A stretch of DNA of 51,073 nt, from assembly GCA_043822305.1 (NCBI GenBank), contig JBDRBU010000050.1, positions 1-51,073 of the forward strand, in the 5' to 3' direction. Of this stretch, positions 1-51,073 are shown piece after piece (the stretch's first letter is position 1; each line of letters starts with the position of its first letter). Under the pieces are notes generated by a model. That model did no database searches. It had not been told where the DNA came from and was given only the letters and a program-made list of their open reading frames with translations. The DNA is from Candidatus Firestoneibacteriota bacterium. Its GTDB lineage: Bacteria; Oederibacteriota; D2-FULL-39-29; JBDRBU01. The position numbers and the translations under genes are program-made.

Positions 1-213
1 AAGGCAGACTTGATCATCTCAAACTCTATCAAATTATTCATTACTTATCCCCAAAATAGCCTTAAACGAGTCAAATTCAAAAAACTCTCTCATATATTTA
101 GACTTACATCATTTCTCTGCATTAAACTTGAGGAAGTTTCACAACTAATATATATTTACGCATATTTACCTCCATTTTTCAACAATTTTCTGCATGATTT
201 TATGCATATATTC

Positions 214-235
214 GCCTGATAAATCAGACAACTAC
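214..235 (-). repeat. GTAG-type REP-like palindrome (family A)
   Basis: Minus strand GTAGTTGTCTGATTTATCAGGC: GTAG foot plus imperfect stem; near-identical to the copy at 21547-21567; lies just after the stop of the 239..3790 gene. Confidence 0.7.
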
Positions 236-238
236 ATT

Positions 239-3200
239 TTACTTTTCTTTACTTTTTTCTATAACCTTCACCTCCCCTTCTACTTCTTTTACTTCTATAT
301 CCGGGACATAACAAATCCTTTTTTCCCTGTATACCTCATTCTTAGCAAAATGTGTTACTATCCTATCTGTAACCTTTGGTTTGTAATTTCCACTTATTCG
401 TTCATAACTACATTTCTTATCATCATCTATGTATGGATATATTACATATCCTATACCATAAACTCCTGATAATTTTACAACTTTGTCTTTTACTTCTAAT
501 TTTGCTTTATATGAAACTACTTGCACATCTCCCAGATATCTTAACTTTATATCTAATTGACTGTATGCTCCAGGCAAATTTCCTGACAATGTCCTTGCTC
601 TACTTTCTTCGTTTATAACCTCTACTCCATTTAATTCTAATTCATCTGAAATCTCTGATGGACCATTCATACATATAATCCAATAATTTGGCTTTACAAA
701 CTTAATTTCTTTTTCTATTTTCTTTTCCTCATCTTTTAATACTAATATATCTTCTTTTTCGTTACTTTCCCATTTTGAAACTTTATAATTTCCATTTGCG
801 TTACCTTTAATAAGAACTTTATTATATCCACTTATTTCAAACTCTCCAGTTTTGCTATCTACTATCATAACTCTTTGTCTATCTTCATCACTGCCACTTC
901 TATTTCTATACCTATCTCTTATATCCCAACTACTCCTCATTACATATATTCCTGATTCAGGACATGAAATACTTGTTTTTTCAGGTGCAAAACTATTTTC
1001 CATTATAAGTCCACCAAAGGCTACATATCTAAAATCACTTCTTTTATATATCTTACTTCCCCAGTATAGCCACTCCCTTATATTCTCTCCACTTTTATCT
1101 ATAAAACTTGGTATCCTACCATCAGAATTACTGCAATACATTAAAAATTCTAAGATTTTCTCTGTTGTCTTAAATATTTCATCAGGAATCTTAATATTAT
1201 TGATTTGACCTAACCTTTCTATTTCTATTAAGGTTTTTGCTATCTGCAATAATTCCTTCTCCTTGTCATATCCTTCTGTATTAATCCTTTTTGAAAGAAA
1301 TTCCTTTAACTTTATCCATCCTGATTCTAAACTTTCTTTTGATTTAACATTATCTGGGAATAATACACCATACCTGATTAATGATTCTATCGCTTTTAAT
1401 CCATAGTCTTTTTCATTTAATAAAATACAAATATTCTTCTCTATTGCTTTTAAAATCTCTTTCTTTAATTCACCATCATAAATAAAATAAATCCTGCTGA
1501 ACGATATTATTAAATCAACCCTATCTTCTATTTTTAATTCTCCTTTAAAATACTTACTAATGTTCTTTTTCAATTTAGGATCATCTTCCAAGTTTAACTC
1601 TTTATTAAAATATCCTTTAATATTACTTTCTAATTTAGGATTAACTTCTTTTTCGTTATATCTATATGCTTCACACCAAACTCTCCAATCTTTTAGAAAA
1701 TCTTTGTTTTCATACGATTTAAATGCATTCTTTAATCGGACATTATCTGTTACTATATCCTGATTCTGCTTCTCTATAAATGATAAATCTTTTATCTTGT
1801 CTGATTTCTTTAATTCTTCTGATTCTGTCACATAATATGGTAAATTTCTTTTTCTAACTATTATTGTAATCTCTCCTTCTACTTCTTTACCTTCTGCTTC
1901 TATTAAAAAACATAATTTCGCATTGTTCTCTTCGCTAAATGGCTTTTTATAATCTAAAATATGACTGATTTGCCAGGAAATATTTTTATCTTTATTTAAT
2001 ACTTCTGTTACTTCATATCCATCTTTTATTGAAATCTTTCTATCTTTATAATACAATTCTGTCACATCTACAATGCCCATACAAGGCAAACCTTTTGGTG
2101 CTTTTGGCTCTTTGTATACCACTTTCGTAGTTAATTTATCTTCTTCTATTTTATTAAATACAGGAATTGAATTTTTAAATGTATTTAATAAATTAAATGC
2201 TTGGGCTAACCCATATCTTTGCTTCTCTGCATGATTTGCAAATGGAGATGTAAATTGATAATAAAGATTCCTCTTCGTATTCTCCCTGCTGGGAGAATTT
2301 AAAGATCCTACAGGAATACTGTGCATCATAAACCCTTGTGGTATTCCTTTATAATATCCTTCTGTTTCTACCTGCTCTGGATAACAATCATATGGTGTTG
2401 CGTTCCAATTCGGTCTTATCCTATCCCATTCCTCTATTTCTATTACCCAATCATTTAAATCTCTATAACTTCTTTCATTGCCTTTAAAATTATAATATCT
2501 CTGGACTGCAGATATAAACTCTTCATCCGTTAATATCCCTTTTAACCAACCTTGATATCCTGCATCTAATAATACTGGATAACCTGAATTATTTATACTC
2601 ACACATTTATCATTTACTTTTATACCCTCCTCACCAAAATAATTATTCCATATATTATTCCATAATTTCTTGAATTGTTCTTTCATGCCTAACTGAGCAT
2701 ATAAATCTAATAATGGTGTTGTTGAACTTCCTTTTAAACTTCCATCCAACATAAACTCTACTCTGTCACTCCTCTTCCTGTAAAAAGAAGGCAATATATT
2801 AAACACCCAATTAGTTAATCCTTCATATTTACCTTTATTCTTGAAATATTTTGCTAATTCTATCATCCTGCTATCTAAATAATCTATCCTTGATTCTCCA
2901 CTATGATTTACCCTTTCATCACAATATGTTTTTAAAAACAACATTAAATTCGTATCGTATTTATTTGTATCCTGTCCTAATTCGTTTAAGGCAAGAACGC
3001 TATATATTAAATCTGAACCCATGCAACTCCATTTTGGCTCTTTTTTCTGTGGCTGTGGATTAAGTGGCTCAACATCTTCTGTCCTGTATAAAAATGCTAC
3101 TGATTTCTTATATCTCATATAGTCTCTGTTCCAGAAATCTACAATGCCATTTAATATTTCTATAAGTTTTTCTTTATATTCTTTATTTTCTTTTTTTTCT

Positions 3201-3790
3201 TTTCCTTCTTCCACTTTCCTCACTTCTTTCACTTTCTCCACTTCCTTCGCTAATTCATACATCCCAATACCAAATGCATCTGGAAATCCTGCACTTTCTA
3301 TTTGATATTTACCTTTTGATTGGTTATATGGAATAGGATGACGAATAAGTGGTGTCGATCTCTTAAATCTAGGACCTTGATCATATCCATAAAACTTACC
3401 ATCTCCTGCAATAAACTGCTGGGTTGGTAACCAGTTTTTTCCATCCTTATCTTTTGTACTCGTGTATACTTTATAAATTTTATCTATAAACTGTTCTGCT
3501 AATTCCTTATATTCGGGAAATCCTGTTTTAGTATAATATCTTAAATACCCATCTGCTTTTGATGGATATTGCACCATGGCTATATATTCACAAAACCAAA
3601 GACTCCCATTTACTTCACTATTCTCACCAACTAATCCAGAAAAATCATAGACACCCTTCAAATAAGTATCTAAACTTCGGGTAACAGATACCATACCTTT
3701 TAAAACTTGCTGATTATCTTCTGAATTAACAAACGAAGTAAAATAAAACAATATAAAAATTAAAGATTTAAATTTAGATAATCTTTTCAT
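239..3790 (-). CDS. Large exported protein with C-terminal heparinase II/III-like region; N-terminal region uncharacterised
   Basis: ORF track 239..3838; likely start is the ATG at 3790 (MKRLSKFKSLIFILFYFTSFVNS, signal-peptide-like). The C-terminal motifs DGRIP, PESGIYVMRSSW and FVKPNYWII resemble Hepar_II_III proteins. Confidence 0.6.
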   Translation of the reverse strand: MKRLSKFKSLIFILFYFTSFVNSEDNQQVLKGMVSVTRSLDTYLKGVYDFSGLVGENSEVNGSLWFCEYIAMVQYPSKADGYLRYYTKTGFPEYKELAEQFIDKIYKVYTSTKDKDGKNWLPTQQFIAGDGKFYGYDQGPRFKRSTPLIRHPIPYNQSKGKYQIESAGFPDAFGIGMYELAKEVEKVKEVRKVEEGKEKKENKEYKEKLIEILNGIVDFWNRDYMRYKKSVAFLYRTEDVEPLNPQPQKKEPKWSCMGSDLIYSVLALNELGQDTNKYDTNLMLFLKTYCDERVNHSGESRIDYLDSRMIELAKYFKNKGKYEGLTNWVFNILPSFYRKRSDRVEFMLDGSLKGSSTTPLLDLYAQLGMKEQFKKLWNNIWNNYFGEEGIKVNDKCVSINNSGYPVLLDAGYQGWLKGILTDEEFISAVQRYYNFKGNERSYRDLNDWVIEIEEWDRIRPNWNATPYDCYPEQVETEGYYKGIPQGFMMHSIPVGSLNSPSRENTKRNLYYQFTSPFANHAEKQRYGLAQAFNLLNTFKNSIPVFNKIEEDKLTTKVVYKEPKAPKGLPCMGIVDVTELYYKDRKISIKDGYEVTEVLNKDKNISWQISHILDYKKPFSEENNAKLCFLIEAEGKEVEGEITIIVRKRNLPYYVTESEELKKSDKIKDLSFIEKQNQDIVTDNVRLKNAFKSYENKDFLKDWRVWCEAYRYNEKEVNPKLESNIKGYFNKELNLEDDPKLKKNISKYFKGELKIEDRVDLIISFSRIYFIYDGELKKEILKAIEKNICILLNEKDYGLKAIESLIRYGVLFPDNVKSKESLESGWIKLKEFLSKRINTEGYDKEKELLQIAKTLIEIERLGQINNIKIPDEIFKTTEKILEFLMYCSNSDGRIPSFIDKSGENIREWLYWGSKIYKRSDFRYVAFGGLIMENSFAPEKTSISCPESGIYVMRSSWDIRDRYRNRSGSDEDRQRVMIVDSKTGEFEISGYNKVLIKGNANGNYKVSKWESNEKEDILVLKDEEKKIEKEIKFVKPNYWIICMNGPSEISDELELNGVEVINEESRARTLSGNLPGAYSQLDIKLRYLGDVQVVSYKAKLEVKDKVVKLSGVYGIGYVIYPYIDDDKKCSYERISGNYKPKVTDRIVTHFAKNEVYREKRICYVPDIEVKEVEGEVKVIEKSKEK

Positions 3791-3797
3791 ATTTGTA

Positions 3798-3834
3798 ATT
3801 ATATCACACCCCCCCCCCCCCCCATAATTGTCAA
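3798..3834 (-). promoter_or_regulatory. sigma70-type promoter with poly-G15 tract in the spacer
   Basis: TTGACA (3834-3829), 25-nt spacer containing G15 (C15 at 3809-3823 on +), TGA-TATAAT (3803-3798), then the ATG 7 nt later. Confidence 0.7.
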
Positions 3835-3904
3835 GCATTTTTTTGTATTTTGCATTTTTTGTGAAATATTTTTTGAGAAAATAATTGAAAAAAATTAAAG
3901 AATA

Positions 3905-4142
3905 ATTTGCATTAAAAAAACATATAAAAACCAGACAACATTACCTAAAAAGATTTCTGAAAATTTTCAAGGTGTAGAATATTTTTCTATAGAAGGAAAC
4001 AAAGAAAAAAATAATTTTAAAACCGGGAAAAATCTCTCTTTTATCAGAATCTTCTCTTTCTAAAATTCGCTCTAAAATTGTAAAATTAGGGTTATCTGAA
4101 AAAGATATTGATAAGGCTATAGAATGGACAAGAAAAAACTAA
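3905..4142 (+). pseudogene. AbrB/MazE/SpoVT-family antitoxin, frameshifted, start lost
   Basis: Manual translation gives KKTYKNQTTLPKKISENFQGVEYFSIEGNKEK, then one extra A in the A-run at 4005-4011, then IILKPGK...IRSKIVKLGLSEKDIDKAIEWTRKN*. The KNQxTLPK and ILKP motifs are typical of AbrB-fold antitoxins. Confidence 0.65.
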
Positions 4143-4186
4143 AAGTGGTTATAGATATCAATGTATTTAGATATAATAACTATTAA
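4124..4186 (+). pseudogene. PIN-family toxin N-terminal remnant
   Basis: MDKKKLKVVIDINVF then an early stop; VVIDxNV is the PIN first-strand motif; overlaps the antitoxin 3' end as in TA operons. Confidence 0.6.
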
Positions 4187-4255
4187 CAAATTTTTGAAAT
4201 ATTTCAAATAATTTAACGACTCTGACCCCTTTTTGCATATTTTTAAAAATGGCTT

Positions 4256-4885
4256 TTAGAATGACTTTTTTAAAGAATAAGACGGTAAAATTGTTAAGTC
4301 GTAATAATATGAAGTACCTTTATTACATTCTATAGGTATCCAAGAAAAATCATAAGATACAGGTTGGTATGTTATACTGTCTGCTAATTTTACATTTGCT
4401 GTTTTTATCTCTGTGGCATCTGGTACAAAACTTTTATAATCCTTTACCCATCTTTTACTGTTTGGCCATTTAGACCAGTTAGCATCTAAGTTAACACCGG
4501 TTACAGGACTTTCCCAATGAAAAATTCTCTCGCTTATACTTGTTGTAATATCTCCTTGCAAAGGGACATTAATTGTAAAAAAAGTCCATGTTTTTTCTGA
4601 TTTTTTACTATTTGAATAGAAAGTTATACTCCAATCTGCTCTACCTAAATCATCAATTATAGAGTTGCTATCAAACCTAAGAACTTTTGCATCTGAGGAC
4701 CAACTTTTTGCAAGAGGGATAGATTTACTAAAAGCAGAAACGAAATCTCCTTCTATTACTTCTTCTCCAATATTTCCACCTCCACCAGTGATAGGAGATA
4801 CTTCAGATAAAAACGAAAGCAATGGATTTTTACCACAACTAACGAGAAGCATTACTGAAATTAAAAATATAATAAACTTTTTCAT
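4256..4885 (-). CDS. Putative lipoprotein
   Basis: MKKFIIFLISVMLLVSC lipobox; start overlaps the upstream stop. Confidence 0.7.
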   Translation of the reverse strand: MKKFIIFLISVMLLVSCGKNPLLSFLSEVSPITGGGGNIGEEVIEGDFVSAFSKSIPLAKSWSSDAKVLRFDSNSIIDDLGRADWSITFYSNSKKSEKTWTFFTINVPLQGDITTSISERIFHWESPVTGVNLDANWSKWPNSKRWVKDYKSFVPDATEIKTANVKLADSITYQPVSYDFSWIPIECNKGTSYYYDLTILPSYSLKKSF

Positions 4886-5523
4886 TTTCTTTTACCCCCT
4901 TTTTCTTCTAAAAATTCATAATTAATACCTATGCTGAAATTTATAAACGAGCCATCTCTTATAGCATCTACAATATATTTTTGTGGCATAAGTAAATAAT
5001 TTATTCCTGTTTGCAAAGTGAAATTTTCAAAAATTCCTATTTCATATCCAACTCCAAAATGATAGATTGGGTCTATATTATCTAATTTTACTGATGATGC
5101 AGTTAAAGTTTCAAACGATACTCCACCACCTGCTTCAACATAAATACAACCTGGTACATCTGGCACAAAGAAATTATATCTTCCAAGTAGTTTCACGTTT
5201 ATTGTCTGGAATTGATTACTACTATCTGCTTTGTTTGTATAGTTTTGATAACTACTACTTAATTGTATATCAAAATCATTTAAAATGAAATTTCGATATA
5301 CAACTGTTAGTTCTGCTCCCAAACTTCCATTTAATACATTAGATATATCACCACTTGGCAGGCTATATGTTCCTTTTGCAGAAATTCCTAACCAGCCTAA
5401 TTGCATTGTTTCTGATTTGTTTCTAGTATTTACACCACCCCCAATTATTTTTTGTTGACTATATGATTCTAAAGATATAAAACTAAAAATAAAAAATATT
5501 AGCATTAATTTTATTATTTTCAT
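4882..5523 (-). CDS. Putative outer-membrane beta-barrel protein
   Basis: Signal peptide and alternating beta-strand pattern (YVEAGGGVSF, YHFGVGYEI, FSIGINYEF); GGAGG RBS. Confidence 0.65.
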   Translation of the reverse strand: MKIIKLMLIFFIFSFISLESYSQQKIIGGGVNTRNKSETMQLGWLGISAKGTYSLPSGDISNVLNGSLGAELTVVYRNFILNDFDIQLSSSYQNYTNKADSSNQFQTINVKLLGRYNFFVPDVPGCIYVEAGGGVSFETLTASSVKLDNIDPIYHFGVGYEIGIFENFTLQTGINYLLMPQKYIVDAIRDGSFINFSIGINYEFLEEKGGKRK

Positions 5524-5539
5524 AGTAATTTATCCTCCT

Positions 5540-7114
5540 TTATAATTTCAGCATTTTAACTTCTTTAATTCCTTCTATTTTTGAAATTTTCTTAAGTGTT
5601 TCATCAGAAAGGACACTATCTATTATTATGGTCATTATTGCCTCTCCACCTGTTTTCTTCCTTCCAAGTTCCATTTCAGCAATATTAATATTGTTCTTGG
5701 CTAAAACAGAAGTTACACTGGCAACTATCCCGGGTTGATCTATGTGAAAGGTAAGTAATATATTTCCTGATGCCTTTAAATCGAGATGACATTCATTTAT
5801 CTCTATGATTCTATTATCCTTAGAATTAATAACAGTCCCGGAGACTTCCGAAATACCTTCTTTCCATTTTATACTTGTGCTAATTTGATTTGAATAGACT
5901 GAAGGGAGTCTTCTTATGCTTTCCACTAGACCAATATTTCTCTCCTTGGCCGTGGAAATTGCGTTTACATATGTAACATCCCCCTCAACTATCCCGGAAA
6001 GTAATCCTTTTAAAAATCCTATGGTAATAATATCCACTTTCTCATTCTCAAAAACTTCCCCACTGTAATTTAATTCGATAGAGTAAGGCGCATTTCTAAT
6101 CAACTGGTTTTGGAATTTACCTAACTTTTCTGCCAAGTTTAAGTACGGTCTTAGTTTTTCAAGAGGTACCATTATGGGCAGATTTACAGCATTTGATGGA
6201 ATTTCACCTTTTAAGGACAGTAATACCTGATTGGCTATTTCTATGGCCACACTTCTTTGGGCTTCATATGTTGATGAGGCAATATGCGGTGTAACTATTA
6301 CCTCGTCTAATGAAAGTAATGGATTATTCTTTTCCGGAGGTTCTTTCTCGAAAACATCTAACGATACTCCAGCAATTTTACCGGATTTAATTCCATTATA
6401 AAGTGCAGTTTCATCTATTATTCCACCTCTGGCACAGTTTATAACTCTAACTCCCTTTTTCATTGCATTTATTTCAGAAGTACCTATTGAATTCCTCGAC
6501 TCTTTTGTTAAAGCTGAATGTATGGTGATAAAATCCGATTTTTTCAAAAGTTCTTCTTTTTTTACTAATAGGACACCTACTCTTCCGGCATACTCTAATG
6601 AAACATACGGATCATAGGCAATAACAACCATACCCATTTTTATTGCAATTTTTGCTACCTCTGAACCAATCTTTCCCAGACCCATTATTCCTAATGTTTT
6701 GTTTCTAATCTCAACTCCAGTGTATTTACTTTTCTTCCAATTCCCCTCTTTCACGGAATTATTTGCAGAAGGAATCTTTCTGGCAAGCGAGAGCATCATG
6801 GCTATAGAATGTTCTGCTGTACTAACAACAGATGAGGTTGGTGTATTTACAACTATTATACCTCTGGCCGTAGCAGCTGTAACATCAACATTGTCAACAC
6901 CAATACCAGCCCTTCCTATAACTTTAAGAGAGCTTGAGTCTATGATTTTTTTTGTAACTTTTGTGGCACTTCTAACAATTAAGCCATCATAATTACCAAT
7001 TATCTTAACTAATTCATTTTCTGAAAGTCCTACTCGGACATCAACTTTTGTTTCTTCCTTTAATCTATTTATACCCTCTTCTTCAAGGTTATCACTAATT
7101 AATATTCGTTTCAT
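5540..7114 (-). CDS. serA: D-3-phosphoglycerate dehydrogenase (long form with ACT domain)
   Basis: VIGRAGIGVDNVD, GLGKIG, NCARGG, TPHIASST and C-terminal DQPGIV ACT domain. Confidence 0.95.
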   Translation of the reverse strand: MKRILISDNLEEEGINRLKEETKVDVRVGLSENELVKIIGNYDGLIVRSATKVTKKIIDSSSLKVIGRAGIGVDNVDVTAATARGIIVVNTPTSSVVSTAEHSIAMMLSLARKIPSANNSVKEGNWKKSKYTGVEIRNKTLGIMGLGKIGSEVAKIAIKMGMVVIAYDPYVSLEYAGRVGVLLVKKEELLKKSDFITIHSALTKESRNSIGTSEINAMKKGVRVINCARGGIIDETALYNGIKSGKIAGVSLDVFEKEPPEKNNPLLSLDEVIVTPHIASSTYEAQRSVAIEIANQVLLSLKGEIPSNAVNLPIMVPLEKLRPYLNLAEKLGKFQNQLIRNAPYSIELNYSGEVFENEKVDIITIGFLKGLLSGIVEGDVTYVNAISTAKERNIGLVESIRRLPSVYSNQISTSIKWKEGISEVSGTVINSKDNRIIEINECHLDLKASGNILLTFHIDQPGIVASVTSVLAKNNINIAEMELGRKKTGGEAIMTIIIDSVLSDETLKKISKIEGIKEVKMLKL

Positions 7115-7916
7115 CTTTACCCTCCGTTACATTAATATACTTTTTTTCCAATTCTTTTATCAATTTCTTCTCGGAATTAGTAAATTCATTTAAAACCAAA
7201 TCAACATTAAACTCTTCCTCAAACTTCTTAATAAATACATCTATAACTTCATTTATATTTATTTTCTTCTTTAACAAATCTTCAAGAGTTGTGGTGCTCT
7301 CCTTAAATTCACTTATGGCTTTATCTTTATTATCTTTAAAGACACTAAACATTTTATCAGTATCATTCAAATTAAGCAAGATTGAACCATGTTGTAGAAA
7401 ACATTTTTTGCTTCTTCTTTGTGCGCTTCCAATTAGTTTTTTATCATTAAAAACTATATCGTATTTGGATGGATTAGCAAAACAATAAAAGCTACTATTA
7501 TCTTTTTCAACTTCATTCCTAAAATTCACATTAACACCTAATTCGGAAATACCTTTTATTAAAAAACTTTCCAGGACTTTATATGACAGTTCTATATTAG
7601 AAGAAACAACAGGATTTGGAAGAAAAGTTGTAATAGAATAAGTAATTTCAGCATTATGATATATAGCCCCTCCACCTGTAATTCTTCGGACAAGACTAAT
7701 CCCCAAATTTTTACATCTCTTTACATCTATTACATCTTCCGCTTTCTGAAAATATCCCAATGAAATTGTTGGATTTTTCCAGGTATAAAATCTTAGATTA
7801 CCCTCATAATTTGATTTTCTTTTCCCGCTTTCCAAAAGCAAAACTTCATCAATAGCCATATTGGTAAAACCGGCTAAATTTTTAGTTAAAAATAATCTCC
7901 ATTTACTTCTTTTCAT
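7095..7916 (-). CDS. Lipoate-protein ligase A / LipM-type octanoyltransferase
   Basis: NMAIDE, RRITGGGAIYH, KLIGSAQ, LQHGSI; adjacent to gcv genes. Confidence 0.88.
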   Translation of the reverse strand: MKRSKWRLFLTKNLAGFTNMAIDEVLLLESGKRKSNYEGNLRFYTWKNPTISLGYFQKAEDVIDVKRCKNLGISLVRRITGGGAIYHNAEITYSITTFLPNPVVSSNIELSYKVLESFLIKGISELGVNVNFRNEVEKDNSSFYCFANPSKYDIVFNDKKLIGSAQRRSKKCFLQHGSILLNLNDTDKMFSVFKDNKDKAISEFKESTTTLEDLLKKKININEVIDVFIKKFEEEFNVDLVLNEFTNSEKKLIKELEKKYINVTEGKDETNIN

Positions 7917-9333
7917 ATTTTAATATAGGATTTCTTGCTGCCTGAACTTCATTTACTCTTCGGATAGGTGTGGTCTGTGGTGCATTTTTTACAACCTCGG
8001 GATTTTCTTCTATTTCTTTTTTAATATTTATTAAACTTTCAATAAACTCATCTAATGTTTCCTTATCTTCAGTCTCAGTCGGTTCTATCATAAATGCTTC
8101 TTCAACAATTAAAGGGAAATAAATTGTAGGTGGATGAAATCCATAGTCAAGCAGTCTTTTGGCAATATCAATTGCTCTAACATCCTTATCTTTGAATGTA
8201 TTCATTGAAAGTACAAACTCATGTTTACATATAACATTATATGGTAAATTAAAATATTTTTTTAAAATCTCTTTTAAATAATTCGCATTAAGAACAGCAA
8301 GTTTACTTACTTCCTTTATCCCTTCTTTTCCTATTAATTTTAAATAAATATATGCCTTGACTAATACATTAAAATTACCGTAAAAGTTTCTAACTTTACC
8401 AATAGATTTTGGAATATTATAATTAAAGATAAATTTGTCGTCCTTTTTATCAACTACAGGGTATGGTAAATACTCTTTTAAAAATTCTCTTACGGCCACA
8501 GGACCGGCACCAGGTCCACCTCCGCCATGCGGAGTAGAAAATGTTTTATGAAGATTAAAATGCATAATATCTATTCCAAAATCAGCTGGCTTTGTTATGC
8601 CAAGTATGGCGTTAAGATTAGCACCGTCCATATACATTAGTCCTTTTACTTTATGAACCATCTCGGAAATTTTTACAATATCTTTTTCAAATATTCCTAA
8701 AGTATTTGGAATCGTTATCATAAAAACCGCCGTATCTTCATCAAGTTTACTTCTTAAATCATCAATATCTGTAAATCCATTCTTTGAATGTACAGTAACT
8801 ACATTATATCCTACAAGACTAGCACTGGCCGGATTAGTTCCATGTGATGTATCTGTAACTAAAACTTTCTTTGGCTGTCTGCCTTTATCTTTATGATATG
8901 CTTTAGCCATAAGTAAACCCGTTATTTCGCCATGAGCACCAGCAGCAGGCTGAAAAGTAATTCCATCTAAACCAGATATTTCTTTTAAGTACTCTCCTAA
9001 TTCATAAATTACTCTTAAAGCACCTTGAACCGTATTTTCTTCCTGATAAGGATGAATTTTGGTAAATCCGGATAAAGATGAAATTTCCTCGTTTATTTTT
9101 GGATTATATTTCATTGTGCAGGAACCTAACGGATAAAAATTGCTATCAACTCCTATATTTCTTTGCGACAACCGTGTGTAATGCCTGACAACTTGAGGTT
9201 CACTAACTTCCGGTAGATTAGCATTTATTTTCCTTAAAAACTTATCAGGAATTAAATTTTTTTTATAAATAAAAGTCTTAGGAAGTGAATATCCCTTCCT
9301 ACCTGTTTTACTTTTCTCAAAAATTAATTTCAT
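7903..9333 (-). CDS. gcvPB: Glycine dehydrogenase (decarboxylating) subunit 2
   Basis: YPLGSCTMKYNP, HGTNPASA, NLHKTFSTPHGGGGPG, IEPTETE. Confidence 0.96.
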   Translation of the reverse strand: MKLIFEKSKTGRKGYSLPKTFIYKKNLIPDKFLRKINANLPEVSEPQVVRHYTRLSQRNIGVDSNFYPLGSCTMKYNPKINEEISSLSGFTKIHPYQEENTVQGALRVIYELGEYLKEISGLDGITFQPAAGAHGEITGLLMAKAYHKDKGRQPKKVLVTDTSHGTNPASASLVGYNVVTVHSKNGFTDIDDLRSKLDEDTAVFMITIPNTLGIFEKDIVKISEMVHKVKGLMYMDGANLNAILGITKPADFGIDIMHFNLHKTFSTPHGGGGPGAGPVAVREFLKEYLPYPVVDKKDDKFIFNYNIPKSIGKVRNFYGNFNVLVKAYIYLKLIGKEGIKEVSKLAVLNANYLKEILKKYFNLPYNVICKHEFVLSMNTFKDKDVRAIDIAKRLLDYGFHPPTIYFPLIVEEAFMIEPTETEDKETLDEFIESLINIKKEIEENPEVVKNAPQTTPIRRVNEVQAARNPILKYEKK

Positions 9334-9335
9334 CT

Positions 9336-10703
9336 TTATCGCTTCTTTCTACCGTCCCATATAAAATGGGACGCTACCTCAATAAATTTATTCATCTCGT
9401 CTTCTGTTCTTTTTTCGGTAACACAAATAAGCATGTTATTCTTTAACTCCGGGAAAAATCTCCCTAAATCTATTCCACCTATTATTTTATTCTTAAACAA
9501 TTTTTTATTTAATTTATTAATAGGTGTTGAACTTTCCACTACAAATTCCTTAAAAAATGGGCTTGAAAACTTTTCTTTAAAATTTGATGTTTTGCACAAG
9601 TTTTCTTTTAAAAAATGTGATTTCTGTAAACATTGATTACCTACTTCTTTAATACCTTCTTTTCCTAATAAAGATAAATAAATAGTGGAAGCAACAGCAC
9701 AGAGCGATTCATTTGAACATATATTTGAAGTTGCTTTCTCCCTTCTGATATGCTGTTCTCTTGTTTGCAAGGTAAGAGTAAAAGCCCGTTTACCTTCCTT
9801 ATCAACTGTTTCACCAATAATTCTACCTGGAATGTTTCTCATAAATTCCTTCTTAGCCGAAAAAAATCCCAAATACGGACCTCCAAAGTTCAAGTCATTG
9901 CCTAACGCCTGTCCCTCGCCTACGGCAATATCAGCCTCATACTCCCCTGGTGGAATTAAAATTCCAAGTGATATCGGGTCAACACAGGCTATAAAAATAG
10001 CACCACATTTATGAACAATCTTTTCTATCTCAATTACATCTTCAATACATCCAAAAAAATTAGGTTGCTGAATAATCACACAGCCTACATCATCTTTACA
10101 TTTATCTTTTAAATCATTCAGGTCAATAATTCCATTAGTACAATTTACTTCTTCTATCACTATTTCTAAATTTTTAGTATAAGTTTTTAACACTTCTTTA
10201 TATTCCGGATGAAGACATCTTGGCAGGATAACTTTCTTTTTATTGTTCGTATTATAAGCCATGAATACTGCTTCAACCAGAGCGGTTGAACCATCATACA
10301 TTGAAGCATTTGAAACATCCATTTTTGTTAACTCGCAAATCATAGTTTGATATTCAAAAAATACTTGTAATATCCCTTGAGAAACTTCTGCCTGGTATGG
10401 CGTGTATGAAGTACAAAATTCTGAACGGTTAGATAAATATTTAACAACAGATGGAATAAAATGGTCATATGCACCTGCACCAAGAAAACTAATGTATTCA
10501 TCTGTGTTGCAATTTTTACTTGCTATATTATGCAATTCCTGTCTTACTTCTAATTCGGATTTCGCTTCCGGCAAATTTAAATTTTTCTTTAATCTTAATG
10601 TCTCCGGAATATCTTTAAACAAATCATCAATGGACTTTACTCCTATTATCCGAAGCATCTCTTTTATATCTTCATCTGTATGTGGTAAATATGGAAATTG
10701 CAT
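9336..10703 (-). CDS. gcvPA: Glycine dehydrogenase (decarboxylating) subunit 1
   Basis: FLGAGAY, YTPYQAEVSQG, NASMYDG, TREQHIRREKATSNICSN. Confidence 0.96.
   Translation of the reverse strand: MQFPYLPHTDEDIKEMLRIIGVKSIDDLFKDIPETLRLKKNLNLPEAKSELEVRQELHNIASKNCNTDEYISFLGAGAYDHFIPSVVKYLSNRSEFCTSYTPYQAEVSQGILQVFFEYQTMICELTKMDVSNASMYDGSTALVEAVFMAYNTNNKKKVILPRCLHPEYKEVLKTYTKNLEIVIEEVNCTNGIIDLNDLKDKCKDDVGCVIIQQPNFFGCIEDVIEIEKIVHKCGAIFIACVDPISLGILIPPGEYEADIAVGEGQALGNDLNFGGPYLGFFSAKKEFMRNIPGRIIGETVDKEGKRAFTLTLQTREQHIRREKATSNICSNESLCAVASTIYLSLLGKEGIKEVGNQCLQKSHFLKENLCKTSNFKEKFSSPFFKEFVVESSTPINKLNKKLFKNKIIGGIDLGRFFPELKNNMLICVTEKRTEDEMNKFIEVASHFIWDGRKKR
9353..9377 (-). repeat. GTAG-type REP-like palindrome inside the gcvPA 3' end
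   Basis: Minus strand GTAG-CGTCCCAT-TTTAT-ATGGGACG, a perfect 8-bp stem; encodes VASHFIWD. Confidence 0.6.
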
Positions 10704-10704
10704 A

Positions 10705-11112
10705 TCAGTGCTGTTCCTTTACCTCTTCTTCTATATATTTTTTATACTCATTAGCATTCATTAATTTATTTAACTCTTTCATATCACTTATATGAATTTT
10801 TATAAGCCAACCTTCTTTATCTGGACTTTTACTAACCGTCTCGGGTTGTGAATTTATTTTTTCATTTATCTCTATCACTTTACCGGAAACAGGCAAAAGC
10901 AGTTCAAAAACTGCCTTTACAGATTCCAATGTTCCGAATGGTAAACCCATCTTTACTTCTAACCCCACTTTTGGTAACTCTATAAACACAATATCTTTAA
11001 CCTGAGTAGTCGCATAGCTGGTAATTCCAATAGTTCCAGTATTTCCTTCTACTTTAATCCATTCATGGCTTTTGGTATATTTTAAATCTTCCGCTTTAAT
11101 CCATTCTGACAT
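10705..11112 (-). CDS. gcvH: Glycine cleavage system H protein
   Basis: YTKSHEW, GIT.YA, lipoyl-lysine motif LESVKA, GWL. Confidence 0.95.
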   Translation of the reverse strand: MSEWIKAEDLKYTKSHEWIKVEGNTGTIGITSYATTQVKDIVFIELPKVGLEVKMGLPFGTLESVKAVFELLLPVSGKVIEINEKINSQPETVSKSPDKEGWLIKIHISDMKELNKLMNANEYKKYIEEEVKEQH

Positions 11113-11125
11113 TTTTCTCCTCCAT

Positions 11126-11147
11126 AAATTGGGATGTGTCTCTATTT
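11126..11147 (-). repeat. Short palindrome, family B
   Basis: Minus strand AAATAGAGACACATCCCAATTT; resembles 26372-26394 and 14909-14930; overlaps the pyrE stop. Confidence 0.45.
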
Positions 11148-11714
11148 TCTGCTACCTCTTTTTGTTAAAGGAATACCTTTTTTGCAAAGTGGACATTTTT
11201 CTGACCTAAAATTCTCAACATTTAATGTGGCCAGTGCTTCTTTTCGGACACCAAAATCTACTTTATCACCGCTTCTATCTATTAGCAATCCAACACCTAC
11301 TATATCTCCGTTTAGTTCTTTTACAAGATTAACAATTTCCATAACAGAACCACCTGTTGTAATAATATCTTCAACTATAAGCACTCTTTCATTATGTTTT
11401 ATTTCAAAATCCCTTTTTAAAGTCATCTTTCCTTCTTCTCTTTCAGTAAATATTCCTCTTACATTTAGTTGTTTTGCTACTTCATAAGCAAGAATTACGC
11501 CGCCAGTAACAGGTCCAATTACAACTTCAATATTGTCATCTTTAAACCTTTCTGCTATTTCTTTGCATAAAATTTCTGTGTATTTTGGATATTGTAAAAC
11601 TTTAAACTTTTCAAGATAAGTTCCACTATGCAATCCTGAAGTTAATTTAAAATGTCCGGTAAGCAATGCACCCGCATCTTTAAATATTTTCAAAATTTCA
11701 TCCTGATTAATCAT
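11142..11714 (-). CDS. pyrE: Orotate phosphoribosyltransferase
   Basis: GHFKLTSGLHS and PRPP motif VLIVEDIITTGGS. Confidence 0.95.
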   Translation of the reverse strand: MINQDEILKIFKDAGALLTGHFKLTSGLHSGTYLEKFKVLQYPKYTEILCKEIAERFKDDNIEVVIGPVTGGVILAYEVAKQLNVRGIFTEREEGKMTLKRDFEIKHNERVLIVEDIITTGGSVMEIVNLVKELNGDIVGVGLLIDRSGDKVDFGVRKEALATLNVENFRSEKCPLCKKGIPLTKRGSRK

Positions 11715-14700
11715 GTTTTACCTCCCTGATTTATTTTTCTTTTTTCATTGCACATCTTTGCAATTTCTTTTAAAAACTTTTTACAAACTTTTGGAATCTT
11801 ATAACCACACAACATAACATTATTTGCTGAAACCTTTTTAGAATTTGTTACAAAACACCAACCTTCCAAATATGATAGAATATCTAACAAATACAAGTAA
11901 TTCTTTCTACAAATTTCTAATACTTTTTGTAAAATTTTATCAGCTTTTTTAATTTTACCATATTCTGCAAGAATCAATGTATTAAAAAATATTTTTTCTA
12001 ATGCAGGATAAAAATACGGATGTACTTCAGATTCACATACAAATTTTGGGGTTACCTCTTTACTTATTATCTGATTCCAATATTCCTTGAATTTCTTTTT
12101 AATTATTCCTTGTAAATACAAACTACGGCCATGAACTCTACCCTTAAACTTTAAAACTCCAATATTTTTAGGATATTCCATGGCCAATTTTGTACATTCT
12201 AATGCTTTATCATATTCTCCTGCTTCAATTAATAATTCTGCTTTACTATTATAAGCGTCTTCATAAATCTGCCGTGATAAATATTCTATTTCCCATGGAT
12301 AAAACTGTTTATCTTTTATAAATTCAATTGCCTGATCATATTCTTTTAAATCTATATATAATTTTGCCTTTCTTTCCATAGCCTTAGGATGTTCTAATAC
12401 TTTATTTGTTATTTTAGATGCAATTCTTTTTCTAATATTTAAATATCCATATGCTGCTAAAAATCTATCTGCTTCATAATAAACTTCCCAATTATTTGAA
12501 TCAAGTTTAATTGCTTTTTCATACTCTTCCGCCATTTTACAATGGTTTAATTTTGCTCTCAAATGACCAAGTGCAATATTCCTGTATACAGTAGAATTAT
12601 TTGAACCTAATTTCCTGGCCAGATAAAAATCCCTTAATCCTTCCTCGTATCTGCATTTGTAAAACATAAAATTACCTAAGTATTCATATGTGTTTGGTAA
12701 ATTTGGAAAGTATTTTATAGCGTTTTTTAATATCTCTACAGATTCAATCTGCCATGGAAAAACTCTTTTACATTTTAACTTTGCACCTAAAAAGTAATTC
12801 TTTTTTGCCTTTTTAATATTTCCAATCTTCTCATAACAGTAACCCAAATAGTAATATATTAAAGGATAATTAGAAAAATCTTTTCTTGCTTTACTTAAAA
12901 CTTTAATTGCTTCATTATATAGTCCACTTTGAATATAATCCATTGCAAGTTCTATAGAATTTTCAGGTATTCTTTTTAGAATCCTATCTAAAATATCTTT
13001 ATACTTTTTATTATTATTTATCAAACAATGCTCAAATAAAATTAACCCATCTATTGGTTCTTTTACAATGAAATTGTTTATTATCTTCCTTGCTTCATTT
13101 GTCTTTCCACATTTCCTTAATGCAGCAGTATAAAGACCCACTATCTTTGGATTATTTGAATCTCTTGAATATGTTTTCTTAAACAAATCTACTGCTTTAT
13201 TATAATTTTTCTCAATTAATGCAATCTTACCTAATTCAACAAAAGATGCGGGTGCAATATAACTCTTATCTAAACTTGATTTCCAAAAACATTCTTTTGC
13301 TTTTAATAATTTCCCCTGTCCCTTGTAATTTAGTCCTAAAAAATAGTAAACATCCAAATCATAATTACTACATTTTAATACTCTTAAAAACTTTTCTTCT
13401 GCTTCACTAAATAAACCTCTCATTAGAGCAATAATTCCTAATCTTAAAATTGCTGGTGAATATCCTGGATTCTTTTCCAATACGGCTAAATACTTCTTTC
13501 CTGCCTTTCCAATTAATCTTTGTTTCTCTAATTCTAATCCTTGAAAGTATAATTTTTCTACTGTATTTTTAATGTTTTTACTTTTTGTTTCTTTCTCTGA
13601 TTCATAATAACTTATCTTTGATAAAATCCGTTCATACTTAGCTAAAAAAATATTATTATTAACTATCTTAAAGGAAATCTTATCATTAGGATTAGCATTA
13701 GGAAGAGAGGCAGAATCAAAAAAAGTCACTTCTGGTTTTAAAGATACCCTTTTTTTATAAATAACCTTACCATTAATAGTAAGTATTATTTTTGAATCCA
13801 AAAATTTTTTTGTTGAATTAATATAGAACTTAATCATATTATCATTATGTTTCAGATTTAATATTATATCTGTATTTGCATACATAAAACTTTTTGTACC
13901 TCTTACAGGAATCCAATATCCTTTCCAGATATTTGAAGCATATGGATTCATAAACTCAAAATTAGCCTGTGTCATGAACGAACCACATTGAAACTCAGTA
14001 TAGAGAGGCATATCATCTGTTAAAAAATCTCTCCACATTAAACCAAAATCAGAAGTTCCCCATGTAAAAAACTTCTTTCCTGATTCTTCAAATCTATTTG
14101 AATAATGGGCTACACCAAAATCATAATCTTCATTATAATATCCAAAAAAATTTTCCTTACACTTATGAGCAAAAATCTCTTCAATATTTGCAAAATTCTT
14201 ATAATAACTTAAATCTACTCCTTTATTATCAACAGGGAAATTTCTTGTAATTCCAATACCTGTCACTTTATTAGCCGGAAAAATTACTCTTAAACCATCT
14301 GTGGCATCCGCTGCTGCATTTGTCCAGAAATAATACCTTTCTGGCAGATTCGTCCTATTATGAAGTTTAACTGTTATTTCAATATAAGCAATACCTGGAT
14401 ATAATTTTATAAAAACAGACCATCTCATTCTTGTAGATAATTCAATATTACCTACAACAATAGTAGCACTACCATTTTTTTCAGTATAATAATGATAATC
14501 AATTGTTTTAAAAGAAGTAATAGAATGTCCTATTGGAAAGTTAAACTCTACACCGCAGGCTATCCAACTTCCTGAAAGCTGAACCATAGCAGGTTTTATA
14601 ACGGGATTTTTATAAAACATATCTTTACCACTTATTTTGTCTAAAGCAGAATAAATTCTTCCACCTCTTTCCGGTAAAATAATTAATTTTAAATATTTAT

Positions 14701-14875
14701 TTTCTAAAAAGATTGCTTTATATAAATAGTTCTTTTTTACATCTTTTAAATGCAAATTTCTTACATAAGGGTATACTCTTAAATTACCTTCTAATGTTAA
14801 GTCTGGATTTTTATTTTCTTCTCCAACTTCATAAGTTGGTATGTTTATCTTCTCTTCCCATACTTTTACTTTCAT
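11711..14875 (-). CDS. DUF5107-like N-terminal domain plus multiple TPRs
   Basis: IPTY...VYPY, LENKYLKLIILPERGGRI, GVEFNFP, GKKFFTWG, followed by many TPR-like helical repeats. Confidence 0.8.
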   Translation of the reverse strand: MKVKVWEEKINIPTYEVGEENKNPDLTLEGNLRVYPYVRNLHLKDVKKNYLYKAIFLENKYLKLIILPERGGRIYSALDKISGKDMFYKNPVIKPAMVQLSGSWIACGVEFNFPIGHSITSFKTIDYHYYTEKNGSATIVVGNIELSTRMRWSVFIKLYPGIAYIEITVKLHNRTNLPERYYFWTNAAADATDGLRVIFPANKVTGIGITRNFPVDNKGVDLSYYKNFANIEEIFAHKCKENFFGYYNEDYDFGVAHYSNRFEESGKKFFTWGTSDFGLMWRDFLTDDMPLYTEFQCGSFMTQANFEFMNPYASNIWKGYWIPVRGTKSFMYANTDIILNLKHNDNMIKFYINSTKKFLDSKIILTINGKVIYKKRVSLKPEVTFFDSASLPNANPNDKISFKIVNNNIFLAKYERILSKISYYESEKETKSKNIKNTVEKLYFQGLELEKQRLIGKAGKKYLAVLEKNPGYSPAILRLGIIALMRGLFSEAEEKFLRVLKCSNYDLDVYYFLGLNYKGQGKLLKAKECFWKSSLDKSYIAPASFVELGKIALIEKNYNKAVDLFKKTYSRDSNNPKIVGLYTAALRKCGKTNEARKIINNFIVKEPIDGLILFEHCLINNNKKYKDILDRILKRIPENSIELAMDYIQSGLYNEAIKVLSKARKDFSNYPLIYYYLGYCYEKIGNIKKAKKNYFLGAKLKCKRVFPWQIESVEILKNAIKYFPNLPNTYEYLGNFMFYKCRYEEGLRDFYLARKLGSNNSTVYRNIALGHLRAKLNHCKMAEEYEKAIKLDSNNWEVYYEADRFLAAYGYLNIRKRIASKITNKVLEHPKAMERKAKLYIDLKEYDQAIEFIKDKQFYPWEIEYLSRQIYEDAYNSKAELLIEAGEYDKALECTKLAMEYPKNIGVLKFKGRVHGRSLYLQGIIKKKFKEYWNQIISKEVTPKFVCESEVHPYFYPALEKIFFNTLILAEYGKIKKADKILQKVLEICRKNYLYLLDILSYLEGWCFVTNSKKVSANNVMLCGYKIPKVCKKFLKEIAKMCNEKRKINQGGKT

Positions 14876-14888
14876 ATCTTACCTTTAA

Positions 14889-14930
14889 TGTAGTTGCCCA
14901 GCGCTACAAAAATAGGATCTGCCCTATTTT
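14889..14930 (+). repeat. Truncated family A REP followed by a family B palindrome
   Basis: TGTAGTTGCCCAGCGCTACA then AAAATAGG-ATCTGC-CCTATTTT, in the predicted 5' UTR of the 11711..14875 gene. Confidence 0.55.
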
Positions 14931-14938
14931 ACATCATA

Positions 14939-14967
14939 ATTATAGTAATTTTATACCAAAAAGGCAA
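14939..14967 (-). promoter_or_regulatory. Putative sigma70 promoter for the DUF5107-pyrE-gcv operon
   Basis: TTGCCT (14967-14962), 17 nt, TATAAT (14944-14939). Confidence 0.55.
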
Positions 14968-14983
14968 GTGTTTTCGACTGGAT

Positions 14984-17900
14984 TTAATTTCGAGGCTCAT
15001 TTGGATACCATAACCATAAGAAAAAATTAAATCTTTTACGCAATTTTTTTAAAACGATTTGAGAATTATTTATTTTGTTTTCTAATATTGCCTTTTCTTT
15101 TTTTTCGTTCTCTAAGTTCTTTTTTATTTGTCTGGTTTCAGCCTCGTATAATTTTAACTGATTTTGCAAGTTTTCTATTTTAAATATAAATTCTTTTTCT
15201 TGGTTTTCATAATTAACCTTTGTTTGATTTAATTTATCTTCCACATCTATTAGTTTCTTTCTCTCTCCTTCTTCTTTTTCCTTTTGTGTCCTTAATTTAA
15301 CCTCAATTAAAGCATATTCTGCCTGAATGGATTTAATTTTTTCTTTTTCGTCTTTTAATCCTTGTTCATATCTATTCGTTACCTCTTTTAATTGCATCTG
15401 CAAACGGTTTATGGCTAATTTTAACTCCTCTTCCTTCATTTCGTATTCACTTTTTATTCTATTTTCAGTCTCATCTAATTTATTTTTTAACAAATTTAAG
15501 TTTTCCTCTTTTTCGTTTAAATCTTTTTCTAACTCCTTTATTCTAACTGTAAAATCAGTGAGATCCTCTTCCTTAATCTTTATAATATTATTGTATTCTT
15601 CCTGTTTTTCTAAAAGACCTTTGTTAATTTCATCCTTTCTTAATAATTGAGATTCATAATCTGATCTAGCTTCTTTGTTCTTTTCTAACTCTAATTGCAC
15701 CTCCTGTATTATCTTGTTTTTCTCAATTTCTATTTGATTGCCTAAAGTATCTTTCGACAAAACTTGCTCTTTTAACATTGAAATTTCAGAGATTAAATCA
15801 TGTATTTCTTTATCTTGATTAGATATTCTTTCCAAATTATTATCTATCGAACTTTTTAATTTTAATATATGTTCTTCTTTTTCCCTGACTAAATTCTTGA
15901 TATCCAATATCTCGATTTCCATTTTCTTCATATTTTCAAGACTTTCACTAAAAGAATGTTCTTTCTGGCTATATTCCTCTTCTAATATTTTTAAACGATT
16001 TGGGATTTCACCTTTTAACTCTAATTTTTCCTGTTCTAAATTAGATATTCTTTGTATAAATCCTTGCATCTCCTCATCTTTCTCGCTTAGTTTAGAAAAA
16101 TTTTCTTCCAAAAACTTCATCTTGTTTTCCTTATCCAATCTGCTCTTCTCAAATTCTTCCAGTACCTTTATCCTGTCTTCACTTATTTGTTTTAGATCAT
16201 ACTCTAATTTTAATTTTTCTCCTTCTAATCTTATTTTTTCAGATTCAAGTATCCTGATTTTATCTTCATTTAACTTAATTTTATTGATATAATTTTCTTC
16301 GTTTGTTTTTAAGTTGCTTTTTAAACTTTCCTTTTCTTGATTTATGTGTTTTATTTCGCCTTCCAACTCCAATCTTTTCTGTTCTAAATTAGACATTCTT
16401 TGTATAAACCTTTGTATTTCTTCATCTTTCTCACTCAAAAACTTCATCTTGTCTTCTTTATCTTTACTTATTCTAAAAATATTATCTTCTAATGTTTTTA
16501 TTTTATTATCTTTATCCAATCTGCTCTTCTCGAATTCTTCCAGTACCTTTATCCTGTCTTCACTTATTTGTTTTAGATCATACTCTAATTTTGATTTTTC
16601 TCCTTCTAATCTTATTTTTTCAGATTCAAGTATCCTGATTTTATCTTCATTTAACTTAATTTTATTGATATAATTTTCTTCGTTTATTTTTAAGTTATTT
16701 TTTAAACTTTCTACTTCTAACCTTAATTGACTTTCTAATATTTCATGTTTTTCCCCTAATCGTTTAATTTCTTCTTCTCTCTCGCTATAAATTTCCTTTT
16801 CCTGCCTTATTTTATCTGATAATCTTTTATTTTCCCCTACCTCTTCCAACAAATTATCTTCTCTTTCTTTTATCCTTGTCATGAAATATTTCTTCTCATC
16901 TTCAAACCTACAAGACCATTCATTTCCGGCTTTATCTAACTTCTCAGTTAATATTTTAATCTTTTCATCCCTTTCAGAGATTTCAATAGTGGTTATGTAC
17001 TCTTTGGCGTAGATTTTCTCTTGTTCAAATATTTTTTTTATTTCTCCTATCTCTTTATCTTTAAGATCATATGCTTCTTTTATTATATTTTCTTTTCTTA
17101 ATATCTCGGTTTTCAAGTTGTTCATCTCAAATTCTTTAACCTCTAAACTTTTTTTCCATAAATCCTCTTGTTTGCAAACCTCATAATTAACATCTTTTAT
17201 TTTACTTTCCATATCTATTAATTGATAGCGAAGGGCTGATTCTTTTTCTAAATACTCTTTAATCAACCCGTTTTTTTCTTCATCTTTTTCTTTAATTTTT
17301 ATCTCCATCAAATTCAAGTCATTTACATATTCTTCATTTAGCTTTTTAATCTCATCTTCATGCAATTTCACCAATTCTTTCACTTCCATCCTTAAAGCAT
17401 TTATTGCTTCGTCGTTTTTATTTAGTAACTCTACAAATTTTTTGCGCTCTTCTTCAAATTTATTCTCCTTTTCTTTGTTTTCCAATCTTTCTTTCTCGAG
17501 AATTTGTTTTAATTCCTTTTCTTTAGTTTCAAACTGTAGTTTTAATACCTTAATCCATTCCTCTCTTTCAATCCATGTATTTTTTTCTCTTTCTTTTAAG
17601 TCTTGCTCTGATTTGGCAATAGATAATTTTGCATCTAATTCACTTTCTTCTATTTTTCTTGTTAACCCTTCTTCTTTTTCCTTAAATGATTTTCTTAAAT
17701 CTTCAATTTCTTTTTCCCTATTAGAAAGAATTTCTAATATTCTTTCCTTATCAGTTATTATTCCTTTAGTTCTTTCTTCTACAACTTTTGATGCATTCTC
17801 GTTAATCTTCTTTATCTCTTCTTCTTTCTTTTCGATAATTGTTCTAATCTTTGTCTCTTGTAATGTTATTTCAACTTTTAATGCATTTACCTCTTCATCT

Positions 17901-18580
17901 TTTACCTTAAGTGTTTGAAACCATGTCCTTTCTCTTTCCTGTTGTAACTTTTCCTCTGCTTCTTTTAATTCCAGAAGAGATTTTTCCTGTAAAGATTTTA
18001 TTTCTTGCTCTCTTTTATTCCAAACCAATTCTCTTTTGGCCAATTCTTCTTTTATGACTACATTATCTTCTTCTTTTTTTTGTAAGTTTTCTATTAATGT
18101 TTCTTTTTCTTCAAATAATTTTAACTGTTGTTTTGAAAAACTCTCTTCAAGTCTTGATTTTAACTGAGATTCCATCTCGATTATTTTTACGTTTACTTCT
18201 TCGTCTTTTTTCATTAATAAGTTTTTAATACTTTTCATTTCTTCTTCTTTATCTTTACGCAATTTATCCCAATCGGACTCTTCTTTATCCAATCTTGCTT
18301 TATATTCATCTATTTCTCTTTGTAACCCTACCTTCATCTTTTTAATTTCTTCTTCTTTGTTTTTTAATAAACCATGCAAATTCAATACTTTATCGGCTAA
18401 TTCCTTTTCTCTTTGCAAAGTAATAGGTGGAGTAAAAAACGGGGTTTCTGACTTAGAATCAGATTCAGAAGATGGAGGTGGAACAAACATATTCTCATCA
18501 ATATCTGGTAAAAAATTATTATCTTTTTGATTGTTTATTCCACTAAATGGCGGTACGGGTGGTAATGTATCATCTTCCAA
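14984..18580 (-). CDS. Very long coiled-coil protein (1198 aa), Pro-rich N-terminus, basic/aromatic C-terminal tail
   Basis: E/K/L-rich heptad composition throughout, no ATPase motifs; TTG start after GGAGGTG RBS that overlaps the upstream stop. Confidence 0.85.
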   Translation of the reverse strand: MEDDTLPPVPPFSGINNQKDNNFLPDIDENMFVPPPSSESDSKSETPFFTPPITLQREKELADKVLNLHGLLKNKEEEIKKMKVGLQREIDEYKARLDKEESDWDKLRKDKEEEMKSIKNLLMKKDEEVNVKIIEMESQLKSRLEESFSKQQLKLFEEKETLIENLQKKEEDNVVIKEELAKRELVWNKREQEIKSLQEKSLLELKEAEEKLQQERERTWFQTLKVKDEEVNALKVEITLQETKIRTIIEKKEEEIKKINENASKVVEERTKGIITDKERILEILSNREKEIEDLRKSFKEKEEGLTRKIEESELDAKLSIAKSEQDLKEREKNTWIEREEWIKVLKLQFETKEKELKQILEKERLENKEKENKFEEERKKFVELLNKNDEAINALRMEVKELVKLHEDEIKKLNEEYVNDLNLMEIKIKEKDEEKNGLIKEYLEKESALRYQLIDMESKIKDVNYEVCKQEDLWKKSLEVKEFEMNNLKTEILRKENIIKEAYDLKDKEIGEIKKIFEQEKIYAKEYITTIEISERDEKIKILTEKLDKAGNEWSCRFEDEKKYFMTRIKEREDNLLEEVGENKRLSDKIRQEKEIYSEREEEIKRLGEKHEILESQLRLEVESLKNNLKINEENYINKIKLNEDKIRILESEKIRLEGEKSKLEYDLKQISEDRIKVLEEFEKSRLDKDNKIKTLEDNIFRISKDKEDKMKFLSEKDEEIQRFIQRMSNLEQKRLELEGEIKHINQEKESLKSNLKTNEENYINKIKLNEDKIRILESEKIRLEGEKLKLEYDLKQISEDRIKVLEEFEKSRLDKENKMKFLEENFSKLSEKDEEMQGFIQRISNLEQEKLELKGEIPNRLKILEEEYSQKEHSFSESLENMKKMEIEILDIKNLVREKEEHILKLKSSIDNNLERISNQDKEIHDLISEISMLKEQVLSKDTLGNQIEIEKNKIIQEVQLELEKNKEARSDYESQLLRKDEINKGLLEKQEEYNNIIKIKEEDLTDFTVRIKELEKDLNEKEENLNLLKNKLDETENRIKSEYEMKEEELKLAINRLQMQLKEVTNRYEQGLKDEKEKIKSIQAEYALIEVKLRTQKEKEEGERKKLIDVEDKLNQTKVNYENQEKEFIFKIENLQNQLKLYEAETRQIKKNLENEKKEKAILENKINNSQIVLKKLRKRFNFFLWLWYPNEPRN
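16131..16711. repeat. Intragenic ~200-bp near-identical direct repeat (16131-16330 and 16512-16711)
   Basis: Offset 381 nt (127 codons); duplicates NEENYINKIKLNEDKIRILESEKIRLEGEK...EKSRLDK with only a few mismatches. Confidence 0.9.
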
Positions 18581-18594
18581 TTTATGCTCACCTC

Positions 18595-20664
18595 CTATTT
18601 TGTCGCCGTCTTATTTTTTTCATAATAGGCCTTAATCCAGCTGGCTAAAGATGGATTATTTGAGTTTATACTTAGCGACTTCTGGTACGCTCTTACAGTT
18701 TCGACCATATTCCCTTTGGCATAATAACAATTACCTATAAATTGATAAACCTGCCATAACCCTGGATTTAAAGCAACACACTTATTAAACTCATTAATCG
18801 CCTCATCAAATCTTTTTCCCTTATAAGCCGTTACACCCAGATTGTAAAATTTAGCCATATCTTCCTTGGTTGGTTTTGTTTCCCCAGCCTTTTTAGAAAC
18901 AAATAAAGATTCTTTTTCTTCTTTCTTTTGTTCTGAAACCGAAGGCTCTTCTTTTTTCTTTTTTTCCATCTCTTTAAATATATTCACCATTGACAAAATT
19001 TTACCAGTGCTTTTACCTTCATAGTCACTAATACTTACTTTTCTTTCTGCCCTGTTTGCTTTTTCTCCGCCACTGGCTAAACTTTCACTACTTTGTTTTC
19101 TTTCATCCTGCATTTCGGATTCTAACCTTTGTATCTTTTCTATCTTTTCTACTTTCTTTCTCTTTTTCCCAATAGCAACTTTACCTTCCTTTTCCAATTT
19201 CTTAATTATATTTACTACTTTACTTCTTTCTTCATCTATCTGCATAGGTGTTAAGTATCCTATCAAATCCATCTCTTCTTGAAGTAATGTTGCTGACCCA
19301 CCAGATATATTTTTCTTTACTTTTTCTACAATTTCAGGAGGTGCTTTAGTTAACACTTTGGCTAAGGCATCTGTTTTAACTTCTCTTAATACAACTTGTA
19401 AGGCAGCATCTTCAAGATCAATAATATTTTCAAAAGCAAAAATTTCCCTTCTTACTTTTTCGGCTAAGGCCGGACTTTCTTTTTCCAATGATTCTAAAAT
19501 TTCATCTCTTGTTGGTTTATCTAACCTGTCTAATATTCCCATAAACCTTTCAAGACCACCGACTAAGAAATCTATCTTTCTTTTTATCTCTTCTTCTGCT
19601 TTTAATACACTTTCAGCACTTGCTTGTTTAACCTGAGACATAGCAATGGCTACTTTTGCTTGTAACTCAATAGGCAAGGCGGCCATTACTTCTACTGCTT
19701 CTTCTTGAGGTAAATATGTCATTATAAGAGATACTATTTCAGGTGGTTCCTCTTGAATTAAGTATATTAAATTCTGAATATTGCTTTTCTTTATAAAAGA
19801 AAATGGGGTAAGAACCCTTATCTCCCCACCTTTTTCTAAAGTTATTGTTGAACCACTAACTTCAGTAACTCTTGAACCACCTCCCTCAATAACCTGTGAA
19901 GACGCACCTGTGGCTGCATTACCCATTCCTAATGCCGCAGGATTAACTCTACCCTCACCGGCTGTTAAAGCACCACCTGCACCACCAATTTCAAAGTTAG
20001 CCTCTCTTCCTCTGCCTTCAGACATTGTTTTTGAAATATTTTTCATAAATAACCTTACTGGTCCAAATAAAAATACCATAGCCGCAATCACTATCATCAG
20101 AACAATTAAATATATTTTGTTTTTATCAAAAAAGTCCGAGTCAAGAGGATTAGCACTAAATTCCCTTCTTTTTATTTCTACTTTCTGTTGTGCTTTAGGT
20201 AAACCAATCACTTTTTCCACTATTTCCTTAATATCTTCATCTTTATCCTTAATAAACTTCTCTAATATAATAACAACATCTATTCTGGAAATTTTTGGTC
20301 TGACAACTGCTTCATAAACCTCAACATTCTTCTGTCTATCTTTTAATCCAGGTGGAATTGGAATACCAGGAGATAACCAGGTATTTAAGTCACCATCATC
20401 TTCGGTCTTAGTATATGTTTCTTTTTTCCTCTTCTCAACATCAGTAGTTACATCTACAGAAACATTTACAATTGACTTTCCCTGACCTAATGTTTTAGTT
20501 AAAATATCTTCAATGTTTTCTTTTAATTTCTTTTCATATTCAACCTTAAAATTTAAAATAGCAATATCAGAAATATCCGTACTTGTAGCCGGGGTTTGAG
20601 AAAACAAAAAATTACTCGACAAAAGACTAAGGGCGATTATTGCTTTAAAATATTTATATCTCAT
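18595..20664 (-). CDS. FliF-like ring domain / TM / FliG middle+C-terminal domain / TPR fusion protein
   Basis: N-terminal signal/TM; EYEKKLKENIEDILTKTLGQGKSIVNVSVD...ISRIDVVIIL (FliF C-terminal ring motif-like); TM IYLIVLMIVIAAMVFLFGP; PFSFI...GGLE...IFAFENI...LQVVLREV (FliG M and C); C-terminal TPR FYNLGVTAY...YQFIGNCYY. Confidence 0.8.
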   Translation of the reverse strand: MRYKYFKAIIALSLLSSNFLFSQTPATSTDISDIAILNFKVEYEKKLKENIEDILTKTLGQGKSIVNVSVDVTTDVEKRKKETYTKTEDDGDLNTWLSPGIPIPPGLKDRQKNVEVYEAVVRPKISRIDVVIILEKFIKDKDEDIKEIVEKVIGLPKAQQKVEIKRREFSANPLDSDFFDKNKIYLIVLMIVIAAMVFLFGPVRLFMKNISKTMSEGRGREANFEIGGAGGALTAGEGRVNPAALGMGNAATGASSQVIEGGGSRVTEVSGSTITLEKGGEIRVLTPFSFIKKSNIQNLIYLIQEEPPEIVSLIMTYLPQEEAVEVMAALPIELQAKVAIAMSQVKQASAESVLKAEEEIKRKIDFLVGGLERFMGILDRLDKPTRDEILESLEKESPALAEKVRREIFAFENIIDLEDAALQVVLREVKTDALAKVLTKAPPEIVEKVKKNISGGSATLLQEEMDLIGYLTPMQIDEERSKVVNIIKKLEKEGKVAIGKKRKKVEKIEKIQRLESEMQDERKQSSESLASGGEKANRAERKVSISDYEGKSTGKILSMVNIFKEMEKKKKEEPSVSEQKKEEKESLFVSKKAGETKPTKEDMAKFYNLGVTAYKGKRFDEAINEFNKCVALNPGLWQVYQFIGNCYYAKGNMVETVRAYQKSLSINSNNPSLASWIKAYYEKNKTATK

Positions 20665-20701
20665 TTACTGTCCTCACGCTAACTATTTACCTCCTGTCTT
20701 A

Positions 20702-21505
20702 TTACACGGCCATTTCTTTAATAATTGCTTCAACAACTTCTTTATTTATCGTGTCTACTTTTTTTGAAAATCCTGCCAATAAACACCAGTTACAGATATT
20801 GTTTATCTCTCTGGGAACACCTCTTGTATTCTCATATATGGCTCTAATGGCTAAATCTGTAAATAATGGGTCAACCCTGCCCGATATTTTTAATCTATAT
20901 AAAATATATTCTCCTGTTTCCTGGTCATTTAAAGCATCTAAATGATACTTCATGGCTAATCTTTGCTTTAGCTGCGGAATCCTATTTATCTTTTCTCTTA
21001 GTTCAGTCTGTCCAACAAGAAGAAGCGTTACTGAGAATTTATCAGCTGGTTGTAAATTCAAAAGTAATCTTAACTCTTCTAAAGTTTCATTCTCCTTTAT
21101 AAGTTGAGCATCGTCAACAATAACTACAGTATTCCTACCTATTTCTAAATTTCTCTTAAACACATCCCTTAAAATATTAAGTAAATCGCTTTTTTCGCTG
21201 GGTAATTTATCTACAACCGCTATCTGTCTAGCTATTTCTTTTAGCATCTCAACAGAATCAAGTTGTGGATTTGTTATAAAAACAAAATTATTTTGATTTT
21301 TATTTAACTGTGTAGATAAAATTCTTGTTAGTATTGTCTTACCACTCCCATAATCTCCTGTAAGCATTCCTACGCCTTGTCTTTCAGAAATAACATAAAG
21401 CATCCTCATCAATGCCTCTTCATGCATTGGAGATGAATAAAACATTTTAATATTCAATGTATTTTCAAACGGTTTTTCAGTAAACCCAAAATAATCCGTA
21501 TACAA
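20702..21505 (-). CDS. ExeA/GspA-family AAA+ ATPase
   Basis: MYTDYFGFTEKPF N-terminus (TTG at 21505 after AGGAG), Walker A GDYGSGKT, Walker B VVIVDDAQ, LLVGQTEL, GVPREINNIC. Confidence 0.88.
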   Translation of the reverse strand: MYTDYFGFTEKPFENTLNIKMFYSSPMHEEALMRMLYVISERQGVGMLTGDYGSGKTILTRILSTQLNKNQNNFVFITNPQLDSVEMLKEIARQIAVVDKLPSEKSDLLNILRDVFKRNLEIGRNTVVIVDDAQLIKENETLEELRLLLNLQPADKFSVTLLLVGQTELREKINRIPQLKQRLAMKYHLDALNDQETGEYILYRLKISGRVDPLFTDLAIRAIYENTRGVPREINNICNWCLLAGFSKKVDTINKEVVEAIIKEMAV

Positions 21506-21516
21506 ATATTTTCTCC

Positions 21517-21569
21517 TTGTAGTTACCCAATTCATTGGGCAAAAAACCTGATAAATCAGGTAACTACAA
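21517..21569. repeat. Inverted pair of GTAG REP palindromes (REP doublet)
   Basis: TTGTAGTTACCCAATTCATTGGGC-AAAAAA-CCTGATAAATCAGGTAACTACAA; outer 11-bp inverted repeat and two inner hairpins. Confidence 0.85.
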
Positions 21570-21573
21570 TTAA

Positions 21574-21602
21574 AGTATATACAAATAATTGTATTTTGTC
21601 AA
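21574..21602 (-). promoter_or_regulatory. sigma70 promoter of the ExeA-FliFG-coiled-coil operon
   Basis: TTGACA (21602-21597), 17 nt, TATACT (21579-21574). Confidence 0.7.
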
Positions 21603-21766
21603 GTGTTTTTTTTATTTTTTTTATTTTTTCAAGTATTAAAAACTATTGATACACAAGGAGAAGGACAAATTTACCTAAATTATTTTTATGTTTAGTTATA
21701 TAACTTCAATTCTATCAATAATATTTTTACATCTAATTAGATATCCGCAATTTTGCATTTTTTAAC

Positions 21767-21795
21767 TTGACTTTATTACCATTTATTATTAAAAT
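21767..21795 (+). promoter_or_regulatory. sigma70 promoter of the che operon (leaderless)
   Basis: TTGACT (21767-21772), 17 nt, TAAAAT (21790-21795), ATG 7 nt later, no SD. Confidence 0.6.
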
Positions 21796-21802
21796 ATACT
21801 TT

Positions 21803-22204
21803 ATGGAACAAAAAAATCAATTACCTTTGCTGTTATTTGAAATCGGGGATAAAAAATTTTTTGTTGAGATAAATAATGTAGAAGAAATTATTCCGTATCA
21901 GGAAATTACTCGCTTACCAAAAGGAGACCCAATAATAAAAGGTATAACTAATTTCCGTGGAGAAATTATTGGCGTTTATGACCTTAGTAAAATTTTACTT
22001 ATTCCTAAAAAAAATAATAGCAATTATCGGATAATTGTGGTAAAAGTTAATGGAGAGAGGTTCGGGATACTGGCTGAACGCGTATATGAAGTTGCTTATA
22101 TCTCCAGAGAAAAGATAAATTTCAAAGAGTTAGAATTTAAAAAAGGAACGGTGAACATAAATAACGAAGAAATTGATATAATCAATATTAATAAAATCAT
22201 ATAA
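21803..22204 (+). CDS. cheW: Chemotaxis coupling protein CheW
   Basis: VEEII, ITRLP, GITNFRGEIIGVYDL, FGILAERVYEV; ATG at 21803 preferred over the TTG at 21767. Confidence 0.88.
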   Translation: MEQKNQLPLLLFEIGDKKFFVEINNVEEIIPYQEITRLPKGDPIIKGITNFRGEIIGVYDLSKILLIPKKNNSNYRIIVVKVNGERFGILAERVYEVAYISREKINFKELEFKKGTVNINNEEIDIININKII

Positions 22205-22225
22205 AAAGTTGAAAAGGAGGACAAA

Positions 22226-22588
22226 ATGCTTAAAATAATGATAGTTGATGATTCTTCATTTATGAGAATGATGTTAAAAGATATTCTAAAAATCAAATAT
22301 GAAATTGTTGGTGAAGCAGATAATGGAGAAGATGCTGTCAGGGAATATAAAACACTAAAACCAGACTTAGTTACAATTGATATGATCATGCCCATGTTAA
22401 ATGGAATAGACGCTGTTAAACAAATAATAAAATTTGATCCTGAAGCAAAAATTATTATGGTTAGCGCTATGGGACAAGAACTCCTTGTAGAAGAATCAAT
22501 TCAAAGTGGAGCAAAAGCTTTTATTATAAAACCGTTCCAACCTGAAAAAGTCCTGGAAATTGTAGAAAATATCTTAAAAGGAAAATAA
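22226..22588 (+). CDS. cheY: Chemotaxis response regulator CheY
   Basis: IMIVDDSSFMR, PDLVTIDMIMP, VSAMGQ, KPFQ; all receiver catalytic residues present. Confidence 0.92.
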   Translation: MLKIMIVDDSSFMRMMLKDILKIKYEIVGEADNGEDAVREYKTLKPDLVTIDMIMPMLNGIDAVKQIIKFDPEAKIIMVSAMGQELLVEESIQSGAKAFIIKPFQPEKVLEIVENILKGK

Positions 22589-24127
22589 ATGGATGCTTCA
22601 TTATTGCCCTACAAAGAAATATTCATAAATGAAAGTAGAGAAATCATATCTAATTTAAATCAAACTTTGCTAAGATTAGAAAAGTCCCCTTCTAATTCAA
22701 ATCTGATTAATGATGTTTTTAGATGCTTACATAATATTAAAGGTATGTCGGCTACCATGGGTTTTGAAAAGATTACAAAACTATCTCACGAATTAGAGAA
22801 TATAATAGATTTGGTTCAAAAAGGTGAAAGAAATTTAACTTCTGAAATGATAAATACCCTGTTTAAAGGTATAGATTGGTTGGAAACTTTAATAAACGGC
22901 TTGGGGAAGCGTATTGAAAGTGATGAAAGACTAACAAAGACTGTAAAAGACAGGTTTGAATTAAGTACACCACTTGAAGAGATAACTAAACCTACCACTT
23001 TAAGAATTGATATAAAAATACTTGATGAGCTAATAAATCTTATTGGAGAACTCGTCATAAGCAAAAACAGATTACAAGAAGCAATATCATCTTTAAATGA
23101 TAATGAGTTAAATGATTTATCTTACAATGTGAATAAAATAATTTCAAATTTAGAAAATGCTGTATTAAAAACAAGAATAGTACCTACTGACTATATATTT
23201 AATAGATTTCCAAGAACGGTAAGAGACTTAGCCCGGGAGCAAAAGAAGGATATTAACTTTATAATAGATGGGAAAGATATAGGATTAGACAGAGGAATAC
23301 TTGATGAATTATATGAACCTTTAATTCACATCCTTAGAAATGCTGTTTATCATGGAATTGAAACTCCAGAAATAAGGGAAAAAGAAGGTAAAAATCCCCA
23401 GGGAAAAATAATGCTTACGGCCAGAAAAGAAGAAAATCATGTCATTATCGAAGTAGAAGATGATGGCCATGGAATTAATATAAATAAAGTAAAAGAAATA
23501 GCTATAAAAAAAGGCATTATAAAATCAAATGAGATCGGATTATTAAGCGAAAAAGAATGCTTTTACTTTTTAACTATTCCAGGATTTACAACAGTAACTT
23601 CCGCCAATCAAATATCTGGAAGGGGTATTGGCCTTGATGTTGCAAAAACTAAAATAGAATCATTAAATGGAACATTTCAAATAGAATCAACATTTAAAAA
23701 GGGTTCTAAATGGACAATAAAAGTTCCTCTAACATTAGCCATCATACAAGCTCTTATCGTAGATGTTTATGGAGAAACATATGCCTTGCCCTTTTCTATT
23801 GTAAAAAAAGTATACCCCGTACCCTCTTCTGGTGGTGCGCGGGTTGACCCTAAATGTGAGTTAATAAATCTAAAAAAGCTCCTTTGTATTGAAAATGGGA
23901 CAAAAGATGACTCAAAAGAAGTTATAGTCACAGAATACAAAGGTAAAGATATTGGTCTCGAAATTTCAAAAATAAAATCCCAGCATGAAATAGTTGTAAA
24001 ACCAATAAGTAAGTTGTTAAAACCATCAAAGATTTTCTCTGGGGCGACTATATTAGGAAATGGTGAGGTTGTTTTAATATTAGACATAAACAACATTATA
24101 ACGAAAGGAGGAGAACAGTGGCCATAA
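22589..24127 (+). CDS. cheA: Chemotaxis histidine kinase CheA (no P2 domain)
   Basis: Hpt FRCLHNIKGMS, dimerisation LINLIGELVI, HILRNAVYHGIE, DDGHGI, GRGIGLD, C-terminal CheW-like SGATILGNG. Confidence 0.93.
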   Translation: MDASLLPYKEIFINESREIISNLNQTLLRLEKSPSNSNLINDVFRCLHNIKGMSATMGFEKITKLSHELENIIDLVQKGERNLTSEMINTLFKGIDWLETLINGLGKRIESDERLTKTVKDRFELSTPLEEITKPTTLRIDIKILDELINLIGELVISKNRLQEAISSLNDNELNDLSYNVNKIISNLENAVLKTRIVPTDYIFNRFPRTVRDLAREQKKDINFIIDGKDIGLDRGILDELYEPLIHILRNAVYHGIETPEIREKEGKNPQGKIMLTARKEENHVIIEVEDDGHGININKVKEIAIKKGIIKSNEIGLLSEKECFYFLTIPGFTTVTSANQISGRGIGLDVAKTKIESLNGTFQIESTFKKGSKWTIKVPLTLAIIQALIVDVYGETYALPFSIVKKVYPVPSSGGARVDPKCELINLKKLLCIENGTKDDSKEVIVTEYKGKDIGLEISKIKSQHEIVVKPISKLLKPSKIFSGATILGNGEVVLILDINNIITKGGEQWP

Positions 24128-25767
24128 ATATTGGTAAAAAAATATTAACAATGATCTTGATAAGTATAGTTCTAACCGCTCTGACGATGTTCGGCTCTTT
24201 TTATTTTTATAACCAGTCAATATCTGACAATATCAAAATCATAAAAAATGCAAATTCTTCACTTGTAATTTTTAAAGATATTGAGTTAAAATTACAATTA
24301 TATAAAACACGCAAAGATATAAAACTAATAAATGCTTCTAAAATAAACATAGATAAGTTTATAGAAGATTTGTCTAATAGAAGCGATAAAATTCAACAAA
24401 GTAGAAATCCTGAACTTATGACAAACATTGAGGAAGTAATATTAAGGTCCAAGGAAATTCAAATGAATATAGATACTTTACAAAAAGGGGTTAATGAATT
24501 ATCTCTTACAAAATCTTTATCTGTCTTAGAAAGTATAGAACCAAAATTACATTCTTTAATCTTCTTCGAAGAAAAAAAATTTGATAAAGAAATTGTTATT
24601 ATCAGAATTTTTATACTTGGAGCAACAATTTTAATTGCATTAATTATACTAACTTTTTCCTTGCGGATCTCACAAAGTGTTGTGACTCCAATTCATAAAC
24701 TAATATCTGTAGCCATATCTTCTTCAAAAGGGGATTTAACTCAAAGCATAAAAGTTGGCTCAAAAGATGAAATGGGTGCCTTAGCCAATGCATTTAATAC
24801 ATTAGTAGAAAATCTAACCAAAATTTTAACCCAGTTAAAGAATACTTCTGAATTAATTTCAAAATATTCGGGAGAATTTGCTGCCTTATCCGAGAATTTA
24901 AATTCATCAGCAACAAACATTACAAATTCTGTATCTGGAATTGCCAGGGGTGCTTATATTCAAACAAAACAGATTGAAAAAACTTCACAAGTGATTGAAC
25001 AAATGTTAACATCTGTAGACAGAGTAGCCACCAGAACTCAAATACAGGATGAAAAAACCAACTTAGCCGCATCAATCTCAAAGAAAGGCAGCGATTTAAT
25101 AAGAGAAACGATAAACAAAATGAACCAGATTAATATTTCTGTAAATAACTCAGCCAATATAGCCAGAAAATTAAAAGAAAGATCTACCCATGTAGGTCAA
25201 ATTGTAGAAGTCATTACAAAGATTGCTGAGCAAACCAATTTACTGGCTATTAATACGGCCATAGAAGCAGCCCGAGCCGGTGAAGGTGCACAAGAATTTA
25301 GAGTCATAGCCGATGAAGTAAGAAAACTTGCTGAAGCAACCGGTAAAGCTACTGAACAAATCATAAAACTACTTAAAGAAATACAAAATGAAACTAATGA
25401 AGCCATCTCGGCCACAGAAGGTGGTTTAAAAGAAGTTCAAGCTGGTGTAGTTTACATAAATAAAACAGGAAGTGCTCTTGAAGAATTATCATCTGCCGTC
25501 TTAGACATAAGTAACTTATCCTCGGAGATTTCCAAAAACACCAAGGAACAATCAAGTAGTTGTGAATTGGTTAGAAAGGCAATTTCTGCTATTGCAAAAA
25601 TATCAGAAGAAAATGCAAAGTCAACTGATGATGTTTTAAATTTAGCCCAAAGTCAGGCAGATTTAACAAAGAAAATTTTTGGGTCATCTACAGAATTGAA
25701 AAAATTGTCTGTTGAATTAGTAGACATTGCCAAAAAATTTAAAGTTGCGAAGCAGGAAAACAAATGA
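24118..25767 (+). CDS. Methyl-accepting chemotaxis protein (TM-sensor-TM-HAMP-MA)
   Basis: Two TMs, HAMP GDLT...DEMGALANAFN, signalling domain IAEQTNLLAINTAIEAARAGE. Confidence 0.92.
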   Translation: MAINIGKKILTMILISIVLTALTMFGSFYFYNQSISDNIKIIKNANSSLVIFKDIELKLQLYKTRKDIKLINASKINIDKFIEDLSNRSDKIQQSRNPELMTNIEEVILRSKEIQMNIDTLQKGVNELSLTKSLSVLESIEPKLHSLIFFEEKKFDKEIVIIRIFILGATILIALIILTFSLRISQSVVTPIHKLISVAISSSKGDLTQSIKVGSKDEMGALANAFNTLVENLTKILTQLKNTSELISKYSGEFAALSENLNSSATNITNSVSGIARGAYIQTKQIEKTSQVIEQMLTSVDRVATRTQIQDEKTNLAASISKKGSDLIRETINKMNQINISVNNSANIARKLKERSTHVGQIVEVITKIAEQTNLLAINTAIEAARAGEGAQEFRVIADEVRKLAEATGKATEQIIKLLKEIQNETNEAISATEGGLKEVQAGVVYINKTGSALEELSSAVLDISNLSSEISKNTKEQSSSCELVRKAISAIAKISEENAKSTDDVLNLAQSQADLTKKIFGSSTELKKLSVELVDIAKKFKVAKQENK

Positions 25768-26405
25768 AAAAACATTTGGAACTAACTGAAATTCAAAGAG
25801 ATGCATTAAAAGAAATTGCAAGTATTGGCATAAGTCACTCGGCCACTGCCTTGTCAAAAATGATTAACAAGAAAGTAATGATTGATGTGCCGAAAGTAAA
25901 TATATTATCAATAAATAAATTAGCAGATGTACTCACCACTTCTAATGAACTAATTGTAGGAATATATTTTAAAGTATTAGGTAAAGTATCTGGCAAGGTT
26001 TTACTTTCGTTTAAAAAAGAAAGTGCTTTAGTCCTGGCAGATATTTTAATGAAAAAATCTGTTGGGGAAACAAAAATACTTGCTGAAATGGAACAATCTG
26101 CCTTAAAAGAATTAGGAGCAATATCAACTGCGGTTTGTTTAAATGCCTTAGCCGAATTTCTTGGAATGGTACTACTTCCATCTATTCCCCACTTTATGTA
26201 CGATTATTCAGATTCCATAGTAAAATCATTGTTTGATGAAGTAAAGTCAGACACAGAATATGTAGTTGTAGTTGATTCTGAATTCAAAGAATCTAACAAC
26301 AAAATTCTTGGAAGGTTTTTAATATTTCCAAACGAAGATGCCTTTGAATCAATCTGGCACGCCCTTAAAATAAACAGGGACAGACACCCTATTTTTTTAA
26401 TGTAG
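25764..26405 (+). CDS. cheC: CheC-like protein, both phosphatase motifs degenerate
   Basis: DALKEIASIG...ATALS, IDVP, SALKELGAI...LNAL, PSIP: CheC fold pattern. Confidence 0.82.
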   Translation: MKKHLELTEIQRDALKEIASIGISHSATALSKMINKKVMIDVPKVNILSINKLADVLTTSNELIVGIYFKVLGKVSGKVLLSFKKESALVLADILMKKSVGETKILAEMEQSALKELGAISTAVCLNALAEFLGMVLLPSIPHFMYDYSDSIVKSLFDEVKSDTEYVVVVDSEFKESNNKILGRFLIFPNEDAFESIWHALKINRDRHPIFLM

Positions 26406-26424
26406 TTGCCCAATTTATTGGGGC
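26372..26424 (+). repeat. Family B palindrome plus family A GTAG REP at the cheC 3' end
   Basis: AAACAGGGACAGACACCCTATTT (26372-26394) and GTAGTTGCCCAATTTATTGGGGC (26402-26424). Confidence 0.7.
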
Positions 26425-26481
26425 GCCATATACTCTATCAAACCACTCTTTATCAAGTAAAAAATTATTTGTGTTCATTTT

Positions 26482-27431
26482 TTATTTGGATATTACTTCC
26501 CAATATCCGCTCTTGTCAGAACCTATCCTTCTAATAACTCCTTTTTCTTTTAACTGTGAAATATATTTTTTTGTATTCCTTAAGTTAATCCCTAATTCTT
26601 TGGATAATTCTTGAGTCGTTGTTTTGGGGTTCTTTAACAATATATCTACAATAAATCTCTCTCTTTCTCCAAGAAATTTTACAGTGTCCTTTACAGTGTC
26701 CTTACCCATTAACTTTTTTCTCTTAAACACAGCAATAAATTGTCTTCCGATTTCTTCAAATTCGGCCGAGGGTTCTCTTTCAAGAATTAGTTTGATACCC
26801 CTTCCCCATTTTTCAACAAAATGAACACGGTGGAACAACTCGGCAATAAGTTCATTTCGCCTTTCTGACAACTTTCCTTTTCTGATTTTTGCAATAGTTA
26901 GACCTCCATACAAAAGACCAGGACTTCTAATCTCAAGTCGGTCCTTAAAGATTGCAATATTTACAGAATCGTAGTTATAGTAATCCCTGTGGCAAAAAGC
27001 ATTTATAATTGTTTCTCTAAATGCATCCTTGTCTATTTCAGGAACATCAATCCTGCGAAATCCTTCAAGACGCATCCCGATGTTTATATGCTCAAGGATA
27101 TATTCTTCTGCTTTTCGTATAAGGGAAAACAGGTCTCCCTCATAATCCTTCATATCAATAGGTGTTACTGTATCAGTGGTTGCAAAAACAGCGCATCTTA
27201 ATTTCGCATTGGGTATATTTTAGGTTCAATATTTGATGAGATTGACCTTGAGACATCTCTTATTGTTTCTTTACCTACCTGCTGCCCAACGACTGTGCCA
27301 TCATTTTTTAAACCAAAATACAATTCACCTACTTTATGTTTATTTAAGATTGATACAATAGAGATAATCGCTTCTTTTAATTCAGAAGTGCTTTTCTTAA
27401 ACTCTAATGTTTCGGTTTCCTTTTCAATCAT
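26482..27431 (-). pseudogene. AlbA_2/Schlafen + HATPase_c_4 + HTH regulator, split by internal deletion/frameshift
   Basis: 27431-27198 ETETLEFKKS...GELYFG (AlbA_2); 27153-26482 RETIINAFCHRDY, SPG, RNELIA, EKWGRG, GSDKSGYW. The second frame is already open at ~27210 (NAKLRCAVFA). Confidence 0.75.
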
Positions 27432-27909
27432 ATTTTAATACTCCTTCTATTTTAAGAAGTAGTTTCTTCCATTTAATTCCCCCACTAAATCTTCCTAATT
27501 CACCATTACTTAAAATTACACGATGACAGGGAATAATAACAGGTATTGGATTTTTAGTAAGTGCATTTCCAACTGCTCTAAAAGATTTTAGATTTCTAAT
27601 TTTCTCTGCTAATTTTTTGTAAGATACTACCTTTCCATATGGAATTTTAATTAAAGCCAACCATACTTTTTTTGAAAATTCAGTATATTCACTTATGACA
27701 ACAGGATATTTAAAACTTACTTTTTTACCATCAAAATACTTATTAAAATCTTTTTTTAACCTTTTTAAAAATCCTGTAGGAACTTTTTCTTTACAAAAAT
27801 ACTCTATATTTTTCCTTAAAGAAGGCAATCTTAAAGAAACAATCCCTTTATTGGTATATTTAACCAATATCCAGCCATATTTTGTATTAAAAATATATTT
27901 CTTATTCAT
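27424..27909 (-). CDS. ogt: Methylated-DNA-protein-cysteine methyltransferase
   Basis: IPYGKVVSY, RAVGNAL, IPCHRV, KKLLLKIEG. Confidence 0.92.
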   Translation of the reverse strand: MNKKYIFNTKYGWILVKYTNKGIVSLRLPSLRKNIEYFCKEKVPTGFLKRLKKDFNKYFDGKKVSFKYPVVISEYTEFSKKVWLALIKIPYGKVVSYKKLAEKIRNLKSFRAVGNALTKNPIPVIIPCHRVILSNGELGRFSGGIKWKKLLLKIEGVLKYD

Positions 27910-27918
27910 CTATTCCTT

Positions 27919-29346
27919 TTAAAATAGTCTACCCATATTTTCTATTTTTCTACCAGGTAAAGCATTCTTAACAATTCCGTTTTTATCTTTCACAATAACA
28001 CCGTTTACTATTACATACTCTATCCCTTCTGAAAATATTGCCGGATCTTCTACTGTTGCTTTATCAATAATTGTATTTGAATTAAATATTGTTATATCAG
28101 CATCTGCTCCTATTTTAATTCTACCTTTATTTTTCATAGAAGAAGAAATGTTTTCTAATCTTTTTGCCTGCATTAATGTTATTTTATTAATAGCCTCCAT
28201 TAAAGAAATTGTTTTTTCTTCTCTAACATATTTGCCAAGTAATCTTGAAAAACAACCAGCACCTCTTGGATGATTGTTTTTGTTTTTATTTAAAATAGTA
28301 TCACTCCCTATCATGGTTAATGGAGATTTTAAACCAACAATTATATCTTCTTCTGGAATTGCATAGGCTACTACAAGGGGATTTAATTTTCTGTATTTTT
28401 TGAAACTATCTTTGTTTAATCTTTCGGAAGTTCCACCTATTTGAAGGTCATTGTATGATATTTTAAACCTTTTCTGCCAATCTCCATCAAACCTGCTTGA
28501 AGCTAAATATGTTGCCCAGTAGTTATATGGATACATATCAATGCTTATATCAAGTCCAGCCTCTTTTGCTTTCTGAATTAACTCCAAAGACTCTCTCATA
28601 GAAAAAGTTCCACCTGTACTATTTATGTGAACTATCTGACAGGATGCTCCTGTGTTTTTGCACAAATCAATTACTTCGTTTATTGCCTCAATATTTGTTT
28701 TATCTCCTTCCATTGTAGAATATCTCAAATGAACAGTGCAAAGTACCTTGTATTCTTTAGCAACTCTAAAGAGGGTTTCTGCTTCTTCATGAGTTGTCCC
28801 TGGATTGTACTCAAAACTAAAAGAAATACCAAGTGCTCCATCTTCAATGGCTTTTTTAGCTAATTTCACCATTTCGATTATTTGGCTTGAAGTTGGTTTA
28901 TCATAAGCATTCATTAAACCAACAGCATATCTTAATTTAACCTGGCTTACAGCACCACCACAATTAACTATTACTCCTTTATTATATAACCTTTTGAAAT
29001 CAAGTTCAGAAGCACCATGCATTGACAAATTTGTAGTTACACCATCATACACCTTACAAATCTCGCCATAGCCATTTGGGTCGTAAGAAAGTATGTCTAT
29101 AAAACCAGGAGAAACAGTTAGTCCTTTGGCATCAACAACCATCTTTCCAGCAATAGCACTCTCTGTTACTTCTACTATTTTGCCATCTTTAATGCCTATA
29201 TTTAAGGTTTTATCTGTTTGACTTTCAGGATTTATAATCCGTCCTTCTAAAATTACAATATCATACATATTTATACTGCTCTGTGATAAAAGAGAAGTAC
29301 TAATTATCAGAAACAATGTGAAACTTTTATATACAAAACTTTTCAT
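27919..29346 (-). CDS. Amidohydrolase, N-acyl-D-amino-acid deacylase-like, with signal peptide
   Basis: PGFID, IGSD, HPRGAGCFSRLLG, KGRIKIGADADI, VIVNG. Confidence 0.8.
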   Translation of the reverse strand: MKSFVYKSFTLFLIISTSLLSQSSINMYDIVILEGRIINPESQTDKTLNIGIKDGKIVEVTESAIAGKMVVDAKGLTVSPGFIDILSYDPNGYGEICKVYDGVTTNLSMHGASELDFKRLYNKGVIVNCGGAVSQVKLRYAVGLMNAYDKPTSSQIIEMVKLAKKAIEDGALGISFSFEYNPGTTHEEAETLFRVAKEYKVLCTVHLRYSTMEGDKTNIEAINEVIDLCKNTGASCQIVHINSTGGTFSMRESLELIQKAKEAGLDISIDMYPYNYWATYLASSRFDGDWQKRFKISYNDLQIGGTSERLNKDSFKKYRKLNPLVVAYAIPEEDIIVGLKSPLTMIGSDTILNKNKNNHPRGAGCFSRLLGKYVREEKTISLMEAINKITLMQAKRLENISSSMKNKGRIKIGADADITIFNSNTIIDKATVEDPAIFSEGIEYVIVNGVIVKDKNGIVKNALPGRKIENMGRLF

Positions 29347-29349
29347 GGT

Positions 29350-30966
29350 TTAATCGTTATCCATAAACTTATTGGTTTTAATATTTTTATTTAATTTCTC
29401 TTTCATAACATTTAAAAATATATTACTTTCTTTAACTTTGAAAAGAAATGAGATAGCAACATAAACAACTAGACCAAAAGTCATTGGAACAAACACCCAG
29501 ATAGCCTTATTTAAAATATTATTTACATCAAAATTTTTCTGTATAATATAAGCAGATAACCAACAAATAAAAGCCATACATATAGATGCTAAAATAATTT
29601 TGGCTAAAGACTTTAATATTTCTATTTCATCGAGTTTCCCTACTTTACTTCTTAGTCTTAAAAATAAAAAAGTAAAATTGAAAAATGAAGATATTGAACT
29701 GGCTAGAGCCAGTCCCTTATATCCAAGCGGGTTGATGAGCATTATACTAAAAAATACATTTAAAAAAATTGCAATTATTCCAATTTTAACCGGTGTTTTT
29801 GAATCATTTAAAGCAAAAAATGTCGGAATTAAAACTTTAACACAGGAAGCAAAAGATAAACCTAATGTATAACAAATGGCTGCATTGGCCGTGGCTCTAG
29901 TATCACCGATAGTAAAATTTCCATGTTGAAATAATAAACTATTAATTGGATAACTTAAAACTATTAAACCAAAAGTAGCCGGAATAGTTATAAAAAGATT
30001 CATTCTTATGGCAAAGGAAAGTGTCTCTCTTAATTTATTGATTTCATTTTTAGCCACATGTGAAGATATGACCGGAAAAGATGCGGTGGCTATAGCTACC
30101 CCAAATATTCCTAAGGGAAGTTGCATCAATCTAAATCCATAGTAAAGATAAGTGATAGCCGCCGTCCCCAGAATAGAAGCAATAACCGTATTAACTAAAA
30201 CTATATTGATTTGGCTCACTGAATTAGAGAAGATGGCTGGGAGCATCATTTTTGTAATCTTTCTTATTCCAGAATCTTTAAAATCTATTATAAATTTAAA
30301 TCTAAATCCATTTTTATATATCTGAGGTATCTGTATTATAACCTGAATAAGTCCACTAAAAAGTGCTCCTATTGTCCAACCGATAATTTGCTCATCTGGT
30401 TTATGACCAAATAATGGACATATAAATATTCCTGATAAAATCATAACTATATTACCTAAGGCTGGAGCTATAGCTGGAATTGTAAAATGCTTCGTGGAGT
30501 TTAACATTCCCATAAAAATAGCGGAAAAACCCATAAACGCAATAAAAGGGAATAAAATTCTGGTTAGTTTAATGGTAAGTTTTACTCCTTCAAGAATAAA
30601 ACCTGGGGCCATTATGCGTATAATAACTGGAGTACATATTATGCCTATTAAAATTATTAAAGAGAAAAGAATAATAAGTAAATTTAAAACTATATTTGCC
30701 AGTCTAAAAGCTGACCCCTTCCCTTCTTTTTCTAAATATTCTACAAAGGTGGGAATAAAAGCAGAACTTAACGCACCTTCTGCTAATAAATCTCTTAGCA
30801 TATTAGGAATTCTATAGGCAACAAAGAAGGCATCAGAGACAAACCCAGCACCAAATAAAAAAGCATTATAAGCATCCCTGATATATCCTAAGACTCTACT
30901 TATGACCGTAGCCAGGCCTAGTATTCCTACTGATTTTGTTATCTGTGTAATTTTATGACTTTCCAT
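29350..30966 (-). CDS. murJ: Lipid II flippase MurJ
   Basis: SRVLGYIRD, AYRIPNMLRDLLAEGALSSAFIP, RLMQLPLGIFG, DSKTP. Confidence 0.95.
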   Translation of the reverse strand: MESHKITQITKSVGILGLATVISRVLGYIRDAYNAFLFGAGFVSDAFFVAYRIPNMLRDLLAEGALSSAFIPTFVEYLEKEGKGSAFRLANIVLNLLIILFSLIILIGIICTPVIIRIMAPGFILEGVKLTIKLTRILFPFIAFMGFSAIFMGMLNSTKHFTIPAIAPALGNIVMILSGIFICPLFGHKPDEQIIGWTIGALFSGLIQVIIQIPQIYKNGFRFKFIIDFKDSGIRKITKMMLPAIFSNSVSQINIVLVNTVIASILGTAAITYLYYGFRLMQLPLGIFGVAIATASFPVISSHVAKNEINKLRETLSFAIRMNLFITIPATFGLIVLSYPINSLLFQHGNFTIGDTRATANAAICYTLGLSFASCVKVLIPTFFALNDSKTPVKIGIIAIFLNVFFSIMLINPLGYKGLALASSISSFFNFTFLFLRLRSKVGKLDEIEILKSLAKIILASICMAFICWLSAYIIQKNFDVNNILNKAIWVFVPMTFGLVVYVAISFLFKVKESNIFLNVMKEKLNKNIKTNKFMDND

Positions 30967-31076
30967 AATGTAAATAAATAATACTTGTCCTGTGCCTGAA
31001 CCTTGCGAATGGTACAGGATTAGGAATAGTTGTTCGCCAAAGCGAACAGACTATGTTCTTCCATATAATTAAACTA

Positions 31077-31105
31077 TTGACTCTTTCAAAAATTTTTGTT
31101 ATATT
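31077..31105 (+). promoter_or_regulatory. sigma70 promoter of rpsT
   Basis: TTGACT (31077-31082), 17 nt, TGT-TATATT (31100-31105). Confidence 0.6.
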
Positions 31106-31143
31106 ATTACTATATACTAAACACTATTTTAAAGGAGGTTAAT

Positions 31144-31407
31144 TTGCCAATTATTAAATCAGCGATAAAAGAAGCAAGAAAATCTAAAAAAAGATATTCA
31201 AAGAACAAACCAGTAAAAAGCCGTCTTAAAACAACGAGTAAAAGAATCTTATCTACAAAAAATTATGATACAGCAAAAAAGTTATTAGACACGCTTATTC
31301 CTGATATTCAAAGAGCAATATTAAAAAATACAATACCTAAAAACAATGGCAGAAGAAAAATTTCAAAATTAACAAAATATGTAAATTTACTGAAAAACCA
31401 ACAGTAA
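31144..31407 (+). CDS. rpsT: 30S ribosomal protein S20
   Basis: TTG start after AAGGAGG; PIIKSAIK...NKPVKSRLKT...IPKNNGRRKISKL; murJ/holA neighbourhood. Confidence 0.9.
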   Translation: MPIIKSAIKEARKSKKRYSKNKPVKSRLKTTSKRILSTKNYDTAKKLLDTLIPDIQRAILKNTIPKNNGRRKISKLTKYVNLLKNQQ

Positions 31408-31449
31408 ACTTTTACAATAAATAGTCAGTAAAAGCCGTTATAGATATAA

Positions 31450-31488
31450 AAGGACAACCCCCTAACCCCCTTTATTAAGGGGGAATTA
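31450..31488 (+). repeat. 39-bp C/G-run palindromic repeat (family C), copy 1
   Basis: AAGGACAACCCCCTAACCCCCTTTATTAAGGGGGAATTA; identical reverse copy at 46536-46574; lies between convergent rpsT and holA. Confidence 0.9.
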
Positions 31489-31506
31489 AAAATCAGAGAG
31501 ATTCTT

Positions 31507-32514
31507 TTACACACAAATTATATAAATCAGCCTTTCAATTATAATCTGCGTATATTTTATCTTACTGGTTTTTATAGATATATCTGAGTTTGTTAATTCA
31601 GAAAATATTAACTTCAATGTCTTTTCATTAAAGTTATTTACTTGTTTTAAGAATCTTTTTATAAAAAAATAATGCATTCCGATTTTTTTACTTATTTCAT
31701 CTTCAGTATAGCCTTCTTTTATTAAAAATTTTGAAGTCCAGATTTTCTTAAAATAACCATATATAGAAGTTAAAAGGTATAATCCAGTCTTACCATCATC
31801 ATAATCAGAAAAATAAAATATATTACTAAGAATCTTTAATGATTTAACTAAATCCTTATCGCCTAATGTATTCTGTAAATCATATATATTTTTCTCATTT
31901 AAACCACTAATTAAATACTGCACATCTTCTAATCCTACAAACTTTTTATTGGTTGTATAAAGCATTATCTTTTCAATCTCAGAATCCAACTCTCGTAAAT
32001 TGTTGTTTACTCTATCAACCAGCATCTCAACTACTTCTTCTGATACCTGTTTACCAAGTTTATTAAATTTTTCCTTAATTTCTATCCTTAACTGATTGTC
32101 GTATAATTGGTAAAACGGAAAAGTTTCTACTTTTTCACTAATGGACTGTAAGAATTTATGCTTTTCAAATATTTTTTTAGTAGTAATATTTAAAGTGCTT
32201 GAAAGGATTAAACATGTTGAGGTTGATGGGTTATTTATATAATTTAATAATTTTTCTTTTAAATCATCTTCTAACTTTTCTATATTTTTTATAACAACTA
32301 CTCTTTTTTCGGCTAAGAATGGGATGATTTTAACCTTTAATTCAAAATCAAAATCCTCAACTTCTTCACAATCAATAGTATCGAAATTAAGCTCTTTATT
32401 CTCTTTGGATAAAAGACTATTGACTAGACTATTAACCTTGTTCTCTTTGCAATACTCATCATTACCAACGATAAGATATACAGCAGAATTATTTTTAGTA
32501 ATTTTCCCAGCCAT
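31507..32514 (-). CDS. holA: DNA polymerase III delta subunit
   Basis: VYLIVGND.Y, PFLAEKRVVVIK, EIEKI; leuS-lptE-holA order. Confidence 0.9.
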   Translation of the reverse strand: MAGKITKNNSAVYLIVGNDEYCKENKVNSLVNSLLSKENKELNFDTIDCEEVEDFDFELKVKIIPFLAEKRVVVIKNIEKLEDDLKEKLLNYINNPSTSTCLILSSTLNITTKKIFEKHKFLQSISEKVETFPFYQLYDNQLRIEIKEKFNKLGKQVSEEVVEMLVDRVNNNLRELDSEIEKIMLYTTNKKFVGLEDVQYLISGLNEKNIYDLQNTLGDKDLVKSLKILSNIFYFSDYDDGKTGLYLLTSIYGYFKKIWTSKFLIKEGYTEDEISKKIGMHYFFIKRFLKQVNNFNEKTLKLIFSELTNSDISIKTSKIKYTQIIIERLIYIICV

Positions 32515-33028
32515 AAACTACTCTATTAACAATATCTTCGGATAATTCTTTAAATATTCTTTGCCTTGCTTCTGTTTCTGTTTCAATATTACTACCTGAA
32601 ACATTAAAAGTTGTCCTTCCACCAGTTATACCCCCCATTTCCTTTTGTTCCCAAAGAACTTTATTTTCTTTAAGGTCAGTAAATTTTACATCTAAAACTA
32701 TCTTTATTCTATACTGGATTATAACATTATTAACATCGTAAGTAAGTGGTTCAAGCAGGTATTTCCTGATGGTACCCTCCAACAAAGCATCGGCTTGTTC
32801 CTGACCAACTATATGAAGTCTCCCGTCCATTAGAAATTGTTTTATAACATAATCTGTTAGTGTGGTCTCGATACCATATTGTAAAGTGCTATTACTAAAA
32901 GTTGGAATAGTAATGCTTTTAATAGACAATGGCAAATTTGGTTTCATCGTGGCACACCCAAAGAACGCAGTAAAAAAAACAAAAGAAGTGAAAAAAGTTA
33001 TATAGGTTTTTATCCTGTTTTTAAACAT
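32495..33028 (-). CDS. lptE: LptE-family lipoprotein
   Basis: ATG 33028 after AAGGAGG; lipobox FFGC; IPTFSN.T, ADALLEGTI; between leuS and holA. Confidence 0.82.
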   Translation of the reverse strand: MFKNRIKTYITFFTSFVFFTAFFGCATMKPNLPLSIKSITIPTFSNSTLQYGIETTLTDYVIKQFLMDGRLHIVGQEQADALLEGTIRKYLLEPLTYDVNNVIIQYRIKIVLDVKFTDLKENKVLWEQKEMGGITGGRTTFNVSGSNIETETEARQRIFKELSEDIVNRVVYGWENY

Positions 33029-33095
33029 AACACTTACCTCCTTTAATTGCGAAATCTGTATTTTAATCTGTGTAATCAAGTATATGTTTTATATT

Positions 33096-35567
33096 TTAAA
33101 CTACAATATTAACTAATTTATTCTTTACTACAAAAATATTTTTAATTTGTTTATTATTAACACACCCTTTAATTCTCTCATCTTTTAAGGCAATATCTTT
33201 TAATTCTTCATCAGATAAATTTGCATTTAATACTAATTTGCTTCGTATTTTACCATTTACCTGCAAGACAACTGTTACTGTCTCATCTTTTACAAAATCC
33301 GGATTGTAATCTGGAAATCTATGCAAAAATATACTCGGCTTATTACCTAACCTTTCCCATAATTCTTCGGATATATACGGTGCAAACGGAGCAAGACACA
33401 AAACTAAATTTTTAAAAGCAATACTTAATACACTAAAGTATTCATGTTTACTATTATCATTTGCAGGGACGCTGCAAGAGTAAATATAATTTACAAACTC
33501 CATAAGAGAGGCAATAGCCGTATTAAAATGAAAATCTAATTCTATATCCTCTTTAACTTTCTTAACGGTTTTATTCATAATTTTATATAAATCTTTACTT
33601 TCTTTACAAAGATTGCTAAAATCTTTTATTTCTTTTGCATTTTTAACATTTGCTAAATTATTTTCTATCAACCTATATACCCTATTTAAAAATCTGTGAA
33701 TTCCTTCTATTCCTTTATCTGACCATTCAAGTTCTTTCTCAGGGGGAGCAGCAAATAGTATAAATCCTCTAACAGTATCTGCACCGTACTTTTCTATTAA
33801 CTCATCTGCAGAAACAGTATTCCCTTTTGATTTTGACATTACCTCTCCATCCTTTAAAACCATCCCTTGAGTAAATAAGTTAGTAAATGGTTCTTGAAAA
33901 TCCACCAGTCCAATATCATGTAAAACTTTCGTAAAAAATCTCGCATAAAGTAAATGTAAAATTGCATGCTCAACCCCACCAACATATTGATCGACTGGCA
34001 TCCAGTATTTTACTATATCATCATTAAATGCTTCACTTTTATTATTAGCATCAGCAAATCTCAGGTAGTACCATGATGAACAAATAAATGTATCCATAGT
34101 ATCTGTTTCTCTTCTTGCAGATACACCACACTTAGGACATTTTGTTTCAACAAACTCTTCAACTTTGGCTAATGGAGAAATACTACCTGGTTTAAAATCA
34201 ACACTATATGGAAGGTTTACTGGTAGGTCCTTTTCATCAACAGGAATAATACCACATTTCTCACAATAAACAACAGGAATAGGTGCTCCCCAGTATCTTT
34301 GTCTTGAAATTAGCCAGTCCCTCAATTTGTATTTTACAGTCCTTCCTCCAAATCCATTTTTTTCTATATATTCTGCTATTGAATTTATTGTAGTAGAACT
34401 TTTTTTACCACTAAATTCTCCAGAATTCACCTGTATCCCTTCATCAATATATGCTTCTTGCATAATATGTGCATCTAAATCTCTATCAACTGGCTTAATT
34501 ACTACTTTAACAGGCAAATTATATTTCCTTGCAAATTGTAAATCTCTTTGGTCGTGAGCAGGTACACCCATAACTGCTCCTGTGCCATATTCAACTAAGA
34601 CATAATTTGCAATAAATATTGGAATTTCCTCCTGATTTAATTGATTTATTGCATATTTCCCGATAAATAAGCCCTCTTTTTCTGTAGCATCTGATGTCCT
34701 GGCAATCTCAGTTTGCATTTTCATTCTATTAACAAACTCTTTAACTTTGCTTTCGCAATTAGTTCCCTTAATTAATTTTTCAACTAAAGGATGCTCTGGT
34801 GCTAAAACGAGGTATGTAACACCGTAAATAGTATCTATCCTTGTTGTATAAACAGAAATTAAATCAATATCCCCTTTGATCTTAAAATCAATCTTTACTC
34901 CATAACTTTTCCCAATCCAGTTTTCCTGCATTATCTTTACTTTCTCTGGCCAGCCCTTAAGTAATTTTAAATCATCTAATAATCTTTCAGCATACTCAGT
35001 AATTTTCAAAAACCATTGATCTAATTCTTTTTTAACAACTTCACTCTTACATCTCCAGCATTTTCCATCTTCCACCTGTTCATTTGCTAAGACCGTCATG
35101 CACTTCGGGCACCAATTTGCATCCTTTTTCTTTTTATAAGCAAGTCCTCTTTCAAAAAATTTTAAAAAAAGCCATTGTGTCCATTTGTAATAATCCGGCT
35201 TACAGGTAGCAATTTCCCTGTTCCAGTCGTAACATATACCAATTTTTTTAAACTGTTCTTTCATTATTCTTATATTTTTAAAGGTCCAATCCTGTGGATG
35301 AACATTATGAAGTATTGCTGCATTTTCAGCAGGAAGCCCAAAAGCATCCCAACCCATTGGAGCTAACACATTAAAACCTTGCATCTTTTTATATCTGGCT
35401 ATTACATCTCCTATTATATAATTCTTACAATGACCCACATGAAGTTGACTGCCAGATGGATAAGGAAACATCATTAAAACATAATACTTTTGTTTATCTG
35501 AAAAATCTTCTGCTTTAAATATATTATTTTTTTCCCAGTATTCTTGCCATTTCTTTTCATTTAACAT
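33096..35567 (-). CDS. leuS: Leucine-tRNA ligase
   Basis: [42 protein letters not shown]. Confidence 0.98.
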
Positions 35568-35588
35568 TTTCTGCCTACTTCTTTTACT

Positions 35589-35966
35589 TTATTTTCTACT
35601 TTCTTTACTTCTTTCACTTTTCCCGCTTTCCTTACTTTCTTTTCTGTCTTTGCTTCCACTACTTTCTTTGCTGTCCTTACTGTCCTTACTGTCCTTGCTT
35701 TCTTTACTTTTTTCACTTCTTCCACTTTCTTTGCTTTCTTTACTTCCTTTACTCTCTTTGCTTTCCTTACTTTCCCTACTTTCCTTGCTTCTCTTATAAT
35801 CTGTTATATAAAATCCGGAACCTTTAAAAACAAAACCTACTCTTGAACTCATTAATTTCTTTGCTTTTCCTTTACATTTGGGGCAGGTTTCTTTTAGTTT
35901 ATTAGTTGACTGTAATACTTCAAATATATTACCACATTTACTACATTTATAATCATAAAGAGGCAT
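35589..35966 (-). CDS. FmdB-family zinc-ribbon protein with (E/D)SK low-complexity tail
   Basis: MPLYDYKCSKCG...CPKC...FKGSGFYITDY; tail built from 9-nt repeat units. Confidence 0.88.
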   Translation of the reverse strand: MPLYDYKCSKCGNIFEVLQSTNKLKETCPKCKGKAKKLMSSRVGFVFKGSGFYITDYKRSKESRESKESKESKGSKESKESGRSEKSKESKDSKDSKDSKESSGSKDRKESKESGKSERSKESRK

Positions 35967-36001
35967 AAATTAATTCTCCTCAAAAAAAACTCTGTAAATT
36001 G

Positions 36002-36679
36002 TTAAAATCGTGGCAGTCCGCCATTTATTAATATTATCGTTATTCCAATAAGAATAAATATCAATATCAAATCTACAAAAAGGAAAAAGAATCCAAGAAT
36101 TGGTTTATCTAACTTGAAATTTCCATCAATATCAAGATTTATTCTTGAATGTAAACTATCAAGCAATAATGCTTTTTCAGGATTTTTTTCTAAATACAGA
36201 ATTGGTTCTTTTCCCTCATCCTCCAAAAGTTTCGTTTTATTATATTGTGGTTTATAAATATGAATATATTCTTTATCTTTAACCGAATATTTAAAGATGA
36301 AAGTTAAAATTACTGTAGGGCTACCAGATGATCTTATTATAGTCTTCTTTTTCTCTTTAAGTTCAGCAAATGTTAATTTACCATACTTTAAAAAAACAAT
36401 ATTTCTAATACCCTTATAAATAGATGTTAATACCAAAAAAACTAATCCTATTTCTAAGACAATAACAATAATGCAATATATATACATATTAATATTACAT
36501 TTAGCGATATCTCTCTTAACATAAAATAATACAAGAGCACCCCAAAATACAACTTGATAAAATAATGCCATTGAAGTAACTCCGGAAAATATTGAAAACA
36601 TTCTTAAGGAAATTGGTACCTTACGGGGTGGTTCATTTATATATGAAAATCTATTATTATTCATATTTTCATACCTCAT
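36002..36679 (-). CDS. Hypothetical membrane protein (3 predicted TMs)
   Basis: Hydrophobic segments flanking a beta-rich soluble part (FKYSVKDKEY...PILY). Confidence 0.65.
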   Translation of the reverse strand: MRYENMNNNRFSYINEPPRKVPISLRMFSIFSGVTSMALFYQVVFWGALVLFYVKRDIAKCNINMYIYCIIVIVLEIGLVFLVLTSIYKGIRNIVFLKYGKLTFAELKEKKKTIIRSSGSPTVILTFIFKYSVKDKEYIHIYKPQYNKTKLLEDEGKEPILYLEKNPEKALLLDSLHSRINLDIDGNFKLDKPILGFFFLFVDLILIFILIGITIILINGGLPRF

Positions 36680-37133
36680 TTGGAATTGGATGTTCTAAGT
36701 AACGAGTAAAATGTGGTCCATGTCCATAACCATAAAATTTTTCATCATTTGCTATAAATTGTTGGGTCGGAATCCAGTTTTTACCATCTTTATCTTTAGT
36801 GTTTACATAAACTTTATACATTTTATCTATAAACTGCCAGGACAATTCTTTGTATTCAGAAAATCCTGTCTTAGCATAAAATCTCAGGTATCCATCGGCT
36901 TTAGAAGGATATTGTGACATCATTACATAATCACAAAGAAATAAATCTCCATTTACTTCAGAATTCTCACCTACTAATCCAGGAAAATCATAAACTCCTT
37001 TTAAATATGTATCTAAACCCCTAACAGATGATACCATACCTCTTAAAATCTGACGAGGATTATTCTCATTAGCAGATGAGATAAAACAAAATAAGATAAA
37101 AATTAAAATTTTAAATAAAGATAAATTTTTCAT
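36669..37133 (-). pseudogene. Truncated paralogue of the N-terminus of the 239..3790 protein
   Basis: Shares LDTYLKGVYDF.GLVGENSEVNG, QYPSKADGYLR, TKDKDGKNW.PTQQFIA and HPIP, then ends at 154 aa. Confidence 0.75.
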
Positions 37134-37139
37134 ATTTAT

Positions 37140-37167
37140 ATTATACGCTCCTACTTTACGATGTCAA
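37140..37167 (-). promoter_or_regulatory. Consensus sigma70 promoter (leaderless)
   Basis: TTGACA (37167-37162), 16 nt, TATAAT (37145-37140), ATG 6 nt later. Confidence 0.7.
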
Positions 37168-37195
37168 TATTTTTATCAAAAAGAATTTCATACTC

Positions 37196-39601
37196 TTAAA
37201 CCTCTCCCAAGAGTTTTCTCATATCTTCTTCAGTAAAAGAATTTCTCATGATTTTTTTGTCTTTAAAAAATTCCGGTTCCTTGGATTCGTCTATTACAAA
37301 AAATACAATCTGTTTTTCCAAATTACTATCTGCTTTTTTTAGGTTTTCATAAAACTCTTTGTAATCTTCAGTACTTATATTAGTATTTAAAATCACATAC
37401 TTATAATCCCCTATGGCTAATTTTTGCAAGGCTATCTTATTATTTCTGGCAATATATACACTATAACCAATATTATAAAGCATATCGCCGAATATTTTTA
37501 CTATTTCTCCCTGGTCATCAACAACGAGAATGTTGTTTTCAACATTTTTAACTTCTTCTTTTGGAGTTTCTTTAACTTCTTCCTCCTGTTTAACTTCCAA
37601 TTCTTTATCTTTTTCAGTTTCTAATTCCAGATTCTTAGAGACTAATTCTTCTATTTTTAAATTTAAATTCTTTTTTTCTTCTTCAAATTTTAATAATAAC
37701 TTTTGTATTTGTCTATCAGCCTCTAACTTTCTTTCTTCAATAAGTTTCATCCTTTCTAAAAGTTTTTGATTTTCACTTGTACTCATATTAGCCCCTTGGC
37801 TTTCTTGAACAAATGATTTAATTTTAAGTTCTAATTCCTGGTTTTTTGAATTACTATTATTCAATTGTCGTGTTAATTCATCAATTTTTTGGCTAAACGA
37901 CTTTTTCTCTTCTTCAAATTTTGAAATTAATTTGTAAGTTAAATTTCTTCCTTCTTCTTCTAAACTTTTCACTTTATTTGTTAACCCTTCATTTTCAGAC
38001 TTTAGTTTATTTAAAGTGTCCTGCAACTCAGTACTAACATTTTGAACCTCGTTCATTTTTGTAAGTAAAGTTTTTTTGTCGGCATCAAGGTCATCTAATA
38101 ATTTTTTGTTATTTGTAATATAATTTCTTTTTTCAATTTCTAATCTGTCATTAACTTCACCAATAGGGACATATTTATTTTTATCTATTTCAACCGTACT
38201 GATTGCTTGTTTAATCTCGTCCTGTAATTTGTCAATAGTTTTCTGCAGATTTAGATTTTGCGTTTGCAATTCTGATATTTTTATATCAAAGGGTTCCTTC
38301 TCTTCTTTAATTTTAATATTTGCAATTTCCTCTGCTTTTTCCATGGCCGTATTTTCATATTCCAAAACAAACCGACTAACAATACTGGCCATAGATGTTG
38401 TTAAAATAATTGTTAAAATAATTATTATTAAACTTCCAAATGTAATTTTTCTTTTTAAAAGCAAAACATCCACATTTGATCCACAAAGACTACTGGTCGC
38501 GGTTTTCTCTACACTTTCTTTAGAACTAATTATACCCAGTGTTAAATTTGCAGTTCCAATTGGAAAATAAAAAATATAATTTTCTTTGTTATTTATATAA
38601 ACCTTTTCTAGACCACCTAACTCATTATCCAATATAGGCGAACTCCACAATTTTGGATCTGTCATCTTAGAAATAGCACTTTTAAAAGATTCACTACCGT
38701 AGTTTAACAAATTACTAGAGGATATATCATATGGTTCTATCTTTAAATTTTCATATCCAGAAGATGATGAGCCAACTAATAAACTATCCTTACTTACAAC
38801 TATTGGATAAGAATTTTCAAAAATAAATTTTTTGGTTTGCCCTTCTCCAAGTAAAATTTCCATTATTTTATTTATTGATATATCAAAACCAATAACACCC
38901 TTATAACTATTTTTAACATAAATAGGGGCATAGTAAGATATGAGCCAGGATTTGGTTTCATTACTCCAAAAAGGAGTAGTCCACATTTCTGTTTTTGCTT
39001 TATTGTTTTTAGGACCTACAATCTCATACGGTGAAGTTTCTTCTTTACTAAATATACTGTCCGATTTAACTTTAAATGACCCGACATAAAAAAGGCCTGC
39101 TTTTATCAAATCATCCAATTTTTCCCAGGGATATTTTCTAACGGCTACTTCGGTCATGATGTACATAGAGTTTATGGGGGGATTGTTTTTACCGGCTATT
39201 TTGAAAATATTATTAAAATAATTAGTTATTACAGGTAATTTATCAACATGGGATACCGTTTTGTATTCACTGCTTATAAACAAGACTGAGTTTGTTTTTT
39301 CATTTTTATAATCTGACTGGTTTACAAAACTATTTGGGGTTCTAAAAATATTCTCCGCAAGTTCTTGGACAATTCTTCCTGTTACTTCCACTTTTCTAAG
39401 TAGTGATGTCACATACCATGCATTTTTAGAAGTAACAGCTATGGCTAAATTTTTTTCTTTTTCTATCATTAAATCAATTTTATCTTTACCGGCTACTTCT
39501 TTATCGTCTACTTTTACAAAAGACAAATAACCCAATAACAATACAGGTAGCGCCACCAGACATATCAATAATGCAAATATTTTCTTTTTTATCTTTTCCA
39601 T
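37196..39601 (-). CDS. TM-dCache-TM-coiled-coil-pseudo-receiver protein
   Basis: Cache motifs WTTPF...ISYYAPI...GVIGFDI; second TM; long coiled coil; C-terminal NILVVDD receiver fold. Confidence 0.75.
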   Translation of the reverse strand: MEKIKKKIFALLICLVALPVLLLGYLSFVKVDDKEVAGKDKIDLMIEKEKNLAIAVTSKNAWYVTSLLRKVEVTGRIVQELAENIFRTPNSFVNQSDYKNEKTNSVLFISSEYKTVSHVDKLPVITNYFNNIFKIAGKNNPPINSMYIMTEVAVRKYPWEKLDDLIKAGLFYVGSFKVKSDSIFSKEETSPYEIVGPKNNKAKTEMWTTPFWSNETKSWLISYYAPIYVKNSYKGVIGFDISINKIMEILLGEGQTKKFIFENSYPIVVSKDSLLVGSSSSGYENLKIEPYDISSSNLLNYGSESFKSAISKMTDPKLWSSPILDNELGGLEKVYINNKENYIFYFPIGTANLTLGIISSKESVEKTATSSLCGSNVDVLLLKRKITFGSLIIIILTIILTTSMASIVSRFVLEYENTAMEKAEEIANIKIKEEKEPFDIKISELQTQNLNLQKTIDKLQDEIKQAISTVEIDKNKYVPIGEVNDRLEIEKRNYITNNKKLLDDLDADKKTLLTKMNEVQNVSTELQDTLNKLKSENEGLTNKVKSLEEEGRNLTYKLISKFEEEKKSFSQKIDELTRQLNNSNSKNQELELKIKSFVQESQGANMSTSENQKLLERMKLIEERKLEADRQIQKLLLKFEEEKKNLNLKIEELVSKNLELETEKDKELEVKQEEEVKETPKEEVKNVENNILVVDDQGEIVKIFGDMLYNIGYSVYIARNNKIALQKLAIGDYKYVILNTNISTEDYKEFYENLKKADSNLEKQIVFFVIDESKEPEFFKDKKIMRNSFTEEDMRKLLGEV

Positions 39602-40068
39602 AATCCTCCTACTTTTTTGATCATATTAGATGTTGACCTATCTTTTATTAAAGGAACAGTAATAATTTTACCTCCACCATGACGAACAATATCCGAGCCA
39701 ATTATATTGTTTTTTTTCCAATCACTGCCTTTAACTAATACATCTGGTAAAATTTTCTTAATTATATTTAAAGGGTTATTTTCTTTAAATATAGTAACAA
39801 AATCAACAAACGGAAACTCTGAAAGGATCTCTGCTCTATCATCCTGAGGCACAATTGGTCTTTTCTTACCTTTTAATCTTCTGATAGAATTATCACTATT
39901 TATACCTACAATTAAAATATCTCCTAACTTTTTTGCTTTTTTTAAATATCTAATATGTCCAATATGCAATAAATCAAAACATCCATTGGTAAAGACAATT
40001 TTTTTATCTTTCTTCAATCTATTTACAACTTTAATTAGACCATTTATACTTTTAATTTTATTTTTCAT
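39589..40068 (-). CDS. rfaE2: D-glycero-beta-D-manno-heptose 1-phosphate adenylyltransferase
   Basis: VFTNGCFDLLHIGH, GINSD.SIRRLKG..RP, LVKGSDW, STS. Confidence 0.93.
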   Translation of the reverse strand: MKNKIKSINGLIKVVNRLKKDKKIVFTNGCFDLLHIGHIRYLKKAKKLGDILIVGINSDNSIRRLKGKKRPIVPQDDRAEILSEFPFVDFVTIFKENNPLNIIKKILPDVLVKGSDWKKNNIIGSDIVRHGGGKIITVPLIKDRSTSNMIKKVGGLWKR

Positions 40069-41038
40069 CCAATATTTGTTTTATTTCGTCTAAAGTTACT
40101 TTTGCAGTTCCAATCTTACCCACAACTATTCCAGCGGCAATGTTAGCTAAATTTGCTGAATCAAGAATATTAGCACCACCTGCTAAAGATAGCGCTAAAA
40201 CACTTACAACAGTATCTCCAGCTCCTGTCACATCATAAACTTCTTTTGCATATGTAGGTATATTAATAATATCCTTACCTCTTTCAAACAATGACATCCC
40301 GGCTTCCCCGCGAGTTATAAGAACTGCTTTTGACCTTAACTTTTTTAATAATTCTTTACCCACTTTTATTAAAGTTTTGTCATCAGAAATAACCCTACTT
40401 AGAGATGCTCCCGCCTCATTTGTATTTGGAGTTATAACCGTAACACCTTTATACATCAAACAATAAGTTGGCTTTGGATCAACTACAATGGGTATATCAA
40501 ATTTATGAGTTAATTTTATTATCTCCTTAAATATGGGTGGGATAACTACTCCTTTTCCATAATCTGAAATTATGACGGCATCTGATTCTTTTATTATATC
40601 TTTAACATAATCTAACACTTTTTTAACAATATTTATATTAATATGAATTTTTTTTTCATAATCAATCCTAACCACTTGTTGATGCTGAGATATTACTCTT
40701 GTTTTAACAATTGTAGGTCTTTCAAAATCTTTTATTAAACCATCTAAACTAATATTATCATTTTGTAAACTCTTATAAATTTCTTCTCCATAATTATCAT
40801 CTCCAATAACACCACATAAATAAACTTTTCCACTTAAATTATTTATATGTGTGGCTACATATGCCGCACCACCAGGTAAATAATTACGATGCTCTATTTC
40901 AACAACAGGGACCGGTGCTTCAGGAGAAATCCTGTTTACTTTTCCAAAAATATATTCATCAAGAATAATATCTCCAACAACCAGAACTCTTTTCCCTTTA
41001 AATCTTTTTAATATATTTTTTAATTTTTTAGTGTTCAA
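40058..41038 (-). CDS. rfaE1: D-glycero-beta-D-manno-heptose-7-phosphate kinase
   Basis: VGDIILDEY, RISPEAPVPVV, SDYGKG, DVTGAGDT; TTG start. Confidence 0.93.
   Translation of the reverse strand: MNTKKLKNILKRFKGKRVLVVGDIILDEYIFGKVNRISPEAPVPVVEIEHRNYLPGGAAYVATHINNLSGKVYLCGVIGDDNYGEEIYKSLQNDNISLDGLIKDFERPTIVKTRVISQHQQVVRIDYEKKIHININIVKKVLDYVKDIIKESDAVIISDYGKGVVIPPIFKEIIKLTHKFDIPIVVDPKPTYCLMYKGVTVITPNTNEAGASLSRVISDDKTLIKVGKELLKKLRSKAVLITRGEAGMSLFERGKDIINIPTYAKEVYDVTGAGDTVVSVLALSLAGGANILDSANLANIAAGIVVGKIGTAKVTLDEIKQILDEK
41008..41038 (-). repeat. 31-bp direct repeat, copy at the rfaE1 5' end (partner 44011-44041)
   Basis: 28/31 identical to 44011-44041; both encode MNTKKLKNIL. Confidence 0.85.
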
Positions 41039-41083
41039 TTCTACCCCCTGTTAAACTTTCGATAAATTTTCACAACATTTTAC

Positions 41084-42331
41084 TTATTCATTTGACTTTT
41101 GTCGTTTTTTATTGATTTCCTCTATTAGATATTTTGCTTTAATTGCCCATCTACTCTTTGGATTCATATCTATTGATTTTTGCAGTTTAAATAAAACATC
41201 CTTTGTGGCTTCTTTATTATGAAGAATCATAAATGTATAACCTCCTCTATTTCTAAATTCTTCTTCTGCTGATAGGTAGTAGCATTCACTTAATAGAATT
41301 TTTGCTTCGGATGCTTCTTTACTTTTCGGATAATCTTTTAGTATCTTTTCACATATTAAAATTGTATTATATGTACTATTATGCTTATAATAAAGTAATG
41401 CCCTATCAAGTAATTCTAAGCTACTTAGCGGTTTTGGTTCTCCAGCAAAATCTTTCCAAATATTATACACCGTATTATTTTCCACATAAAAATAATCAAT
41501 TTTCTTTTCATTATTTTCTTTAATAATTATTATTTCTCCCTGTAAAAACAAAGGTATATTATTTTTTTTCACCAAAATATATACTTGTACATTTATAGCA
41601 TCTTCCCACTTTGACTTTCTAAACGTCTTTTCTTTCCTTTCACAGTTATCTATTAATTTCATATCAGAAATATCCTTATATTTATCCGAATATTCTTTTC
41701 TAAAATTCTCAAAACTTCTATAATCTTCTTTTTGGTATGATGAAAACCCATTATACATGGTTTCGTAATCTTTACTATTCAAATACCTGATATATTTTTT
41801 TATTAGCTCTTTAGCACCAGTATCACTCTCTTTTTTATAACTTTTACTGTACTGACTTAACATTTCCTCATGGTCAAGGAAAGGATTTAATATTTTCCAT
41901 TCTCCACCTTCTCTTATTAGAAAATATGATCTACCAAATTCTAATGAGGTCCCATCTTCCTGCATATATTTGGATAAAACACTGTATTCAACTATATCCG
42001 GAATGTTTCCAACATCATCTTGCTTAATTTCATAATTACCTAACGCAATTATTGCGTATTCTAATGTCTTGTCGCATGCAAAAATATTCAGATTTCTAAA
42101 CTCTTTTCGTAATCTTTTAATACTTTCTAAAGAAATAGTACTTGCTTTTAAATACTCATCCAAAGACAACTTATTTCCAAAATCCTTGCACAGGTATCCA
42201 TATTTTTTCCCAAAATCGCCTTTACTAGTTGCATTTAAATAATCCTGCAAAACCGATTTTGGATCTACCTCGGAATATACCATTCCGCTCATAACCAATA
42301 ATAAGAGTATAACCCTGGACATATCTAACAT
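41084..42331 (-). CDS. Exported protein, two NTF2-like (alpha+beta) repeats and a C-terminal TPR
   Basis: Signal peptide; P.SVLQDYLNA...GDF...Y...LIREGGEWKI and a second similar unit; ILKDYPKS TPR motif. Confidence 0.55.
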   Translation of the reverse strand: MLDMSRVILLLLVMSGMVYSEVDPKSVLQDYLNATSKGDFGKKYGYLCKDFGNKLSLDEYLKASTISLESIKRLRKEFRNLNIFACDKTLEYAIIALGNYEIKQDDVGNIPDIVEYSVLSKYMQEDGTSLEFGRSYFLIREGGEWKILNPFLDHEEMLSQYSKSYKKESDTGAKELIKKYIRYLNSKDYETMYNGFSSYQKEDYRSFENFRKEYSDKYKDISDMKLIDNCERKEKTFRKSKWEDAINVQVYILVKKNNIPLFLQGEIIIIKENNEKKIDYFYVENNTVYNIWKDFAGEPKPLSSLELLDRALLYYKHNSTYNTILICEKILKDYPKSKEASEAKILLSECYYLSAEEEFRNRGGYTFMILHNKEATKDVLFKLQKSIDMNPKSRWAIKAKYLIEEINKKRQKSNE

Positions 42332-43353
42332 ATATACTCCTTCAAAAACTTGTTTTTACAATTATTATTTTTTCGAGTTGGGACATCAATATTAACGGTG
42401 TTCCCAGGTTCTACTGGGGCCACAGAAACTTTAGAGACTTCGCCTCTTACATTAAAACCAGGCCATGGGAGTGGAGTACTAGTCCAAGCTGTAACTGTAT
42501 AATCCTCCTCTTTTGGTGGAACATTAGTATGTGTATAAACACCATCGGGGCTGAGATCTTCCATACCAGGATAAGAAGTATATCCATTTTTCCCAATCAC
42601 ATAACCAATGTATACTAATATTTTCACCCCTTTAAAACTAGCTGTCTCAATTATAGTGCCTGCCGGAGTTGTAAAATTATATATTAAATTTCCTGCTACA
42701 GAATACACACTTGACACAGTAATAGTATATGAAGCCATAGAAAAACCATCAGAAGTAAAAGTTACTTTTACTTTACCATTCCCATCTGTCTTTTCAAATG
42801 TTGAAGATAAAGAGCCTTTGTTAGCAGGGTTACTTGATAAAGCAAAACCAATTCCAATATTTTTTACACCTTTATCCTCTGCATCTAACGCAAATACTGT
42901 CAATGTTATTTTGTTACTTAAACTTATTTTCTGAGACAGCGTATCTGTAGTATATAATTTTATTCCACATTTCAGTGAAGTAGGACCTCCATCATCTTTA
43001 AGCATATATGTCTTATTAGGTTCCTTTATACTTCTTGTTGAGACCTCACCATGTACGCTTACACTATATATACCAAGCATTTTAAAGGCAACTGCAACAC
43101 TATTAGGAAATGATGCTTGAGGGGTGACTGGGACTGATTTCCCATCTGGTCCTACAACTGTAAAAGTATATTTCTCAGTATCAGGAATTATCTCCTCACC
43201 AGCAGGTATTATAATCTTACTACTTGTAACAACATAAGTTCCATTGAGCAATATTTCTGAAGATGATGTGATGCTTAAAGTTGCACTTATATCCTGAACA
43301 AAAAATATACATACCATAGACATCAAGAAACCCACCATTTTATTATTATACAT
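42325..43353 (-). CDS. Exported beta-rich protein with a bacterial Ig-like (Big_1-type) domain
   Basis: Signal peptide; ITLTV...D....V....I.F...GSLS....TDGNGKVKVTFTS...YTITVS. Confidence 0.6.
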   Translation of the reverse strand: MYNNKMVGFLMSMVCIFFVQDISATLSITSSSEILLNGTYVVTSSKIIIPAGEEIIPDTEKYTFTVVGPDGKSVPVTPQASFPNSVAVAFKMLGIYSVSVHGEVSTRSIKEPNKTYMLKDDGGPTSLKCGIKLYTTDTLSQKISLSNKITLTVFALDAEDKGVKNIGIGFALSSNPANKGSLSSTFEKTDGNGKVKVTFTSDGFSMASYTITVSSVYSVAGNLIYNFTTPAGTIIETASFKGVKILVYIGYVIGKNGYTSYPGMEDLSPDGVYTHTNVPPKEEDYTVTAWTSTPLPWPGFNVRGEVSKVSVAPVEPGNTVNIDVPTRKNNNCKNKFLKEYIC

Positions 43354-43356
43354 AAT

Positions 43357-43725
43357 TTAATTTCCTCCTTTTTCTTTAGATTTTAAATAATTTTCTAACC
43401 ACTTTAATGCTTTTTTTACTTCCTCAATATAGATGCTCTTTGGATATTTAAATAAAAATTCATTATACATCTGCAAAGCTTTTGAATGGTCTCCTTTATT
43501 AAAATAAATACGAGCAATTTCCACATAAGCATTTTCTTTTGTTGTATTATTTAATGCTTTATCTATAATTTTCCAATATTCTTTAATCGCCAGTTCATAC
43601 TTGTTTTGACTCCTGTATGATAAAGATAGTTTCCAATGGTCATCTGCATTCATTGCTTTATCACCAAATTCATCATAAACTTTCCCATATACCACTTCAA
43701 CAGAGGTTTTTACCCCCAACTGCAA
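43357..43725 (-). CDS. TPR (BamD/YfiO-like) protein fragment
   Basis: AIKEYWKII, AYVEIARIYF, FLFKYPKS; overlaps the upstream ORF in another frame with no RBS. Confidence 0.55.
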   Translation of the reverse strand: MQLGVKTSVEVVYGKVYDEFGDKAMNADDHWKLSLSYRSQNKYELAIKEYWKIIDKALNNTTKENAYVEIARIYFNKGDHSKALQMYNEFLFKYPKSIYIEEVKKALKWLENYLKSKEKGGN

Positions 43726-44041
43726 CTATTACATCACTTTTATCACCAAAAACATCACCTATTGCAATATCGTTTATTTTTCTTCTATCATTTGATAATG
43801 AAATAAAATTTTGCAATATAGAAGATTTATCAAGAAATCTTATACCAACTTCTCCATTATCAAGTAAACAAGCAAGTTCAACTATTTTATCTTTATTTAT
43901 ATCTTTAGCATCAAATATATTAATAACTAATCCAGGAGTGCATTTTATTTCACATTTTTTAAATAGATAATCACCAGAAACCAAAGTTGGTATATAAAGA
44001 ATTACTACTATTAATATATTTTTTAATTTTTTGGTATTCAT
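43697..44041 (-). CDS. Exported FG-GAP-like protein fragment that starts with the rfaE1 N-terminal decapeptide
   Basis: MNTKKLKNIL plus hydrophobic core; DINKDKIVEL and IAIGDVFGDKSDVIV FG-GAP-like loops; probably once one gene with 43357..43725. Confidence 0.55.
   Translation of the reverse strand: MNTKKLKNILIVVILYIPTLVSGDYLFKKCEIKCTPGLVINIFDAKDINKDKIVELACLLDNGEVGIRFLDKSSILQNFISLSNDRRKINDIAIGDVFGDKSDVIVAVGGKNLC
44011..44041 (-). repeat. 31-bp direct repeat, copy coupled to the gmhA stop (partner 41008-41038)
   Basis: TAATG overlap with the gmhA stop; 28/31 identical to the rfaE1 start. Confidence 0.85.
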
Positions 44042-44601
44042 TATAATTTATCCTCAGCTAATTTACATATTAAATGTAAAACTACAATATGACCTTCCTG
44101 TATATGATATGTTTTATCACTTGGAATTTTTATACAAATATCAACGATTCCTTCAATCGGACATTTGTTTTTACCAGTAAAACCTATTGTTTTAGCACCA
44201 ATTTCTTTTGCTTTTTTAAGTGCTTCTATAACATTAGGTGAACTACCACTCGTACTAATACCTATGACAACATCATCCGGCTTAACTAATGATTCTACCT
44301 GTCTGGAAAAAACATATTTATATCCATAGTCATTTGCAGATGCAGTAAGAACTGATGTATTTACAGTTAAGGCCAGAGCAGGTAAACTTTTCCTTTCTTT
44401 TATAAATCTTACCACAAACTCAGCAGCAATATGTTGAGCATCAGCCGCAGAACCACCATTACCAAATAAAACTACTTTACCACCATTTAAGTAAGAATCA
44501 ACTATCGCATCTACAACTTTTGCAATAATTATTTTTAATTTTCTTGTAGATAATATTACTTTTGATGCTTCTTTTAATTCTTTTTCTATTTTTTTTATCA
44601 T
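44041..44601 (-). CDS. gmhA: Phosphoheptose isomerase
   Basis: GNGGSAADAQHIAAE, NDYGY..VFSRQ, ISTSGSS, IQEGH. Confidence 0.95.
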   Translation of the reverse strand: MIKKIEKELKEASKVILSTRKLKIIIAKVVDAIVDSYLNGGKVVLFGNGGSAADAQHIAAEFVVRFIKERKSLPALALTVNTSVLTASANDYGYKYVFSRQVESLVKPDDVVIGISTSGSSPNVIEALKKAKEIGAKTIGFTGKNKCPIEGIVDICIKIPSDKTYHIQEGHIVVLHLICKLAEDKL

Positions 44602-44603
44602 AA

Positions 44604-45548
44604 CTAAATCTCCTCTATAATTGCCTGATAAAGTAATGGTAACATAATTTCATGATGTCCTGTAATGGCATATGATTTCCCACCCAGTTTAATCGGTCTT
44701 TTTAATACATTTACCGTAGGTCTATAATGTTGGATCATATCAAAGTTTGCCGTAGTAAAATTAGTTACTTTACTTCTAAGATTTCTGGCTAAACACAAAG
44801 ATTTTAAGAATACTTCTGGAAGTAAAACGGCAGAACCAATATTTAAGACAACACCACCATTGCCTAATTTTGAAATCTCATTGGCAAATATCTTGAAATC
44901 TATAAAACTACCTTCACCTAAAGCGGAACCGTCAGCAGATGGATGCTGATGGATTACATCTGTACCTATGGCTACACTTACAAGAACAGGAATTTTTAAT
45001 TTGCAACCTTGGGCTAATATGCTATATTTTAGGAAAGATGTATTTAACTCGATTATCTTTTTTCCAATAGATTCACCCATACCAAGATTCAAGCCTACAC
45101 CTTCTTGTATAGCCGTATTGATTATTTTACCTGTTTCATCTGCCATCCCAAAACTTCCATTAGATAAACCTTTTTCTACATCTTCTGATGTAGCCCCATT
45201 AATTGCAATTTCAAAATCATGAATTGAACCAGCACCGTTCAAAAGAATTGTTGTTATGATATTTTTTCTCATTAAATCTATGATAAGCGGTGATAAACCA
45301 CATTTTACAACATGAGCACCCATCATAAATATAACGGGCTTTTTCTTTTTTCTGGCAGAAATGATTAATTTAACTAATTCTTTAATATCTTTTCCAATCA
45401 AAATGTTTGGAATGTTATTAAAAAATTGTTTGAATGAAACTCCATTTTTGCAAATTTTAGCAAAATTATGAATATTCACTTTTGACTTCCTTTTTTTTAT
45501 TGAATATGTTTTAACTTTATTTAAATCTATTTGTTTGTATATACTCAT
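44604..45548 (-). CDS. Conserved hypothetical protein, deoxyhypusine-synthase-like fold
   Basis: MGAHVVKCGL, HDFEIA, TSEDV, FGMADETG, GSAVLLPEVFLK, GHHEIM. Confidence 0.65.
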   Translation of the reverse strand: MSIYKQIDLNKVKTYSIKKRKSKVNIHNFAKICKNGVSFKQFFNNIPNILIGKDIKELVKLIISARKKKKPVIFMMGAHVVKCGLSPLIIDLMRKNIITTILLNGAGSIHDFEIAINGATSEDVEKGLSNGSFGMADETGKIINTAIQEGVGLNLGMGESIGKKIIELNTSFLKYSILAQGCKLKIPVLVSVAIGTDVIHQHPSADGSALGEGSFIDFKIFANEISKLGNGGVVLNIGSAVLLPEVFLKSLCLARNLRSKVTNFTTANFDMIQHYRPTVNVLKRPIKLGGKSYAITGHHEIMLPLLYQAIIEEI

Positions 45549-45549
45549 A

Positions 45550-46503
45550 TCATTTCACCACCACGGCATCTATTAGTTTTGCATTAACTGAGCCTACAAA
45601 TACTTTACTTTTCATAAGTAAAGGAAGATGCTTTTCATCTGCAGACACCCAGAGCGTAACATCACCTTCCTGCTTAAATATACTTTCAAACTGCATAAAA
45701 GGTTTTATAACAAATGCTTCATATTTTCCAAGCGGTGTCTTAATCTTTTCTTTTTTAATTACCTTAACTTGCAATTTATGGTTCTGGCCATCTGCATGAA
45801 CATCTATAAAAATATCTTTTCCTACTTCAATTTTCTGAGCCCTAAAATAATAAAAACACGATAGAATATCCTGACAATACTCAGGAATATTATACACTAA
45901 TTCTTTGTTTTTTTCTACTTGTTTTACTATATTTTTTCCCTGGTCAAAAAACAAGGTAACATCACTCAGATGATTACCTTCTCTTAAGGATTTAATCAAT
46001 TTCCTTGAAAAAATACCGTCAAAATCTATATAACTTTCAACAACATCATTAACCCTGTAAAACATAGAAACCACAGGTAAAGATTTTGTAGTCGTAATTA
46101 GATGATATGTCAAATGGCCATCTACTTTAACAAGTTCTTTAACTTCTATAGTAGCTATGCCACCGGTTATACCCAAACACTCTATGGCAAATGTAAACTT
46201 CTCACCAATATTAAATGCTTTGTTTTCTATCTTGCGTATTTTTCTTGCCTCTTCTTTTGCCTTTTTCACCTCTTCCACTTTCTTCACTTCTTTCTTAATT
46301 TCTTTTTCTTCTTTCTTTTCTGTAGTTTCTTCAGTTTCTTTACTTTCTTTTTTTTCTTTGTCTTCTTCCACTTCTTCCACTTCTCCCACTTCTTTCACTT
46401 CCTCCACTTGTACTGATTTCTCCATTATCTTAAACTTACCTTTTGTTACACAACTCAAAATTAAAAAAGGCATTATTAAACTTGTTATTAAAATCTTCCT
46501 CAT
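45550..46503 (-). CDS. DUF3108-like lipoprotein with E/K-rich linker
   Basis: Lipobox ILSC; AFNIGEKF, DILS..YY.R, KTPLGKY, WVSADEKHLP. Confidence 0.72.
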   Translation of the reverse strand: MRKILITSLIMPFLILSCVTKGKFKIMEKSVQVEEVKEVGEVEEVEEDKEKKESKETEETTEKKEEKEIKKEVKKVEEVKKAKEEARKIRKIENKAFNIGEKFTFAIECLGITGGIATIEVKELVKVDGHLTYHLITTTKSLPVVSMFYRVNDVVESYIDFDGIFSRKLIKSLREGNHLSDVTLFFDQGKNIVKQVEKNKELVYNIPEYCQDILSCFYYFRAQKIEVGKDIFIDVHADGQNHKLQVKVIKKEKIKTPLGKYEAFVIKPFMQFESIFKQEGDVTLWVSADEKHLPLLMKSKVFVGSVNAKLIDAVVVK

Positions 46504-46535
46504 AAAATTTCCTGATATTACTAGTTAATATTCTG

Positions 46536-46574
46536 TAATTCCCCCTTAATAAAGGGGGTTAGGGGGTTGTCCTT
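46536..46574 (-). repeat. Family C repeat, copy 2
   Basis: Exact reverse complement of 31450-31488; supplies the last codons and stop of the GT9 gene. Confidence 0.9.
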
Positions 46575-47598
46575 CTTTTATTTTTGATATTACCATCTCT
46601 ACTGAAATTTTATCCATACAATTATAGTGCTTACACTTTTCGTATTTACATTTTTTACAACTTAATCCTTCTGGTTGCAAGATAACACTTTTATTTCCCC
46701 ATGGTCCCCACCTTTTGGGCTGAAGTACAAAAATCGGACAAAAAAATGAAATCGTTGGCACATTCACGGCGGCAGCAATATGCATGGTTCCCGTATTGCC
46801 GCTTATATACAAACTTAAACTACTTATAACAGATGTAACCTGTCTTATATCAGTACTGCCTCTTAAAATCACGGGCTGACAAGATAAATTTTTTAGAATT
46901 GCACAAGTAATATCTTCCTCTCCCCTACCTTCCAAAAGAATTACCTGCATATTAAAATTCTTATAAATCTCGTCTATTAATTTTGCATAATTACTAAAAC
47001 TCCAGTTTAAAGCAGAAACACTTCTTCCTGGATGAATTCCTATAACAGGTTTACTAATATCAATTTTATTTTCTTCAAAAAACTTTCCAACAAATTTTTT
47101 ATCTTCTTCATTCAACCATATTTTAATTGTTTTATCTTTAATAGGTATATCTAACGGTTTTAAAAGCTCTAAATTATACTCAAGTTCATGCTTTTCCACC
47201 TTGCTTCTATGAAAATACACTCTTTTATTAAATAAAAAAGAGTACCATCTATATCCAACTCCTATTCTAACCGTAACCCTTGCTAAAAATATTGCAAGAG
47301 CAATTTTAAAAGTTGGAAATACAATTATGGCCTTATCAAACTTATAACCTTTTATCAAATTTACTAATCTAAAGAGCCCTTTCATTCCTTTATGTTTATC
47401 TAATGGGTCGTAAAAAATTATCTCGTTTAAATCTGGATTCCCTTCTAACACTTTTTTTGCATACTCCCTTGTTAGAAATCCAATAAAAGCATCTTTATAA
47501 GCCAACCTTATATTGGTCATTACAGGTAATGCAAGTAGGACATCGCCTATTTTATCGGTTCTTACTATAAGAAATCTTTTAGGTTGTAAGGAATTCAT
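46546..47598 (-). CDS. Glycosyltransferase family 9 (LPS heptosyltransferase-like)
   Basis: RTDKIGDV, IHPG....NW, NTGTMHIAAA, RWGP. Confidence 0.9.
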   Translation of the reverse strand: MNSLQPKRFLIVRTDKIGDVLLALPVMTNIRLAYKDAFIGFLTREYAKKVLEGNPDLNEIIFYDPLDKHKGMKGLFRLVNLIKGYKFDKAIIVFPTFKIALAIFLARVTVRIGVGYRWYSFLFNKRVYFHRSKVEKHELEYNLELLKPLDIPIKDKTIKIWLNEEDKKFVGKFFEENKIDISKPVIGIHPGRSVSALNWSFSNYAKLIDEIYKNFNMQVILLEGRGEEDITCAILKNLSCQPVILRGSTDIRQVTSVISSLSLYISGNTGTMHIAAAVNVPTISFFCPIFVLQPKRWGPWGNKSVILQPEGLSCKKCKYEKCKHYNCMDKISVEMVISKIKEGQPPNPLY

Positions 47599-47697
47599 AA
47601 TATAGTCAATTTATATTAAAATATATCTTTTTGGTTTTTGTATAATTTATTATATCATAACCATTGCAAAAATACACTTAAAAATACTGCTTATAAG

Positions 47698-47814
47698 TAA
47701 TGGGCCAGTCAATGTAGTCGCAAGATTTATCTTGCGGAAATTATTGTTTAAATTACATTTTTCGCAGGCTGAAGCCTGCGGATACCAAACCATGCACCTT
47801 TCACTGACCCATTA
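47698..47814. mobile_element. 117-bp MITE/REPIN-like element
   Basis: 15-bp terminal inverted repeats (TAATGGGCCAGTCAA / TTCACTGACCCATTA, 13/15) enclosing inverted REP hairpins at 47714-47736 and 47763-47785. Confidence 0.6.
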
Positions 47815-47833
47815 AAAAAACTTTAAAAATCTA

Positions 47834-47863
47834 TTGTCAAAAACTGTTTATTTTTGGTATAAT
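47834..47863 (+). promoter_or_regulatory. sigma70 promoter for the tRNA
   Basis: TTGTCA (47834-47839), 18 nt, TGG-TATAAT (47858-47863). Confidence 0.65.
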
Positions 47864-47873
47864 TATTCTATAA

Positions 47874-47946
47874 GGCGGCGTAGCTCAGTTGGTAGAGCAC
47901 GGGAATCATAATCCCTTGGTCGTGGGTTCGAGTCCCTCCGCCGCTA
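47874..47946 (+). tRNA. tRNA-Met (CAT), probably elongator; CCA not encoded
   Basis: GGCGGCG/CGCCGCT acceptor stem, D arm GCTCAGTTGGTAGAGC, anticodon loop ATCATAA, TTCGAGT T-loop, discriminator A. Confidence 0.93.
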
Positions 47947-47967
47947 CTTATATCAAAATACAAAATT

Positions 47968-48888
47968 ATGAAAAAAATTCTATCTATTGGCTTAAATAAT
48001 GTATTACAAAAAGTTTTAGTATTTAAAGATATAAAGTACGGTGAAGTAAATCGTGCGAAATCGCTTTATGAGTCTGCAAGTGGAAAAGGCATCAATGTTG
48101 CTAGAGCATTAAATATACTTGGGGCTAATGTTATGGGAACAGGATTTATTGGGGGTAATTCAGGTAAATTAATTCTTAATTATTTAAATAAAGAAAAAAT
48201 AAAATCGGATTTTGTTATGACAGAGTCAAACACTCGAGCCTGTATAACTTTACTTGATTTAGAAAGACATACATCCACAGAACTTATTGAGCCATCAAAT
48301 CGAATTAAAAAATCTGAAATTTCAAATTTTATGAAAAAATTAAAAGTTTTACTTAAAAAAACAAATAGGCTGACTATATCTGGAACCTTACCTAAGGGTG
48401 TCCCTGATGAGATGTACTTTAATATTATAAAAATCGCCAATAAACTCGGCGTATTATCATTTGTAGATATATGGGGAAGTCCAGGCTTAAAAGCAATCAA
48501 GGCTAATCCTTTTTTGTTAAAGATGAATATAGAAGAATTTAAGAAAACATTTAAGACAAATAATGTCCGATTAAAAATTTCAGAACTTCTTAAGACTGGA
48601 ATAAAATGGGTTGTAGTCACTTCAGGTAAAGATGGCTCTATAATTGCTTCGGGCAATAACATTTATAAAGCAGTAGCTCCAAAGGTTAAACCAATTAATG
48701 CCATAGGTGCTGGAGATGCTTTCTTGGCGGGATTTTTATATGCTCTGAGTAAAAATTATGATAAAATAGATATTATAAAATTTGCTACAGCCACAGGTAC
48801 GGCTAGTGCTTTAAAGATTGCTCCGGCTGATTGTAATAAAAAAGATATAGAAAAATTATTTAAAAAAGTGAGGATTAAAATCCAATGA
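47968..48888 (+). CDS. 1-phosphofructokinase-family (PfkB) hexose kinase
   Basis: GKGINVARAL, GFIGG, SGTLPKG, IGAGDAFLAG. Confidence 0.88.
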   Translation: MKKILSIGLNNVLQKVLVFKDIKYGEVNRAKSLYESASGKGINVARALNILGANVMGTGFIGGNSGKLILNYLNKEKIKSDFVMTESNTRACITLLDLERHTSTELIEPSNRIKKSEISNFMKKLKVLLKKTNRLTISGTLPKGVPDEMYFNIIKIANKLGVLSFVDIWGSPGLKAIKANPFLLKMNIEEFKKTFKTNNVRLKISELLKTGIKWVVVTSGKDGSIIASGNNIYKAVAPKVKPINAIGAGDAFLAGFLYALSKNYDKIDIIKFATATGTASALKIAPADCNKKDIEKLFKKVRIKIQ

Positions 48889-49757
48889 GTACTTTAAAGT
48901 ATATTTTCATAAGTTTAAGACCAAAACAGTGGATAAAGAATATTTTAATTTTCGCAGCCTTGATATTCTCGCAGAATATTCTTAATTTACATTCTCTCGT
49001 TTTAAGCATGTTGGGTTTTATATTTTTTAGTATTACTTCCGGTAGTGTTTATATCCTGAATGATATTATAGACTATAAAAAAGACAAACTTCACCCTCAA
49101 AAGAATAAAAGACCCATAGCCTCAAATCAACTTTCTCGTGAAGTAGCCTTTGTAACATTTATCATCTTCACCTTAATCGGTTTACTATTTTCATTTTCTC
49201 TGGGGTTCACTTTTGGATTAGTAGTTTTATCATATCTTATTCTTCAAATTATATATTCATTACTGTTAAAAAATGTAGCCATATTAGATATTTTTGTAAT
49301 TGCCTTTGGTTTTGTCCTTAGAGTTGTTGCCGGTGCAGAACTAATTTCCGTGCCAATTTCCTCCTGGTTATTAATATGTACTATGTTTCTCTCGCTATTT
49401 TTAGCCTTAGGAAAACGAAGATTTGAACTAACAACATTAGATAAAATAGCCACAACGCATAGAGAGAGTTTAAAGGAATATAGCATAATTTTATTAGATC
49501 AGATGATTACTGTTGTAACTTCATCAACAGTAGTGGCCTACGCCTTATACGCATTATCCCCTGAAACTATTAGTAAGTTTAATACGACCAATCTGAAATA
49601 CTCAATACCATTTGTTTTATATGGTATATTTAGATATCTTTATTTAATATATCAGAAAGAAAGCGGTGGAAGTCCAGAAGAAATCTTACTTACTGATCTA
49701 CCGTTGATTATTAATATAATACTGTATGCTGTTACGGTCTGGTTGATTTTATACTAA
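48885..49757 (+). CDS. Decaprenyl-phosphate phosphoribosyltransferase-like (UbiA family)
   Basis: LRPKQWIKN, YILNDIID...D..HP.K..RPIAS, GFVLRV, KRR.EL, FRYLYL. Confidence 0.88.
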   Translation: MSTLKYIFISLRPKQWIKNILIFAALIFSQNILNLHSLVLSMLGFIFFSITSGSVYILNDIIDYKKDKLHPQKNKRPIASNQLSREVAFVTFIIFTLIGLLFSFSLGFTFGLVVLSYLILQIIYSLLLKNVAILDIFVIAFGFVLRVVAGAELISVPISSWLLICTMFLSLFLALGKRRFELTTLDKIATTHRESLKEYSIILLDQMITVVTSSTVVAYALYALSPETISKFNTTNLKYSIPFVLYGIFRYLYLIYQKESGGSPEEILLTDLPLIINIILYAVTVWLILY

Positions 49758-49792
49758 AGGACAACCCCCTAACCCCTATTAAAGGGGAATTA
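49757..49792 (+). repeat. Family C repeat, copy 3 (shortened stem)
   Basis: AAGGACAACCCCCTAACCCCTATTAAAGGGGAATTA. Confidence 0.8.
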
Positions 49793-49797
49793 AAACT

Positions 49798-50877
49798 ATG
49801 AAATCAAAAGTTGCAGTTTTAAAAACGAAGCCCGAATCTGTACTACAAGACATAAAAAGATTAATGCAATTAGCTGATTTTGACAAAGTATTAGACAAAA
49901 ATAAAGTAACCATACTAAAAGATAATATCTCGTGGCATTTTCCATTTTTAAGTAGTAATACAACACCATGGCAATTAGAGGGAGTGATCCTTGCCTTAAA
50001 AGAAGCTGGTTTTAAAGATATTGTCGCCGTTCATAATAACACTGTTGTCACAAATCCATATAAAGGTGGAAAATTAAATAAATTAGATCCAATCTATAAA
50101 AAATATAATGTAGAAGAAAAATATAATTTTAAACCAAAGGATATAAAATGGATTAAATATACTCCAAAGACGAAAATGCTTGTTTTAAATAAAATATACC
50201 CGGAAGGCATAAAAATTCCTGAATTTTTTTTAAATAAAAATATCATACATCTCCCAACAGTAAAAACACATATCTATACAACAACGACAGGTGCCATGAA
50301 GAATGCTTTTGGAGGATTACTAAATACAAGGCGACATTACGCACACAGTTATATACATGAAACTTTAGTCGATTTACTTGCTATTCAAAAAGAAATTCAT
50401 AGTGGAATTTTTGCCGTAATGGATGGAACAATATGCGGGTCTGGTCCTGGTCCAAGAACAATGATACCATATGAAAAAGATTATATTCTTGCAAGTTCAG
50501 ATAGTGTCGCCATAGATTCTGTATCTGCAAAAATTATGGGGTTTAATCCGATGGAAATATCCTATATTAACCTTGCAAATGATCTAAAACTCGGTAATGC
50601 CGATCTAATCAATATCGAGATAATTGGCGAGAATATCTCAAATGTTAACTTCAATTTTAAAGTTGGAAATAACATTCCAAGTCATATCGGTCATACTTTA
50701 TGGTTTGGACCTCTTAAAAAAATTCAAAAATTATTCTTTAGAACTCCATTAGTTTATCTTTTTGTTTTTAGCTCATTTTTTTATCACGATTTTATATGGT
50801 GGCCGCTCATCGGTAAAAAAATACAGAAAGAAATGGCTTTCAACACCAAGTGGGGAAAATTATTCCAAAAATATTAA
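49798..50877 (+). CDS. DUF362-family protein
   Basis: LKDNISW, TTPWQLEGV, LPTVKTH..T..TGAMKN.FG, D.VAID. Confidence 0.8.
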   Translation: MKSKVAVLKTKPESVLQDIKRLMQLADFDKVLDKNKVTILKDNISWHFPFLSSNTTPWQLEGVILALKEAGFKDIVAVHNNTVVTNPYKGGKLNKLDPIYKKYNVEEKYNFKPKDIKWIKYTPKTKMLVLNKIYPEGIKIPEFFLNKNIIHLPTVKTHIYTTTTGAMKNAFGGLLNTRRHYAHSYIHETLVDLLAIQKEIHSGIFAVMDGTICGSGPGPRTMIPYEKDYILASSDSVAIDSVSAKIMGFNPMEISYINLANDLKLGNADLINIEIIGENISNVNFNFKVGNNIPSHIGHTLWFGPLKKIQKLFFRTPLVYLFVFSSFFYHDFIWWPLIGKKIQKEMAFNTKWGKLFQKY

Positions 50878-50934
50878 TGAGATTAATATACAATGAATTG
50901 AAAGCAAAAAAAGGGGGCTGAGAAAAGGGGGGCT

Positions 50935-51073
50935 GGGAACCTTCAATCTTCTAATGCAACACTAAATCTTGTATAATAAAGTACAAGAAGGAGGTTGCAT
51001 ATGAAGAACTATAAACGAATAAATATTAATGAACGAGAAGAACTCAGCCGCAATTTAGCAAAAGGATATAGCT
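50935..51073 (+). mobile_element. Left end of an IS30-family element; transposase N-terminus from 51001, truncated by the window edge
   Basis: GGAGG RBS then MKNYKRININEREELSRNLAKGYS (IS30 N-terminal HTH pattern); upstream AATGCAACAC IR-like motif. Confidence 0.65.

Follow-up and report, generated by a model that had tools for sequence, protein, structure and literature searches.

Among ion-driven rotary machines, the flagellar motor is the textbook example, and to our knowledge its rotor protein FliG has been known only inside flagella. In FliG, the EHPQ motif of the middle domain binds FliM, and charged residues of the torque helix contact MotA. The window analyzed here, a single stretch of 51,073 nucleotides, encodes a FliG-like protein that retains only half of the usual surface for contact with the motor proteins, in a bacterium without a flagellum. 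With moderate confidence, we take the 689-residue protein to be the rotor subunit in a machine that works independently of flagella and is powered by a stator of the MotAB type. The evidence below suggests that parts of the flagellar motor have been reused for another job.

Domain organization of the fusion protein

The gene (18595..20664, minus strand) encodes 689 residues arranged as FliF (RBM3/collar), transmembrane helix, linker, FliG_M, FliG_C, and TPR, as judged from the open reading frame, Pfam, and an AF2 model. The reading frame is intact and 55-82% identical to relatives of the same architecture, and 17 homologues with this architecture were found. It begins with a hydrophobic segment read from the sequence (residues 1-22; 20599..20664, minus strand; AF2 helix 2-20), predicted to serve as a signal peptide or as an initial membrane anchor. 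The periplasmic part comprises only ~160 residues. Its folded domain (residues 31-167; 20164..20574, minus strand) has no Pfam match, and the AF2 model of the N-domain (pLDDT 78) shows the RBM3/beta-collar fold of the FliF MS ring. When this model was compared with the PDB by Foldseek, each of the best 18 matches was a chain of a FliF MS ring (E 8.8e-9 to 2.1e-6; TM-score on target up to 0.57), with SpoIIIAG following at E 1.2e-3. The full-length model also matched FliF RBM3/collar chains. A Pfam search for RBM1/RBM2 (SctJ-like) gave no YscJ_FliF match in either the protein or the genome.

A transmembrane helix (residues 183-206; 20047..20118, minus strand), seen in the alignment and as an AF2 helix, ends in an FLFGP motif (F198-L199-F200-G201-P202) that is invariant across 19 sequences. 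It is followed by a Gly/Ala-rich linker (residues 215-285; 19810..20022, minus strand), predicted to be flexible from a pLDDT below 50 at residues 219-269 and from Gly-rich, poorly conserved alignment columns. The linker occupies the place of the flagellar FliF C-tail/FliG_N joint. FliG_N itself (PF14842) reached 17.5 bits against a cut-off of 25, in a match confined to M-domain residues 312-396.

Both remaining FliG domains are present, the middle domain at residues 298-365 (19570..19773, minus strand; PF14841, E 1.1e-10; aligned to 1lkv and 4fhr) and the C-terminal domain at residues 391-498 (19171..19494, minus strand; PF01706, E 2.7e-25). A genome-wide search with the FliG_C profile recovered the same coordinates for the latter. 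Thermotoga maritima FliG (1lkv) matched residues 286-500 in pairwise comparison (E 2.4e-37) and the full-length model in Foldseek (1.9e-13). Between the two domains lies a Gly-Gly hinge (G369-G370; 19555..19560, minus strand), in which G369 is invariant and G370 nearly so among 47 sequences. Against the NCBIfam FliG equivalog TIGR00207, the protein scored 132.9 bits, below the cut-off of 226.7. The chain ends in a TPR tail (residues 600-689; 18598..18867, minus strand; Pfam TPR_1/TPR_2) modeled at pLDDT >90, where W637, Q638, Q641, G644, and W676 are invariant in a 16-sequence family alignment.

Residues at the FliM- and stator-facing sites

Positions within the FliG part (19240-19761, minus strand; residues 302-475) were mapped with a profile alignment that included E. 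coli K-12 FliG (L007:3881-4876). EPPE (residues 306-309; 19738..19749, minus strand) replaces the FliM-binding EHPQ (E. coli E125-H126-P127-Q128) in both pairwise and profile alignments, and IFAF (residues 408-411; 19432..19443, minus strand) replaces MFxF (E. coli MFLF) with both Phe kept, the second of them, F411, being invariant among 47 relatives. The torque-helix region, from N452 to T472 (19249..19311, minus strand), reads NISGGSATLLQEEMDLIGYLT. Here the profile alignment places G456 at E. coli R281, T472 at R297, and E463/E464 at the acidic pair D288/D289. T439, with K440 adjoining, falls at K264, a position absent from the earlier, sequence-only reading of this locus. Of the five charged stator-facing residues (K264, R281, D288, D289, and R297), two are kept, both acidic. 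That reading had named the two altered motifs, the loss of both Arg, and the retained acidic pair from the letters alone, and every one of these assignments held on alignment, with neither Arg nor Lys at the R281 or R297 position. Its view that the fold is kept is likewise borne out by the FliG_MC matches (1lkv, Foldseek), the hinge, and the conserved second Phe of MFxF.

It had also left open whether fusion homologues share these substitutions and whether flagellar FliGs commonly carry them. For comparison, ordinary FliGs were taken from genomes of the same GTDB phylum that also carry FliM (20 fetched, 19 full-length). EHPQ, R281, and D289 occurred in 19/19 of these, and the R297 position held Arg in 17 and Lys in 2; the changes seen here at EHPQ, R281, and R297 are thus absent from this flagellar set. 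The anchored set comprised 123 proteins in which a membrane helix precedes FliG_MC, sorted by a hydropathy rule that put 33 fragments or odd architectures under "other." At the R281 position, these 123 carry Gly in 110, Ala in 6, and Arg in 3; at the R297 position, Thr (62), Ser (22), and Pro (18) account for 102, and a basic residue occurs in 2. His126 is retained in 2/123, and Glu stands at D288 in 93 and at D289 in 92. With G, T, E, and E at R281, R297, D288, and D289, the 689-residue protein fits the anchored pattern, which, judged from these sequences, is a family signature and not chance. Among 14 proteins sorted as "canonical-size," three (P0074, P0087, and P0140) bear the anchored family's motif.

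Conservation within the family bears on whether this surface still works. R281 is among the charged residues important for function in E. coli FliG, and a Gly fixed at its position could reflect an interface that functions in another way or fails altogether. An alternative explanation is that the protein acts statically, as a scaffold or landmark: it would form a ring or patch in the membrane and receive no torque, its FliG domains would be assembly modules only, and its TPR tail would organize the giant Glu/Lys-rich protein encoded next door, an ExeA-like ATPase, or chemosensory proteins. The loss of R281 and R297, joined in the 689-residue protein by that of K264, is what such a scaffold would allow, and Borrelia burgdorferi FliG1 offers a precedent as a polar, nonmotor FliG paralogue. 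We nevertheless consider this explanation unlikely. In 47 sequences, N452 and E463 of the torque helix are invariant, and S454, G456, and M465 are nearly so, making these positions the best-conserved part of the C domain, which is not expected of a mere scaffold. Further evidence on both sides comes from the gene's surroundings and from the distribution of stator genes.

Flagellar genes, stators, and neighboring genes

In the 96.8%-complete genome, no match was found to FliM (PF02154), FliMN_C (PF01052), FHIPEP/FlhA (PF00771), YscJ_FliF (PF01514), or Flagellin_N (PF00669), and the 689-residue protein is the sole FliG_C match. FliM was also not found in the 12 genomes of the order or in 1 further genome of the class. 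The genome is a draft in 125 contigs, and genomes sampled from the same GTDB phylum mostly have FliG (43/61) and FliM (38/61), so that an assembly artefact, with flagellar genes missed, or a decaying relic had to be weighed. Either is highly improbable, given five flagellar families missing at such completeness, FliM missing from 12/12 genomes of the order, an intact reading frame that stays 55-82% identical to relatives of the same architecture, and a family with invariant residues of its own, including Gly at R281. The absence of FliM and FliN from the genome search, together with an EHPQ site changed family-wide, agrees with the earlier proposal that the protein has no ordinary FliM partner.

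The genome does encode a stator. One MotA (268 residues) and one MotB (MotB_plug plus OmpA) lie together on one contig, and each of the solved structures closest to the MotA is a flagellar MotA or PomA (Bacillus subtilis MotA 6ysl, E 4e-47). Both proteins scored under every NCBIfam equivalog cut-off (MotA against PRK08124, 230.7 bits versus 340). This MotA is 66-70% identical to the MotA that adjoins the homologous FliG-TPR gene in Elusimicrobia. FlbD/SwrD (PF06289) is encoded on another contig, next to a NuoA-like gene, 5-formyl-THF cyclo-ligase, and MTHFR, neighbors without a functional lead. SwrD is equated with PF06289, and its binding to MotA is predicted in silico, in the part of PMC13740483 available to us; the FlbD of PMC13277936 is the Caulobacter regulator, so that paper has no bearing here. 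The FliG-TPR gene, motAB, and flbD thus lie on three separate contigs, and the linkage argument is therefore borrowed from Elusimicrobia. There, the gene order runs from an OM-barrel/TPR protein through FliG-TPR and a long Pro-rich, Glu/Lys/Arg-rich protein to FlbD, MotA, and MotB, and 10/37 of the related loci analyzed contain MotA and 10/37 contain MotB.

The distribution of the genes points the same way. Among the 12 genomes of the order, FliG_C is found in three (G000, G002, and G040), and MotB_plug occurs in exactly these three; FlbD occurs in G000 and G002, G040 being 80% complete. These three genomes are related to one another, and very few independent events therefore underlie the co-occurrence. 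In G004, a complete flagellated genome, there are three MotB_plug genes, of which one lies inside the flagellar cluster, and two anchored FliG-like genes, each with a MotB_plug gene within ~1.5 kb. The matching distribution of MotB_plug, the direct linkage to FlbD-MotA-MotB in Elusimicrobia, and the MotB neighbor of each anchored gene in G004 all argue against a scaffold without torque.

The charge pairs of the rotor-stator contact offer a closer view. As given in the portions of PMC12505986 and PMC7564593 available to us, MotA R90 pairs with FliG D288/D289 and MotA E98 pairs with FliG R281. The MotA of this genome retains Arg at the R90 position, which is Arg or Lys in 11/11 MotAs beside or co-occurring with an anchored FliG. 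The E98 position, whose FliG partner is lost, is Glu in 4/11 and Gln in 7/11; since the seven Gln-98 MotAs come from closely related Elusimicrobia, this pattern may reflect one event. A complex prediction for this MotA with FliG_C (residues 391-500), run without controls, scored 0.00, which gives no answer either way.

These results divide the earlier inference that the partners are neither ordinary FliM nor ordinary MotA. Its FliM half is supported. Its MotA half is not, in view of the flagellar-type MotA/MotB pair in the genome, the co-occurrence, and the retention of both E463/E464 and the Arg at the R90 position; only half of the stator-facing charge pattern has been lost. A partner other than MotA, whether an ExbB/TolQ-type complex, the ExeA-like ATPase, or another protein, with MotAB serving something else, is in our estimate quite improbable. 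Two of the three basic stator-facing E. coli residues are indeed gone at the exact positions, and the genome has four other MotA_ExbB matches to choose from, three of ExbB/TolQ type, each preceding ExbD, and one preceding a gene for a DUF6812 protein. Yet the genome search found no other flagellar part for MotAB to serve, the phyletic pattern and linkage point specifically to MotB_plug-type stators, and the acidic pair opposite MotA R90 is kept, as is the basic residue at the R90 position itself.

The genes around the fusion supply the remaining candidates. Directly upstream, an ExeA-like AAA_22 ATPase of 277 residues (20702..21535, minus strand; Pfam AAA_22, 1.3e-20) is 82% identical and syntenic in locus L008 of Firestonebacteria, the nearest relative, a point in favor of its being the partner; against this, a tblastn search found no match to it in the 38 other related loci. 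As a name for this neighbor, PEP-CTERM-associated ATPase (NCBIfam) reached 200 bits, below the cut-off of 324.5. PrsT, another NCBIfam name among the neighboring genes, likewise fell under its cut-off, and neither name is adopted. A divergent chemosensory operon (21767..26405, plus strand; CheW, CheY, CheA, MCP, and CheC by Pfam) lies beyond, and L008 shares its divergent CheW/CheY/CheA/MCP arrangement.

Directly downstream is a gene (14984..18580, minus strand) for a protein of 1198 residues whose N-terminus is rich in Pro, whose C-terminal tail reads FFLWLWYPNEP, and which contains an extended Glu/Lys-rich region with the appearance of coiled coil. It has no Pfam match and is 43% identical to the gene at the same position in L008. 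A protein of this type comes after the FliG-TPR gene in both Firestonebacteria and Elusimicrobia; the c2/c18 proteins of the Elusimicrobia loci share the Pro-rich N-terminus and an E/K/R-rich make-up, and several have an FWxWLNxP-like tail. Further downstream is a DUF5107 plus TPR protein (1054 residues; 11711..14875, minus strand; Pfam), without a tblastn match among the 39 related loci, L008 included. When 22 window proteins were compared with these 39 loci by tblastn, neighbors matched only in L008, apart from a few CheW/CheY elsewhere, and therefore, the ExeA-like ATPase and the DUF5107-TPR protein are not tied to the system beyond that lineage. That the gene adjoins the ATPase, the giant Glu/Lys-rich protein, and the che operon rather than motAB in its own genome counts toward the scaffold explanation. 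At gathering thresholds, Rfam detected only one tRNA (47874-47946) and no riboswitch across the window. A search for sequencing runs that contain 18595-21535 listed none, RNA included.

A proposed flagellum-independent rotor

A rotor driven by MotAB remains the reading that we prefer. The domain make-up, the residue pattern, the lack of matches to other flagellar genes, and the linkage and co-occurrence with MotAB and FlbD were observed; ring formation, MotA contact, rotation, the TPR partner, and the output of the machine are inferred. Such a rotor could be built as follows. The FliF-like RBM3/collar domain would assemble into a ring at the inner membrane, on its periplasmic side, as FliF does with about 33-34 subunits, and the single membrane helix with its ~70-residue flexible linker would substitute for the noncovalent joint of FliF tail and FliG_N. 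Beneath the membrane, the FliG M and C domains would offer the torque helix to the genome's single MotA/MotB stator, which FlbD/SwrD may assist. E463/E464 would oppose the conserved basic residue at the MotA R90 position. Of the charges that make up the rotor-stator pattern, only the acidic ones are kept, and Gly and Thr have become fixed at the R281 and R297 positions. The drift of EHPQ to E-x-P-E would have occurred because there is no FliM or FliN, neither of which was found. The TPR tail probably becomes a dock for a cytoplasmic partner, the likeliest being the giant Pro-rich, Glu/Lys-rich protein that is always encoded directly downstream.

More tentatively, and as a possibility that we rate well short of probable, the family may constitute a second kind of rotary machine that uses the rotor-stator core of flagella. 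Its FliF-FliG ring, complete in itself, would be turned by MotAB/FlbD stators of its own and would pass motion through the TPR tail to a giant cytoplasmic Glu/Lys-rich protein and not to a rod or filament. In Elusimicrobia, motion may also reach, via the periplasmic collar, an outer-membrane barrel holding giant surface proteins. If this is true, the machine could power surface movement or envelope transport under chemosensory control and without FliM. Retention of the acidic pair alone, with Gly at the R281 position, would in that case identify a stator interface less elaborate than that of flagella, either derived or related to a preflagellar state.

Among the closest known systems is the flagellar motor core (FliF, FliG, MotA5B2, and FlbD/SwrD), which shares the RBM3/collar, FliG_M, and FliG_C folds, the Gly-Gly hinge, the second Phe of MFxF, the acidic pair at D288/D289, and, in the same genome, a flagellar-type MotA/MotB with plug plus FlbD. 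It differs in that one polypeptide here takes the place of two, a TPR tail is added, and RBM1/RBM2 and FliG_N are missing; EPPE stands for EHPQ, Gly for R281, and Thr for R297; and FliM, FliN, the export gate, and flagellin were not found in the genome. GldLM/PorLM, ExbBD-TonB, TolQRA, and AglRQS are 5:2 ion-driven motors with nonflagellar outputs and resemble the proposed machine as motors of the MotAB family that drive an envelope process besides swimming. We know of none among them that uses a FliG-type rotor or a FliF-type ring. These motors are mentioned in the accessible part of PMC12505986.

Covalent fusions of FliF with FliG have precedents. The Chlamydiaceae protein (PMC4768692, Bergeron 2016) is, as far as the portion of that source available to us describes it, a natural fusion of a shortened FliF with a FliG-like cytoplasmic part in hosts thought to be nonflagellated; at ~330 residues, it has RBM2 and one RBM-like stretch, without the SpoIIIAG-like domain (RBM3), and the M region only of FliG. 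An injectisome link is proposed for it in the same portion. The protein described here instead has RBM3/collar, FliG M and C, and a TPR tail, with a MotAB stator as proposed partner. Engineered Salmonella/Vibrio FliF-FliG fusions (PDB 8z4d/8z4g) show that a covalent link is compatible with ring assembly, and such a link also permits flagellar assembly and rotation according to the consulted part of PMC4768692; however, these fusions join full-length FliF to full-length FliG with canonical motifs in a complete flagellum.

A preprint on Elusimicrobiota (bioRxiv 10.1101/2022.07.08.499144) deals with this gene set in organisms of the same kind, and its accessible part reports motAB, flbD, and fliG without structural flagellar genes in most free-living members and calls their role unclear. 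In that part, the genes are treated as KEGG-level homologues only, without the architecture, the FliF-like domain, the residues, the operon, or Firestonebacteria. Within the literature outside subscription journals, we found no membrane-anchored FliF-FliG-TPR protein or flagellum-free FliG/MotAB machine beyond this remark.

For annotation, genes of the anchored FliF-FliG-like family should not count as evidence of flagellar motility. The family presents a natural minimal case, in which the portion of FliF that builds the ring and the portion of FliG that receives torque come with a MotAB stator of their own and with none of the other flagellar parts, roughly 20, that were sought. As such, it would reveal which contacts a MotAB stator truly needs, here an acidic pair opposite MotA R90 and neither R281 nor R297. 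Models of flagellar origin, moreover, require an intermediate of this type, a rotor-stator pair that stands alone. For lineages that are largely uncultivated, Elusimicrobia and Firestonebacteria among them, the family points to an undescribed motility or transport output.

Architecture and residue pattern of the FliG-TPR protein

The FliG-TPR gene (window 18595-20664, minus strand) encodes 689 aa, in which Pfam placed FliG_M at residues 298-365 (E 1.1e-10), FliG_C at 391-498 (E 2.7e-25), and TPR repeats at 606-673; Pfam found no FliG_N in the protein and no YscJ_FliF (RBM1/2) in the protein or its genome. Among solved structures, T. maritima FliG (1lkv) comes nearest (E 2.4e-37, residues 286-500), and the NCBIfam FliG equivalog model scored 132.9 bits against a cutoff of 226.7. 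An AlphaFold2 model based on 47 sequences (mean pLDDT 74.5) runs from an N-terminal hydrophobic helix through a periplasmic alpha/beta domain, with two strands of ∼20 residues (64-84 and 114-135), to a membrane helix (183-200). The FliG_MC and TPR parts are confident, and a Gly/Ala-rich stretch (219-269) is disordered. We modeled the N-terminal 215 residues separately (19 sequences, pLDDT 78) and searched the PDB with Foldseek. The top 18 matches were all FliF MS-ring chains (E 8.8e-9 to 2.1e-6, TM-score on target up to 0.57), several from entries described as RBM3 ring, RBM3/collar, or S-ring, and SpoIIIAG came next (1.2e-3); the full-length model recovered these FliF matches as well. The protein is a natural fusion of a shortened FliF to FliG_MC with a TPR tail added, and a flexible tether occupies the place that the FliF-tail/FliG_N joint holds in flagella. 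Chlamydiaceae also have a FliF-FliG fusion (Bergeron 2016, PMC4768692), by that account a shorter and different one. Full-text literature searches, with subscription journals outside their coverage, found no description of the FliG-TPR architecture or residue pattern.

We mapped residues by alignment to T. maritima FliG and by a profile alignment including E. coli K-12 FliG (NC_000913). Window 19240-19761 (minus strand) translates to residues 302-475. E. coli E125-H126-P127-Q128 corresponds to E306-P307-P308-E309, MFLF to IFAF, K264 to T439 (with K440 next), R281 to G456, D288/D289 to E463/E464, and R297 to T472. The sequence-only reading had seen EHPQ changed to EPPE and had assigned the R281 and R297 equivalents by eye; the alignments confirm the altered motifs, and both assignments were correct. 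It had also allowed that working FliGs might often carry the same substitutions. For comparison, we took 20 FliG regions out of genomes that belong to the same GTDB phylum and encode FliM; 19 of the regions gave a full domain. All 19 have EHPQ, Arg at 281, and Asp at 289, and position 297 is Arg in 17 and Lys in 2; the substitutions are thus not common in working FliGs.

A conserved signature in anchored FliG-like proteins

Sequence searches identified 17 proteins sharing the FliG-TPR architecture (28-78% identity by BLAST, up to 82% in alignments), one of them labeled Candidatus Firestonebacteria. Among 1.84 billion representatives, 119 proteins matched at E <= 1e-30, many of them 450-530 aa long and matching residues ∼35-499, that is, the FliG-TPR protein minus its TPR tail. 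We classed aligned proteins as membrane-anchored if a hydropathic 19-mer lay after residue 60 and ahead of FliG_M, which gave 123 members. The substitutions are shared across this class: the R281 position is Gly in 110 (Ala in 6, Arg in 3), and the R297 position is Thr in 62, Ser in 22, and Pro in 18, with a basic residue in 2. His126 is kept in 2. The D288 position is Glu in 93 and Gln in 30, D289 is Glu in 92, and K264 is Lys or Arg in 81. Three residues ahead of R297, position 294 is Arg or Lys in 65 and is Gly (GYLT) in the clade of the 689-aa protein. Across the 47 sequences of a family alignment, N452 and E463 do not vary, S454, G456, and M465 are nearly invariant, and the Gly-Gly hinge (G369, G370) and F411 of MFxF are conserved. 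The altered residues are thus under selection rather than decaying.

Three other search matches are natural fusions too. P0018 (640 aa) carries FliM (PF02154), FliG_M, and FliG_C domains. P0118 (787 aa) and P0142 (869 aa) are long and membrane-anchored; in the FliG part of both, R281 is still Arg and the R297 position is still basic, and P0118 retains His126 as well. They may be true flagellar FliF-FliG fusions.

Stator genes and FliG-TPR neighborhoods

The window's genome (G000; 2.15 Mb in 125 contigs, 96.8% complete) has no match to FliM, FHIPEP/FlhA, Flagellin_N, YscJ_FliF, or FliMN_C, and the FliG-TPR gene is its sole FliG_C match. With five flagellar families absent and the ORF intact and conserved, it is highly improbable that flagellar genes were missed or that the gene is a relic. 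Of five MotA_ExbB genes, three precede ExbD, one precedes a DUF6812 protein, and one precedes MotB. This last lies on contig C110 and encodes a MotA of 268 aa; the MotB behind it has plug and OmpA domains. Every one of the closest solved relatives of this MotA comes from a flagellar stator, with B. subtilis MotA (6ysl; 4e-47) first and PomA and others next. A ParE-like toxin and DUF6290 antitoxin pair lies immediately upstream of this motA (L006:2210-2720, minus strand), in the place of FlbD in the Elusimicrobia operon. FlbD/SwrD (PF06289) is on contig C121 amid unrelated metabolic genes; a 2026 paper (PMC13740483) treats SwrD and PF06289 as one and the same and reports that SwrD is predicted in silico to bind MotA.

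The described rotor-stator charge pairs are MotA R90 with FliG D288/D289 and MotA E98 with FliG R281 (PMC12505986, PMC7564593). The MotA of G000 keeps both the R90- and E98-position residues (KARQRGFLALEED). We compared eleven MotAs adjoining or co-occurring with anchored FliG-like genes. All eleven have Arg or Lys at the R90 position, and at the E98 position 4 have Glu and 7 have Gln; for the same 7, the paired FliG has Gln at K264 and Ser at D289. This pattern fits a relaxed E98-R281 pair; the seven Gln-98 MotAs are closely related and represent one or two events at most.

Scanning one genome per species yielded 39 related loci: one Candidatus Firestonebacteria, about 26 with Elusimicrobia-type names, and a few titled just "bacterium," the last 9 being weaker matches, mostly from other phyla. 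The order recurring in Elusimicrobia is a ∼540-aa UPF0164-like barrel and TPR protein (often with a >2000-aa protein ahead of it), FliG-TPR, a Pro-rich, Glu/Lys/Arg-rich protein of 450-950 aa, FlbD, MotA, and MotB. MotA and MotB of G000 are 66-70% and 47-54% identical to these FliG-TPR-adjoining counterparts. Contig C41 of G000 encodes a 2031-aa protein, a UPF0164-like barrel protein of 407 aa that bears an FlgD_ig domain, and then a TonB_C protein (L054:7614-14929, minus strand); the first two resemble the giant-protein/barrel pair of Elusimicrobia and are unlinked to FliG-TPR here.

Of the 12 genomes from the window's order, G000 and its relatives G002 and G040 carry FliG_C; MotB_plug occurs in exactly these three, FlbD in G000 and G002 (G040 is 80% complete), and FliM in none; the three are kin, so this co-occurrence reflects few independent events. 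G002 and G040 have two FliG_C frames each, and G000 has one. The complete, flagellated genome G004, of the same phylum, adds an independent case linking anchored FliG_C frames with MotB_plug: of its three MotB_plug genes, one belongs to the flagellar cluster, close to FliG and FliM, and each of two long FliG_C-bearing frames has a MotB_plug gene within about 1.5 kb. Its ordinary FliG (L070) retains EHPQ, R281, and R297. The sequence-only reading had proposed that the partners are not ordinary FliM or MotA. For FliM this stands, as G000 has none; for MotA it is wrong or at least unsupported, since gene linkage and co-occurrence with MotAB make a non-MotA partner of the FliG domain quite unlikely.

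In the window, three minus-strand genes separated by 37 and 14 bases encode an ExeA-like AAA_22 ATPase (Pfam; 20702-21535), FliG-TPR, and a 1198-aa protein with no Pfam hit (14984-18580). The latter is 20% Glu and 16% Lys, with a Pro-rich start, an internal near-duplicate of ∼130 aa (NLKxNEENYINKIKLNEDKIRILESEKIRLEGEK... twice), and the C-terminal end FFLWLWYPNEP; its antisense yields long, spurious Ser/Leu-rich ORFs. Its Elusimicrobia counterparts have the Pro-rich start and charged, coiled-coil-like body in common, and several have an FWxWLNxP-type end. TPR domains bind short peptide motifs, from which we infer that the TPR tail may hold the 1198-aa protein. A second giant protein (1199 aa, no Pfam hit) is encoded at 239-3838 (minus strand), and the sole Rfam match is a tRNA gene at 47874-47946 (plus strand). 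Sub-threshold NCBIfam matches of a DUF5107-TPR protein (11711-14875, minus strand) to the PEP-CTERM system protein PrsT and of the ExeA-like ATPase to the PEP-CTERM-associated ATPase hint at a link to an exopolysaccharide/exosortase-type system.

The nearest relative, Candidatus Firestonebacteria locus L008, retains the order of ATPase, FliG-TPR, and downstream protein, plus the window's divergent CheW-CheY-CheA-MCP operon. A 482-aa FliG_M and FliG_C protein (L008:4896-6341, plus strand) lies directly upstream of its FliG-TPR, between it and the ATPase. G000 has eleven T2SSE-family (PilB/PilT/GspE-like) ATPase matches, including a weak one on the window's ExeA-like gene. The organism is thus well supplied with type II/type IV-pilus-type machinery, and the che operon could equally well act on that.

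A candidate rotor without a flagellum

Most free-living, nonflagellated Elusimicrobiota carry motAB, flbD, and fliG homologs, whose role is called unclear in the 2022 preprint describing them (10.1101/2022.07.08.499144). New here are a residue-level account, with counts, of lost and kept contacts, a Firestonebacteria case with dispersed parts, the co-occurrence test within the window's order, and a three-stator genome (G004). A static scaffold is unlikely given the conservation of the torque helix. We favor, with some confidence, a reading in which the 689-aa protein serves as rotor subunit in a ring that MotAB drives without a flagellum. The absence of FliM would then explain the loss of the FliM site, E463/E464 would be the acidic pair retained for MotA, and the TPR tail would serve as a new docking site. 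We advise against annotating the FliG-TPR gene as a flagellar switch protein.
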